From contig CM059431.1 in NCBI GenBank assembly GCA_030390025.1, positions 125,862,001 through 125,926,000 on the forward strand: DNA of 64,000 nucleotides, written 5' to 3'. The notes beneath the pieces are model-generated. The model had not been told where the DNA came from, searched no databases, and worked only from the letters and a program-made list of their open reading frames with translations. Positions 1-64,000 of this stretch are shown piece by piece. Within the stretch, counting starts at the first letter, position 1. The number at the start of each line of letters is the position of its first letter. This stretch comes from Squalus acanthias (Eukaryota). Made by a program: the position numbers and the translations under genes.

Positions 1-402
1 AAACCAGCGTTGTTTAAAGGGGCCACTGAAGACTGCCACAAAATGTTTAATAGACAAAAAATGTACCTTCCTGAATGTGGAGCCAGGAGGAGCAGGATTG
101 CCTCATTGAAACTGCGGGCTGCTGCTGGCCACCGCTCACAACCCCCTCCCGATCTCCTCAACCCCCCTTTCCCGGACTCACCTTCAGCCTGGTGTCAGTA
201 TCTCAGCAGGCTAACTTCCCTCCTCTTTGTGACCAACATATAGCCTTCTGGGGTACGATTGATGCAACCAACAGCCCTGACACGTGCTGATGACCCAAGA
301 GGACCAATTGGGCGTGGTCTTCTTGTGAAATAGTTTCGGCGTGGCAGTAAAAGCTGTCATTGGTTTTACACCCGAATTTGGGCGTGAACCATTTTCTAGG
401 CC
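1..402. mobile_element. Right end of a Harbinger-type element/MITE, truncated by the window edge
   Basis: Ends in ATTTTCTAGGCC (391-402), which resembles the GG-n5-A(A/T)(A/T)TT terminal 12-mers of other Harbinger ends in this window; GC-rich subterminal sequence. Confidence 0.4.
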
Positions 403-2964
403 CAAATAACTAATATCAGTGTTACATTGTCAAAATATTATTTTGCATTGGAACTTATTATGCTCTGAGCACAACATTCAAAAACAAAATCTATAAAAAT
501 CCAAAAAATTACATTGAGATTTGTGAATGAAGAAATCTAAATAACATAGTTTCAGTAAAAAAAAGCCTGAACACAATGCCTGAATCATCGTTCTAAAAAA
601 AGATACAATCATCCACATAAAATTAGCTGTGACTGTTTCCAGACACCATGTGACAGAGACATCACCCATAACTGAAGAAATAAAGCTTAAAGCACATTCC
701 AGAAAAATCAATCAGAACCAGATCCTGATATTTCATTAAAAATTCAATTTAGAATTTTTAGCTCTTCTAATGTTGCATCCAATTTTAAGAGGGAAAAGGC
801 AAAATACCCTTTCCTTGTCTGAGAATGTCAGCTGCAGGCTGTACTTCTACCGTCCCTCCACAATTAGCTGCATCTGTTTTCTGCTGTTTGTGTAACAGAC
901 TGTGAAGTTCTGGATATTGTTTGAGGCTTTGGTACATAATTTAACATCACTACTTCACAAAAGAGAAAGGAGCAATTAGCAAAGTTAACAAGTCGCAGAA
1001 ATTACAATAAGATGCAAACCATACTCTAGCAAAAACATGCCCTGTAGCTGTGTGCATGTTTGTGAAGATACTGTGCAGCGATGTTTTCAAAATGATTCTC
1101 TAGTTCTAATAACATAAAATTGTCAATCTAAGAATTGCAGGAAATAAAACAGTGCAACTTGTTGGAATTTAATGTTAAAGCACATAAAATGAAGTGGTCT
1201 TTTGAAGCAGAAGAGCATTTCATTTATATCATGTCATTACAGATAAATGGGTTTAAATCTGGCAATGGCTTGATAGCTCATGGATTTGGACAGATGGCAG
1301 GTACTGATATGGCCCCCAGCTCAGTCATTATACTCACTGGTACCCTCAATAGGCCACAGCTCGGTCTAGTCAAGGAAACTAGCTTGGACCCACCCCTTCC
1401 CTGCAGTGATTTTTGACAATGACTTTTGTACCATTAACAATAATCATCTTGCCCTTTATCTATATCTACCATCCTCTCAAAGTTTTTGTTGCTGTCTTAA
1501 CAGCCATTTCTAAAATACTCTGATCTCTGACTCATCTAATTGGAAACTGATGCTGTGACCTTGTCTCCTGTACGTATGATTAATTTTCTTGACATTCAGC
1601 TGGATTTTGTCATGGCTATACCCACCTGGGTAAATCTGATGTGATTGCAACTCACTGGTATCTGTTTCCAAGCAGATGCTCACCTCTAACAACAGAATCA
1701 TGATCACGGCTGTTGCAAATACATAGAGGTTTGGAATTCGATTCTGATATTGATATTGACACAATTAGAAAAGCATGAAAAATAGATAAGGGCAGAGAAA
1801 TTTGAAAAAGGTGGAATCATACAACTACAATGAACTATTGTGATTTACATTAGCTCTGTCCCCAAAAGAGAAACAGGTTATCGATGAATGATCTGCATAT
1901 TCACATTGCTCCAAACAGTTATATTTGCTGAAATTAGTTAATGCAGGTGTAGGTTTGAGACAGGCATGCTATACATCCATCAAATGAATTACATTCTTGA
2001 AAAATCTCCTCAGCAAGAAGTCAACACCTTCACGAGAAGGGGATGGAAAAATGATGGAAATACAGAAAAAGCTGGACATATCCAGAAAGATATTCACCAT
2101 CCATAAAGAGAGAAGATAGGCTAACATTTTGGGTGTGGAGGCTTTGTCAGAACTGGGTTCTGCTGTGACTTTGGTTGGAGAGCTGCACAACCCCAGAAAC
2201 ATTTTGGGAATATCATTTTTGCCAGTTTCTCAGGGTTTCCACAGCTCCTCCAACACAATTATGGCAGAGGAACGGAAGAATCTCTGCAGAAATTCATGCC
2301 CCTATACCTGAAATGTTAACTTCTATTTTCTCCCTTTACAGATACTGAGGGACCTGGTGGTTTTCACCAGCATTTTATGTTTTTATTTCAGGTTTCCAGT
2401 ATTTTTCTTTTCTCATGCCTTTGAGGGCCATATACATTTTTTATTAAATATGTTAAAGTTGCCAATGCTAACTCAATATAACTTCTTGGAGCAATTTTGC
2501 ATCTGATGGCTTCGCCTCTCACCCTGCCATTCCGCATCTCCAGCAACTTCATCACAAAGCTTTGTAGACCAAATCCACTGCCACAACTGCTCTGTCTGTG
2601 GCAAATAAAGTGACAACAGACTTTGGGCCTAGAAATTGGATATGGCCACAAAACAGGCAGGGTTAAGGCCCAACAATGTTAACCTGCGCTAGGTCAAAAT
2701 GGTCTAGGTAGCACGCAAAATTTGTGCTCAGTTCTCATTAACATGATTATAGTCTTGATCTCAGTGCTAAAATCGCTGCTCATTGGCTTACTGCTCAACA
2801 GGTGGGCCAATATCGGGTCCAGTCTAATTCCCAGTCATGTTTGGCACAGGCTTTATTCAGTACTTGAAGGGGATGTGCATTGATGCTATAGCACCTCATT
2901 GTCTATCCAATTCCAACTTCACCTGGAAGCAGACGGCAGTGAAAGTAGATGACTGAGTCTCAGC

Positions 2965-3920
2965 ATGAGGAAGAGAGCCCACAGATTCTCTGACTTGGCT
3001 CTTGAAGCACTGGTGGAATCCGTGGAGAGGAGGCGGACTGTCCTCTTCAAGCAGACTGGCAGGAAGCCCTCGTCATCTGCATCTTGAAGGCTTTGGCCAG
3101 CTCCCCGGAGGGTGAGTTCGCACACGAGTTCTGCTGCATACAACTCACATGAGGAGCTCAATGGGGCGACCTTTAGAAGAAGGGTGATGGACATGGACAC
3201 CAAATTGATAGGTGCAAAGGCAAGCCTGCCAGGGAGCATCTTGGCAAAGTCAAGGAGCATGGAGGAGTCCGCCTCCAGGATTTCCTGGCTGGAAATGATA
3301 AAAAAACTCCCGAAGAGACTGTGTCGACCCAGGCATGATGCTGTGTGTGATGGGCGATGTCACAGCTGCCATTGCAGCACAGGTGGAAGTGACCCAACGT
3401 CTTAGTGCTGTAGCGGAAGCACAAACCGCTCTCATGCAATCTCAGCTTGCTGCCAAACAAGCTCAGACTGCTGCCATTGTGGCCGGGTTTACCAGTGTCG
3501 ACCGGGACTTGCAGGGTGTCGCAGCAGCCAAGCAATCTGTGCTCCAACAGATTGCTAGGAATACTGAGGCGCCGCCCCAGGGGATTGGCAGTGGGTCAGT
3601 GGAGCAGGACCCTGCTGTCCTCTCTCAGGGTGACAGCATTCCTGTTTCCACCACTGCCACTCCGTCATTACCCTTGCCGCTGCCTGTCAGCCAGCTAGCC
3701 CAGACTTCTGCCACCCATGCCGAGGTGGTGCAGTCTACAGCCGGGCCTTCTAGGGCCAGAGCTGCTCGAGGATGTCCTGCAAGGCCAGTCTGAAGTATCC
3801 CGCATAGAAACTCAGCAGTTTTCCACCAGCAATGCTGTAGCCACTGGGGGAGCACTTCGTAGGAGCACTGGATCAGGAAAGGGCACCCGAACGACAGGCA
3901 CTAAGGGATTGCACAATGGT
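2965..3920 (+). pseudogene. Harbinger MYB/SANT-like DNA-binding protein remnant, internally deleted
   Basis: Starts MRKRAHRFSDLALEALVESVERRR, like the intact copy MERVRERAHRFTERALDALVDAVERRR at 55473; C-terminal part HAEVVQSTAGPSR matches HAELVQSAAGPSR at ~53800. Stops and frameshifts present. Confidence 0.8.
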
Positions 3921-4129
3921 GATTGGTTGATATTGTTACTGTAAATATGTGTAAATTGATTTTTAATAAATGTATTAATTCTGTTTGGAATCTTTTGTGC
4001 TGGCTCTCATTTCAGCTTTGTGCCCAGGAGGACACTGTGATATTCCGTGACAGAAGGATTGTATGATGGGGATGTGGTGAGCAACAGGGACCTGGGGTTT
4101 CATTCATTGGAATCAGTGTCTGATGAGGA

Positions 4130-4667
4130 GACACAGACAGCCAGTAGTGAAGGGGGATTGGCTGCCTTCCTCCTCCCTTCCTCCTCATCCTCATCCTCTT
4201 CCTCTTGCTCATCTTCCTCTTCCTCCTCCTCCTCCTCCTCTCCATTGTCTTTCTCCTGAGGTAGTCCCGCAATCCCTGGTGGCAAGGGCAGCACCCTCAT
4301 GATGACCAAGTTGTGGAGCATACAGCAGACCACCACAAAGTGGGACACCCGCTCTGCCGAGTACTGGAGGGCTCCTCCTGAGTGGTCAAGGCAGTGGAAC
4401 CATTGCTTCAGTAAACAATGGTCTGCTCGATGATGTTCCTGGTGGAAGCAATGCTCTCATTATATGAGTGCTGGGCACGAGTGGTGGGGTTCCGGAGGGG
4501 AGTCATCAGCCAGGTGCAGAGCGGATAGCCCTTGTCTCCGAGCAGCCACCCTCGAGTTTCATGTGGTGGCTGGAAGATTGCTGGCACACCGATTAATGCA
4601 GGATGAAGCCATCATGGCTGCTGCCAGTATAGCGGGCATTGACCGTCAGGAAGTACTGGGCATGGTC
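4130..4667 (-). pseudogene. Harbinger (HARBI1-like) transposase, 3' half
   Basis: VSHFVVVCCMLHNLVIMR plus acidic tail, matching VSKFVVVCCMLHNMAILR of the intact transposase at 52162-53322; frameshifted; cut by provirus 1. Confidence 0.85.
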
Positions 4668-6387
4668 TGTAGAATTCGCAATTATCGCGATTTGATTAAT
4701 AAGGAGAAAACACAAAATTTCGTTCAAACAGCTTTTATTTCAGCAGAATGCTGTCAGGTTTAAATTGGACACAAGCAGCCTGTAAAATGGCCGCCGCACC
4801 TCGTGACAGAACATTCTAGACTTTTCAACAGGCAGACAAGATGGCGTTCCATTAAACATTTTTTGCAAGATCGATGACGATTCAGCACAGTGAAGATAAT
4901 ACACGGGACATTATGGGTTTGCAGTATAAACATAGATACTGGAATCGGTCTCCCAGGTGCAAAGGAAAGCCATTGTACCAAGTACTTAAGGGCCCATCCA
5001 AAGGACATTAATATGTAAACTCCCAACGGCTCTACGATGAGAGAGCCGTTAGCAGGTAGTTATACAGGACACTTGGAAGCCCCAAACCCCTCCAGGGAGA
5101 ACACCGACCGATTTAACAATGGGAGAAATATTAACAGGTACTCAAACATTCATGAGTAGCCCCGAAACCCATTAAGAACGGAGATCACCCATACAAGACA
5201 TTTGGGCGCCAAACCCTAAACAAAAGAATGGACATTATAGTTGGGCGGGAAACGGAAGATTTTTTGCACTATAATTGCAGGCCCCAAACCGTCCATTCGC
5301 TCTCTTGCCGCTCTTGCTCGCTTGCTGCTTTTATCATCGTGGCTGCTCCTGTGTTTTATCCGGTCGATTCGTAACCTCGTGGCTGCTCCTGTGTGCTCGT
5401 AGTTGGGCTTCTGCGTGCCTGTTGCCTCTTCTGAAAAGACTGTTGAACTTTCTGATCCGTACGGATCTACCTCGTGTCGCGTAACGAAGACCTATGTTGG
5501 TAACTGGCAGCGGAACCAAAGGCCCGAGATGAGATGAGATGAGATGAGATGAGAGGAGAAGAGAAGAAGACCATATCCATCGCCACGGTCAGTAAATCCC
5601 GACCGCGCCTGTAGGTCGATCAGCCAAGTCTTCTCGACAGGAAGTTTTCTTCTTTAAACTTCTAACAAAGCATATTGCATCAATGATAACGGGACTGTGC
5701 AAACACATCGTATCAATGATATTGACAACGGTGCTCCTCGACTAAACTGTGAAGTCAACCAACAGAGGTCTTCACTACAGCAGACGGTCCAGCCTACTAG
5801 CCCGAGCAGCAGAAGCCAGTAAACAAGTGGGACCAGGAGATCTCCTGACCGACACGTGGGTGCTGCGGTGAAAAACATCCGATCAGCTATTCGGGATTTC
5901 TCCGAGTTATTACGAGTGGTGAGCATGAGTCTCGAGATCCTACGAAGCTAGTTTAGGATAGATATTGATAGGGGAGGGTTTAAAGATTAAGGATATTTGT
6001 AATGTATGCCCTATTTACGTTGTGCCGTTCGTTCCTCGTTTCCCTAAGATTGATTATAACCGTTTGTCAGATTGTACTGTCATTAATCTGTGCGTATGAC
6101 ATGTATTTCATAATTTTAAGTATCATGCAATAAAGATTTTCCATTTCGTACCATTCAAACCAAGTCTACATGAGTTTTATCTCCATTACTGCTCTCGCAT
6201 CTAAGTCCAGTGTCTAGAACCGTAAGGGAGAGTGATTCGAACCACTCACAGGTGTGTCTAGTGTTCCCAGACTGGCTGGAGACCAGAACAGGCAACCAGG
6301 CCTAGACCCGCACTGACATACAGGCTGCACAGAGCCGCGTGAATCTCACAGGCTACGAGACACGCAGGGTCAGGAGAATCCCTTACA
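4668..6387 (+). repeat. 5' LTR of provirus 1 (1720 bp)
   Basis: TGTAGAATTC...CCCTTACA. No difference from 15791-17510 seen by eye, and the ORF translations are identical. GC box 5243-5249, TATAAT 5270-5275, (GAGAT)n ~5527-5552, AATAAA 6129-6134. Confidence 0.97.
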
Positions 6388-6391
6388 GAAA

Positions 6392-8203
6392 ATGGCGACC
6401 GCGGCAGGACACTGGCAGCGAGAGGGTAGTGTGTTAGATTTTGGAATGACGGTACGAAATGTTATGCAGGAAAAGATAGCGGATTATGTGTTTGGAAAGG
6501 TTAATCTAACTAAAAAGTGGATAAGTGAATTGTTAGCGGATAAGAGCCCACTAGAGGCAGCTGAAAGGTGGACAGATAGTAAGGAGCATAAAAAGGCAGT
6601 TGAGAAAGCAGTCTGGCTTATGTGCTACAAAAGGCAGGTTCAGATTTCAAACCAGACCATTACAGCGCTAACAGCTCGTATCAGCCATTTAGAGGGAGAA
6701 ATGGAGGAGAAGGTTTCTGGAGGGGAGGTGCTCATTAAGAATTTAAATGAGTTACGCCAGGAAAGCCAGGAAGTCTCCAGTTACCTTAAAACAAGGGTAG
6801 AGTATCTCGAGTGCCAGATCACTGAAGCAAAATTGAACGAGAGTAGGATGAAGGAAAGATGTAACCGCCAAGCTGCCCAGATAAGAACTCAAGAAGAGAG
6901 CTTAATGGGGGTTAGGTCGGCGTATAAGTTGGCCCTTGAGGATAAGTTTCAGGGAGCCGACCATAGCGCCTGCCAAAAAGAGATAGAGAGCCTCAAAAAG
7001 GCCGTGAATAATGCGAACGGCATGGTGTGCCTTATCAATCCGTCGGCGCGCCAGCCGCTAGTAAATGAGAGATTTAGAAATTCCCCACCAAGTAAAGCAG
7101 AAGAAGTAGTAGCCACTGCGCCCTCCGCGCCACCCAGCTATTCAGAAACCTGGGTTAGGGAGGAAGCAACGGAAGAAACAAAAGAGCCCGTTAAAAAGGA
7201 AGTAGAAAAGGGATCGTTGTATCCAGTAACGGGTATTAAAAGGGGCCCAAGCAGAAACGGTGGGGAAGAACCGGGGGATCTCCTCGGACAGCTGGTGTTG
7301 CCTCACAGTTCACATCAGCTGAGAGCCATGATAAACCACGTAAGGAAGCTGACCGAGATAGACGACCCTTCCGTACATTTCAGGGAAGTTGAGCAAGCCG
7401 CAGCCATTAACGGCTGCGATGATGGGGAGACAGCAAAAATGCTGCTGTTCTCATTAGACAGCTCGGTCCTTCAGTGTCTCTCAGGCGAGAGCAAGAGGGG
7501 AAACAAAAGTTATGAGGAATTGAAAAATGAGGTCCTAGAAGTAGTGGGAGCGAACGACGGAGGTCCGTTTGCTAGAGTGGGACAGACAGTGCAGATGGAG
7601 GGAGAACCCCCGAAGGTTTTTGCCGACAGGCTGTGGCCAGTATATGAGCGCAGCTGTCTAGGTGCGCCCGAGCGCGAAGATGTGGAAGGCGCCGCTTTAA
7701 TTCATTGGCTTAGGTGCATAATAGCCAACAGTTTACCAGCCGTTAGAGAGCAGGCAAAAGCCTGGTTCGATCCCAATGACCTCAACCTTACGGAAGAGTC
7801 GGTCTTGAATCGACTCACGTTAGGTTACCGTAACATAAGGGGTATGACGACACGTCCCTTTAAGGGAAGAGTACATGAGGTACGACCCGCAGCCCCGGCT
7901 CAAAGAGAGTGGCATCAGGAGGGTAATCGCGCCCCACAGGCAAGTAATGCCTGTTACGGGTGTGGGAAGACAGGGCACTGGCGCAAGCACTGCAGGAACC
8001 CTTGGAAGGATTCCAAGGATAAAAATCCCGCGGTCCGAGCCCAGGCGCCTGTCCCGCCTAAGGAAGCAAAGGCACCCACCTCTCCCGACGACCTCGAAGC
8101 AGTGTTAGGAGCCATGCGCAAGATGGTTTTGAATGCGCGTGGACAGGTGGCGGTCGCAACCGGCCCCGTAGGTGCCGCAGGACCGTCTAATAGTGCCCCA
8201 TGA
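6392..8203 (+). CDS. gag: Gag polyprotein, 603 aa
   Basis: N-terminal coiled-coil, PSAPPSY late-domain-like motif, capsid-like region (QMEGEPPKVFADRLW), single CCHC knuckle CYGCGKTGHWRKHC. Confidence 0.93.
   Translation: MATAAGHWQREGSVLDFGMTVRNVMQEKIADYVFGKVNLTKKWISELLADKSPLEAAERWTDSKEHKKAVEKAVWLMCYKRQVQISNQTITALTARISHLEGEMEEKVSGGEVLIKNLNELRQESQEVSSYLKTRVEYLECQITEAKLNESRMKERCNRQAAQIRTQEESLMGVRSAYKLALEDKFQGADHSACQKEIESLKKAVNNANGMVCLINPSARQPLVNERFRNSPPSKAEEVVATAPSAPPSYSETWVREEATEETKEPVKKEVEKGSLYPVTGIKRGPSRNGGEEPGDLLGQLVLPHSSHQLRAMINHVRKLTEIDDPSVHFREVEQAAAINGCDDGETAKMLLFSLDSSVLQCLSGESKRGNKSYEELKNEVLEVVGANDGGPFARVGQTVQMEGEPPKVFADRLWPVYERSCLGAPEREDVEGAALIHWLRCIIANSLPAVREQAKAWFDPNDLNLTEESVLNRLTLGYRNIRGMTTRPFKGRVHEVRPAAPAQREWHQEGNRAPQASNACYGCGKTGHWRKHCRNPWKDSKDKNPAVRAQAPVPPKEAKAPTSPDDLEAVLGAMRKMVLNARGQVAVATGPVGAAGPSNSAP
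6393..6410 (+). promoter_or_regulatory. Primer binding site, tRNA-Arg(UCG)-type
   Basis: TGGCGACCGCGGCAGGAC is the complement of GTCCTGCCGCGGTCG+CCA, which I recall as the 3' end of a vertebrate tRNA-Arg-TCG. The same 18-mer is at 46838-46855 (-). Confidence 0.85.
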
Positions 8204-11200
8204 CTAGAACCAGCACAGCCCGTCTACCTGTGTCCGCTCAGCTATGATGCGTGGAGGCGACCTGTGGTGGAGATGGAGGTAGAGAAACAGAAGGGCAGTT
8301 ATTTGTTGGACACGGGAGCTTCTTGCACCATAATCCATACAGATGACCCTTTTGACTCGCCGCTACCTACCAAGGTCCCATTCACGCTAGCAGGGTTCAC
8401 AGGGAAAGAACAGGCTGGCACGTTTTCCCTCCCGCTATCCATTCGTTTAGGAACACTTCGCCTTAAGTGGAAGTGTATACTGATGGCATGGCAAAAGGGG
8501 GGTGGAAGAGGTATTCTCGGGTCCGATCTCCTAGCGGGACACGGGATCCTCGTGGACCTCAGAAATCACTGTCTCTGGGGGGCTAAAGGTGAAAAAGGCG
8601 AGGTAATGGTAATTCAAGGGGAGGAAGAAACAGGGGTCCTGTGTACCGTACAGCCATCCGGAGGCTACGACCTCAGGCTTATGGTCGCAGATGTCCCAAC
8701 GGACATGCAAACGTACGTGTCAGATAATATGCACGCGTTTGCAACCCACAAGCACGATTGTGGGAGGGTGGTCGGGTTTGAGGTCAGCGTAGATGGGGAC
8801 CCCATGACCCGACCCCAAAAGCAGTATAACTTCCCCAAAGAAGCAGAACCCGATATGGAGACAGCAATGTCTTCCTTGGTGCAGCAGGGCGTGTTGAGGC
8901 CGATAGCCACACACGTGAACTCCCCATTATGGCCGGTTAGGAAGCCGGATAATTCGTGGAGAGCCACGGTGGACTACAGAGTCCTTAACAGTAACATTCC
9001 CGCCTGCGCGCCCACAGTAGCAGCAGTTGCTGACCTAATAGGGAGCATCCCAGCGTCCGCGACCACGTTCACGGTGCTGGATATCTCGAACGGTTTTTGG
9101 TCCATCCCGCTGCGGCGAGAGGACCAGTACAAGTTTGCCTTTACGTTTAAAGGGCAACAGTACACGTGGAACTGTTTGCCACAGGGTTTCCACAATAGCC
9201 CCAGTATTTTTCATCAGTGTATGGCAGGAAGTTTAAAGGAGTTTAGTCAGCCCAATCAGATAGTACAGTATGTGGATGATTTGCTCCTATTTACGGACTC
9301 AAGGGAGGAGCACGGACCACTACTGGACGAATTATTGGAGCTGTTAGCGAGAAAGGGTTTTAAAGTAAACCCAAAGAAAGCACGTATCGGTCAGCAGGAA
9401 GTAAAATTCCTGGGACTGACCCTACGCGCTGGGGAAAGAGCCATAGACAAAGCAAGGAGGGAGTCGGTGCAAGAATTACCGATTCCCAGCAACGTAAGGG
9501 GTGTGAGGTCCTTCTTGGGACTGACCGGTTACTGCAGGGATTTTATCGAAGATTATGCGGCCACAGCGGCGCCGCTCCTCCGACTCCTCCATAAGGGGGT
9601 GGAGTGGCTTTGGGACGAGGGCTGCCAAGCAGCCTTCGAGAAGTTAAAAAGGGATCTGCAGACCGCGCCAGCCTTAGGGGCCATAGATGGGGGGAAGGAG
9701 TTTTTCCTGGAGGTGGCTGCCAGCGGGGACAGCTTAAGCGCCGTGCTGCTCCAAGAGCGTCACGGCAAGCTGAGGCCGGTTGTCTATTCGTCCAGGGTAT
9801 TAACGGATGTGGAGAGAAGTTTTTCCAATTGCGAAAGGCACCTTTTAGCCACGCATTGGGCTGTGAAAAGATCAGCGATCTTCACAGGGCTCTCTCCCAT
9901 CACTCTCCTCACACATCACACACCAACTAAGATGCTTCTGGATGGGAGGATTAAAGACGGGACCGTAAGCAGCGCACGCATTGCGCGTTGGACCCTTCTT
10001 CTCTCCCAGTTGGATCTTAGAGTAAAAGGTCTTTGCGAGCCCAGGCTTGCGGCCAATTTGGTATACCCCGGTACAGCCCACCGGTGTTCGGTGGAAGGGG
10101 TGTGGGACGTCAACATAGGTTTACGGGCCGGGATACATCCCACTGGGCGCGAGATTTATGTTGATGGGTCTAGCACAGTATCTGCTGGCGAGCGACTCAC
10201 AGGGTGTGGAGTTTATGACCCTGCGGCAGACCTTGCCCTGGCGATCAAGCTCCCTAGCACCATGAGCGCGCAGCAAGCTGAGCTGTCTGCCGTGGTGTAC
10301 GTGGTGACCCACCCAGACATTTTCCCAACCCCATACACGATTTGCTCGGACAGTATGTTCACCTGCAATTCGTGTACGGAATACCTGGCCATTTGGTCCC
10401 GCCGCGGATACACCTCCGCGGACGGGCGACCTTTAACGGTGAAGCCCTTGCTGGAAAAGATCTTAGCAGCAGCAGTAGGGGAGGAAGGAGAGATTTTCAT
10501 CCATAAGGTGAAAGCTCACTCCTCCACAGAGCCCCGTGGGGAGGGCAACCGGCAGGCGGATGCGCTAGCCAGGGAGGGTGCCCGCGACGGCATTTTCTGG
10601 AACCCCTATAGGACCGGACCCATAGCAGCGGTCCGTGGCGGGGACGGGAATACCGGGAACACCAGGGTAGCATTGCCCCTAGACCTTAAGACCGTCCAAG
10701 CCCAGGATCCCGCCCTAAAAGCAGTCCTAAAAACGATTGCTGAGGGGAGACAGGTAGAAGGTCCGTACAGTACGGCAACCCTCTCAGTTAAGGAAGGCAT
10801 GCTGTTCCGCGGGGAGCAGTGGGTTGTGCCGCAGCAGCACAGGAGGGAATTCCTCCAGTTGGCTCACGAGGGACCAGGGGCAGGGCACCCCGGGCCCGAG
10901 GTTACCTGGCAACGGGTAGAGCAAGCGGGATGGTGGCCAGGGCTCAGGGAACAAGTCCGCGAGTTCTGTGCAAACTGTCTTGTGTGCGCTGCAAACAACC
11001 CAGACCCCCAGAAAAGGAAGGTGCCCATGGGACACGTAAGAAGGGTAGAGGGACCATGGCAGTCGATACAGATCGACTATATAGGACCCCTGCCCACCAC
11101 CCAGGGAGGTTATAAGTACTGCCTCGTCCTGGTAGATGTGTTTTCCAAGTGGGTGGAAGCCTTCCCTTGTCGAACAGCTACGGCACTGGGTACAGCAAAA

Positions 11201-11545
11201 ATCTTGGTCCGGGAAGTGTTCTCGCGATGGGGACTCCCCCGTTTTGTGGAGTCAGACCAAGGGAGTCATTTCACCGGCCAGGTGATGCAGAACACCCTCA
11301 TGCTTTTGGGCATTGAAGGGAAGTGGCACGTAGCACACAATCCCCAGTCATCCGGGATTGTTGAACGTATGAACCGGACCCTGAAGGAGAAATTGAGGAA
11401 AGAGACTAGGAACTCGCCCCAAAAATGGGCGGAAGTTCTGCCTTTAGTCCTCATGGGGGTCCGGGCCAGTCAGTCAAAAAGTACGGGGTACTCCCCGCAC
11501 GAGGTAATGACCGGCAGGCTCATGCGAACCCCACCCATGTGCTAG
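8204..11545 (+). CDS. pol: Pol (PR-RT-tether-RNase H-IN), in frame with gag beyond a single TGA
   Basis: PR LLDTGAS (~8309); RT LPQGFHNSP and YVDD (9269-9280); degenerate RNase H (~9700-10010); RNase H IYVDGS...AE...SDS...GNRQAD (~10154-10585); IN HHCC and DYIG/ESDQG/VERMN. Confidence 0.96.
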   Translation, partial: LEPAQPVYLCPLSYDAWRRPVVEMEVEKQKGSYLLDTGASCTIIHTDDPFDSPLPTKVPFTLAGFTGKEQAGTFSLPLSIRLGTLRLKWKCILMAWQKGGGRGILGSDLLAGHGILVDLRNHCLWGAKGEKGEVMVIQGEEETGVLCTVQPSGGYDLRLMVADVPTDMQTYVSDNMHAFATHKHDCGRVVGFEVSVDGDPMTRPQKQYNFPKEAEPDMETAMSSLVQQGVLRPIATHVNSPLWPVRKPDNSWRATVDYRVLNSNIPACAPTVAAVADLIGSIPASATTFTVLDISNGFWSIPLRREDQYKFAFTFKGQQYTWNCLPQGFHNSPSIFHQCMAGSLKEFSQPNQIVQYVDDLLLFTDSREEHGPLLDELLELLARKGFKVNPKKARIGQQEVKFLGLTLRAGERAIDKARRESVQELPIPSNVRGVRSFLGLTGYCRDFIEDYAATAAPLLRLLHKGVEWLWDEGCQAAFEKLKRDLQTAPALGAIDGGKEFFLEVAASGDSLSAVLLQERHGKLRPVVYSSRVLTDVERSFSNCERHLLATHWAVKRSAIFTGLSPITLLTHHTPTKMLLDGRIKDGTVSSARIARWTLLLSQLDLRVKGLCEPRLAANLVYPGTAHRCSVEGVWDVNIGLRAGIHPTGREIYVDGSSTVSAGERLTGCGVYDPAADLALAIKLPSTMSAQQAELSAVVYVVTHPDIFPTPYTICSDSMFTCNSCTEYLAIWSRRGYTSADGRPLTVKPLLEKILAAAVGEEGEIFIHKVKAHSSTEPRGEGNRQADALAREGARDGIFWNPYRTGPIAAVRGGDGNTGNTRVALPLDLKTVQAQDPALKAVLKTIAEGRQVEGPYSTATLSVKEGMLFRGEQWVVPQQHRREFLQLAHEGPGAGHPGPEVTWQRVEQAGWWPGLREQVREFCANCLVCAANNPDPQKRKVPMGHVRRVEGPWQSIQIDYIGPLPTTQGGYKYCLVLVDVFSKWVEAFPCRTATALGTAKILVREVFSRWGLPRFVESDQGSHFTGQVMQNTLMLLGIEGKWHVAHNPQSSGIVERMNRTLKEKLRKETRNSPQKWAEVLPLVLMGVRASQSKSTGYSPHEVMTGRLMRTPPMC

Positions 11546-12726
11546 CCCCGGTGCTCACTGAGGGTCAGCTTCAAGAGATAAGCAGGGACAAGTTCGCCCA
11601 GACTCTCTTGGAGCGCCTGAAGCAAGTTTATGAGCAGGCGGCTGGGAACATGGGAAGGCAGCATCAGGGCAATCGCTTGTTGCTGGAACCCCGCAAAACG
11701 CGGGAGTGGGAAGTAGGAGACCAGGTCATGGTCAGAAACTACGCCAGAGTAGGGAGTCTGGAACCACTGTATATGGGACCCTACAACATTGTAGACAAGG
11801 CGAGTCCCATGGTTTACGCCGTAAAAGTACCTCGGCGCACTAAGTGGTTCCACATAAACCAATGCAAACTGTACCAGCCGGGTGCGCAGGGGAAAACTAC
11901 AGGGGTAAATCCCGCCAATGGGAAAACACAGCCCCAGGTAGGACCACAAGGCACACAGGCAGGCGTAGCAGCTTGCATCAGGGGAAGGGACATCCCGGAC
12001 GATCATGCAGCGTTTTTCTGGAGTTGGGGGTTAGATGACGAAGAACCCAGGGTACCCTGGTCAGATGAGGATAGTGCAGATGAGCATAGTGATGATGACG
12101 GGTGGTTCCTGAGGAACGGTCTGGGAGGAATGGGGCCGATAGGTAGAGATCCACACGGGGTGGACACACAAGCTGCAGGTCCCGACAACAGGAGGGAGGA
12201 GCTAGAGGAGGCAGGGCCAGCCGCTATAGGAGCACAGAGAGTACCAATGTGGTTCCCAGAGGTGTGGCCGCCCGCTTTGAACGTCCAGTCCTCAGGGGAG
12301 GCAGAGATCACGAGTGAAGGGCCGCCTGCTGGGCCGAGCAGGGCGGAGCCACGAAATGCCAGCCCCGAGGTTAGGGAGGCGGAGTCAGCGGAGGCGGAGC
12401 CGGCGACTGTGATGGAACCCCAGGTCATCCCGTTGGAGGTCTCGGAACCCGGTCCGTCCGTCACGGAACCCCCGCCCATAGCAACTCCCCGTAGGTCAAG
12501 CAGAGAACCCCAGCCCAGGAGGATGTGGTCATGTCCCCAGACTGCCCCAAGGCGTAAAATTCAGGTTAAGATAACCCGGGTAGAGACAGGCCACATCGCA
12601 GCAGTAACAGGCTGCGGCAGATCAGAGGAAAGGGTCAGCGCAGCAACAGGCTGCGGCAGATCAGAGGGAAGGGTCAGTGCCCTCCCACCGTCGGGAAGAG
12701 CTCGCAGCAGCCTTCTCAGAATTTAA
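11530..12726 (+). CDS. Integrase C-terminus (GPY/F) plus long acidic/Pro-rich extension, shifted -1 relative to pol
   Basis: WEVGDQVMVR...LYMGPYNIV...WFHINQCKLY is a typical IN C-terminal module. Adding one C to the C4 run at 11529-11532 restores MRTPTHVLAP and a continuous Pol. Confidence 0.85.
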   Translation, partial: PTHVLAPVLTEGQLQEISRDKFAQTLLERLKQVYEQAAGNMGRQHQGNRLLLEPRKTREWEVGDQVMVRNYARVGSLEPLYMGPYNIVDKASPMVYAVKVPRRTKWFHINQCKLYQPGAQGKTTGVNPANGKTQPQVGPQGTQAGVAACIRGRDIPDDHAAFFWSWGLDDEEPRVPWSDEDSADEHSDDDGWFLRNGLGGMGPIGRDPHGVDTQAAGPDNRREELEEAGPAAIGAQRVPMWFPEVWPPALNVQSSGEAEITSEGPPAGPSRAEPRNASPEVREAESAEAEPATVMEPQVIPLEVSEPGPSVTEPPPIATPRRSSREPQPRRMWSCPQTAPRRKIQVKITRVETGHIAAVTGCGRSEERVSAATGCGRSEGRVSALPPSGRARSSLLRI

Positions 12727-13016
12727 AGGGGCCGCCCTGAGAACGGGCGGCACTGTAAAGTTATTAGTTTAAGGTTTTAAGTTTATAGTTCAAAGTTAAG
12801 TTTTAAGTTTATTAGTTCAAGGTTAAGTTTGTAGTGTTTTAACAGATAACGATAAAATGATGGGAGTTTTAAGGCTAGGTTTAGAGGAAGTCTATTCAGC
12901 AAACGTTGAAGTTTACGTGAGGCGAGGTCAGGGGACCCGCTCACCCTTCACAACAGCCAGAGACTTTTTGCGAGGCTGGCTACCTCATTCTATCTGATCA
13001 CAGGAACCAAGGAAGG

Positions 13017-15368
13017 ATGGAACGACTTCTAGTATTGCTCGTGGCAATCGGATGTGGATTGGCCTACCGAGGCCACACCAAGGATGTCGTGGTGTTTGGA
13101 TGTTCCGGGGACACGGCCCCCATCGCGGTGGATGGGACCGGAAGACGGAAGGCAGAGGGGACCAGCACCTATTTCCACAAGGGAAGGTGGCCAGGATGGC
13201 TGGGAACGAACTCAACGGAGTATTCCAGCACATCGGGGTTCGCCTACAAAGAGACTTCTTTAATGTGCCCCAAAGTACGGATCATCGCACCCAGGATCAG
13301 CGTCACCGTCGGCAAACGGATTTGTTTGACCTGTAGTGGGGATGTCCCATTGAGCCGATGGTGGTGGCTGCGAAAGCTGAGCAAAACTATGAGAAACTCT
13401 TCGGTCGAGTGGGAACGACTGGGTAATAATACCCATCGGACAATTACGGGGACAGACGGACAAGTGAAAGTCTGTTGGGACAAATGGTGGGAACCGGATG
13501 AGGGGATTTATGTATGTATGTGGGGGTCAAAGTACGTTTGCCCCAAAGGCATCTCCATATTTTTTATTAAACAGTGGCAGGATAACGGACAGGGGATGAG
13601 GTGGGATGCGAGCACCAGGGGGTGCGGAGCCCCATTCTCCCCGATCCCAGTAAATGCCACTGAGCTCATTACGCGCCCACGCAAAGCCCCGCCCACGATT
13701 CCGGTGGTTCTAACTGAGGAAGAAGGGTGCCCTAAAACTAGTAAGGGACCCGGGAACGGTTTGGTACTGGTCCCCACAGACCAGATACTATTTCAGGGGG
13801 TACATTACGCGGTGGCCTCGGTGATTTTAAATCTCACTGAGGTACGGTTACCAGAGTGGTGCCCCAAAAAGACGGAACAGTTGTATCAGGTCCTGTTGAC
13901 CAAGATGTTCAGACAATTTTACGAGTTTGATTTTGCAGAAATTGACAAGACAAGCTTGTACACCGCACCACACGAAGTTTTGGGTCAGGTGGGGAGACAA
14001 AGAAGGGGTGTGGTGAACGATGCGTTCACTGCTTTTAACACAGGGACATCTGTGGTCAACGCTCTAGACAGTGTGGAGCTGCAGACCCAGATTAATGGTT
14101 TAAAAACACAGTTAAAAGACATTCTAACAGATGAGAATAAAGTGGTAGGGTCAGGTCTACACGAGGACCAAGCCATGACTCTCCATTTAAAGGAAATCAT
14201 AGCAGAGCTGGAGAAACATGCGCGTACGGTAAATGCCCTGATTAGGGAAGATCGGAATGCATCCGATCAAGCTGCGCAGAACGAGGTGTGCGTGCTTTAC
14301 GGGGCGTGGTTACTGGGCGAGGGCCGCAGTAATTTGGAGGATTTAAAACAAGGTTTGGTTCCGTCCTGGATAAGTAACAAACACCTACGGGCGCTCCACC
14401 CTTTTCAGAACGCATTAAGTCCGTGCCAGCTCAGGCTAGCTTCAGAAGCTTACCCAGTCCCCGTGGACTGCGGACGTTCAAACCATACTATTATGGGAAT
14501 AGTATTACGCATGCCGGTTTTGGGCAACACAGCAAAGCCCGCCCCGGTATATCGGGTAGAGAACATTGGTGTCATTCAGGGGGGAGTCCACATTCGTTAT
14601 GCAGCGGTTCCACCTTACGTCATCCGCTGGGAGCAAACGATGACAGGTACAGATCTCTCTGGTTGTCGTGGCAGGGGAGCACACATAATACTGTGCCCCC
14701 AGCACTTGAATGCCTTTTTAACACCACAGTGCGGGTTCAGAACGGCTGGCGCCAAGTCCATGAATTGCACCATGGAGGCAATGGCACAAGATCATGTGCC
14801 TCCGCAGGTAGCATACATCGGGGGTGGAACATATTGTGTTACCACTGCAGCGCAACACTACCAGCATGGAAACCGTAGCCGGTGTCCGGTGAGTGACAGC
14901 AGTTTCTGTTTTAAACCCAGGGCTGAAGTTCAAGTAGCACAACAGCGAATTATCCCAATCCCTGAACCATCCACTGTTCATCTCACAGTAAAAGAGAATT
15001 TCACCGACTTGCAGCAATTTGTCGCGCATTTTGGATACCTCATTCCCCCTCTCCCTGAGCATTTAACCAAACTTCTGAAAGCCGTCGCGGTATCACAGAA
15101 GCATTTTTATACGTTAGAGCAGAAAACTGTCGAGATAGGAACAGACATTTTGGACATAGTGGTTCCACCGTGGTGGAATCTGTTCACGAATATTGAAGTG
15201 CCTTCATGGGTCAGAATAGCCTCCCACATTTTAGTCGTCTGTCAAGTGTTTATTGTAGTGTACCTATTGTTCATACATTGTAAAAGAGACAAGCGCCTCA
15301 CCAAGCATGAGAACACGGGAGAGTGGCGAGAACGTTACGTGCGCGTGCACGACGAGAGTACCGTGTAA
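13017..15368 (+). CDS. env: Env, 783 aa: signal peptide, Ig-like domain, class I fusion core resembling paramyxovirus F, TM anchor
   Basis: Hydrophobic N-terminus, N-glycan sequons, furin site RQRR (13995-14006), heptad region, Cys-rich region, TM ILVVCQVFIVVYLLFIHC and short tail. Candidate splice acceptor CTGATCACAG (AG at 13002-13003). Confidence 0.92.
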   Translation: MERLLVLLVAIGCGLAYRGHTKDVVVFGCSGDTAPIAVDGTGRRKAEGTSTYFHKGRWPGWLGTNSTEYSSTSGFAYKETSLMCPKVRIIAPRISVTVGKRICLTCSGDVPLSRWWWLRKLSKTMRNSSVEWERLGNNTHRTITGTDGQVKVCWDKWWEPDEGIYVCMWGSKYVCPKGISIFFIKQWQDNGQGMRWDASTRGCGAPFSPIPVNATELITRPRKAPPTIPVVLTEEEGCPKTSKGPGNGLVLVPTDQILFQGVHYAVASVILNLTEVRLPEWCPKKTEQLYQVLLTKMFRQFYEFDFAEIDKTSLYTAPHEVLGQVGRQRRGVVNDAFTAFNTGTSVVNALDSVELQTQINGLKTQLKDILTDENKVVGSGLHEDQAMTLHLKEIIAELEKHARTVNALIREDRNASDQAAQNEVCVLYGAWLLGEGRSNLEDLKQGLVPSWISNKHLRALHPFQNALSPCQLRLASEAYPVPVDCGRSNHTIMGIVLRMPVLGNTAKPAPVYRVENIGVIQGGVHIRYAAVPPYVIRWEQTMTGTDLSGCRGRGAHIILCPQHLNAFLTPQCGFRTAGAKSMNCTMEAMAQDHVPPQVAYIGGGTYCVTTAAQHYQHGNRSRCPVSDSSFCFKPRAEVQVAQQRIIPIPEPSTVHLTVKENFTDLQQFVAHFGYLIPPLPEHLTKLLKAVAVSQKHFYTLEQKTVEIGTDILDIVVPPWWNLFTNIEVPSWVRIASHILVVCQVFIVVYLLFIHCKRDKRLTKHENTGEWRERYVRVHDESTV

Positions 15369-15749
15369 TAGGAAAATGGCGTCACTCCCGCTCGCCACGT
15401 GCGCCGCGGAAGTTTGTACTCATTGTAAATACGTTGGAAACTCGACATGTTTAAGAGTTGGGATTTGTTTATTTTGGTGATGGTGTTGATTGTTTGGTTT
15501 TGGGTTTTGTTTTTCCTTTCCCTGAATAAAAGACAAATATACAGGTGATGCGTGAGGTATCGGCCTGGTTACGCCGGAAAGGAAAACAAGTGGTGTAAGT
15601 TTAAGGGCAAATGATGCCTACGGTGATATAAAATGTGATTTTCTTGGGAAATGAGGACGACACAGAGACCCTAGTTAAGTTAAAATTTATGGGATTAATT
15701 TACTGGATTCGGAGTGAAATCGAGATAAGATTGCTCACCACTGAGATTT

Positions 15750-15790
15750 TTGATACGATAAGCGGAGTTATTCGCATCAACAGGAGGGAC
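15750..15790 (+). promoter_or_regulatory. Short polypurine tract (AGGAGGGA) within a conserved 41-nt block
   Basis: Abuts the 3' LTR; identical to 40764-40804 (-) in provirus 2. Confidence 0.75.
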
Positions 15791-17510
15791 TGTAGAATTC
15801 GCAATTATCGCGATTTGATTAATAAGGAGAAAACACAAAATTTCGTTCAAACAGCTTTTATTTCAGCAGAATGCTGTCAGGTTTAAATTGGACACAAGCA
15901 GCCTGTAAAATGGCCGCCGCACCTCGTGACAGAACATTCTAGACTTTTCAACAGGCAGACAAGATGGCGTTCCATTAAACATTTTTTGCAAGATCGATGA
16001 CGATTCAGCACAGTGAAGATAATACACGGGACATTATGGGTTTGCAGTATAAACATAGATACTGGAATCGGTCTCCCAGGTGCAAAGGAAAGCCATTGTA
16101 CCAAGTACTTAAGGGCCCATCCAAAGGACATTAATATGTAAACTCCCAACGGCTCTACGATGAGAGAGCCGTTAGCAGGTAGTTATACAGGACACTTGGA
16201 AGCCCCAAACCCCTCCAGGGAGAACACCGACCGATTTAACAATGGGAGAAATATTAACAGGTACTCAAACATTCATGAGTAGCCCCGAAACCCATTAAGA
16301 ACGGAGATCACCCATACAAGACATTTGGGCGCCAAACCCTAAACAAAAGAATGGACATTATAGTTGGGCGGGAAACGGAAGATTTTTTGCACTATAATTG
16401 CAGGCCCCAAACCGTCCATTCGCTCTCTTGCCGCTCTTGCTCGCTTGCTGCTTTTATCATCGTGGCTGCTCCTGTGTTTTATCCGGTCGATTCGTAACCT
16501 CGTGGCTGCTCCTGTGTGCTCGTAGTTGGGCTTCTGCGTGCCTGTTGCCTCTTCTGAAAAGACTGTTGAACTTTCTGATCCGTACGGATCTACCTCGTGT
16601 CGCGTAACGAAGACCTATGTTGGTAACTGGCAGCGGAACCAAAGGCCCGAGATGAGATGAGATGAGATGAGATGAGAGGAGAAGAGAAGAAGACCATATC
16701 CATCGCCACGGTCAGTAAATCCCGACCGCGCCTGTAGGTCGATCAGCCAAGTCTTCTCGACAGGAAGTTTTCTTCTTTAAACTTCTAACAAAGCATATTG
16801 CATCAATGATAACGGGACTGTGCAAACACATCGTATCAATGATATTGACAACGGTGCTCCTCGACTAAACTGTGAAGTCAACCAACAGAGGTCTTCACTA
16901 CAGCAGACGGTCCAGCCTACTAGCCCGAGCAGCAGAAGCCAGTAAACAAGTGGGACCAGGAGATCTCCTGACCGACACGTGGGTGCTGCGGTGAAAAACA
17001 TCCGATCAGCTATTCGGGATTTCTCCGAGTTATTACGAGTGGTGAGCATGAGTCTCGAGATCCTACGAAGCTAGTTTAGGATAGATATTGATAGGGGAGG
17101 GTTTAAAGATTAAGGATATTTGTAATGTATGCCCTATTTACGTTGTGCCGTTCGTTCCTCGTTTCCCTAAGATTGATTATAACCGTTTGTCAGATTGTAC
17201 TGTCATTAATCTGTGCGTATGACATGTATTTCATAATTTTAAGTATCATGCAATAAAGATTTTCCATTTCGTACCATTCAAACCAAGTCTACATGAGTTT
17301 TATCTCCATTACTGCTCTCGCATCTAAGTCCAGTGTCTAGAACCGTAAGGGAGAGTGATTCGAACCACTCACAGGTGTGTCTAGTGTTCCCAGACTGGCT
17401 GGAGACCAGAACAGGCAACCAGGCCTAGACCCGCACTGACATACAGGCTGCACAGAGCCGCGTGAATCTCACAGGCTACGAGACACGCAGGGTCAGGAGA
17501 ATCCCTTACA
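15791..17510 (+). repeat. 3' LTR of provirus 1 (1720 bp)
   Basis: Direct repeat of 4668-6387, followed by TSD GGTC. Confidence 0.97.
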
Positions 17511-18140
17511 GGTCGCACAACAACTGCACATTAAGTGAGTGGTAGCCTTTGCATTAAGGAAGATATCAGGATTGTTATGCGGTGCCCGCAAAGCCACGTG
17601 TGTGCAGTCGATGGCGCCCTGCACCATAGGGAAGCCCACTATCCTGGCAAAGCCACATGTGTGCTGCTGCTGCTTATCTCTGCTCAGAGTGAAAAAAACA
17701 TAGTCCCTTCTCCTGGTGCAGAGAGCCTCAGTGACTTCCCGGATGCAGCGATGGATGCTGAACTGTGAGATGTTAGCTATGTCTCCTGCTGCAGACTGGA
17801 AGGATCCACTGGTGAAGAAATTGTGGGCGACGGTGATCTTGAATGCCATTGGGATAGCTATGGTCGCCCTGCTCTCAGGCTGCAGATCTGGTTGCAAGAG
17901 GTGGCAGAGTTCTGTTACCACCTCCTTGGTGAAGCGGAGCCTCCTAATACACTGCTCCTCACTTACATGGATATAAGAGAAGTGCTCTGGGAAGATCCTA
18001 GGTGAGTAAGGCCTCCTGTGGAGAGTCCTCCTGGCCCTCCTCCTCCTCCCTCTGTGCGCATCTTCTTGTCTTCTTCGCTACCTCTGCTCCTTCTCCCGAA
18101 CGTACTCGAGCGCGAGGGGGACTGCCAGTAGAGCCCCCAT
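17511..18140 (-). pseudogene. Harbinger transposase, 5' half (continues at 4667)
   Basis: VTELCHLLQPDLQP...GFPMVQGAIDCTHVALRAP is nearly the same as the intact transposase at 52162; frameshifts present. Confidence 0.9.
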
Positions 18141-18776
18141 GACTGTGAGCAAGTGTTGTGAGCAGAAGCCTTTAAATAAGAATGAAGGCATTCTCCACTT
18201 GCATCCACACTCCCAGTTACCTTAGAACCTTGCAATAAGTTTATAAAGCTACTGGAGTTGCAGAAAGTTACACAGAGCCAGTCAAACTGCAGAAACATGT
18301 CAGCTGCAAGTTGTTGCTGATGATCCCTTTAATTACTGCTGCTGGAGCCTCCTTCCTACTTCTCAACGCTTGCTCAGGTGGTCGCACTTCAGGCATGCCG
18401 GTAAGTGGAGCGGCGAAGTTGAAACTCGCAGATCGGGCATCAAGTGAGCATTGCACCCTCACTGGCGTTCCGATCTGCTTCATCTACATAATTTTGACGA
18501 GCACCGACATTGGCCGCACTGACAGCCATCCAAAAATGGTGGCCGCCGCGGCACCCGCCGGCAGTGGGCAGAAGTGCCTTTTGTCTCCCCGTATCTGGCG
18601 GTAACAGGTGGCACTAAACCCCTGAATTTCTAACTGGGTCTCTGCCCGTGGGTACCCAGAGAGGCCCGGGACCACGAGTCTCCGTACCTCCCAGACCACC
18701 AGGTAGGCGCAGATTTTATTTGTGGATCGGAGGCATTTCCCCGCGGGAAGCCTCCGACTGCAATTTCAGGGCCATT

Positions 18777-19105
18777 GTATCCCCTGGCTGGAGAGTCCAG
18801 AACTAGAGGGCGTAGGCTCAGGATAAGTGGTCAGCCATTTAGGACTGAGATGAGGAGAAATTTCTTCACTCAGAGGGTTGTGAATCTTTGGAATTCTCTA
18901 CCCGAGAGAGCTGTGAATGCTCAGTTGTTAAGCATATTCAAGGCTGAGATTGATAGATTTTTGAACTCTAAGGGAATCAAAGGATATGGGGATCAGGTAA
19001 GAAAGTGGAGTGGAGGTCAAAGATCAGCCATGATCTTATTGAATGGCGGAGCAGGCTCATGGGGCCATTTGGCCTACTCCCACTCCTATTTCTTATGTTC
19101 TTATG
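18777..19105 (+). mobile_element. CR1 LINE 3' fragment
   Basis: ESRTRG...RRNFFTQRVVNLWNSLP C-terminus of ORF2 and (TTCTTATG)n tail. Confidence 0.85.
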
Positions 19106-19548
19106 TTCACCCCTGTGCTCGCTGACCTACATTGGCTTCCAGTCTGGCAATGTCTCGATTTAAAAATTCTCATCCTTGTTTTCAAATCCCTCCATCGCCT
19201 CGCCCCTCTCTATCACTTTAATCTTCTCCAGTCCTACAACCCTCTGAGATCTCTGCGTTGCTCCAATTCTGGCCTCTTGCGCATCCCTGATTTTTATTGC
19301 TCCATCATTGGCAGCCGTGCCTTCAACTGCCTAGGCCGTAAGCTCTGGAATTCCCTCCCTAAACTTCACCACCTCACTACCTCTCTTTCCTCATTTAAAA
19401 CGCTCTTTAAAACCTACCTACCTGTCCTAATATCTCCTTATGTGCCTCAGTGTCAAATTTTGTTTGATAACGCGCCTGTGAAGTGCCTTGGGATGTTTTA
19501 CTACATTAAAGCCGCTATGTAAATGCAAATTGTTGATGTTGTTGTTGC
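19106..19548 (+). mobile_element. L2-like LINE 3' fragment
   Basis: TPVLADLHWLPV...RAF...KLWNSLP...SSFKTLFKTYL is the typical L2 ORF2 C-terminus; ends in a (GTT)n tail. Confidence 0.75.
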
Positions 19549-19906
19549 AATCTCATGGCCTTGCATATCCCTCATTCCTCCATCATGATCAAACCAGATG
19601 ACCAACTTTGGTTCAATGAGGACTGTAGAAGAGGACACTGGGAGTAGCATCGGGCATGCATGAAAAAGTACTAACCTGGTGAAGCTATAACACAAGAATA
19701 CATGCACACTAAACAGTGGAAGCAGCATGCTATAGACAGAGCTAAGCGATCCCACAACCAATGGATCAGATCAAAGCTCTGCAATCCTGCCATTTTCAGT
19801 CATACATTGCCCATATCCCAAGAATGAATAAAACTGAAAAAAGGCTGTTAGTTAAGGAGTGTGTGGCAATTTCGATGGGAGAGGTGAAGTGAGAGAGGTG
19901 AGCCTG

Positions 19907-21537
19907 TGTAAGGGTTTTGTGTCTCAGACAGTGCTGGTGCGAGGTTAGGCCTTCGTTGCCTAATACTATTGCTTGCTCTGGTCTCCGGCCAGCCTTTTTG
20001 CAATAAGCACCTGTGAGTGGTTCGACCCACTCGCCCTTACGGTTCTAACGCTGGACTTAGGTGCAGGGAGCAGTAATGCAGAGAAAACTTAAATAGACCC
20101 GGTTGAATAGTACGAAATGGAAATCTTTATTGCATAGCGTCCAAAATCATGAAGTACATGTCATAGGCGCAAATTAACGAGAGTACAAGTATACATACAT
20201 TCATAAAGCTTGGTCTATGGTAATGAAGAACGCACGGCACATCATAAAAAGGGGAACACATTATACTTTAACCTTAATAACCACCCTCCCTTAACAATAC
20301 CTACACTACGTCTAGATTTGTAGGATCGGGGAACATGCTCACCACTCGTGCTACTTCGGAGAATTTTAAAGTGAGGCACTCGGCTCGTTTCGCTGCAGCG
20401 CCTGACTGTCACGTGTTTGGAAGGGTCTCTGTACCCCACTTGTTTATCTTCGCTGCTGCGACAAGCAGGCCAGACTCCCTGTTGTCATGAAGAAGTTGAT
20501 GGACCCAAACCGGATCGTGCAGTAACCCGTAGAATTCAAAAAAATGAGTTCTGTATTTATATTTTCGGGCGCGGTCGGGGTTTACTGACCGTGGCGGCAC
20601 GTGGATTCTTCTTCTTTTCTTGTCGTTTCGTCTTATCTCTTCGGGCCTTCGGGTCCAGACACCGTTTACCGACTCTCGGGATGGTGCACCCTGCTACTTG
20701 CCCTTGTCGGGGCGGCTCGTCCCGATTGAGCCCCACCCAACATTCGAATAACCGTCCAGTGCGGCTAAAGTCCAGAGTCAACAGAGTCCAGGAAAGCACA
20801 GAAGCTCACCAGTCAAGCGAGTCCATGGAGCGGCAAGCGAATAAGAGAGTGAAACCCTCAGCAGTCAGCAGCGAGATAAGAGAATAAGCGAGCGATGGAC
20901 ATTTGTTGTCTATAGTTATAGTGCTGTGTTCCCTTATCTCCCGCCCAAATCTTAATGTTTGTCCTTTGTGAAATTTTGGCGCTCAAAACTCCCAGCATGG
21001 GGTGATTCTTGTCTTTAACGGGTTTCGGTAGCACCTGAGACTGGTCAACTACCCGTTAATGTTTTCCCCATTGTTGGCCCAGCCAGGATCGTATGAATCG
21101 TCTCCCTGACTGGTTTTGGGGGCCCCCGAATACTTGTTTAATCACCCGAGAATGGCTGTCTCATTGTAGAGCCGTGGGGGTATTTGTGTATTGATGTGTC
21201 TGGATGGGCCTTCGATTGCCCAGTACAATGGTCCTTACTTGTGCATGGAAAACGATTCCAGCACTCATATCTTTTGCTATTGTCACAAATGCAAACAGGT
21301 TGCATCCTGTCTTTATCAGTGCTTATCGAGTATGATCCAGCCTTATATTGAAATGTTTATTCGAATGCCATCTTGTCTGCCCACTGTACTTCTGGAAGCT
21401 TCTGCCACGATGCGCGGCGGCCATTTTACAGGCTTCTGTGTCCTTTATATCATTACAGCATTTTGTTTAAATAAACTGATCAAACGAATCTGCTTCTCTT
21501 TCGTTATTTTGAATCGCGATAATAGCGAAACTTTACA
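19907..21537 (-). mobile_element. Solo LTR of the same ERV family (1631 bp)
   Basis: TGTA...TACA termini, 4-bp TSD CCTG (19903-19906 and 21538-21541), colinear with the provirus 2 LTRs. Confidence 0.95.
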
Positions 21538-22098
21538 CCTGTGAGGATGTTTGAATGGAGGAAGATGTTTTAACAGGAACAACAACAACAACAACTTGCA
21601 ATTATATATGCCCCGATGTTAACAGGGAGGCGGGTAGGGTGCGGGGGACCCCAGCCTCAATGGCAGAAGTGTTTTCACTTCTTTCTGCATTGTTGATCAG
21701 CCTGCATGTGAGAGAGTTGGGAGTCAGCACCAGTGCCAGCTCCCTGCAGTCGGTGCAAGTGATGTTGGTGTCTAGCTGGGTGAAAGGAAGACCCAAGAGT
21801 GTTAGGCTCCTATCTTGTAAATCTTGTAGGAGGGCTTGTAGGTCTTCATCAGAATTTTCTTCTGCCTGCTGCCTGGCATTGTGCCCACTGAACACATCTG
21901 CCACCTAAGTGGGCATGATGGTGCCAATCTGTGCAGATGGTGTGGGTGAGATATGCCGTAAAGTGATTTGGTGGGAATTGCTAGTGAAACTATTTGTTGG
22001 CTGCTTACCATGCTGTCGGACAGTGTACCACTGCTGCCGCATGGCTGCAGAGTGCTTTTAAAGAGTTAGACCATTTTTGTGCAGAGGTTGCCTGGGGG

Positions 22099-22099
<1 letters not shown>

Positions 22100-22133
<34 letters not shown>

Positions 22134-22151
22134 TGTGTGTGTTTGTGTGTT

Positions 22152-22245
<94 letters not shown>

Positions 22246-22301
22246 TGTGTTTGTGGGTGTGTGTGTTTGTGTGTTGTGGTGTGTGTGTTTGTGTTTGTGT
22301 G

Positions 22302-22336
<35 letters not shown>

Positions 22337-22337
22337 G
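22100..22337. repeat. Imperfect (GT)n microsatellite
   Basis: About 240 bp of GT with GTTT interruptions. Confidence 0.98.
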
Positions 22338-22759
22338 AGCAACTTACACAATTTCTACTCTCAAATTGCACCAGACCTGCACCAAAAATATTCCAATGAA
22401 CTTGGCTGAGGGAGCATTTCCAAGGTGTCATTCAACTTAACAGGCATGTGTCAGAAACTATGATTGCCACATGTCAGTTAGCTTAATGAAGGCCAGATGC
22501 TATACTTCTTTTCACTAGTGTGCAGTTCGCTATTCGGAGTCTCTGGTTCTGACCCTGATTGTTCCAGGGTATTTTCCTGCTCGTTAGTCCTTCTGTTGCA
22601 ACTCAAAACAAATCATAGCCCATAACCTTGAGAGGTCTGATTGAGAACCAGCCAAACAGGCTCCATATCTATTGACTTTCTAGAAACAGCAAGTTGCACA
22701 TACACTCTTGCCTGAGTTTCACTTTTGCAGAATTCAAGGCTTAACCCTTTTACACCACA

Positions 22760-24580
22760 GACTTCTTACAGAAACTCAGCACCCATGGACCAGTTGAACC
22801 AGGAACACTCCTCGCCACGATGGACGTATCGGCACTCTACACCAGTATCCCCCACGATGACGGCATCGCTGCGACAGCCTCAGTACACAACACCAACAAC
22901 AGCCAATCTCCAGACGCCATCCTACAACTCATCCGCTTCATCCTTGACCACAATGTCTTCACCTTCGACAACCAGTTTTTTACCCAAACACACGGAACAG
23001 CCATGGGGACCAAATTCGCACCCGAATACGCCAACATCTTCATGCACAAGTTCGAGCAAGACTTCTTCGCTGCACAGGACCTCCAACCAACGCTGTACAC
23101 CAGATGTATCGACGACATTTTCTTCCTTTGGACCCACGGCAAAGGATCACTGAAAAGACTACACGATAACATCAACAAGTTCCATCCCACCATCAAACTC
23201 ACCATGGACTACTCCTCAGAATCGGTTTCATTCCTGGACACACGAATCTCCATCAAAGACGGACACCTCAGCACTTCACTCTATCGCAAGCCCACGGACA
23301 ACCTCATGATGCTCCACTTCTCCAGCTTCCACCCTAACCACGTTAAAGAAGCCATCCCCTATGGACAAGCCCTGCGAATACACAGGATCTGCTCAGACGA
23401 GGAGGAACACGATGGACACCTACGGACGCTGAAAGACGCCCTCGTAAGAACTGGATATGACGCTCGACTCATCGATCGACAGTTCCGACGGGCCACAGCG
23501 AAAAATCGCATAGACCTCCTCAGAAGGCGAACATGGGACACAACCAACAGGGTACCCTACGTCGTCCAGTACTTCCCTGGAACAGAGAAACTACACCATG
23601 TTCTTCGCAGCCTTCAACATGTCATCGATGACGACGAACACCTCGCTAAGGCCATCCCCATGCCTCCACTACTCGCCTTCAAACAGCCGCCTAACCTCAA
23701 AAGTACCATCGTTCGCAGCAAATTACCCAGCTTTCAGGATAGCAGCGACCACGACACCACACAACCCTGCCACGGCAAACTCTGCAAGACATGCCATCAT
23801 CACACGTGAGGACACTACCCACCAGGTACATGGTACATACTCATGTGACTCGGCCAACGTTGTCTACCTCATACGTTGCAGGAAAGGATGCACCGGAGCA
23901 TGGTACATCGGCGAGACCATGCAGACACTGAGACAACGTATGAACGGACACCACGCAACAATCGCCAGGCAGGATTGTTACCTCCCAGTCGGGGAACACT
24001 TCAGCAGTCAAGGACATTCAGCCTCGGATCTGCGGGTAAGCGTTCTCCAAGGCAGCCTTCGAGACACACGACAACGCAAAATCATCGAGCAGAAACTGAT
24101 AGCCAAGTTCTGCACCCATGAGGATGGCCTCAACCGAGATCTTGGGTTATGTCACGCTACACGACGTAGAGTCAGCCAGACTCGAGTCGTCGTTGGCTTG
24201 TTCACAGATGTGATTTCCAGTAAAAAAAAAGTAAAAGTAAAAATTTTAAAGTTTATGGTTTTCCATACAGACTGCATTTGACACATTAGATCCCCTGTGA
24301 CCCCACCTCATTGTCTCAGTTGTATCTTGCTATGTCTTTGATGTGGTGCCTTCCTGGCTGACCTGATTGTTTCTCTGCCGAGGTGTGATGAAAGGCAGTC
24401 AGATAGATTAACTGTAGTCGTCTGAGATTGTACGCTACACAGGCATTGTTCTCTGTCTATATATGCTTTGCCGATTCGTATTCCTTCACTTCACCTGACG
24501 AAGGGGCAGCAGCTCCGAAAGCTTGTGATTTCAAATAAAACTGTTGGACTATAACCTGGTGTTGTGCGACTTCTCACTTT
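22760..24580 (+). mobile_element. Penelope-like retroelement, 5'-truncated (RT + GIY-YIG)
   Basis: MDVSALYTSIPH...GTAMG...IDDIF...VSFLD...LYRKPTD RT (22820-23809), then frameshifted NVVYLIRC...YIGET GIY-YIG (~23810-24150) and a pLTR-type tail at 24480-24580. Confidence 0.92.
24491..24528 (+). ncRNA. Minimal type I hammerhead ribozyme-like motif in the Penelope tail
   Basis: TCAC-CTGACGA-A-GGGGC-AGCA-GCTCC-GAAA-GC-TT-GTGA: core boxes, stem I TCAC/GTGA, stem II and palindromic AAGCTT in place of stem III. Confidence 0.6.
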
Positions 24581-24709
24581 TACAGAATGTATGGGGTGAG
24601 CTTTACAATAGCCAGCTTTTCTACAAACTGTTCTTGAGCCACCCCAAGCATGTCATTCCTCTCCACCGTGGTTGACAGGGCCCTCTTAAGAACATAATAA
24701 TTAGAAGCA

Positions 24710-25580
24710 GATCTCACCAAAGCCCTATATAATTGTAGTAAGACTACCTTACTCTTGTATTCCAAAGCCCTTGCAATAAAGGCCAACATGCTATTTGCCT
24801 TCCTAATTGCTTGCTATACATGTATGCTAACATGCTATACCTGTATGAATACAAAATTCTTACAGGGCTTGACAGGGTAGATGCAGGAGGATGTTTCCCC
24901 TGGGTGGGGAGTCTAGAACCAGGGATCACAGACTCAGAATATTGGGTCGGCCATTTAGGACTGAGGAGAAATTTCTTCACTCAGAGGGTGGTGAATCTTT
25001 GGAATTCTCTACCCCAGAGGGCTGTGGAGGCTCAGTTGTTGAGTATATTCAAGACAGAGATCAATAGATTTTTGGATATTAAGGGAATCAAGGGACATGG
25101 GGATAGTGCAGGAAAGTGGCGTTGAGGTAGAAGATCAGCCATGATCTTATTGAATGGCGGAGCAGGCTCGAAGGACCAAATGGCCTACTCCTGCTCCTAT
25201 TTCTTATATTCTTATGTTCTGTACAAGGACATCTAAATCTCTCTGAACACCAACATTTAATAGTTCTCACCATTCAAAACATATTCTGTTTTTCTAGTCT
25301 TCCTACCAAAGTGAATAACCTCACATTTCCCTACATTATACTCCATGTGCCACTCACTTAACCTGTCTATATGACTTTGCAGGCTCTTTGTGTCCTCCTC
25401 ACAGCTTACTTTCCCACCTAGCTTTGTATCGTAAGCAAACTTGGATACATTGCACTCGGTCCTTTCATCTAAGTCATTAATATAGATTGTAAATAGCTGA
25501 GGCCCAAGCACTGATCCTTGCGGCACCCCACTAGTTAGATCCTGCCAACCGTAAAATTACCCATTTATTCCTACTCTCCC
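24710..25580. mobile_element. Cluster of CR1 fragments in both orientations
   Basis: 24710-24820 (-) MLAFIAR..LYRALVR; 24845-25220 (+) 3' end with TTCTTATG tail; 25220-25580 (-) PQGSVLGP...FAYDTKL. Confidence 0.85.
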
Positions 25581-26625
25581 TTGACCATGTCTGTTCCATT
25601 TCCCGCACTTCTGCTCTCACCCCTTCACCTCCCTCCTAGAACCATGATAGGGTTCTCCTGGTGCACAAATTCCACCCCCCAGCCTTCACATTCAACAGAT
25701 CATTCTCCGCCATTTCCGCCACCTCCAACGTAATCCCACTACCAAATAAATCTTCCCCTCCCCTCCCCTTTCAGCATTCCGAAGGGACTGTTCCCTCCGC
25801 GATAGGCTGGCCCACTCCTCAATCATCCCTAACATTCACTCCCCTTCCCATGGCACCTTCCCGTGCAAGCGCAGGAAATGCAACACCTGCCCTTTTACCT
25901 CCTCCCTTCACACCATGTAGGGCCCCAAACACTCCTTCCAGGTGAAACAGCGATTTACTTGTAATTCTTTCAATTTAGTATACTCTATTCACTGCTCACG
26001 ATGTGGTCTCCTCTACATTGAGGAGACCAAACGCAGATTGGGTGACTACTTTGTGGAACACCTCTATTCAGTCCGTAAGGGTGACCCCGAGCCTCCGGTC
26101 GCCTGTCACTTTAATTCTCTCCTCCACTCCCACTCTGACCTCTCTGTCCTCGGCCTCATATACTGTTCCAATGAATCTCAATGTAAGCTCGAAGAACAGC
26201 ACCTCATCATTCAATTAGGCACTTCACAGCCTTCCGGACTCAACATTGAGTTCAACAATTTCAGATCATAACCTCTGCCACCACTTTTTCAGATGGTAGC
26301 TGTTGATTTTGCTATTGCCATTTACACCTCTTCTATACTCATCTTTTGTTTCTTTACTTGTTCCATTCTCATCTCCTTTTGCCTTGCACCATCATCCTTT
26401 TGTCATTTAATCTCTCCTGCCTTCCACCCTATCACAGAGCTTCCCTTTTGTTCTTTCCTCCCATCCCTGCTTTCCCTGCCTCTGCACTTGCTTAAAACAT
26501 GTTATATCTCTAACTATTTCCAGTTCTGCCGAAACGTCATCGACCTGAAAGGTTAACTCTGTTTCTCTTTCTACAGATGCTGCCTGACCTGCTGAGTATT
26601 TCCAGCATTTTCTGTTTTTATTCCA
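25580..26625 (+). mobile_element. Second Penelope-like fragment (GIY-YIG end and tail)
   Basis: FTCNSFNLVYSIHCSRCGLLYIEETKRRL...QPSGLNIEF, followed by the GATGCTGCCTGACCTGCTGAGTATTTCCAGC tail. Confidence 0.85.
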
Positions 26626-27768
26626 AGGTTGTCATTCATGGAGGCATAGCCTCATGATACTCGTTGATCCGTGTGACCATAGAATTGTGGGTATCAATGT
26701 GGTATCAGAATCTCTCATGGTTACATATAACCATTTTCCAATTGAACTTAAGTTGGTCATGGCTGCACCTTGGAGTAGAGACTTCAAAGCCCCCATAGCA
26801 ATAATAAAACAATCAGAAGAGATGTTGGCACTGTGTCTATGGCATATATAACTGAGATACCCACTACAGATGCAAAATGCCATTGACAGACTGCAATGCA
26901 AACAGCTAATGTTCCCTGACATCACTCATGTGTTGGATTCCCCACATTAGCTCAACCATTCCAATAGGATGTACGTGGGGGTAATTGACTATGCAACATG
27001 GTCCTGCTGCTCTCACAGTTACTGTTGGAAATCAAGCCAACCATGGCTCAGAAGAGCGCTCAGTATGCTGGAACTCTTCCCTGCACCAGCTGGCCCCTCA
27101 TCAACCACAACTATTGTTATCTATTTATCACTCATGCCTCATCCCATGCTTTTTCCTCAATATCACCATGATCTTGTACTGCAGCAGTACTTACTTCAAA
27201 TAAAAGTGGTGATGTTTATTACTCAGGTGAGCAATGCACTTCCAGTGTGTCTAGCCAACAACTGAGTTCTTCATGCTTTAATGGTCGGGGCATGTTGAGG
27301 AAACATATCATGCAAATCATGGAATATTGATTAACATGGCACATACCAGTAGTTCCCATTCAATCTCCATAGCCCAAATGCCTTTTGACTCTCATAAGAA
27401 CATAAGAAATAGGAGCAGGAGTAGGCCAGTCGGCCCCTAGAGCCTGCTCCACCATTCAATAAGATCATGGCTGACCTGATCTTGGCCTCAACTCCACCTT
27501 TCTGCCTGTTCCCCATAACCCTCGACTCCCCTGTAGTTCAAAAATCTGTCTACCTCAGCCTTGAATATATTCAATGACTCAGCCTCCACAGCTCTCTGGG
27601 GTAGAGAATTCCAAAGATTCACGACCCTCTGAGAGAAGAAGTTCCTCCTCATCTCCGTCTTAAATGAGCGACCCGTTATTCTGAAACTATGACCCCTTGT
27701 TCTAGATTCTCCCACGAGGGGAAACATCCTCTCAGCATCTACCCTGTCAAGCCCTCTCAAAAACTTAT

Positions 27769-28521
27769 GGGGGAAAAATTGATTCGCGCCCCCTTCGTGG
27801 CGCTAACTTCGCTACTTTTAGCGCGCCGAAAAAATTAGCACCCCCGCCGCCGAAATTCATCGGTAGCGCCCCAAGAGGGAAGTGGGGTGCTACTGGAAGC
27901 ACTCCCACTCCCTCTTGGGGCGCTGCGAGTAAATATCGTGGCGCTATGTGCCGCTGCGCCACGCTCTGTGGCACGTCGCGCTGTGGCACTGCAGGCCTTC
28001 CTCCCCTTCTTAAAGGGGAGGGGCCTAGCGCAGCACAACCTGGGGCCCAGCTGGGCCACCAGGGATCGGTACGCCGGCAAAAGAGCCCGGCACTCAAGAG
28101 AAGTGCCGGGCTCACGGTGTGCAGCCGGCATTCCGCGGGGTGGGGGGGGGGCTTCAGAGGAGGCTGGGGACGGCAGAGCGGGGAGGTGCTGGCAGGCGGC
28201 CAGCAACAAAAATGGCCGCCCGGCACCTCTCCTTTAATTTGCGCCGCCCCGGCCGCAGGTAGGCCACCCTAACCACGTCGGACATAGCGTCCGGCGGTAA
28301 GTCAGGGGACTCTACCGAAGATCGCACCGGGGCGCGAGCGGGGCGCTGCGCATGGCAATGACATCATCGCCAGTGGCGCAGCGCCGCGGGGCGCTAACAG
28401 TTACCGCCGCCGCTAACCTCCTGCTGAATTTCACGGGAGGCATTGGCGGCGCCACGCCGCGCCCCGTTAGCGCTCTCTTAGGGCATTAACGGGAGGCGCA
28501 AAGCAACCGAATTTTTAGGCC
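27769..28521. mobile_element. Harbinger-type MITE (753 bp)
   Basis: Ends GGGGGAAAAATT / AATTTTTAGGCC, 3-bp TSD TAT, GC-rich and non-coding; removing it restores the CR1 sequence. Confidence 0.85.
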
Positions 28522-30341
28522 TATATGTTGCAATAAGATCACCGCTCATTCTTCTAAACTCCAGAGTGTATAGGTCCAACCTGCTTAACCTTTCCTCATA
28601 AGACAACCCCTTCATCAGGAATCAACCTAGAGAACCTTCTCTGAACTGCCTCCAATGCAAGTATATCCCTCCTTAAATAAGGAGACCAAAACTGTACACA
28701 GTACTCTAGGTGTGGTTTCACCAACGCCCTTTACAGTTGTAGCAAGACCTCCTTACTTTTATGCTCCATCCTCCTTGCAATAATGGCCAAAATTCCATTT
28801 GCCTTCCTAATTACTTGCTGTACCTGCGTGCTAACTTTTTGTGTTTCATGTACGAGGACTCCCAGATCCTCTGTACTGCAGCATGCTGTAGTCTCTCTCC
28901 ATTTAAATAATATTTTGCTTATCTATTCTTCCTACCAAAGTGGATAACCTCACATTTTCCTACATTATACTCCATCTGCCAAATTTTTGCCCACTCACTT
29001 AATGTATCTATATCCCTTTGCAGACTCTTTGGGCTCGATTTTGCCAGGCCCGAGGAGGCGGGATTGGAGGCGTGTGAGGTGGTAAAATCGCACAAAATGG
29101 CGGGCGACCCGATCCCGCCTCCATCCCGCCTCCATCCCGCCTCCGAGCAATTTTCCCAAATGCGTGTTTTCTGACCCCGTTTCCATCCCGCCTGCAAGAG
29201 GCCTGATAGTCCCTTAAGGCGCTTAACAACCAGTTAAGTGCGTCTATAATCCCATTTTGAGAGGCCTTTCTGATTTTACCACTTTTCCCACATTCTGCAC
29301 GTCTCCTCTGGAACATGCCAGTGAATTCTGTCGGCCTCACAAGTGGACTGCTTACTAACAGCTGCAGCTCCACCATTAAAAAGGAGTTTTCAGCAATCAT
29401 CATTTGCAGGTGGCAGAACTCTGGTGGGGCTCTGACCGAGGGCTTTGCAGTGGCATGGTCGTGTGAGCGCTTGGAGAGGAGCCCCCACTTCTTTGTTGTT
29501 TGCCACCAACATACCTCTCATGGGTCAGGCCCACTTCAGAGCTAGCAAGTGGCTGGACAGCACCTTGCTGCACTGCAGGGGGGCCATGAGGACCCATTTC
29601 TGCACTGGAAGTCCTACTCCAGAGGACTTGCATGAAGGTCTGGTTTGTTTGCTCAATTGGTGACCATCGCTCTTCAAGAGATGTCATTCTATTCTGAACA
29701 ATTACCATGTTGTCTCAGGTCTGGGGGAACGTTTAGCAGGCATAGCCATTGTTGTGGAAGTTTGGAGCCTGATACCCATCTCCAGTGTGACCTCCTGGGA
29801 AACCCCTCTCGCCACCTTGACTGAGCGCTTCCTCAACTGAGGCATATACCAGAAGCATGGGAACCATTTATTTCCTTTCCTCCTGGACATCAGATTCAGA
29901 CGAAGACCAGCCGTGGCAGCAGCAGAACCATGAACAACAGCACCACCAACAGCAGCAGCAACAACAGGAGCGCCAAGCTGCTGCTCACCCACCTGAAGCT
30001 GCACAGGCCAGAAGGCGCCAGCGCGCGACCACATTGCTGCCCGGGATGCAAGGGACGCACTCATCTTGGCCAGATTTGCTTAGCCTGCACAATCAAACAC
30101 TTTTGCCTTGCACCTTCTTATCAGACCATCGACAATGGCCAAGAACCTGTGGATTCCTATCACTCTGACCACCATACTGACAATTGCAAGTCGCCCTAAG
30201 CCCTCAATGTGGAAGTCCCATTAGCGAAATGACACATGCCACAACTGCAAAAGTTTGCCATCAGAATTTTTTACAGCAATAAGCAACTGATGGCTTTTCA
30301 AAATTAAACACAACATTACACTCAAGTGACTACCCTTGTGA

Positions 30342-33300
30342 CTACTTGTGCATTATCTTCCTCTTACGCGTGCTCCTATGTGTTGCTTCCCCTGTGGCTT
30401 CAGCAGATGTGGAGGCCCCTTGCTCACTTTCTTGCTGCTCCTGTCTCGACACCTTTGGCGGCCGTCCTCTGGGGTTGCGAACCTGTGAGGGCTCGGCAAC
30501 AGTCTGCTGCTCCTGTGGCTGTGCAGGGGCTGAGACGCCGATCTCAGTTGGGTGGGGACTCTGGTGGGGCTCTGACCGAGGGCTTTGCAGTGGCATGGTC
30601 GTGTGAGCGCTTGGAGAGGAGCCCCCACTTCTTTGTTGTTTGCCACCAACATACCTCTCATGGGTCAGGCCCACTTCAGAGCTAGCAAGTGGCTGGACAG
30701 CACCTTGCTGCACTGCAGGGGGGCCATGAGGACCCATTTCTGCACTGGAAGTCCTACTCCAGAGGACTTGCATGAAGGTCTGGTTTGTTTGCTCAATTGG
30801 TGACCATCGCTCTTCAAGAGATGTCATTCTATTCTGAACAATTACCATGTTTTCCATACCCTGGCGACTAAGCTCCTCCATGGACGTAGCCATCCTCTCC
30901 TCTACTGTAGCCAGCCTTACCATGGAGGTAGCCATCCTTTCCAAGGTGGTTGCCATCCTTTCCTTGGTGATGCGTTCATGTGCCAACACCTCCACAAAGG
31001 CTCTGCTCATGTTAGCGATTAACTCCTCCATTCGCTCCACACTTGCAGCTACCCTGGAGACAAAACCTGCCAGAGACTCCTGCACCTGTTCCTGGAGTTC
31101 CAGCACCGCTCTCCTTCTACATAGAAACATAGAAACATAGAAAATAGGTACAGGAGTAGACCATTCGGTCCTTCGAGCCTGCACCGCCATTCAATGCGTT
31201 CATGGCTGAACATGCTACCTCAGTACCCCATTCCTGCTTTCTCGCCATACCCCTTGATCCCCCTAGTTGTGAGTGTTATATCTAACTCCCTTTTGAATAT
31301 ATTTAGCGAACTGGCCTCAACAACCTTCTGTGGAAGAGAATTCCATAGATTCACCACTCTCTGGGTGAAGAAGTTCCTCCTCAGCTCAGTCTTAAATGGC
31401 TTCCCCTTAATCCTTAGACTGTGACCCCTGGTTCTAGTTTTCCCTAACATTGGGAACATTCTGCCCGCATCTAATTTGTCTAAACCAGTCAGGATTTTAA
31501 ATGTCTCTATAAGATCCCCCCTCATTCTTCTGAACTCCAGAGGATACAAGTTCAGTTGACCCAATCTTTCTTGATATGTCAGACCGGCCATCCCAGGAAT
31601 CAATCTAGTGAACCTTCGCTGCACTCCCTCAATAGCAAGAATGTCCTTCCTTAAGTTAGGAGACCAAAACTGCGCACAATACTCCAGGTGTGGCCTCACC
31701 AAGGCCCTGTACAACTGCAGCATCACCTCCCTACTCCTGTACTCAAATCCCCTTACTATGAAGGCCATCATTCCGTTTGCTTTCTTGACTGCCTGCTGCA
31801 CTTGCATTCCCACCTTCAGTGACTGATGTACCATGACGCCCAGGTCTCGTTGCACCTCCCCTTTCCCTAATCTGCCACCATTCAGGTAATAGTCCGCCTC
31901 TCTATTTTTACCACCAAAGTGGATAACCTCACATTTATCCACATTGTACTTCATCTGCCATACATTTGCCCATTCACCCAACCTGTCCAAGTCACTCTGT
32001 AGCCTCCTAGCATCCTCCTCATTGATCACACTGCCTCCCAATTTAGTGTCATCCGCAAATTTGGAGATATTACATTTAATCCCTTCGTCCAAATCATTAA
32101 TATATAATGTAAACAGCTGGGGTCCCAGCACCGAACCCTGCGGTACCCCGCTGGTCACTGCCTGCCATTCTGAAAAGTACCCATTTACTCCTACTCTTTG
32201 TTTCCTGTGTGCCAACCAGTTCTCAATCCACGTCAACACATTACCCCCAATCCCATGTGCTTTAACTTTGCTCACCAATCTCCTGTGTGGGACCTTATCG
32301 AAGGCCTTCTGAAAGTCCAAATACACCACATCTACTGGTTGGATGGACCCGGAGGCACAGGGTCGACATGCAGCGGAGCCGAGCTGGGAGCGTCCTCTCC
32401 ACTGCGACGAGGACTCTCCACTGCTGTCCCTGTCTCCACCATCTGCTGATACTCACTTGTGAGCTGTGATACACCAGGCGACAACTCTACTCTATGTCGC
32501 GAAGGTCCCACCGAGGTGTGAGTGTCAGCGCTGGTGCAGGGTGCGCTTAATTCTGATGACGCTGCGCCCTCAGAGGTTGCAGCTTCCTCTGAGGATTCTT
32601 GAATCTCAGGCTGTTCCTTCTGGACAGTGAGGATGGGGGCTCTCGATGGTCCTGTGGGGGAGTAAAGGAAAGAGTTAGAGATGTGAGGTAAAGGTTGCAT
32701 GCACATTGAATTGTGCAGATGATCATAAGTCAATCTGTTAGAGCATCAGAATCATTATCAGTCACTCATGCAATGCCAATGAGAGAGATGCCAAACTATT
32801 CTGTCACCAGCTTGCTGTGATGCGCCCGTCTGTCCGTCCCCCACTTGGGAATCCTCCTCGATACCGGCAATTTCCAGGGCCGTCTCCTCTGAGGTGGTGA
32901 GCTGGGCTACTGAGGGTGGCCCTCCTCCTGTCCTCACTCTTTCCCTCTTATTGTGGGCTCTCTTTTCCTGCGATGAGGGACACAAGTGGAGTTTGAGTGA
33001 GAATGAAGGAGTGAATGTAGAGAATCCATAGCATAGATGCTTAGAAGGAGACAAAGAGCCCTCCCTGTGTGTTGTAAGTTGTTGCCATTGTGTCACAGTG
33101 ATAGGGAGTGTGAAGGCTGCATGGTCAAAAAGTTAAGTGAATGTGACCATAGAGAGAGAGGGAGTGGGTAAGGGTGCAGGGATGTCAGTGTCAAGTGGGA
33201 TGTGGAGGAAGAGGTTGGCAAAGCAGAGTGCTGGTGAGGAGAGGCGATGGGGATGAGATTGAGGGTGATGAGAAAGTCATACTTACTTTTCCTGTGCGGA

Positions 33301-33526
33301 GAAGGTCATGAAACCTCTTCCTGCACTGCAGCCAGGTTCTGCGGCACATAGAGATGGCATTGACCTCCTGGGCCACTTGCAGCCACACAGCTTTAGTCTG
33401 TTGTGATGGCTTTTTTCTCCCTGAGGAAGGGAAGAGCACCTCCTTATTAGATCTTGCTCCCTGCACCAGAGCTTGGAGGGAGGGCTAATCAAAGCGAGGT
33501 GCACACTTTTGCTTGCTGGTGGACAT
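30342..33526 (-). pseudogene. 3-exon Harbinger MYB/SANT gene, disrupted
   Basis: Exons ~33526-33287, 32967-32808 and 32651-30342 with GT/AG sites; WLQVAQEVNA...RTWLQCRKRFHDL; TAG at codon 14 and a CR1 insertion in exon 3. Confidence 0.8.
31120..32340 (-). mobile_element. Young 5'-truncated CR1 LINE with an open RT C-terminal ORF (31220-32329)
   Basis: 369-aa uninterrupted [23 protein letters not shown] and (TTTCTATG)n tail. Confidence 0.95.
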
Positions 33527-35552
33527 GGTCGGTAAATTAAATCCTTCCTACAATGTCCAAAGCGTTTCCAGCCTCCAGAAGAAGCAAGGCTGCTTGCAGG
33601 CCTTAAACCCAGCAGCACTGATGACGTCATCGGAGGCGACTTTCAGGATGGAAAGACTAATTGCGCCAGGGGTTCCCACACACTGGAAATCAAGTGCCCA
33701 ATTAGGGGAAAATCACACTTTTTTCCCACTTCTCATCGGAATCGGGGTCCTGACACGAAAACCACCTGACACGCCTCAGCCCGTCCCCAATGGCAAAATC
33801 GAGCCCTTTGTGTCCTCACAACTTGCTTTCCCACCTATCTTTGTATCGTCAGCAAATTTGGCTACAGTACACACGGTCCCTTCATCCAAGTCATTAATAT
33901 AGATTGTAAATAGTTGAGGCCCCAGCACTGATCCCTGTGGCAGCCCACTAGTTACAGTTTACCAACCTGAAAATTACCCATTTATCCCGACTCTCTGTTT
34001 TCTGTTAGTTAGCCAATCCTCTATCCATGCTAATACATTACCCCCAACACCATGAGCTCTTATCTTGTGCAGTAACCTTTTATGTGGCACCTTATCGAAT
34101 GCCTTTTGGAAATCCAAATACACTACATCTATTGGTTCCTCTTTATCCACCCTGCTCGTTACATCCTCAAAGAACTCTAATAAGTTTGTCAAACACAATT
34201 TCCCTTTCATAAAACCATGACTCTGCTTGATTGTATTATGATTTTCTAAATTACTTCCTTAATAATGGATTCAAGCATTTTGCCAATGGCAGATGTTAGT
34301 CTAACTGGCTTATAGATTCCTGCTTTCTGTCTCCCCCCTTTCTTGAATAGGGGCAGTACATTTGTGGTTTTCTAATCCACTGGGAACTTTCCAGAATCTT
34401 AGGAATTTTGCAAGATTACAACCAATGCATCCACTATCTCTGCAGCCACTTATTTTAAGACCCTAGGATGCAGGCCATTAGGTCCAGGGGACTTGTCAGC
34501 CTTTAGTCCCATTAGTTTGCCCAGTACTTTTTCTCAAGTGATAGAGATTGTTTTACGGTCCTCCCTCCCTTTTGCTCCTTGATTTTCCACTATTATTGGG
34601 ATGCCGTTAGTGCCTTCTACTGTGAAGACAGATACAAAATATTTGTTCAAAGTCTCTGCCATTTCCTTGTTTCCCATTATTAATTCCCCAGTCTCATCCT
34701 CCAAGGGACCAACAATTACTTTAGCTACTCTCCCTCTTGAATTAAAAAAATACTATTAGGTACCTTCTAAGGAGTGAGTTCTTTCATGTTTTTCGATCCA
34801 ACACCTGTTCCACTGTGCCCTCCTGTTATCTGTTAGTTTTGTTTTCAAACATGACGATGGGAATTGAGACAATGGAATGTATGTGTGAGTGCAAGGTCTT
34901 TTTCAAGCATCTTTAACAACTACGATTTCCCTTCATGTCCACATATGTCCTGCGTTGCTACATCACAGTAATATTTATACTTTACTTTTGTACTTTTCTT
35001 TTTAGTCATGTAAATTATTTAGGATCTACAAACAGTATATACCATGGTCACTCTTTCATTGAATACGTCACGGGGGTGAAATTGGGCGCTATGAGGCCCC
35101 TTAAGCATTGATAATGGTGTCTGCGGTGGCCATGCACACGTCCGACAGGAAGTGCGGTGGTCACCATCTTTGTAAGGGTGTTAGCACGCGTGCACCTAAC
35201 ATCCGCTGGCAGCAAGCAGAGCAGGCGGATCATGACGTCAACCAGCGTGCAACGCTAATTTGACGCCAGCTCTACCATTGTGGTGCTCCACGCTCCACCC
35301 TATGCCCTCTCTTAACCCCTTACACCTGAACACGACGTTAAACGGCATGAATAATCCCCTACCAGCGCTATTTAAAGGGCTCATCAACTACTTGCAGATT
35401 AGTTGCTGGTTTATTTCTGCTGGCTGTTGCTGCAATTCTACGTGTTTTGAGTGCTTTCTATAGTTGGTTAAAGTTTCAACCGTCTACAGGGAGTGGTGAA
35501 GTACTTTCTTTGCAGATTTAAAGGTTTCTGCATAGACCAATTGCTCCCAGGC

Positions 35553-36785
35553 ATGGGTGTACTAGTGGGCCTTCCTCTTGGCATTGAGCATGACTCGGAG
35601 AATGAAAAGAGGCCACGCAGAGCAGGAAAAGCTGTTCAAAGAGGGAGGAAGAGAAGGGGGTGAAGGACTCTCAGCAGAAGACCATATCTGCAAGAGGCTG
35701 TTTAGGGAGCAATTCTCATACCTGAACTTTAACGACAACCAATGCATAAGACGTCGGCGCTTCACTAAAGAGGTCGTGACTGAAATGTGTCACCTGTTGC
35801 AGTCACAACTCCAGCCTCAGAGCAGGACAAGGACCGCATTGCCTGTGGCTGTGAAGGTGACTGTGGTTCTGAACCTCCATGCATCTGGCTCCTTCCAAGC
35901 GGCTGCTAGAGATAAGCAACATCTCTCAGTTTGGAATGCACTGCTGCATAAGGGAGGTCACTGAGGCTCTCTATGCAAAGAGAGATAATGTCATCTCATT
36001 CCCTTTTGCCAGAGAGAAGTAGGCGGAGCGAGCGCGATGGTTTTTTAAAATTCATTCATGGGATGTGGGCGTCACTGGCAAGTTGCCCTTGAGAAGGATT
36101 GCAGGCTTCCGCATGCTGCGGGGTGCCATTGATGCACGTACATTGCTTTGCGTGTGCCTCATGTGAACTCTGCCATGTACCTGAAATGAAAGGGATTCAA
36201 CTCCCTTAATGTGCAGCTGGTGTGTGACCACAGGCAGCGCATCATGTAGGTCAATGCCCGGTATCCTGGCAGCAGTAATGATGCATTTATTCTGTGGCAG
36301 TCCTCTGTGCCAGCTGTATTTCAAACACCACGGCAAACCAAAGTGTGGCTAATGGGTGATAAGGGCTATCCACTGATGACATGGCTCATGACTCCGGACC
36401 GCAATCCACACACAGGTGCACAGCAGGCATAGAACGAGTGCAATTCTGCCCTAAGAAATCTTACAGCAGACCATTGGTGTTCGAATCAGCAATTCTGCTG
36501 CTTGGACTGCTCTGGAGGAGCCCTGCAGTACTCGGCTGAGCAGGGCTCAAGATTTGTTGTTTTATGCTGCATGCTGCACAAGCTGGCCATCATGAGGGAA
36601 CAGCCCTTGCCACCACCTATCAGGTGAGAAGCTGAGGAGCAGGAGCACGATGAAGAGGAGGTGAGGGAGGAGGAGGCAGAGGAGGAGAAGGTGGAAGAGA
36701 ATGAGGCGGAAGAGGAGGAAGGGGAAGGGAGGCTGCAAAGTAGATAGCCCCTTTCTGCCCTGGCTCTACGTGAACAAATAATTAA
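35553..36785 (+). pseudogene. Harbinger transposase, decayed
   Basis: FTKEVVTEMCHLLQ...VAVKVTV, GAID, NVQLVCDH, GDKGY and CCMLH motifs with several stops and frameshifts. Confidence 0.88.
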
Positions 36786-36786
36786 T

Positions 36787-37545
36787 GGGCCAAAAATTCA
36801 GCCCTTCCCGGGTGAGTACGCACTGTGTACTCACCCGTAAGGCATCCTGAAGTGCCGGTTTCCTGCATGCACTGCGCATGCGCGGGAAACTGGAACTTCC
36901 GGTCTGGTGAAGGGGGCGGTTCAGAGGTGAACCGCGTGCGCGGTAGAGGCTGCGCGCACACAGCAAACTTAGGTTTTTTTCAGGTTTCTCCGGGAGGGTA
37001 AGTATTGAAGAACCTGCGCTTTTAAAAAGGAGGTGCAGGACCCGTTTTCAACAAGGTAAGTGGTTAATTAAGTATAATTTAAAAAAATTTTCAACAGGTT
37101 TATCTTTTTTAGATACTTTAAAGAAAGGTAAGTTTATTTTTAGCACTGTTAAAAAGTATTTTAATTTTTTCAAAAATTAAAATTTTTGTTTAAAGTAGTT
37201 AATTTATTTAACTTATAGTTATTTTATAAATGTGATGGTTTTTTTTTAAATTTATTTGCAGTTTAGCTGTTCTTTTGGGGCCGATTTCAATTCATAGATT
37301 TGACAGGTCCTGTCAAATCTATGAATGAAAGATGGTCTGCTGCCATCTCTCCGTGGCCCACGTGATCCCAGGGGACGCATTGCACTAACTGCGCCCCTGG
37401 GACACGCAAGCACGGCACGCCGGCACTTGGAGCAGGTCCAGGAGCTGAAGCTCCCGTGGGCCCAGAGGTCAACGGCAGGCGCGGTAGGTAAGGGCGCACG
37501 TGATCCTTACCCCCGCGGCAAGCCGGAGAGGCGAATTTCAGGGCC
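36787..37545. mobile_element. Harbinger-type MITE with AT-rich core and internal palindrome
   Basis: Ends GGGCCAAAAATT / AATTTCAGGGCC with flanks AAT/ATT; interrupts the transposase 3' end. Confidence 0.7.
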
Positions 37546-39105
37546 ATTGAGTGACACCAGCAACCTGAACCCCAATTCCCCATTCACCAACAGTCCCACG
37601 CTACTTACATTTCCTCTGTCACTGACCATCATTCCAATCCAAATTTATAAAGTAAATCATGCCATAGAGCATACAAAAATTCCCTTAGTGCCTCTTTGCG
37701 TGCCTTTGCCTGTCCTAGTGCTCCTACGAGGTGCTTCCCCAGTGTCTGCAGCATGACTGGTAGAAGGCTGCTGACTTTCAGTGGAGAAGACTGCAGATGG
37801 CCTTGGAGGGCGACCTCGAGCAGCTCTGGGCATAAAAGGCCCAGCTGTAGACTGCACCATCTCGGCATGGGTGGCAGCAGTCTGGGATGGCTGGCTGACA
37901 GGCAACAGCAATGGCAATGGCAGAGTGACAGGGGTGGGAGCACGAATGCTGTCATACTGATTGGACAGCAGGTTCACACTCCATGGAGCCACTGCTACTC
38001 TCCTGGGGCGGAGCCTCAGAAAGCCTAGTACTCTGTTAGAGATCAGATTGCTGGCGTGCTGTGACACCTTGTTAGCCCCTTTGAAAGGTATGTTCTAGAG
38101 CTATGATGGCAGCAGTCTGAGCTTGCATGGCAGCAAGCTGAGATTGCATGACAGCAGTCTGAGCTTCCACTGCAGCACTCAGACGTTGGGTGGATGCAGC
38201 TTGTGTTGCAATGGAAGCTGAGACATCCGCCATTAGCTGCTGCCTCATGTTTGGCTCCACAGGTGTGCTGCTGGAGGTGTCCACCCATTCTATGTTGGAA
38301 AGGATGGGCTCCAAGCTCTGCGCACAGCCCTGTGCCAAGTTGGTGTCAGACTCCTCCATTCTCCTTAACATTGAATGCAGGCTTTCTGGCAGGCTTTCCA
38401 GTGCACCAAGCAGAACCAGTGTGCGACCTCTCGCTCTGGCATGTTGGCACCTGCGTTGTCCTTTCCCCCTGCCCTGGCGCCAGTGCACTTGTGCTGAGTG
38501 TCTCACCACATGCAGATCCTGCCTCGATCGTATCCTCTAAATTACACGCAGTGTCATTATCTGAGCTGGTGGCTGTGACTGAAATTGAGTTATGGAGTGT
38601 CTTCATCTTTACTGTTTTCTTGTTCTTCCTCCACTGCCTGGGCAGGTTGCAGTTCTTGGGTATCTGAAAGGAAAAAGGGACAAGGATAGGGCTGTGGTGA
38701 GGGGAGAGGAGAAAGTAAGAAGTGCGTGCTTACACCATCAGCAGTTTCTCAGTCAGAAGAGATCGTGGGATGAGGGAGAAGTGGGATGAGAGAAGGAGGA
38801 TTAGGTATACAGATATCTTCATCTTCAATCGCTTCATCCCCGCTGGTGACCACAGCTTTAGCAATGGCCCTTCCCATAATGGCCAGCACTATCTCCTCGG
38901 TGGGGGTTAGAATATGCAGGTGCACACCTCACCCTCCGGTTAGTTCCTTCTGCCTCCAGTTGTGCGCCAACTTTTCCTGCAAGAGAGAGGGCAGTGTGTC
39001 AGTGAGTGTTGTGCAATCTGTGTGGGAGATGTCACTGTCATTGCTGAATAGCTTGCAGTGTGTGCAAGCTGTGAGATGTGGGTTGGAGGCTTACAACAGT
39101 GCTAA

Positions 39106-40763
39106 TGTAAGGGGGAACGTGTCTCTCAGACGGTGCTGGTGCGAGGTTAGGCTTTCGTTGCCTAATACTATTGCTTGCTCTGGTCTCCGGCCAGCCCTTT
39201 TGCAATAAGCACCTGTGAGTGGTTCGACCCACTCGCCCTTACGGTTCTAACACTGGACTTAGGTGCAGGGAGCAGTAATGCAGAGAAAACTCAAATAGAC
39301 CTAGTTGAATAGTACGAAATGGAAATCTTTATTGCATAGCGTCCAAAATCATGAAGTACATGTCATAGGCGCAAATCAATGAGAGTACAAGTATACATAC
39401 ATTCATAAAGCTTGGTCTATGGAAATGAAGAACACACGGCACATCGTAGAAAGGGGAACACATTATATCTTAACCTTAAAAACTACCCTCCCTTAACAAT
39501 ACCTACACTACGTCTAGATTTGTAGGATCGCAAAACATGCTCACCACTCGTGTTAGTTCGGAGAATTTTAAAGTGAGGCACTTGGCTCGTTTCGCTGCAG
39601 CGCCTGACTGTCACGTGTTTGGAAGGGTCTCTGCACCCCACTTGTTCATTTTCGCTGCTGTGACAAGCAGGCCAGGCTCCCTGTTGTCATGAAGAACTCA
39701 ACAGAACTCGGACACAGTTCAAAGAAAAGTCTTCCTGTGCTCGATACCGGTTGTCGGGAGAACTCAAAGGAAAGTTCTTTATTTATATTTTCGGGCGCGG
39801 TCGGGGTTTACTGACCGTGGCGGCACGTGGATTCTTCTCCTCTTCTTCTCGTCTCGTCTCGTCTCTTCGGGCCTCCGGGTCCAGACACCGTTTACCGACA
39901 CTCGGGATGGTGCACCCTGTTACTTGCCCTTGTCGGGGCGGCTCGTTCCGATTGAGCTCCACCCAACACTCGCATAACCGACCAGTACGGCTATAAGTCA
40001 AGAGTCAACAAAGTCCAGAGAGAAAACACAGAAGGCTGCCCGTCCAGGAGAGTGCTACCAGAGGATAAGAGTTAAGCCCGAGTTAAAAGAATAAGAGCCA
40101 GCCGGGAGAATAAGAGACCGATGGACATTTGTTCTCTATAGTTATAGTGATGTGTCCGCTTATCTCCCGCTCAAATCTTAATGTTTGTCCTTTGTGTAAT
40201 ATTGGCACTCAAAACTCCCAGCATGGGGCGGTTATCTTTCTTAAAGGGTTTCGGTAGCACCTGAAACTGGCCAACTATCCGTTAATGTTTTCCCCATTGT
40301 TGAACCAGCCAGGATGTGTACGAATCGTCTCCCTGACTGGTTTTGGGGCCCCCCAAATACTTGCTTAATCACCCGTCAATGTCTCTCTCATTGTAGAGCC
40401 GGGGGGGTATTTGTGTATTGATGTGTCTGGATGGGCCTTCGATTGCCCAGTACAATGATCCTTACTGTGCATAGGAAAACGATTCCAGCACTTATATCTT
40501 TGCTATTGTTTCAAATGCAAACGGGTTGCATCCTGTCTATATTAGTGTTTACCGAGTATGATCCAATCTTATACTGAAATGTATATTCAATGCCATCTTG
40601 TCTGCCCACTGTGTCTCTGGAAGCTTCTGCCACGATGCGCGGTGGCCATTTTACAGGCTTCTGTGTCCTTTATTATCATGACAGCATTTCATTTAATAAA
40701 ACTGATCAAACGAATCTGCTTCTCTTATGTTATTTCGAATCGCGATAATTGCGAAACTTTACA
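39106..40763 (-). repeat. 3' LTR of provirus 2 (1658 bp)
   Basis: Repeat of 46861-48497 with scattered substitutions and a ~21-bp indel. Confidence 0.95.
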
Positions 40764-41159
40764 GTCCCTCCTGTTGATGCGAATAACTCCGCTTATCGTA
40801 TCAATTAAAAATGGTGGTGAGCAAAATTATCCCGATTCTCCACATCCAAACACTCCCGGTAATTAAGTTTATCTAGGGCCTCCATGCAGTCCTCATTTCC
40901 ACAGAAAAATTACATTGTCTAAACTTGGACAAACCGTAGGCAGCATTGTCTTTAAACTTACACTGCGTATACGCCTTCCAGGTGCAAAAGGCCGATGCCT
41001 CTCGCACCACCTGCATATGCATGTTTTATTATAAAAGGAAAAATAATCAAACCAACTGTTTTAAAAATACAAAAGTTCCAAACTTAGTTACACATACTCA
41101 TAAATAATAACAATTACAAAAACACACACGGTAAAATGGAGCGGCGTCATCCTGGCCGT

Positions 41160-43510
41160 TTACGCGGTACTTTCCTCGTTCACACGCATGTAACGTTCTC
41201 TCCACTCCCCTGTGTTCTCCTGCCTCATGAGGCGTTTGCCTCTTTTGCAGTGTACGACCAATAGGTACACTACAATTACAACTTGACACACTACCAAAAT
41301 GTGGGAGGCTATCCTGATCCATGACGGAACTTCAATATTAGTGAACAGATCCCACCACAGTGGGACTACTATGTCCAGTATCTCTGTCCCTATCTCTACA
41401 GTCTTTTGTTCTAGGGTGTAAAAATGTTTCTGTGATACCATGACGGCTTTTAAAATCTTGGTGAGGTGTTCAGGGAGAGGGGGAATGATGTATCCGAAAT
41501 GCGCGACGAATCGCTGCAAGTCTGTGAAATTCTCTTTTACTGTGAGGTGAACAGTGGATGGTTCAGGGATCGGGACAATTCGCTGTTGTGCCACTTGAAC
41601 TTCAGCCCTGGGTTTAAAACAGAAACTGCTGTCACTCACTGGACACCGGCTGTGCTGTCCATGCTGGTAGTGTTGCGCTGCAGTGGTAACGCAATACGTT
41701 CCACCCCCTATGTATGCCACCTGTGGGGGCACATGATCTTGTGTCATTGCTTCCATGGTGCAATTCATGGGCTTCGCGCCAGCCGTTCTGAACCCGCATT
41801 GTGGTGTTAAAAAGGCATTCAAGTGCTGGGGACACAGGATGATGTGTGCTCCCCGGCCACGACAACCCAAAAGGTTGGTACCTGTCATCGTTTGCTCCCA
41901 GCGGATGACGTAAGGTGGGACCGCTGCATAGCGAATGTGGGCTCCCCCCTGAATGACTCCGATGTTCTCCACCCGGTACACCGGGGCGGGCTTTGCCATG
42001 TCGCCCAACACCGGCATCCGTACCACTATACCCATGATAGTATGGTTTGACCGTCCGCAGTCCACTGGGACTGGGTATGCCTCTGAGGCTAGCCTGAGCT
42101 GGTACGGGCTTAATGCGTTCTGAAAAGGGTGGAGCGCCTGCAGGTGTTTGTTACTTATCCAGGACGGGACCAAACCTTGTTTTAAATCCTCCAAATTACT
42201 GCGGCCCTCGCCCAGTAACCACGCCCTTTATAGTACGCACACCTCGTTCTGCGCAGCTTGATCGGATGCATTCCGATCTTCCCTGATCAGGGCATTTACC
42301 GTTCTCGCATGCTTCTCCAGTTCTGCTATAATCTCTTTTAAGTGGAGTGTCATGGCCTGGTCCTCATGTAACTCAGACCCTACTACCTTGTTCTCGCTTG
42401 TGAGGATGCTTTTTAACTGTGTTTTTAAACCGTTGATCTGGGTCTGCAGCTCCACATTGTCTAGAGCGTTGACCACAGATGTCCCGTAATAAAAGCAGTG
42501 AACACATCGTTCACAACACCCCTTCTTTGTCTCCCCACCTGACCCAAAACTTCGTGTGGTGTGGTGTATAAGCTTGTTTTGTCAACCTCTGCAAAATCAA
42601 ACTCATAAAATTGCCTGAACATGTTTGTTAACAGGACCTGGTACAATTGTCCCGTTTCTTTGGGACACCACTCTGGTAAATGCACCTCGGTGAGATTTAG
42701 AATCACCGAAGCCACCGCGTAATGTACCCCTTGATATAGTATCTGATCTGTTGGCACCAGTACCAGACCATTCCTGGGCCCCTTAGTGGTTTTAGGGCAC
42801 CCTTCCTCCTGAGCCAAAGCCGCCGGAATCGTGGGCGGTGACTTGCGTGGGCGCGTGATGAGTTCAGTGGCGTTTACCGGGATCGGGGAGAATGGAGCTC
42901 CGCACCCGCTGGTGCTGACATCCCACCTCATCCCTTTCCCATCATCCTGCCACTGTTGTACGAAAAATATGGATATACCCCTGGGGCAAACGTACTTCGA
43001 TCCCCACATACAAACATATATTCCCTCATCCGGTTCCCACCATTTGTCCCAACAGACTTTCACTTGTCCGTTAGTCCCCGTAATTATTCGATGGGTATTG
43101 TTACCCAATCGCTCCCACTCGACCGAGGAATTTCTCATAGTCTTGCTTAACTTCCGTAACCACCACCATCGGCTCAATGGGACCTTCCCATTGCACGTCA
43201 AACAAATCCCTTTGCCGGCGGTGACGCTGATTCTGGGTGCAATGATCCTCACCCTGGGACACAGTAAAGAAGTCTCTTTGTAGGCAAATCCGGATGCGCT
43301 GGAGTATTCCGTCGAATTCGTTCCCAGCCATCCCGGCCACCTTCCCTTGTGGAAATAAGTGGCGGTTTCCTCAGCCTCTCGCTCCCCGGTCCCATCCGTC
43401 GCGATGGGGGCCGTGTCCCCGGAGCAACCGAACGCAATGACATCCTTGGTGAGGCCCCGATAGGCCAATCCATATCCGATCGTTGCGAGCACTATCAGAA
43501 TCCTTTCCAT
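41160..43510 (-). pseudogene. env: env of provirus 2 (one frameshift ~42485, one in-frame TAA at 42228-42230)
   Basis: Three ORF pieces colinear with env 13017-15368, including the Ig-like domain, RQRR and TM. Confidence 0.93.
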
Positions 43511-43779
43511 CTTTCTTGGTTCCTCTGATCAGATAAAATGATGTAGCCAGCCTCCCAAGAGTCTCTGGCTTTTGTGAAGGGTGAGCGGGTCCCTTGACCT
43601 CGTCTCACGTAAAAAGACATGTATGCTGGATAGACTTTAACTATTCCTATCACTAACTCCCATCACTTTACCATTTACTTAAAAATTAAACTACAATCTT
43701 ACCAAACTTAAAAAAACTATAAACTTAAACTTATCCTAAACTTAACTGTACAGCGCCGCCCGTTCCCAGGGCGGCCTAC

Positions 43780-45068
43780 CTAAATTCTGCGAAGGCTGCC
43801 ACGAGCTTTTCCCAGTGGCGGGGGGGCACTGACCCCTTCCTTTGATCTGCCGCAGCCTGTCCCCGCTGCGCTGGGACTGGGATCTCCCTGGGCTGCCTTG
43901 AACTTACGCCTGGGGGTGTACGAGGGATTTGACCACAACTTCCTGGGCTGGGGTGTCCGACTCGACCTACGGAGGGCTACCTTGGGCAAGATCTCCAGGG
44001 CCGACGGACCGGGAACCGAGACTTCCACCGTCACGGCCTGTGGTCCCACCACAGCCGCCGGCTCTGTCTCCCCTGGCTCCGCCCCCCTGGGCTCGGGATT
44101 TGCAGTTTCCGACTCCACCTTACTTGCTTCCCCAGTAAGTGGAACTCCACTCGCAATCCCTATCTCCCCTATGGGCAAGACTTCCAGGACCGACGGACCG
44201 GGCACCGAGACTTCCACCGTCACGGCCTGTGGTCCCACCACAGCCGCCGGCTCTTGTCCCCTGGCTCCGCCCCCCTGGGCTCGGGATCTGCAGTTTCCGA
44301 CTCCACCCTACTTATATGTGGAACTCCACTCGCAATCCCTATCTCCCCTATGCTTGGGTCGAGGGCGGGACCTTCGTCCTCCGACCCCACCACCTCTCCG
44401 ACCGGGTCACTACCTTGGTCGAGCTCTCCGAGCTCTTCCTCATCTGAATCCCAACCCCAAGAAAATATCCTACACTTTTCCAAAATGTCCTCTCCCCTCA
44501 GGCAGGCTGCTTTTCCGGTCTGTGTGCCCTGCGGTTCTACCCGGGGCTGAGAGTCCCCACTCGCAGGTCTGGCCCCTCCCCTAAGACAGGCCACCGCCCC
44601 TGCTTGTGCATTTTGTGTACTCTCGCCTGCTGGAGGCTGAAGATTTCTATTCTGTTTTAGTTTGGGCAACTCTGCTACCATGGCTTGCAACTGCGGGGTG
44701 GTGAATTCCCCCGGGGTTGTTGAGCAAACCCTCCCTCTGGCTTTGGATAGGACTTGGGTCAGACCTTTTATCCTTTCCTCACAGGGCCCATGGTTTAAAT
44801 CCTCATACTCCCTGCTCCTGGCTACCCTGTAGGCTGCCTTTATGTCTCTAAGCTGTCCTTCCAGCCCGTCTACTTTCCCCATTAAAGGGGCGTTCTCCTC
44901 CCGTAAGGCCTGCTCTCTAAGCTGCCCTTCCAGCCCGTCTACTTTCCCCATTAAGCGGGCGTTCTCCTCCCGCAAGGCCTGCTCTTTTAACCTGACCTCC
45001 TTACAGGAGACCCCGACCTGTGCGTGTCTTTCAAGGGGACACAGGTAGGTAGGCTGCACCGGTTCCAG
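43780..45068 (-). other. Post-gag reading frame: 10-codon pol stub, gag-like coiled-coil cassette, then Pol tail homolog with internal duplications
   Basis: LEPVQPTYLCPL matches LEPAQPVYLCPL of provirus 1; ends GCGRSKEGVSAPPPLGKARGSLRRI like 12726; frameshift near 44255. Confidence 0.8.
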
Positions 45069-46856
45069 TCAGAAGTCTGGGTTGGATGGGGCTGTTGCTA
45101 CCTTCCCGTGCGAAATCATAAGAGACCGCATGGCTCCTAACATTGATTCTATCGCATCGGGATGGATAGGCACACCAGCTCCTTTCTCAGAGACAGGCGC
45201 TTGGGTTCGGACTGCGGGAGCTTTGTCCCTGGAGTCCTTCCAGGGTTTCCTGCAGTTTTTACGCCAGTGACCTGTCTTCCCGCACCCGTAACAAACACCA
45301 CTGGTTTGTGGGGCGCGATTTCCCTCCTGATGCCACTCTTTCTGAGCCGGAGCTGCGGGCTTTGCCTCATGCTCCTTTCCCTTAAGGGGACGCGCTCCCG
45401 TGCTCCTAGTGTTCCGATACCCTATGGTGAGTCGATTTAGGACAGACTCCTCCGTTGTGGCGGGGTTAGTGGGATCAAACCACGCTCTGGCCTGCTCCCT
45501 CACGGCTGGCAAGCTGTTGGCTTCTAGACACCTGAGCCAATGAGCTTTCCCGGCGCCGTTCAGATAGGTGCGCGCTGGCGCACCTGGGCAGCTACGCTGG
45601 TATACTGGCCACAGTCTGTCGGCGAAAACCTTCGGGGGTTCTCCCTCCATCTGTACGGTCTGACTCAATCTGACGAACGGACCTTCGTCATCCGCCCCTA
45701 ACACTTCTAGGACCTCATCCCGTAACTCCCCATAGGTTTTATTTCCCTTCTTGCTCTCGTCGGAGAGACACTGAAGGATCGAGCTATCGAAAGAGAACAG
45801 CAACATTTTGGTCTTTTCCTTGTCGTCGCAGCCATTAATTGCTGCGGTCTGTTCTACTTCCCTAAAATGTACGGAAGGGTCTTCTGACTCAGACAGCTTC
45901 CGTACATGGCTAATCATTGCTCTCAGCTGGTGTGAGCTGTGGGGCAATACAAGTTGGCTCAGGATATCCCCGTCTTCCCCATTGTCTGCATTCGGGCCTC
46001 GCTTGTGACCTCGGAGCGGACACATCGGTCTCGGTCTCGACACTACCTCCGGGGATTGTCCTACCTCGGGAACCTTCTTCTCTATTTCCACCACCTCCTC
46101 GCTTACCCAGGTTGCCGAATAGCTGGGTGCGCGGAGGGCATAGTGGCAGATACCTCCTCTGCTTTTTCTGGTAGAGATTTTGGGAATTCCCTACCCACCT
46201 GTGGCTGGTTTGCTGACGGGCTGATGAGACACACCAAGCCATTTGCCTTATTCAGGGCCTCTCTTAGGTTCCCTATCTCCTTCTGGCAAAACTGTGGTCG
46301 GCTCCCTCATGCCTATCCTCGAGGGCCATCTTATATGCCGCCCTAACTCCCTTCAAGCTTTCTTCCTGGGCTTTTATCTGGTTAGCTAGGCGGGCACACC
46401 GTTCTCTAATCCTACCCTCGTTTAATTTTGCTTCCGTGACCTGACATTCTAGGTAATCAATTTTAGCCTCATGGTGGTTGGCTACTATTTGGCGTTCCTG
46501 ATGTAATGCATTCAATGATGCAATGAGTTTCTGTCCTACCGTGATCTTTTCCTCCATCTCAACTTCCAGTTCCCTGATCTGAGCTGCCTGTGATGCAATG
46601 ACCTGGTCCGAAAGTTGGACTTGCTTCTTGTAGCACATCAGCCAGACCGGTTTCTCTACCGACTTCTTATTTTCTTTACTGCCTGTCCATTTGATGGCGG
46701 CGTCTAGCGGACACTTATCCATCAGTAGGTCACTTATCCACTTTTTGGTTAAGTTAACACATAGTCGGCTACCCTCTCATCCACCACATTTCGCCTATTC
46801 AAACCAGGGTCTAAAACATTAATCTCCTGCTGCCAATGTCCTGCCGCGGTCGCCAT
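45069..46856 (-). pseudogene. gag: gag of provirus 2 (several frameshifts in the 5' half)
   Basis: ATG at 46856 overlapping the PBS; pieces 46273-46722 and 45069-46094 align with Gag 6392-8203, including CYGCGKTGHWRKNC. Confidence 0.92.
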
Positions 46857-46860
46857 TTCC

Positions 46861-48497
46861 TGTAAGGGGGAACGTGTCTCTCAGACGGTGCTGGTGCGAG
46901 GTTAGGCCTTCGTTGCCTAATACTATTGCTTGCTCTGGTCTCCGGCCAGCCCTTTTGCAATAAGCACCTGTGAGTGGTTCGACCCACTCGCCCTTACGGT
47001 TCTAACACTGGACTTAGGTGCAGGGAGCAGTAATGCAGAGAAAACTCAAATAGACCCAGTTGAATAGTACGAAATGGAAATCTTTATTGCATAGCATCCA
47101 AAATCATGAAGTACATGTCATAGGCGCAAATTAACGAGAGTACAAGTATACATACATTCATAAAGCTTGGTCTATGGAAATGAAGAACACATGGCACATC
47201 AAAGAAAGGGGAACACATTATATCTTAACCTTAAAAACCACCCTCCCTTAACAATACCTACACTACGTCTAGATTTGTAGGATCGGAAAACATGCTCACC
47301 ACTTGTGTTAGTTCGGAGATTTTAAAGTGAGGCACTCGGCTCGTTTTGCTGCAGCGCCTGACTGTCACGTGTTTGGAAGGGTCTCTGCACCCCACTTGTT
47401 TATTTTTGCTGCTGCGACAAGCAGGCCCGACTCCCTGTTGTCATGAAGAACTCGACAGAACTCGGACACAGTTCAAAGAAAAGTCTTCCTGTGCTCGATA
47501 CTGGTTGTCGGGAGAACTCAAAGGAAAGTTCTTTATTTATATTTTCGGGCGTGGTCGGGGTTTACTGACCGTGGCGGCACGTGGATTCTTCTCCTCTTCT
47601 TCTCATCTCGTCTCGTCTCTTCAGGCCTCCGGGTCCAGACACCGTTTACCGACACTCGGGATGGTGTACCCTGTTACTTGCCCTTGTCGGGGCGGCTCGT
47701 TCCGATTGAGCTCCACCCAACACTCGCATAACCGACCAGTACGGCTAAGAGTCAAGAGTCAATAAAGTCCAGAGAGAAAACACAGAAGGCTGCCCGTCCA
47801 GGAGAGTGCGACCAGAGGATAAGAGTTCAGCCCGAGTCAAAAGAATAAGAGCCAGCCGGGAGAATAAGAGACCGATGGACATTTGTTCTCTATAGTTATA
47901 GTGATGTGTCCGCTTATCTCCTGCTCAAATCTTAATGTTTGTCCTTTGTGTAATATTGGCACTCAAAACTCCCAGCATGGGGCAGTTATCTTTCTTAACG
48001 GGTTTCGGTAGCACCTGAAACTGGCCAACTTTCCGTTAATGTTTTCCCCATTGTTGAACCAGCCAGGATGTGTATGAATCGTCTCCCCGAATACTGGCTT
48101 AATCACCCGTCAATGTCTCTCTCATTGTAGAGCCGGGGGGGTATTTGTGTATTGATGGGTCTGGATGGGCCTTCGATTGCCCAGTACAATGGTCCTTACT
48201 GTGCATAGGAAAACGATTCCAGCACTTATATCTTTGCTATTGTTTCAAATGCAAACGGGTTGCATCCTGTCTATATCAGTGTTTACCGAGTATGATCCAA
48301 TCTTATACTGAAATGTATATTCAACGCCATCTTGTCTGCCCACTGTATTTCTGGAAGCTTCTGCCACGATGCTCGGTGGCCATTTTACAGGCTTCTGTGT
48401 CCTTTATTATCATGACAGCATTTCATTTAATAAAACTGATCAAACGAATCTGCTTCTCTTGTGTTATTTCGAATCGCGATAATTGCGAAACTTTACA
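46861..48497 (-). repeat. 5' LTR of provirus 2 (1637 bp)
   Basis: TGTA...TACA termini, followed on the minus strand by GGAAA and the PBS. Confidence 0.95.
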
Positions 48498-51400
48498 CTA
48501 AGTGTGTGAGGGTGAAGTGAAACATGTGAATGTTAGGCATAAATCCTGATTGATAGAGATTGCGGGTAGGTGAGTGATTGGGGTTTGGTGACTTGAGCAG
48601 TGGCTGAGGCTAGTGGTGCAGTTAGTAGGATATGGCATTTGACAATGCATTCACTGACCTTGACCACTCGTATGAAATCATTACACTTCTTCCTGCACTG
48701 CATCCATGTTCTTGGAGCTATTCTCCTGGCATTGACTTCCGCTGCTATCTCTTGCCACTGCTTTCTGAACAAGTGCCTGGAGGGTGTCCTGCCCCCACCC
48801 TGAAGATGCAAGACATCGCTCCTCCATTCCACCTCTTTACTCGAGACCTCCAGTGCAGCATCTGAAAACCTCGGTGCCCACTCTCTCCATGGTCAGCCAG
48901 TATTGATTATTGCACAGAGCACTATCCAGCAGCCACAATGTGCCTCCCCTTTAAGAGGTGGAGGCTAGCTTTAAGTAGTGTTAGGCACTCACGATATTGG
49001 TTCCCCTGCTGATGCCGCAGCCAATGAACAGCGCGGGGAGCGCTGGCTGCATGAAGAAATCATGGTAAAGCACAGACAGCACGAAGTTGGCATCCTGCCT
49101 GCATTTGAATTAGCATGCGCGGGTTCAACGTGTATCGCGATCCTTGTGCCAGTTTTCAGGGTTATCCAATTTAACCGCCCATCATGTTTACAAAGCTGGA
49201 AGTAATATGCTTTTTCTTCCTGTGGCTTTTTGCAATTTGGTAGCCTTTTGCTAGTTTGAAGCAAGTTTTTACATATCTCTCCTGCCACTAATGCATTGCA
49301 AAATGTGAGTTTGATAATCCTGTAACATGTTTCATCACTGAGAACAAAATCCTCTACACTTTACAGATATTCTCAAAGGGAGCTGAACCTATTTCTTGTG
49401 GTACAAATGCACCCATAGTTGAATTTGTTTCACATCTCAACATGTTACAAGGAAATGAAACTGTCAGTGACCTCGAAAGCTAGCACAAGATATGTGCAAA
49501 CAATTGAATGCTCCAGCAGAAGATTACCATCAAGATTTTTTGTGATATGGGAATACCAGAAAATGGATTTCCAGCAGAACAGAATACAAATGTCAGACAT
49601 TACTGCTTCAAGGTTCCTGCATTCCAGAGCTCTAGACCAGGAAAGTGCCAATGAACTGGAAAAGGATTCAGATACATTGTGGCAGAGAAATTGGCCCAGT
49701 TATCGCCACCCATTTGCGCCGCTGTCCTGATGAAAATTGGCAGCCGCCACTCTAGCGCCCTTCTCTGGAGCGGGACTCGGCGGCTGCCATTTTAGTGAGG
49801 GGCTTATCTGGCCCTGAGATCTTAATGAAGAGAGCATGATGTCATGCCAACTTGACAACACCTCTGCGAACTTTGACCTTAACGCTGAGTTCAGCGCTAG
49901 GTCCTAAGCTCGCTCTGAAAAGTGAGCGTTCAGCAGACTGACAGAGATGCTGTCAGCACTTCTTAAAGGGACACACACATCTTTCAGGTAAGTTTGCATT
50001 TAAGATTTTGGATTTTTTTTTTGTTTATTGAAGTAGTGGCTTGGTGCGATACATGTTAAACGTTTCTTAACTGTGTAGGAAGTGCAGGGAGTGCTGCTGG
50101 ACACTTGCAAGGCCTCGGATAGTCAAGGAAGGCCTCTGAGAAGACAGAAAATGCTGGAAATACTCAGCAGGTCAGGTAGCTTCCATGGAGAGAGAAACAG
50201 AGTCCACATCACAGGTTGAGATGCTGCCTGACCTGGTGAGTATTTCCAGCATTTTCTGCTTTTATTTCAGATTTACAGTATCCGCTCACAGAGGGAAGAG
50301 GAAGACGCAGAAGAGGAAGATGCAGAAGAGGAGCAAGCAGAAGAGGAGGAAGCAGAAGGAAGGTGCAACCCAGACAGCCCCTTTTTGGTTGGGATATCTG
50401 GGATGGAATCATCCACCTGTAGTCTCAGTAACCACAACCCCAATTCACCTTTCAACATTTGTCCCACACCTTACCATCCCTCTGTTACTGACCATCACAG
50501 TGTCCTCTTGGCCACAATGGTAAAATAAAAGCCACCACAAAGCAAACTTTCTAATCCAACTTTATACATCTAGCCATCCAATATGACATCAAGAAATCAA
50601 CTCATCACCTTTATGCATTCCCGTAGTGACTGTCTTGTGTGTGCCTTTGCCTATCCTACTGATGTCACGCAGTGCTACCCCAGTGGCTGCTGCATGGCTA
50701 GTAGAAGGCTGCTGACTTTCAGTGGGGAAGACTGCAGATGTCCTTGCTGGTCGACCGTGAGGAGCTGGTGGCTGGGAGTGTCAAATCGAGTGACGGTGTT
50801 TCTTCTTCTTTTTCTTCTTCTTTTCTCTCTCTTATCCCTCTTCTTGGTCACCCACTGGCTGGGCAGGCTGCATTTCTTGGGTGTGTGAAATGAGGAAGGC
50901 ACAAGGGTGGAGTTGTGGTGAGGAGAGGGCGGGAAAGCAAGAGGTTCATGTGAGAAGGAGGATACTGTATGAGGATACCAGAATCTTGTATCCTTTCAGC
51001 CACACCACTGTCAAAGGGCTCAGCCATGCCCCTGCCAAGAATAGTCAGCACCGTCTCCTCCAAGGGAGTGAGGTGAAGCTAGGATTGGGAGCTGTGCCTC
51101 ATGTTTGGTACAGATTGCTGGTAAGTGAGTGATTGGGGGTGGCGGGGGGAGTCGTCCATTGAGCAGTGTGTGAGGCTAGTGGTGCAGTTGGTAGGAAATG
51201 ACTCTTGAAGATACATTCACTGACCTTGACCAGTGGTCTGAGGTCATGAAGCTTCTTTGGGCACTGGAGAAAGGTCGACACTGCTGACAGTGATGGCCTC
51301 AGTGATCTGGTCCCACATCCTTCTTTCTATAGGGCCTCCTGGCACCTGTGGGTAGAGGACCTCTCTTGCAGTGTTGACTCCCTGCACAAAGCTGGAGTGC

Positions 51401-52161
51401 TGCGTGCGAGATCCTGGGTGCCTCTTCCTGGCTTGCTGAGCCATTTGTATTGGTGCTGAAGCATTTTTCCCATTTTTGTATGTGTGGAAGTGAATTCAGC
51501 TTTAAGAGCAGAAGACTCCCAGTTGGGAAATCTTTTTAATGTTACATTTTTTTCAGAAAGTAGTTGAGCTGTAAGGGCTAAAAACTGCTTATTTTTACAT
51601 GATTTTTATTTTTTTCATTTGAGAAGGCAATTCCCCTTTAAGAGGCCAAGGGGTAAAAATTCAGTTGGTTGCGCCTCCCGTTAGCGCCTTAAATGGGCGC
51701 TAATGGGGCGTTAAGGCGCTAACGCCCGGGCGCAGCGCTGTTTGCGCCGCTCGAGAACTTAACTTGAGATTGTGCGGCGGCGCTAAAACTTACCGCTGCG
51801 ACCACCTGCGCGCGCAGATTGTGACGTCATTCCGTGGTGCAACGCCCTTGGGGCGCCCCGGAGTGGAAATTGAGTGGCGCCCCCTGCCTTACCACCTGGC
51901 GCTTCCAACGACCGGAAGACTGGAACGTTATCAATCGGTGTGGGGCTGGGGGGGGCGCTATTTAAAGGGGGCCTCTTCCTGTCTTTTTCTGTGGTCGACA
52001 TTTATGCACCACTCGTTCTGAGAGAGAGAGAGAGATTCGGAGAGAGAGAGAGAGAGACTTCTACATTGACTCAACGCTTTGTGAGGTAGTTTTGCCTAGT
52101 TCATCCTAACTTTGCTGCTACTTTCGTTGCTGTACCTCATTACTTTTCTGGCAAAGAGAAT

Positions 52162-53322
52162 ATGGGGGCTGCAATGATTGGGGGCGTCGTCCTGCTCCAG
52201 CTCAATCGGAGGAGAGTGAGACGCAGACAGAGAGTGGCAATGATGGCCAGACGGAGGAGGGCCATCAGGCGCATGTACAGGAGAGCTTACCCTCCCAGGG
52301 TATATCGTGAACAGCTCTCCTACATCCACATGTCCGAGGAGCTGTGTTTGCGAAGGCTGCGATTCAGCAAGGAGGTGGTCACTGAGCTCTGCCACCTGCT
52401 GCAGCCAGATCTGCAGCCTCAGATGAGGTCCAGGACGTCTCTGTCGGTGGCAGTGAAGGTCACAGTGGCTTTGAACTTCTACGCCACTGGCTCATTCCAA
52501 GCTGCTGTTGGGGACCTCGCCAATATCTCCCAGTTTGCGGTGCATCGCTGCATCCGGCAGGTCACCAATGCCCTCTTCACAAGGAGACGAGACTTCATCT
52601 CCTTCCCTATGACCCCAGACAAGCAGCATGACCGTGCTATGGGCTTTGCGAGGGTAGCGGGCTTCCCCATGGTGCAGGGCGCCATTGACTGCACGCATGT
52701 GGCTTTGCGTGCTCCGCGAGAGAATGCAGAGGAGTTCTGGAACAGAAAGGGGTTCCATTCCTTGAATGTGCAGTTGGTCTGTGACCACAGACAGGTGATT
52801 CTCGCTGTCAATGCCCACTATCCGGGCAGCTGCCACGATGCTTTCATCCTGCGCCAGAGTACTGTGGCAGAAATTTTCGAGGCACCGCATCAGCCAGTTG
52901 GTTGGCTTCTGGGGGACAAGGGGTACGCATTGAGCACCTGGCTGATGACACCGCTCCGTGCGCCAAACACCCCTGCTGAGCTGCGGTACCAGGAAAGCCA
53001 ACAAGCAACGAGGAACATTATTGAGCGCACAATCGGCGTGCTCAAACAACGATTCCGCTGTCTGGACCATTCCGGAGGAGCCCTGCAGTACTCGCCTGAG
53101 CAAGTTTCCAAATTCGTAGTGGTGTGCTGCATGTTGCACAACATGGCAATCCTCAGGACGCAGCCAATGCCACCAGGCCTTGCAGCACCACAAGAGGAGG
53201 AGGAGGAAGAGGAGGAACAGGCCGAGGACGATGATCAGCAGCAGCACCAAGGCAGGAGGGCGGCCCACAATGGTCAAACTGCAAGGGCCGTCCGTCAACG
53301 ACTAATAGCAAGCCGCTTCTAG
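52162..53322 (+). CDS. Harbinger DDE transposase (HARBI1-like), 386 aa, open
   Basis: HTH region plus catalytic motifs GAIDCTH, LLGDKGY and NIIERTIG; YPGSCHDAFIL; AATAAA at ~53484. Confidence 0.95.
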   Translation: MGAAMIGGVVLLQLNRRRVRRRQRVAMMARRRRAIRRMYRRAYPPRVYREQLSYIHMSEELCLRRLRFSKEVVTELCHLLQPDLQPQMRSRTSLSVAVKVTVALNFYATGSFQAAVGDLANISQFAVHRCIRQVTNALFTRRRDFISFPMTPDKQHDRAMGFARVAGFPMVQGAIDCTHVALRAPRENAEEFWNRKGFHSLNVQLVCDHRQVILAVNAHYPGSCHDAFILRQSTVAEIFEAPHQPVGWLLGDKGYALSTWLMTPLRAPNTPAELRYQESQQATRNIIERTIGVLKQRFRCLDHSGGALQYSPEQVSKFVVVCCMLHNMAILRTQPMPPGLAAPQEEEEEEEEQAEDDDQQQHQGRRAAHNGQTARAVRQRLIASRF

Positions 53323-53616
53323 GGCCCCTGCCAGTGCTACAAACACGAATCAACCCAGCACGCAACCCCTAAGCCGGCCAAGGCACCAATAATTCCAACC
53401 ACCAGCCATGTATATTTTGAATACAGAAACTTATTTATTGTACAAACTCTGTGTGTGTCAATTCCTCATGACAAACTCATAGAAATAAACACAAAAAAAC
53501 AGTCAATAACATAACTGGTTCTCACAACCTGGAGATAATGTCCAAAACACTAAACAAAAGTTGGGCCATGAACCTCGGCCTTTAATAAAAAAATGACCAG
53601 CATTTTGGCACACCTC

Positions 53617-55473
53617 CTACTTTTTGCCCTTCGAGGGTGATCTCCTTCCCTTGCGCACTTCCCCCCTTCTAACCCTACTGCTCCTCCGTAATGGGACCTC
53701 AGTGGCTGCAGCAAGGCTGGTGGAAGGCTGCTGCTTGTCAGACCCTGACACTGCAGATGCCCCTGAAGGACGGCCTCGACCACTTCTGGGCCTGGAGGGC
53801 CCGGCTGCAGACTGCACCAACTCTGCATGGGCGGCAGCAGTCTGTCCTACAGGCGGTGGCAAGTGCAGTGGAGAAGTGACAGTGTTGGCAGCAGGAATGC
53901 TGTCATCGTGAGAGAGGACAGCAACTCCCTGCTCGCCCGACACACTGGCACTCCCACGGGGCAGCACTTCAGCATCCGGAGCAATTTGCCGGAGAACAGA
54001 TTGCTGGCCTGCTGCGGCGCGGTGACAGCCCCGGGGACATGTGCACGAACCATCGAGGATGGCAGCAGTCAGTGCTCGCGTGGCCTCAATCTGAGTCTGC
54101 ATGAGAGCAGTCTCAGATGGGTTCCTGGCAGCCAGTGACTGAATTGCAGCAGTAAGCTTTAGTGTGGCATCCGCCTGTGCTACAGCGAAGTGCTCCACAC
54201 TCCTTGCCAGTGCCTCAATGCATTCGGGCACCCTTCCCACTGCACCCATGAGCTCAGTGTGCATGCCCACCGCCTGGCTGTTCATTTCTGCAATCAGCCG
54301 CTCCTCCTCTGCGTCCATTGCATTAGGAGTGTCTGGCATACTCTCCCTCTGGGGAGAAGGCTCCCGTTCTTCCCTCCCCCCCCCCATGGCGTTGCTGCAG
54401 CCCGCTGGGTCCTGGAACTTCACCATCATCAGCCCCTTCCCCCCTGCTCCCCCGTTCTTCCCTCCCCCCCCAATGGCGTTGCTGCAGCCCGCTGGGTCCT
54501 GGAACTTCACCATCATCAGCCCCTTCCCCCCTGCTCCCCTCCGGGGAAGGCGTGTTCCCAGTGTGGCCATGGGCTTCCTCGGGAGAGGGTGGCACTGATG
54601 CTCCGGCTTCCTCTTCCTCCTCAGCTGCAGCATCACTCCCAGTGGCAGCTTCAGGGACCATCTCCTCAGCTGGTGAATCACCATCTGAAAGCAGGGAGGT
54701 ACAAGAGTGGCTTTAGCGTGAGGACAGGGTGGCAGTAAGGGAGGAATAAGTGCAGCGAGTTAGCAAGTTGGATTGAAAGTGTCAAAGGCTGGTATTGTGA
54801 GGGACAAGTGGAAGGACAGAGGACAAAAAGGTGATGACCTTACCATTGCTGTCCACAACGGGGTCGGCGTCTCCAGTGGCGACGGGACCGATCACCCGGC
54901 TTGCCACAATCCTGTGGACGCGCTCCTCCAGATCGCTGAGGGGTTGCAGCTGAAGCCGCCCTCCACCCGTCCGTTGCTGCTGTCTCCGATTATGAGCCAG
55001 CTTAGCCTGCAAGAAAAAGGACAGCATCTGAGTCAATATACAGCCATGGTCTTGCCTGATGTGCCTCCCATAGGTGAATAGCCCTTACTGTATGCAAAGT
55101 GTGGAATGTGTGTGTGTGTTTGATGAAAGGGCCATAGGTGTTGCATGAGTGTTGTGCATTGGGGTTTTAAGACCCTCTGGCCATAGAGTGAGGTTGAGAT
55201 GGAGGGATGGAGAGGTATTGAGAAAAAGCCACTCACCCTGACGACCCGAGTGAGGTCGTTGAACTTTTTGCGGCACTGGACATGGGTCCTGGGCACCATG
55301 CTCCTGGAGGAGACGCTCTGAGCCACCTCCCTCCACACTCTTCTGAACTCGCGTGGCAAAGGCCTCCTGCCACTCTCCGGGAACAGCATGCATCGTCTGC
55401 GCTCCACTGCGTCAACCAGAGCATCCAAGGCCCGCTCGGTGAAGCGATGAGCGCGTTCTCTCACCCTCTCCAT
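53617..55473 (-). CDS. Harbinger MYB/SANT-like partner protein, 3 exons, one homopolymer frameshift
   Basis: Exons 55473-55237, 55006-54844 and 54684-53617 (phases 0 and 1); WREVAQSVSS...RTHVQCRKKFNDL; one extra base in the G10 run (54376-54385) inside a ~87-bp tandem duplication. Confidence 0.8.
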
Positions 55474-56164
55474 GCTTGGCAGCAAAATGGATTACAGGTC
55501 TCTCCAGGCTGAGATTCAAGGCTGCAATGAGCAGGGTGTGGCTGGTGAGCAAGTGGCCCCCCCCGCTTTAAGAAGTGTCCGGCGCCAGTGTGTCTGTGTT
55601 CCCTCGCTAACTGGCAGCAGCTGCGCTGCGCTCGTGCGCTGAGGTAGCGCCTCACTCCTAGGCCTTTGCGCCTTAAGAGAGGTGTGCAGCGCCTAATTTA
55701 GCGCTCCACTCACCTCCCGGGGCGGTAAAAGTGAAGTTTCCTGTCAGTGCCGATAATTAGCGCCAGGCGCTAATATTTGCGCGCGGACGATATTTGTGCC
55801 CCAAATGGGGCGCGACCTAATTTCTACCCCCAAGACTGCTTTCTGAAATGACAACTTTGCTTTCAGAGCAAGCTGCTCTTGCTGTAATGATGCTATGGCC
55901 ACGCTACACTGGAGCCTCCTGCCAGGACGAACGCCACCAGGACGGCATTGCACAGTGAGTTTAGCGATGGGCTAATGTTAATTAGTCCCCAGCGCCAATT
56001 TTTCAGTTCTGGCAGTGCCACCTTTTTCGGTGGCCATTAACACCGGCCCGCAGTGGCACCGGCAACTTTTGTGGCGTTCACAAATTTCTAGGCCATAGTC
56101 TCATTGCTCTGTCTGATTCTATTAGTCCTCTAAAAGATCAAGAATACAAGGCAAGTATGAACTG

Positions 56165-57850
56165 ATCAAAGAGAGTTATAATGGATTTGTTTGACTAATC
56201 TAGTTGAAAATTTTGAGGAAGTCACTAGCATGGGGGGAAGGGAATGTTGTCCACATGGACTTCCGGAAGGTATTTGATAAGGTTTTAATTGGAGGTAATC
56301 TTGTGACATGGGTTGGTGATTTGTTGGGCGGTAGGAGACAGAGAATAGGGATAATATGTACATTCTCTAATTGGTAGGATGTGACAAGTGGTGTTCCCCA
56401 GGGATTTGTTCTGGGGCCTCAGGTTTTCACCATAGGCATTAATGGCTTGGATGAAGGAATAGGGAATTGCAGATGACACTAAATTAGGAGGCACAGTACA
56501 TTGTGTAGATAGGAGCAAGAAGTTACAAAAAGACATAGGTGGACTTCGTGAGGGGGCAAAAATATAGCAGATGGAGTTCAATGTGAGGAAATATGAGGAA
56601 TTTTTGGATCCGAGAAAGGCAAATCAGAATGTTTTTTAATGGTGAAAGACTAGGAGGAGCTGTGGTGAAGCAAAGGGATTTGGGTGTTCACTAAAAGCTA
56701 TCATCGTCCCAAGTTTCATGGGTTCTTCCACAAAGTGCTCAATTCAGGCACAATTAATCAGTGGACTAGATGTCATCAAAAGTGACATTCCCTTTCGTGA
56801 TGATGCCACCCTCGATAGAGTAGTGAATTCCTTATCTAGAACGTGAGAAGAGACTACATTTGTGTAAGCAGATCTGGAAAAGAAATTAACAGCCATTGTG
56901 CAAATGGTGTGTTATCTTCAGTGCTTAGAGAAATAAGTCAATAACTGATCAGGAAAAAATGATTGTGATGTTGTCCACCCGTACAAGGGACTAAGCTCTT
57001 TTCCATTTTCTAGCAATCTGTTTCATAGTTTGTTAGCACATCTGAGTTATCATGGGTCAAACAAATAATGAAAATGGCTGAAAGATATTAGAAGATTAAG
57101 AATCTTCAAGAATGTACAAGAGGCAAAAGTCATTCACTTTCTAGCTTATTAATTTCCTTCATCATTTCAAACATCTCATGCAAATCACCCCTTAACCTCC
57201 TCCTCTCCAGGGTGCAAAACCTAGGTTTATTCAATCTTTTATCATAGCTAAATCACTTCCTTGCAGATAACATCCTCATTTTCTTCAAAGCCAGTATAAC
57301 CTTCTGAAGATGAGGTACCCAAAACTGACAAATGAGGGCTGACCAGCACTTTGTATAATTGTAATAGTACTCCCTCGCTTTTATATTCTACACCTTTTGA
57401 CACATTCCAGCATCTCATTTGTCTTTTTTGATTACTATTTGCACTTACAAACAAACCTTTATTAACTTGTACCCTTAAATCCCTTTATTGATCTACCCCC
57501 TCCAATGCTTCCCCATTTAGTCTGTATTCGCTTCCATTATGTTCAATTGCATCTGCTATGAACTCCAATAACTCTCCCAATTTATGTCCTTTTTGCAATT
57601 TTCTGCTCATTTCTTTACAATTCACTACATCTTCTAGATTACTATTATCTGCAAACTTGGATATCCTGCACTCAATTCCCAATTCCAGGTCATTTATATA
57701 AAGTGAAAAGCTGCAGTTCTAGCACTTTGTCCTCTGAGGGACATCACTTGTCACTGCCCGTTATCCCGACTTTCTGTCTTACAGCTGCCAACCAATTTCC
57801 TATCTGGGCCACTTCAATTCCATGCAGCTCAATTTTGTCCAGTAATCTCT
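56165..57850. mobile_element. Two old CR1 fragments (56165-56700 +; 57170-57850 -)
   Basis: Degenerate VTSGVPQG...ADDTKLGG and SKFAD...GVEYKS..LLQLYKVLV motifs. Confidence 0.7.
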
Positions 57851-58604
57851 TTTATAGAATATTATAACCTGTTTGGGAGGTTACAGAGAAAATCCATGTC
57901 ATAGTTTGGGCCTTAAAAAAGACTGAAGCCAGGTGGAACAGTGGACCAGATAAGGAAAGCTTACACTATACCAGATATAATTACTATATCATCAAAGATG
58001 TGAAGTTGGACTGTCAGTCTTTTACAAATTCAAGCAGAGCTTACCAGTAGAATTGCTATCACTTATCCTAAACCTCCATGTTAATGCCAGGAATATAACT
58101 TTAACATTCTGTATAGGACTAAAAAATGTCTATCATCTGGAGTTAAAATCAGCTTTACAGGATCTTTGGAGTATGCAATAGACTGTGGAATATGTTTGCC
58201 CATCAACACTACAGTACAGTAGTCTCAAGTATTCAGTTGCTTTCAGCTACAACTTTGGGAAATTCAGGAAATGAATGCTCCTTTTACAGTTACTTGTAAC
58301 TGCACCCTGTTGCTTTGCCACCTGTCAGACAAGTCATTGCAGAAAAGACGCAAGGGCAACATTCTAGAAAGAATTGGCTTCTCTGCATTAAAGGAACAGT
58401 AAGGTATATAAAATAAGAGTATTATATACTACCATGCAGATATTTTTATAAAGATATTGTTGTTAAAAATGTGAAGCATTCATATAAAACAAATCAAGTA
58501 GACACCTAACACATCTTTTCTTATTATATAGAAGTTCAGCTGTAGTGACAGATGCAATATTGAAGCTATTGTGCCTGGCATTGTATCATGTCCTCATGAG
58601 TAAA

Positions 58605-61237
58605 TCATAGAGGCCATTCGGCCCATTGAGTCCGTGCTGGCTCTCTGTAGAGCGATCAAGTCAGTCCCATTCCCCCGCTCTATCCCCGTAGCCCTGCAAG
58701 TTTATTTCCCTCAAGTGCCTTTCCAGTCTCCCCTTGAAAACATTAAATGTCTCTGCTTCCACCACTTCCATCGGCAGCGAATTCCAGGTCATCACCACTC
58801 GCTGTGTAAAAATGTTTTTCCTCACATTCCCCCTGTATCTCTTGCCCAAAACCTTAAATCTGTGTCCCCTAATCCTTGTACCATCAACTAGTGAGAACAG
58901 CCTTTCCCCAGCTAGCCTATCCAAATCCCTCATAATCTTGTACACCTCTATCAAATCACCCCTCAACCTCCTTTGCTCTAATGAAAACAAATCATGCTTT
59001 TCCAACCTGTCCTTGTAGCTAAGATCCCCCAGCCCCGGAACCATTCTGTTAAATCTCCTCTGCACCCTCTCAAGGGCCTTCACATCCTTCCTAAAGTGTG
59101 GTGACCAGAACTGGATGCAATATTCCAGTTGTGGCCTAACCTGCGCTTTATAAAGGTTCAGCATAACTTCTCTACTTTTGGACTCAATACCTCTATTTAT
59201 GAAGCCCAAGATCCCATATGCTTTGTTAACCACTCTCTCAATATGTCCTGCCACTTCAGGGACCTATGCACATTAACTCCCAGGTCCCTCTGTCCCTGCA
59301 CACTCTTTAAAACTGTGTCATTAAGTGTATATTGCCGCTGTCTACCATCCTCCAGTCTGAAAAACAGCCATTTACCACAACTCGCTGTTTTCTGTCTTTA
59401 AGCCAATACCTTATCCAAGCTGCCACTGACCCACCTATTCCATGAGCCTCAATTTTGTTAACCAGCCTTCTATGTGGTACTTTGTCAAACGCCTTCCGAA
59501 AATTCATGTAGACAACACGTATTGCATTCCCTTCATCAATCCTCTCTGTTACTTCATCAAAAAATTCAATTAGATTAGTCAAACACGATCTTCCTTTTAC
59601 AAACCCATGTTGACTCTCCTTAATTGGCTTAAACCTTTCCAAATGCCCGTTAATTTTTTCCTTGATTATTGTTTCTAAAACTTTACCCACCACTGATGTT
59701 AAACTGTAGTTACTAGGATTGTCCTTACACCCTTTCTTGAACAATGGTGTCACATTTGCCACTTTGAATCCTCAGGCACCTCCCCCGCATCTAGAGAAGA
59801 TTGGAAAATTATGGCAAGCCCTTCCGCTATCTCCTTCCCAATTCCCTTAGCAACCTGGGATGCAAGCCATCTGGACCAGGCAACTTATCCACTCTAAGCA
59901 TTCCCAGCCTTTCTAGTACATCCTGTCTATCAATTTTCACCCCTTCCATTGCTTCTATCTTTTCCACTTCTACCGATATTTTGTCAGCTTCCACCTCCTC
60001 AGTAAACACCAATACAAAGTACTCAGTGAGCATTCTAGCCTTGCCCTGCGCCTCTAAGCATATATCACCTTCTGTGAGGGTGATTTTGCCAATGGGGAGC
60101 TTTTGGAGGCGGGACTCCCATTTGTTTCAGTCCCGCCTCCATCAACTTCTGGCCAACCCACGCTATTTTCCTTTGACTGTCCTTGTTGAGCCCGCCCAGT
60201 GGGCTTAGCAGGCCAATTAAGGGAAAGCCGGTTGCAGAGAACATCAAAGTATGACGTTTGACAGATGAATTGTCATCGTTTGACAGCTCTGTGAAGCTGT
60301 CAAACAGTGGCATTCTCTGTAGTTTGATGAGGTCTTGAATTCAAGACCTCATCAAACCTCTTTCTTTTACAGAAATGAGATGGTTGTTGCATTGGAGAAT
60401 GCAACGGCCATCTGTCATCTCTATCGCGGAGGTGCGAGACTCTCCGCATACCCACCGACTGAAGCCGGCAGGAAGAAACAAAGGTAAGTACACTTTTTCT
60501 AACACTTTGCACGTATCAGTTACTCACCTCTCCACACTTGCACCCATCACTTACCTACTCAGAGCACTTTTGCACCCCTCCGACCCCCGCAGACCCACTA
60601 CTCGCCTCGGTGATCCTGGCGGGGTTCGGAGCCTTCGGGAAGCCCGCACTTGTGTGGGCAAAATGGTGATAAGCCTATTTTCTGCCTGTTAACTACAGTT
60701 AATTGGCTTTAATCCCTTCCCGTTTCCACCGTTTTTAAGCCACGTTTCCGTTATTGCCACAACATCATATTGCCACACGACTAATTGTGCTTGTAGCTCA
60801 CCAATCTTATTCACCACAGTTTGTGTTTACGTACATACATTCTAAATCCATTTTTGAATTTTCGTAGTCTTTCTTAGTCTGCTCCTATCTAATATGGTAC
60901 TACTACCGCCTCTAGTATTATCTTCTCTAGTAATATCCAACACACACACTCTTTTATGCACCTTATTCCTCTTTTCTACTCCTATATGCTGCTGCCCATT
61001 CCCCTGCCAAGCTAGTTTAAACCCTCCCCAACAGCACTAACAAACCTCCCCGCGAAAATATTGGTCCCAGCTCTGTTGAGGTGTAACCCGTCCGGCTTGT
61101 ACAGGTCCCACCTTCCCCAGAAACTGTCCCAATGCTTCAGGAATCTAAAACCCTCCCTCCTGCACCATCTCTCCAGCCACGCATTCATTTGTTCTATCCT
61201 CCTATTCCTATACTCACTGGCACATGGCACCGGGAGT
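58605..61237 (-). mobile_element. CR1 LINE with ORF2 RT pieces and an ORF1 esterase fragment; unrelated insert at ~60076-60686
   Basis: RT pieces 58661-60033; WCRREGFRFLKHW...DGLHLN (61012-61230) is the CR1 ORF1 SGNH-esterase C-terminus. Confidence 0.85.
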
Positions 61238-63402
61238 ATAGAAGCATAGAAGATAGGAGCAGGTGTAAGGGGTTCGGGTGGCTCTGTGCTTAGCCTGGGT
61301 GCTAGTGCGGGGTTAGGCCTTGTTGCCTGTTCTGGTCTCCAGCCAGCCTGGTAGCACTAGACACCTGTGAGTGGTTCGACCCACTCGCCCTTACGGTTCT
61401 GACACTGGACTTAGGTGCAAGAGCAGCAATGCAGAGAAAACTCAGGTAGACCCGGTTGAATAGTACGAAATGGAAAATCTTTATTGCATATTGTTCAAGA
61501 TTACGAAATACATGTCATAAGCACAGATTAATGACAGTACAAGCTTACATACATTTATGCAACTAGGTTTAGGGAAACGAGGAGCGCACGACACATCGTA
61601 AAAGGGGACACACATTATAATTATCCTTAAAACAAAACCCTCCCCTATTAATACCTGTCCTAATCTAGATCTGTAGGATCGAGAAACATGCTCACCACTC
61701 GTGATAACTCGGAGAATTCTAAAACGATGCTCGGATGTTTTCGCCACAGCACCTGACTATTCACGTGTTGATCAGGGGTCTCTGTACCCCACTTGTTTAC
61801 TCGCTCTGCTCCGGCTAGCAGGCTGGACCGTCTGCTGTCATGAAGAACTCGACAGTGCTCGGGCCCGGCTGTAGAACTCAAAGAAAAGTCTTTCTGGACC
61901 GACACCAGTTAGCCGGTAGAATTCAAAGAAGAGTCTTTGACCAGTTCATGCAGTAACCTGTAGAGTTCAAAAATGGTCTTTATATTTACGGGCGCGGTCG
62001 GGGTTTACTGACCGCGGCGGCACGTGGATCCTTCTTCTTTTCTCATCTCATCTCATCTCTTCGGGCCTTCGGTCCAGACACCGTTTACCGACCTTCGGGA
62101 CGGTGCACCCGATTTCGCAGCGCGCCACGAGGTCGACCCCAAAAGGGATCAGTGGAACAAGAGAGAATAACGGTCATCTGGGATAAGAGCCAAAAGACGA
62201 TTCCAAGCGAATGAAAAGGATAAGAGAGCGATGGACGTTTGGACACTACAGTTATAGTACTGTAATTCCTTATCTCCCGCCCAAACTTAATGTTCATCTT
62301 TTGTCATGTTTTGGCGCTCAAACTTCTTGTATGGGGTGGTTCTTGTCGTTAATGGGTTTCGGTGATACTTGTAGCTGTCTAAGTACCCGTTAATATTTCT
62401 CCCATTGTGGAACCAGCTAGGAGTCTCCCTGGAGGGGTTTTTGGGGGCCTCCGAATTCTTGCTGTGAGTACCTGCGAACGGCTCTCTCATCGTAGAGCCG
62501 TGGGGAATTTGCGTATCAATGTCTTTGGATGGGCCCTTGATTGCTCAGTACAATAGCCCTCGTTTGTGTATGGAAAACCGATTCCAGCACTTATATTTCT
62601 TGCTTAGGTGTCAAAAATGCAAAACGATCGCGTTTTGTCTTATATCAATGTATGCTGAGCATTGTCCGATCTTGCTGAAATGTTTATTTGAACGCCATCT
62701 TGTCTGCCTACTGAAAGTCTAGAAACTTCTGCCATGAGGCGCGGCGGCCATTTTACAGGCTTCTTGTGTCCGTTTTGAAACCTGACAGCATTTTGCTGAA
62801 ATAAAACTGTTTTAACGAATCTGTGTCTCTTTTTCTCGTTATTTCGAAATCGCGATAATTTGCGAATTCTACACAGGAGTAGGCCATTCGGCCCCTCGAG
62901 CCTTCTCCGCCATTTAATGAGATCATGGCTGATCATCCAAATTCAGTACCCCGTCCCTGCTTTCTCCCCATATCCCTTGATCCCTTTAGCCTTAAGAAAT
63001 ATATCTATCTCCTTCTTGAATATATTTAATGAATTGGCCTCAACTGCCTTCTGTGGTAGAGAATTCCACAGGTTCACCACTCTCTGGGTGAAAAAATTCC
63101 TCCTCATCTCAGTGCTAAATGACTTACCCCTTATCCTTAGACTGTGACCTCTGGTTCTGGACTCCCCCGCCATCGGGAACATCCTTCCTGCATCTAGTCT
63201 GTCTAGTCCTGTTAGAATTTTATAAGTTTCAATGAGATCCCCTCTCATTCTTCTAAACTCTAGCGAATATAAGCCTAATCGACCCAATCTCTCCTCATAC
63301 GTCATTCCTGCCATCCCAGGTATCAGTCTGGTAAATCTTCGCTGCACCCTCTCCATGGCAAGAACATCCTTCCTCATATAAGGCAACCAAAAGTGCACAC
63401 AA
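61238..63402 (-). mobile_element. CR1 3' fragment split by a solo LTR
   Basis: ORF2 C-terminus 62943-63398; 3' UTR continuous across the LTR (GGAGCAGG|AGTAGGCC). Confidence 0.88.
61264..62873 (-). mobile_element. Solo LTR of the same ERV family (1610 bp)
   Basis: TGTA...TACA termini, TSD CAGG (61260-61263 and 62874-62877); its U3 end (TGTAGAATTCGCAAATTATCGCG) is closest to the provirus 1 LTR. Confidence 0.95.
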
Positions 63403-64000
63403 TGGGCTATTAACTAACTTAGCAGAAATAAACTAATAAACTTAAAAAAAATACACTCACCAGCTACTCACCAATCAGCTCCTTCCCTTGTGCCGATGTC
63501 ACATTTTTACTCTGATGTCACTTTTTCAAAAACTGCCTCTGTTGAGTTGCTGCTGCTCCTTTTAACTGCTCCGCTCTCGCTGTGCTCCCTCCAGGTCTGT
63601 TCCTTCCGGTCTCATTCTACAGGTAAATGGGAAAATGTGTCCACATTCTGCTTCCTTAATATTTTCAAAATAATGGCTGAAGCAGCAAAGCAGAAATTTC
63701 ACATATATTTATTAATCATAAAATCATAGAATAGTACAGCACAGAAGGAGGCCATTCAGCCCATTGAGTCTGCGCCAGAATTAATATTCTTAATTTCAGT
63801 GTTGGTGTTAGAATTACTCTATCTGTCTGTGTGTCTCTGTCTTTATAAGCCTTTTCTGCTTTGGAGATCTGTGACCTGTACACTCCATCGGGTCAATATT
63901 CATCCCCTCCGCAAGGCAGGAATGAAGCAGTAGCACATGAAACTATAGCACTTCATTGACTGGCTCTTCCCCGCCAACATCCAGGACTTTACCATTTTGT

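Follow-up and report, generated by a model that had tools for sequence, protein, structure and literature searches.

A probably recent provirus with a canonical, SnRV-grade reverse transcriptase and a predicted F-like envelope in the genome of a probable shark or ray

Endogenous retroviruses (ERVs) of the SnRV clade have been described as 'clade Huo', within class III (PMC6001957, PMC12193657), and this clade is reported to infect all major vertebrate lineages (PMC6001957). SnRV-like ERVs are already on record from a cartilaginous fish, the elephant shark, as CmiERV lineage I (PMC4422223). An F-like Env has been published for lokiretroviruses (PMC7947760), and an F-like fold for the Env of foamy viruses (PMC11468914). 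Wang and Han left four scenarios for the origin of the retroviral env gene (PMC7947760).

We analysed a 64-kb stretch of DNA, called the window below, that contains a provirus at 4668-17510 (Table 1). By identity of the reverse transcriptase (RT), SnRV is its nearest named virus, and the two share a coiled-coil Gag with one CCHC motif, an in-frame stop between gag and pol, a tether plus RNase H, and a GPY integrase. The F-part of SnRV Env is homologous to the provirus Env, and similar Ig-type motifs occur near its N-terminus. The gag/pol stop is UGA in the provirus and UAG (an in-frame TAG) in SnRV, the integrases are only 35% identical, and Gag similarity is marginal (E 0.02). The Env of the provirus has 783 aa and a short tail, whereas the SnRV ORF has 1,134 aa. 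SnRV has accessory ORFs and a 3'ORF. In the provirus no long ORF follows env: a scan for ATG ORFs of at least 70 aa between env and the 3' LTR gave none.

Table 1. Features of the provirus and its surroundings, with positions counted along the window
Feature	Position	Strand	Remarks
Left TSD GGTC	4664..4667	+	repeated at 17511-17514
5' LTR, 1,720 bp	4668..6387	+	sole AATAAA at 6129; TATA-like words at 4925 and 5270
gag, 603 aa	6392..8203	+	N-terminal coiled-coil-like region; single CCHC at residue 521; TGA, then CTAG
Candidate primer-binding site, 18-mer starting TGG	6393..6410	+	5 nt past the LTR; overlaps first gag ATG
pol, in gag frame	8204..11545	+	protease, RT (LPQG, QYVDD), tether, RNase H, integrase zinc finger and core
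pol remainder, out of frame	11410..12726	+	GPY/SH3-like integrase C-terminal domain; long acidic, proline-rich tail
env, 783 aa	13017..15368	+	signal peptide, RQRR at residue 327, TM helix, short tail
Probable Ig-like domain of Env, residues 85-177	13269..13547	+	VIA-align, feature score, motifs
Short polypurine-tract-like stretch	15779..15790	+	precedes 3' LTR; conserved before 3' LTR of the second provirus
3' LTR, 1,720 bp	15791..17510	+	same sequence as 5' LTR
Right TSD GGTC	17511..17514	+	matches left 4 bases
Harbinger transposase 5' half, decayed	17544..18008	-	3' half at about 4244-4670
Solo LTR, same family	19907..21537	-	TSD CAGG
Pol-less sister provirus, older	39106..48497	-	LTRs 39106-40763 and 46861-48497; TSD TTAG; gag and env frameshifted
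Solo LTR, same family	61264..62873	-	TSD CCTG

The original prediction, made from the DNA alone, described a very young provirus, probably in a cartilaginous fish, with apparently identical 1720-bp LTRs, an intact 4-bp TSD, and open gag and env. The anatomy is confirmed, and the young age and the type of host are supported. The alignment of the two LTRs that it proposed gave 0 mismatches over 1,720 bp, with TG..CA termini. A decayed Harbinger transposase gene is split by the provirus, and its two halves lie collinear on either side. A 4-bp target duplication flanks each of the four family insertions in the window, and the primer-site arrangement is repeated after the 5' LTR of the second, pol-less provirus. 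An intact Harbinger transposase lies at 52090-53322, and 62 of the first 63 matches listed for it are named sharks or rays (top identity 65-66%), which agrees with the cartilaginous fish first proposed and makes a shark or ray very likely as host.

Zero LTR mismatches bound the divergence of the pair at 0.17%. For the age this gives an upper limit only: less than 0.4 My with the mammalian rate of PMC7947760, and below about 4 My with the rate that PMC4422223 assumes for sharks. Identical LTRs were found in 2 of 11 dated lokiretrovirus copies (PMC7947760), and they are common more widely, with 412 invading ERVs listed from 123 vertebrate species (PMC10435555). That paper's criteria for an invading ERV are identical LTRs, which the provirus has, intact genes throughout, and insertional polymorphism; in the assembled copy the pol frame is broken.

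LTR identity could also arise in an element that is not very young, through homogenisation during assembly, gene conversion or a slow host clock. The family has very high depth in the read runs, its LTRs vary among copies, and none of the contig pieces listed spans the whole provirus; the slow shark rate (PMC4422223) allows about 4 My even at zero mismatches. We nevertheless regard an older insertion as unlikely. Neither gag nor env is interrupted, and the two TSD copies match exactly. In run X6, short pieces of the interior that show 0-1 differences reach a depth of about 940-1,220. Other organisms, coded B-H, contain about 0.3 of the words; X6 is the run of theirs that was analysed, and it did not cover the unique flank bin. 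Furthermore, the LTR pair of the sister provirus retains 45 mismatches in 1,637 aligned positions, so assembly does not homogenise LTR pairs generally.

In run X1, contig depth added up across the internal genes came to about 88,000-245,000, whereas the unique flank bin had 23. This indicates a very abundant family, although summed contig depth is not a copy number. A joint that skips the provirus was seen in two of the four runs, X1 and X5, at depths of 96 and 77, compared with about 10 for pieces of the unique flank, which lies some 2 kb from the insertion site. We do not infer insertional polymorphism from it, because the joint lies inside a multicopy Harbinger transposon at about 8-10 times the unique-flank depth, an excess that points to paralogous empty sites. 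The signal in X16, a run guessed to be RNA, can be explained by DNA carry-over because its pol-to-flank depth ratio is below that of the DNA run X1. No splice joint occurs among the 15 joints listed (639 further).

The zinc knuckle of Gag has the pattern CX2CX4HX4C in one copy. After the gag TGA, the pol reading frame stays open for 1,113 codons. RNA structure supporting read-through was not found downstream of the UGA (z +1.1); CUAG after UGA is a leaky stop context. Domain searches found a degenerate RNase H (the tether) and a second RNase H in pol, an arrangement that had been read correctly from the DNA. The predicted break in pol was confirmed as well: the frame is lost late in the integrase, and the GPY-bearing C-terminal part continues in another frame, where it matches SH3_Tf2-1 (E 1.3e-4) and MLVIN_C (E 0.006), both below the curated cut-off. 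A natural relative that is 81% identical (P0001) has a single open frame across the zone of the break. In the four runs, 70%, 70%, 76% and 100% of contig depth here comes from sequence of another length than that in the window, and because most of the depth differs, the break is either an error of assembly or a feature of the minority.

The identity first proposed was that of a lokiretrovirus proper, which would be the first from a cartilaginous fish. Lokiretroviruses do share with the provirus a dual RNase H, an F-like Env with a furin-type site and the gag-pol-env order. The integrase also scores nearer to eel lokiretroviruses (192 bits) than to SnRV (132 bits). They differ in RT clade and RT motifs. 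The RT of the provirus carries the retroviral LPQG motif, LDISNGFWSI and QYVDD, all three shared with the SnRV row, and an SnRV-like PTVA. In the lokiretrovirus rows that we inspected in the published alignment (PMC7947760), CPFG or TPFG precedes YVDD, where the provirus and the SnRV row have LPQG, and all but one have VPLSRWPM where the provirus has PTVA. Lokiretroviruses also have a separate smc gene, which the provirus lacks; in the provirus the F-part of Env comes after a probable Ig-like head.

The RT phylogeny suggested along with the original prediction was run with two lokiretrovirus rows, both from eel, and gave a canonical retroviral placement, not a lokiretroviral one. The Pol comparison set was the best 120 of 302 matches. 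An 80% coverage filter removed 4 rows and left 117; tree 1 drew on 62 of these, tree 2 on 36 of them, and tree 3 on 31 rows plus 8 reference viruses. An alignment search for references yielded 16 loci, with no foamy virus among them. The only lokiretroviruses in these trees were 2 near-identical eel rows (P0035 and P0048, close by eye to Loki-Aro of the published alignment), and the trees held no Odin and no foamy virus. SnRV (P0020/L001) and WDSV (L005) were likewise matched by eye to published alignment rows. The RT of the provirus fell inside canonical retroviruses in all three trees (support 100/98, 100/98 and 100/97), with the eel lokiretroviruses outside, and a forced union of the two was rejected (p-AU 0.0037). 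Within canonical retroviruses it forms no supported clade with SnRV and lies in an open basal grade that also holds ERVs of frog and coelacanth. RT identity is 53% to frog and coelacanth ERVs, 43.5% to SnRV and 38% to lokiretroviruses. The integrase tree (77 rows; 7 of 83 matches dropped for coverage; no CGIN1 row) did not resolve the provirus; in it the lokiretrovirus integrase grouped at 91/94 with the relatives from frog and coelacanth. Viral contigs searched with the provirus RT and the eel lokiretrovirus Pol gave no matches.

Lokiretroviruses are defined by RT, and this RT falls inside canonical retroviruses, so lokiretrovirus membership is not supported and is, in our judgement, very improbable. 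The Env family profile also failed to match the partial eel lokiretrovirus Env in P0048, a weak test since that Env is a gene-model fragment. The features once taken as markers of the group do not serve as such: SnRV has YVDD, the tether plus RNase H, one CCHC and a GPY integrase, and its Env is homologous to that of the provirus. The lokiretrovirus host range given with the original prediction, which lacked cartilaginous fish, agrees with the 0 lokiretroviruses from 3 chondrichthyan genomes screened by Wang and Han (PMC7947760), and in the literature surveyed, a part of what is published, we found none from cartilaginous fish either. The provirus does not extend that range. Nor does it extend the range of SnRV-like ERVs, because these were already published from the elephant shark (PMC4422223).

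The least probable identity, to which we give almost no weight, is that of a foamy virus or an ordinary Ty3/gypsy element. The GPY/SH3 integrase tail, a gypsy-like tether score and the Env fold held in common with foamy viruses all point in that direction. Ty3/gypsy elements have a single RNase H, whereas the provirus has two, and starred branches separate its RT from 8-13 gypsy rows in the three trees. Ranked against solved structures, the RT matched MLV (E 2e-70) above foamy virus (3e-63) and Ty3 (1e-41). Foamy viruses have a Gag without CCHC and do not make Pol by read-through. The CCHC and the in-frame gag-stop-pol of the provirus are unlike this layout and speak against Spumaretrovirinae.

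The envelope is predicted to be a paramyxovirus-F-like fusogen, spanning about residues 245-731, and the model thus agrees with the F-like Env read earlier from the DNA. The AlphaFold model was built from a 33-row alignment and is of mediocre quality, with a mean pLDDT of 62 and a pTM of 0.42, though the core is mostly at 70-94. Foldseek ranked hPIV3 F first (E 1.1e-10), and every one of the 36 rows listed was a paramyxovirus or pneumovirus F protein. VIA-align matched it to NDV F (Z 11.4, rmsd 9.9 A, 386 aligned) and to foamy Env (Z 8.3), and TM-scores by query were at most 0.31. Taken together, foamy Env and the paramyxovirus and pneumovirus F proteins share a predicted fusion core with the model (Z 8.0-11.4) at 6-15% identity. 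Instead of the probable N-terminal Ig-like head of the provirus Env, foamy Env carries a large insert for receptor binding, together with a leader peptide. In BFVD the best matches were insect and fish negative-strand-virus glycoproteins, and the Env proteins of the epsilonretroviruses WDSV and WEHV-1 were also matched (E 4.6e-11 and 3.5e-8). Pfam and solved-sequence searches of Env returned no F (PF00523) or Ig family, and a whole-Env Atlas search returned one cluster (0.84). Like lokiretrovirus Env, it has a signal peptide, a cleavage site, coiled-coil helices and a transmembrane segment; its cleavage site RQRR is furin-type, R-X-R-R where lokiretroviruses have R-X-K-R. The CX6CC motif is absent.

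It is likely that this fusogen carries an Ig-like head. Residues 85-177 match TCR/Fv Ig V domains at Z 6-7 with an rmsd of about 3 A, a range (Z below 8) in which chance matches are common. The same residues reach a language-model feature score of 0.90-0.91 against Ig clusters, Ig-type motifs are present, and one Env relative is annotated 'Ig-like domain-containing'. When the N-terminal part of Env was folded alone, it gave no clear Ig match (pLDDT 46; best Z 5.5, to a non-Ig structure).

Among the reference viruses, the epsilonretrovirus WDSV has the Env that best matches the Env family profile, and WDSV and WEHV-1 Env both gave structural matches in BFVD. Epsilonretroviruses otherwise differ, with a class I RT that is distant in the tree, a far longer Env and accessory genes. 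Against 47 reference ORFs, the Env family profile scored 33.2 bits with WDSV Env and 21.8 bits with SnRV Env; the remaining 45, gamma-type Envs included, scored at most 1.3 bits. Not one of 1,000 shuffled SnRV Env sequences reached the real score (maximum 7.3), and hhalign aligned the Env family to SnRV Env with a probability of 93.7 across 350 columns. By these profile comparisons the provirus Env is shown to be akin to the Env of SnRV and WDSV. Because the profile extends to these two viruses, an F-like Env is not a lokiretrovirus marker. Close Env relatives occur in skate and sawshark (53-75% identity) and distant ones in smooth-hound, bamboo shark and two frogs (19-31%). Compared with the sister provirus, env has dN/dS values of 0.11 and 0.10 in two pieces, and 0.065 in the Ig region. 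This one pair of copies indicates purifying selection on env, at a dN/dS of about 0.1.

The provirus might instead be a mosaic, in which gag to RT are SnRV-grade and env, perhaps with the integrase, was acquired by recombination with a negative-strand RNA virus or a lokiretrovirus. Retroviruses are documented to replace domains (PMC7947760), the lokiretrovirus integrase joins the frog and coelacanth relatives in the tree, and the best BFVD matches of Env come from negative-strand viruses. If this were true, the F-like Env would say nothing about the ancestral retrovirus. No other reference ORF, however, comes as near in sequence to the Env family as the Env of SnRV and WDSV, and foamy Env has the same fold (PMC11468914). 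Moreover, one gene model fuses a frog Pol from this RT grade with the beginning of an Env of this family (P0002 against P0155, 48% over 107 aa), which argues that the Pol-Env pairing is old. We regard a mosaic origin as possible, though doubtful. With considerable confidence, we read the provirus as a likely recent insertion with a canonical, SnRV-grade RT, a broken pol, a predicted F-like Env and a probable Ig-like head.

From the layout and from general retrovirology, the 5' LTR would drive genomic RNA. Gag would start at the ATG within the primer site, and Gag-Pol would be made by read-through of the in-frame UGA, by analogy with SnRV, which has an in-frame UAG at the equivalent junction. 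Env would be made from spliced RNA, cut at RQRR, and refold to a six-helix bundle as membranes fuse; the Ig-like head would likely be used for attachment. Integration would leave the 4-bp duplication. Reinfection by particles is the likely route by which the family spread, given the purifying selection that env shows even in comparison with a pol-less sister copy; pol-less copies would be carried in trans. The copy as assembled would be without the C-terminal domain of integrase and, to move, would depend on an intact relative acting in trans.

Sharks and rays are hosts in which a young SnRV-like ERV is to be expected. In the literature surveyed, a part of what is published, we found no F-like or Ig-headed Env described for SnRV-clade ERVs, none on a canonical RT with such a head, and no sequence link from such an Env to those of SnRV and WDSV. 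Among the four scenarios of Wang and Han, a virus with a canonical RT and an intact, selected F-like Env whose kinship reaches SnRV and WDSV favours that of an old F-like Env, with the orthoretroviral Env as a replacement. An F-like Env may thus be ancestral in retroviruses. We put forward the fuller history only tentatively, as somewhat less probable than its converse: the F-like fusogen would be the ancestral retroviral Env, kept in the lokiretrovirus, foamy, epsilon, SnRV and shark lineages, the SU-TM of gamma- and betaretroviruses would have come later, and the shark lineage would have added an Ig-like attachment head and would still be reinfecting its host. In practice, an F-like Env cannot be used for calling a lokiretrovirus. 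Our reading also makes a prediction: the Env proteins of SnRV and WDSV, two exogenous fish viruses, should have the F fold.

The first gag ATG of the provirus lies 4 nt past the 5′ LTR and overlaps an 18-mer resembling a primer-binding site, so that the leader is nearly absent. In the sister provirus, an older pol-less copy of the same family, this overlap is arranged likewise. If the GC-box-like and TATA-like words of the 5′ LTR and its AATAAA are working signals, the R region would be ~850 nt long. Relative depth was greater over the first two LTR bins in X16, a sequencing run guessed to be RNA.

Beyond the integrase SH3-like domain, the pol frame of the provirus continues for ~270 further codons, forming an acidic, proline-rich tail. 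In the sister provirus the tail is still ~40-44% identical, and the initial residues of the pol frame also survive there after the gag stop. The coiled-coil stretch between these two remnants contains a duplicated heptad block and, by eye, looks like a piece of another Gag.

Features of the window discussed in this part (coordinates are window positions)
Feature	Position	Strand	Details
5′ LTR putative signals	5243-6134		GC-box-like word; TATA-like word at 5270; AATAAA at 6129 (only one)
gag ATG and primer-binding-site-like 18-mer	6388-6410		
ORF of the integrase SH3-like domain and the acidic, proline-rich pol tail	11410-12726		
Direct repeat, 297 bp	29418-29714 and 30558-30854		near-identical; copies 1,140 bp apart
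Decayed Harbinger copies	~35500-38300		
Sister provirus, frame 3′ of gag stop	44220-45068	-	pol-frame start, then coiled coil, then acidic pol tail
Harbinger transposase ORF and the ORF after it	52090-54759		transposase ORF intact-looking, 410 aa, on +; then 380-aa ORF

Snakehead retrovirus (SnRV, L001) is the nearest named virus by RT. Its Env carries Ig-type motifs near the N-terminus (L001 6131-6400) that, judged from the sequence, appear similar to those of the window Env head, although the SnRV stretch is the shorter of the two. In SnRV Pol, RNase H and integrase are separated by an insert (L001 ~4600-5150) that bears a pair of H-x-T/S motifs, resembling a 2H phosphoesterase; this insert is absent from the window Pol.

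Among the database relatives, two eel (Synaphobranchus) proteins, P0035 and P0048, are lokiretrovirus Pols near the published lokiretrovirus Loki-Aro, and horn shark P0027 belongs to a basal ERV lineage distinct from that of the window. Gene models P0122, P0123, P0130 and P0159 combine pieces of the Env family with Niban, zinc-finger, cadherin and F-box domains of the host; these fusions are probably annotation chimeras.

The window holds other repeats as well. Besides the Harbinger copy with an intact-looking transposase ORF, decayed copies also occur around the provirus. The 297-bp direct repeat overlaps a minus-strand ORF of 282 aa.

Sequences of this region are also found in the runs of other organisms. 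For seven other organism codes (runs X6-X24), the fraction of window 1-10000 words present was ~0.3, and X6, from organism B, contained near-identical gag and pol pieces at a depth of ~1,000. Because of these near-identical pieces, the provirus family may be common to related species.

Follow-up and report, generated by a model that had tools for sequence, protein, structure and literature searches.

In the bovine C/D, MusD/ETn and KoRV/recKoRV systems, a central segment of an endogenous retrovirus (ERV) has been described as swapped for old retroelement sequence, with the flanks conserved (PMC10924933). In the mouse, the non-autonomous sub-family IAP 1Δ1 has an open fusion frame that is reported to help retrotransposition in cis (PMC7411935, PMC6466679), and the BHIKHARI elements Bik-1 and Bik-2 of zebrafish have been placed in the lokiretrovirus clade and described as having moved recently (10.1101/2024.03.25.586437). 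Here we characterise a provirus, B, in a 64-kb stretch of Squalus acanthias DNA (the window, meaning the whole stretch that was analysed), in which 3662 nt of the pol of its neighbour A are represented by 456 nt lying in frame behind the gag stop. We read B, with a probability of roughly 0.55, as a decayed copy of an enzyme-less, many-copy ERV lineage that carries a trimmed foreign gag in frame, acquired by template switching, and that was copied with borrowed Pol.

Provirus B and its neighbour A

The window contains two proviruses that are relatives of each other, A (4668-17510, plus strand) and B (39106-48497, minus strand), the features of the latter being collected in Table 1. Provirus A is full-length and very young, with LTRs identical over 1720 nt, a target-site duplication (TSD) of GGTC and intact gag and env; its pol changes frame near 11410-11545, before the SH3-like end of the integrase, and is followed by a 280-aa disordered tail. 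Provirus B has the TSD CTAA, and its LTRs stand at a K2P distance of 0.028, which gives an age of about 64 million years at 2.2e-10 per year, the substitution rate assumed in PMC4422223, this rate being uncertain. The LTRs, TSD, primer-binding site (PBS) and polypurine tract (PPT) of B are all intact, and the PBS core and PPT are identical in A and B. ARAGORN found no tRNA within the 64-kb window. A tblastn search of B with the 1113-aa Pol of A (P0003) gave no match, with no protease, reverse transcriptase (RT), RNase H or integrase core; the retained tail of B begins after the SH3-like end of the integrase. A sequence-only reading of this DNA had called the element non-autonomous, and the loss of every Pol enzyme domain bears this out.

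The gag of this copy changes frame near 46756, 46300 and 46124. The open frame behind gag had been read as running on to 43780, a claim that has to be withdrawn for this copy, which changes frame near 44260. A 190-nt duplication (90% alike) in the pol tail of B, at 43983-44352, adjoins that frame change; its differences give mixed signals, at 2 synonymous to 1 not and 0 to 7. The LTRs of both proviruses are unusually long (1.6-1.7 kb), and in both the gag ATG overlaps the PBS (A, 6388-6410; B, 46830-46860). A solo LTR of B's family lies at 19907-21537, with the TSD CCTG and a K2P distance of 0.10 to both B LTRs.

Provirus A resembles the lokiretroviruses, as these have been described, in its gag-pol-env order, its tether and RNase H and its cleaved Env (PMC7947760, PMC9040795). 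The Pfam matches of its Pol, RT_RNaseH (470-602) and RNase_H (650-793), are common to all retroviruses and so are not specific to this clade. Its Env cleavage site is RQRR, that described for lokiretroviruses being RXKR. The RTs of MLV, Ty3 and foamy virus were matched in the PDB at similar scores, the best integrase match being that of foamy virus. The Env of A matched neither PF00523 nor any PDB sequence, and its structure model, made with no alignment, was unusable (pLDDT 37). In the ESM Atlas, Gag fell near Ty3-type gag clusters at 0.90-0.93 and Env had one match at 0.84, both being leads only. The main text of the lokiretrovirus paper PMC7947760 makes no mention of sharks or cartilaginous fish. 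The surface part of A's Env (13254-13520, plus strand) has a weak immunoglobulin-like signal (Pfam Ig_3, E 0.58; PDB 1f97, E 1.3). Elsewhere in the window, a 410-aa ORF (52090-53322, plus strand) and an adjoining ORF (55033-55491, minus strand), with decayed copies at about 17500-18100 and 35500-36700, may represent a Harbinger transposase and its Myb/SANT partner, which they resemble by eye.

Table 1 Features of provirus B (positions in the window)
Feature	Position	Strand	Evidence or remark
5' LTR, 1637 nt	46861..48497	-	TSD CTAA at 48498-48501
PBS, core as in A, overlaps gag ATG	46830..46860	-	
Own gag, 58-68% identical to A's Gag	45072..46856	-	tblastn
gag stop TGA, context UGA-CUGG (A: UGA-CUAG)	45069..45071	-	
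pol stub of 12 codons (identity to A, 9/12); 5' junction ~45033	45033..45068	-	
Linker, 11 codons, origin without match	45000..45032	-	gags, pol, tail and reverse-complemented stub gave no significant match
Gag coiled coil, probably foreign, with tandem 69-nt duplication	44847..44999	-	units 44984-44916 and 44915-44847
Gag coiled-coil end with HxxC motif, probably foreign	44721..44846	-	z 13-20 against six gags, 0/1000 shuffles each; tree
6-codon bridge between HxxC piece and capsid-start motif	44720-44703	-	
Capsid-start motif	44649..44702	-	10/14 identical to P0008, 0/1000 shuffles; not significant against A
Extra pol-tail-like piece	44577..44648	-	11/21 aa to A's tail
C-terminal tail of resident pol, after the integrase SH3-like domain	43780..44576	-	frame change near 44260
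env, 86-88% identical to A's Env	41160..43528	-	frame change near 42500, stop at 42230
3' LTR, 1658 nt, PPT as in A just before	39106..40763	-	TSD CTAA at 39102-39105

Anatomy and origin of the cassette

Behind the gag TGA (45071-45069) the frame continues with CTG and is then open for 282 codons to 44220; it opens on the pol stub LEPVQPTYLCPL (45068-45033), just as the sequence-only reading had described. DNA homology to A ends at about 45034, after the stub, and restarts at 44577. The 3' junction had been placed near 44640, at the residues QAGAVACLRG; these lie in an extra tail-like piece (44648-44577), and the border with resident pol DNA moves to 44577 accordingly. Between the two borders the insert consists of four pieces, namely the linker, the Gag coiled coil with its HxxC end, a capsid-start motif and the extra pol-tail-like piece. 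For the linker, a fold-back of the stub and a copy of the tail piece were both considered and neither was significant (equalled by 127 and 111 of 2000 shuffles, respectively).

The coiled coil carries two 23-aa units, as had been noticed, which turned out to be similar rather than identical copies (65/69 nt alike, one residue differing). The stretch DIKAAY...GRVC (44846-44721) follows directly after the second unit, and the second motif, TTPQLQAMVAELPKL, starts at 44702; between it and the HxxC piece, to which it is joined, about 90 residues of Gag are missing. Both stretches had been aligned with Gag by eye. For the first this stands: BLASTP against A's Gag gave 26% identity over 119 aa (E 2e-8; 0/2000 shuffles), and hhalign against an 8-row gag alignment gave a probability of 97.6% (E 4e-12), establishing that the cassette has profile similarity to Gag. 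The second motif was not significant against A's Gag, its partner in the alignment by eye (298/2000 shuffles; 83/1000 in a second test) and weak against B's own gag (4/1000), and reached significance only against outside gags (P0008, 10/14; P0010, 10/24; each 0/1000 shuffles). A search of 1.84 billion representatives returned nine matches, five of which were gags of B's family and four generic coiled-coil repeats; the named gag relatives were from Scyliorhinus torazame and Rhincodon typus. Pfam found only coiled-coil noise on the cassette. In total the Gag-derived scraps amount to about 110 residues with no capsid fold. An 'ORF' in such a pol slot should be annotated with caution, this one being a mosaic of scraps and no new gene.

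The cassette had been held to be more divergent from the two resident gags than these are from each other and to have come from a third lineage; the former was confirmed and the latter supported. In one comparison over 43 codons, 13 residues agree between the cassette and B's gag (30%) and 8 between the cassette and A's, against 29 between the gags of A and B (67%). The Gag stretch shows 42-47% identity to P0007, P0010 and P0011, 36% to P0008 and 40% to P0014, the last belonging to the A/B clade. In a tree of 9 rows and 66 columns it groups with P0007, P0010 and P0015 (support 90/88), and the AU test rejected a grouping of cassette, A and B that had been named beforehand (p 0.008). The cassette could instead go back to an ancient copy of the gag helix of B's own lineage and have changed rapidly afterwards; it is homologous to B's gag (15/50 aa) and accompanied by a tail piece that matches B's own tail in DNA. 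This reading is very improbable given the tree and the AU test, and given that the cassette has no DNA similarity to the gag of B or of A (400/500 and 163/500 shuffles score as well). Overall, a foreign origin of the Gag stretch from a third lineage appears well supported by these comparisons, and we consider it probable. The extra tail piece (DNA match to B's own tail, 0/2000 shuffles; to A's tail, 705/2000) may be the tail of the other lineage or an old duplication of B's own.

No donor gag was found by word-indexed protein searches (E 0.1) among 405, 1621 and 415 candidates, which is weak evidence, as the 405-candidate search also missed P0008; three viral and metagenome contig scans likewise found no relative. 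Single contigs from two public runs (X6, X11) follow the cassette over part of its length and diverge from it at 45000, 44706 and 44650, and three contigs diverge at 44577, as uninterrupted relatives would. The 44577 border had been fixed before this check and those at 45000 and 44648 were set afterwards, so that these latter coincidences are not independent. A solo LTR of a third related family (61264-62873, TSD CAGG), 74-80% alike to the LTRs of A and B, is a possible candidate for the LTR of the donor lineage. In P0011, a predicted protein of Rhincodon typus, the same coiled-coil/HxxC stretch is joined, by eye, to an apparent Env start; this protein may represent another deleted element or a gene-prediction artefact.

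Copy number and use of the frame

Twenty public runs from nine studies had contigs matching part of the stretch, and those of four were examined. Over 44360-45700 there were 1170 contigs in X1 (organism code A), 632 in X6 (code B), 440 in X8 (code D) and 47 in X11 (code A), the last counting as presence of the cassette only and not as expression. X1 possibly represents the sample from which the window itself was sequenced. The cassette was covered in 39 of 40 run-bins (10 bins in each of 4 runs). Median summed contig depth, which is not copy number, was 18,630 (X1), 1,702 (X6), 499 (X8) and 62 (X11) across the cassette; in the same order of runs, the tail had 20,783, 2,311, 754 and 27, and gag had 35,232, 7,516, 1,107 and 46. 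One cassette site had as many as 22 variant contigs, which requires more than one diploid locus. Three joints were bridged with at least 31 letters on each side, at 44577 (X8 record 27), 44703-44720 (X11 record 11) and 45000 (X11 record 12). At the 5' junction the best crossing contig had 25 letters on the stub side, among 32 of 2295 pieces listed, and the X1 depth was equal on either side (32,562 at 45016 and 32,286 at 45050). Sub-lineages in X8 and X11 have lost 138 nt of the cassette in frame, including the capsid-start motif.

A rearrangement that happened once, after insertion, or a misassembly would accord with the single copy in the window and with a 5' junction that none of the listed contigs formally bridges. 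With hundreds of variant contigs in three organisms and three internal joints bridged, we regard such an accident as next to impossible. The structure is thus not single-copy, and we are highly confident that the cassette element is a multi-copy replicating lineage, seen here through contigs and not as separate loci with TSDs.

Comparison of A and B gave dN/dS values of 0.11-0.21 for gag and env, indicating purifying selection, and 0.48-0.61 for the less constrained tail. The four joints of the cassette are all in frame (1/81 if random). Five of six cassette length variants are in frame (p 0.018), or three of four (p 0.11) when two skips with an unknown middle are dropped; one variant, of -70 nt, is out of frame. 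Cassette variants shared between copies were all synonymous (4 to 0) and those private to this copy mostly not (1 to 6; Fisher p 0.015, or 0.033 per codon). The same variant test gave 8/4 shared against 0/4 private in gag (p 0.038); in the tail, synonymous changes were not in excess (1 of 4). The counts are based on 33 of 40 rows listed among 180, seven rows mainly from X11 being left out, and the four shared synonymous sites all fall within the second repeat unit, to which contigs of unit 1 or of the donor may have been aligned. A 3:1 synonymous excess between the 69-nt units (p 0.04) was not counted as separate evidence, because the four differences are compatible with drift after insertion and their sites overlap with those in the variant test. 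It should also be borne in mind that homologous crossovers preserve frame unaided and that the case was chosen for being in frame. Taking these results together, we would put selection on the cassette frame at even odds.

The stop context of A, UGA-CUAG, corresponds to a reported readthrough context (10.1101/2021.04.18.440353). The hairpin 3' of A's stop reached z -2.1 at one of three lengths; that 3' of B's stop was no more stable than shuffles (z 0.1 to 0.5). Readthrough of B's gag stop, as judged from its context alone, is plausible only, since the reported context is that of A and B has CUGG with no significant hairpin. The sequence-only reading had gone further in proposing that the element encodes a Gag-Gag' fusion protein. 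For this copy the proposal fails, as three gag frameshifts preclude such a fusion, and the supposed second gag is a set of scraps.

Proposed origin and comparison with known systems

On the reading that we favour, a genome of B's lineage would have been co-packaged with that of another lineage, which carried its deletions beforehand or was trimmed afterwards, and template switching would have exchanged pol for scraps of the other genome before rejoining in the pol tail. The product would have kept all cis signals together with gag and env and been copied with the Pol of intact relatives. The frame would have stayed open by virtue of translation into the cassette aiding the packaging and copying of its own RNA in cis, as is reported for IAP 1Δ1; the support for such a cis benefit is weak. 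On this reading the open frame may count for more than the particular Gag' residues, with which the in-frame loss of 138 nt in the X8 and X11 sub-lineages fits. A Pol helper acting in trans is likely, given the absence of Pol and the PBS, PPT and LTR ends that B has in common with A. Provirus A need not be that helper, being only a cousin of B (dS 0.4-2.1 by gene) with a frame change in its own pol.

The same helper-dependent lineage might instead have carried the cassette as a neutral passenger or RNA-level spacer, the frame being open by crossover accident and the stop not usefully read through; Pol could then come from spliced RNA in B's family. The stricter indel count, the sub-lineages that have dispensed with the capsid-start motif and the unremarkable hairpin of B all sit comfortably with this, and bovine D-type and ETn elements are described as having spread with no ORF (PMC10924933, PMC6466679). 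Against this, several of the joints are deletions or of unexplained origin, not homologous crossovers, and still every one preserves the frame, as does the loss of 138 nt; the shared variants, too, are synonymous. We hold this explanation to be possible but rather doubtful. Gag' might also function as a protein, a second coiled coil on readthrough Gag serving to multimerise or to poison helper capsids in a defective-interfering or self-preferring manner; defective-interfering behaviour had been suggested in the sequence-only reading. The coiled coil is kept in every variant seen and has been lengthened by an in-frame duplication of 23 residues, the shared variants are synonymous, and D-type elements have been reported to outcompete their helpers in cattle (PMC10924933). 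Such a Gag' would, however, sit after the nucleocapsid domain at minor readthrough levels and with no capsid fold, and a helper can be outcompeted without any protein; we find a protein function unlikely. The fullest form of this idea, in which an ERV lineage captured and duplicated the Gag coiled coil of a rival and displayed it, where Pol would otherwise be, on readthrough Gag so as to give its own RNA an advantage or hinder helper capsids, in several cartilaginous-fish species and over tens of millions of years, is unlikely to the same degree.

Returning to the favoured reading of a helper-dependent lineage with a foreign gag in frame, B would document the recombination of two divergent retroviral lineages in an early-branching vertebrate, the product of which out-amplified as a family that depended on helpers and had gag and env retained. 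Should selection on the frame hold across loci, the IAP 1Δ1 effect would have an independent instance in nature, testable from the copy sequences alone.

B has the pattern of a recombinant ERV, with intact LTRs, TSD, PBS and PPT, absent enzyme domains, a central segment that is probably foreign and many copies. It resembles IAP 1Δ1, as far as the latter is described, in being non-autonomous and in having a rearrangement that leaves an open fusion frame. In IAP 1Δ1 a simple deletion has fused the element's gag and pol, both its own; it has no env and depends on Gag supplied in trans. B, by contrast, retains gag and env, and the extension behind its stop is foreign. The primary paper on IAP 1Δ1 is reportedly Saito 2008. 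Like B, zebrafish Bik-1 and Bik-2 are described as lacking Pol and as having a Gag headed by a coiled coil (10.1101/2024.03.25.586437). They differ from B in encoding Gag only, Bik-2 having neither pol nor env and no foreign insert being described, and Bik-1 Gag has a glycine-rich tail where B's family has a zinc knuckle.

The closest likeness is to recKoRV (KoRV x PhER; PMC6112702), the ERVK[2-1-LTR] D-type of cattle (PMC10924933) and ETn/MusD (PMC6466679), in which, as described there, the centre has been swapped, the LTRs and gag/env flanks kept and amplification achieved through a helper, the last of these being our supposition for B. A literature search, with most subscription papers and supplements outside its scope, returned no case of a foreign gag in an open frame behind a stop with gag and env full. 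Unlike recKoRV, the D-type and ETn, B has kept the whole of gag and env under purifying selection with only pol replaced, and its foreign piece is gag, placed in frame behind the stop. Overall, the kind of element to which B belongs is known from recKoRV, ETn and the bovine D-type, and a foreign in-frame gag combined with full gag and env is what sets it apart.
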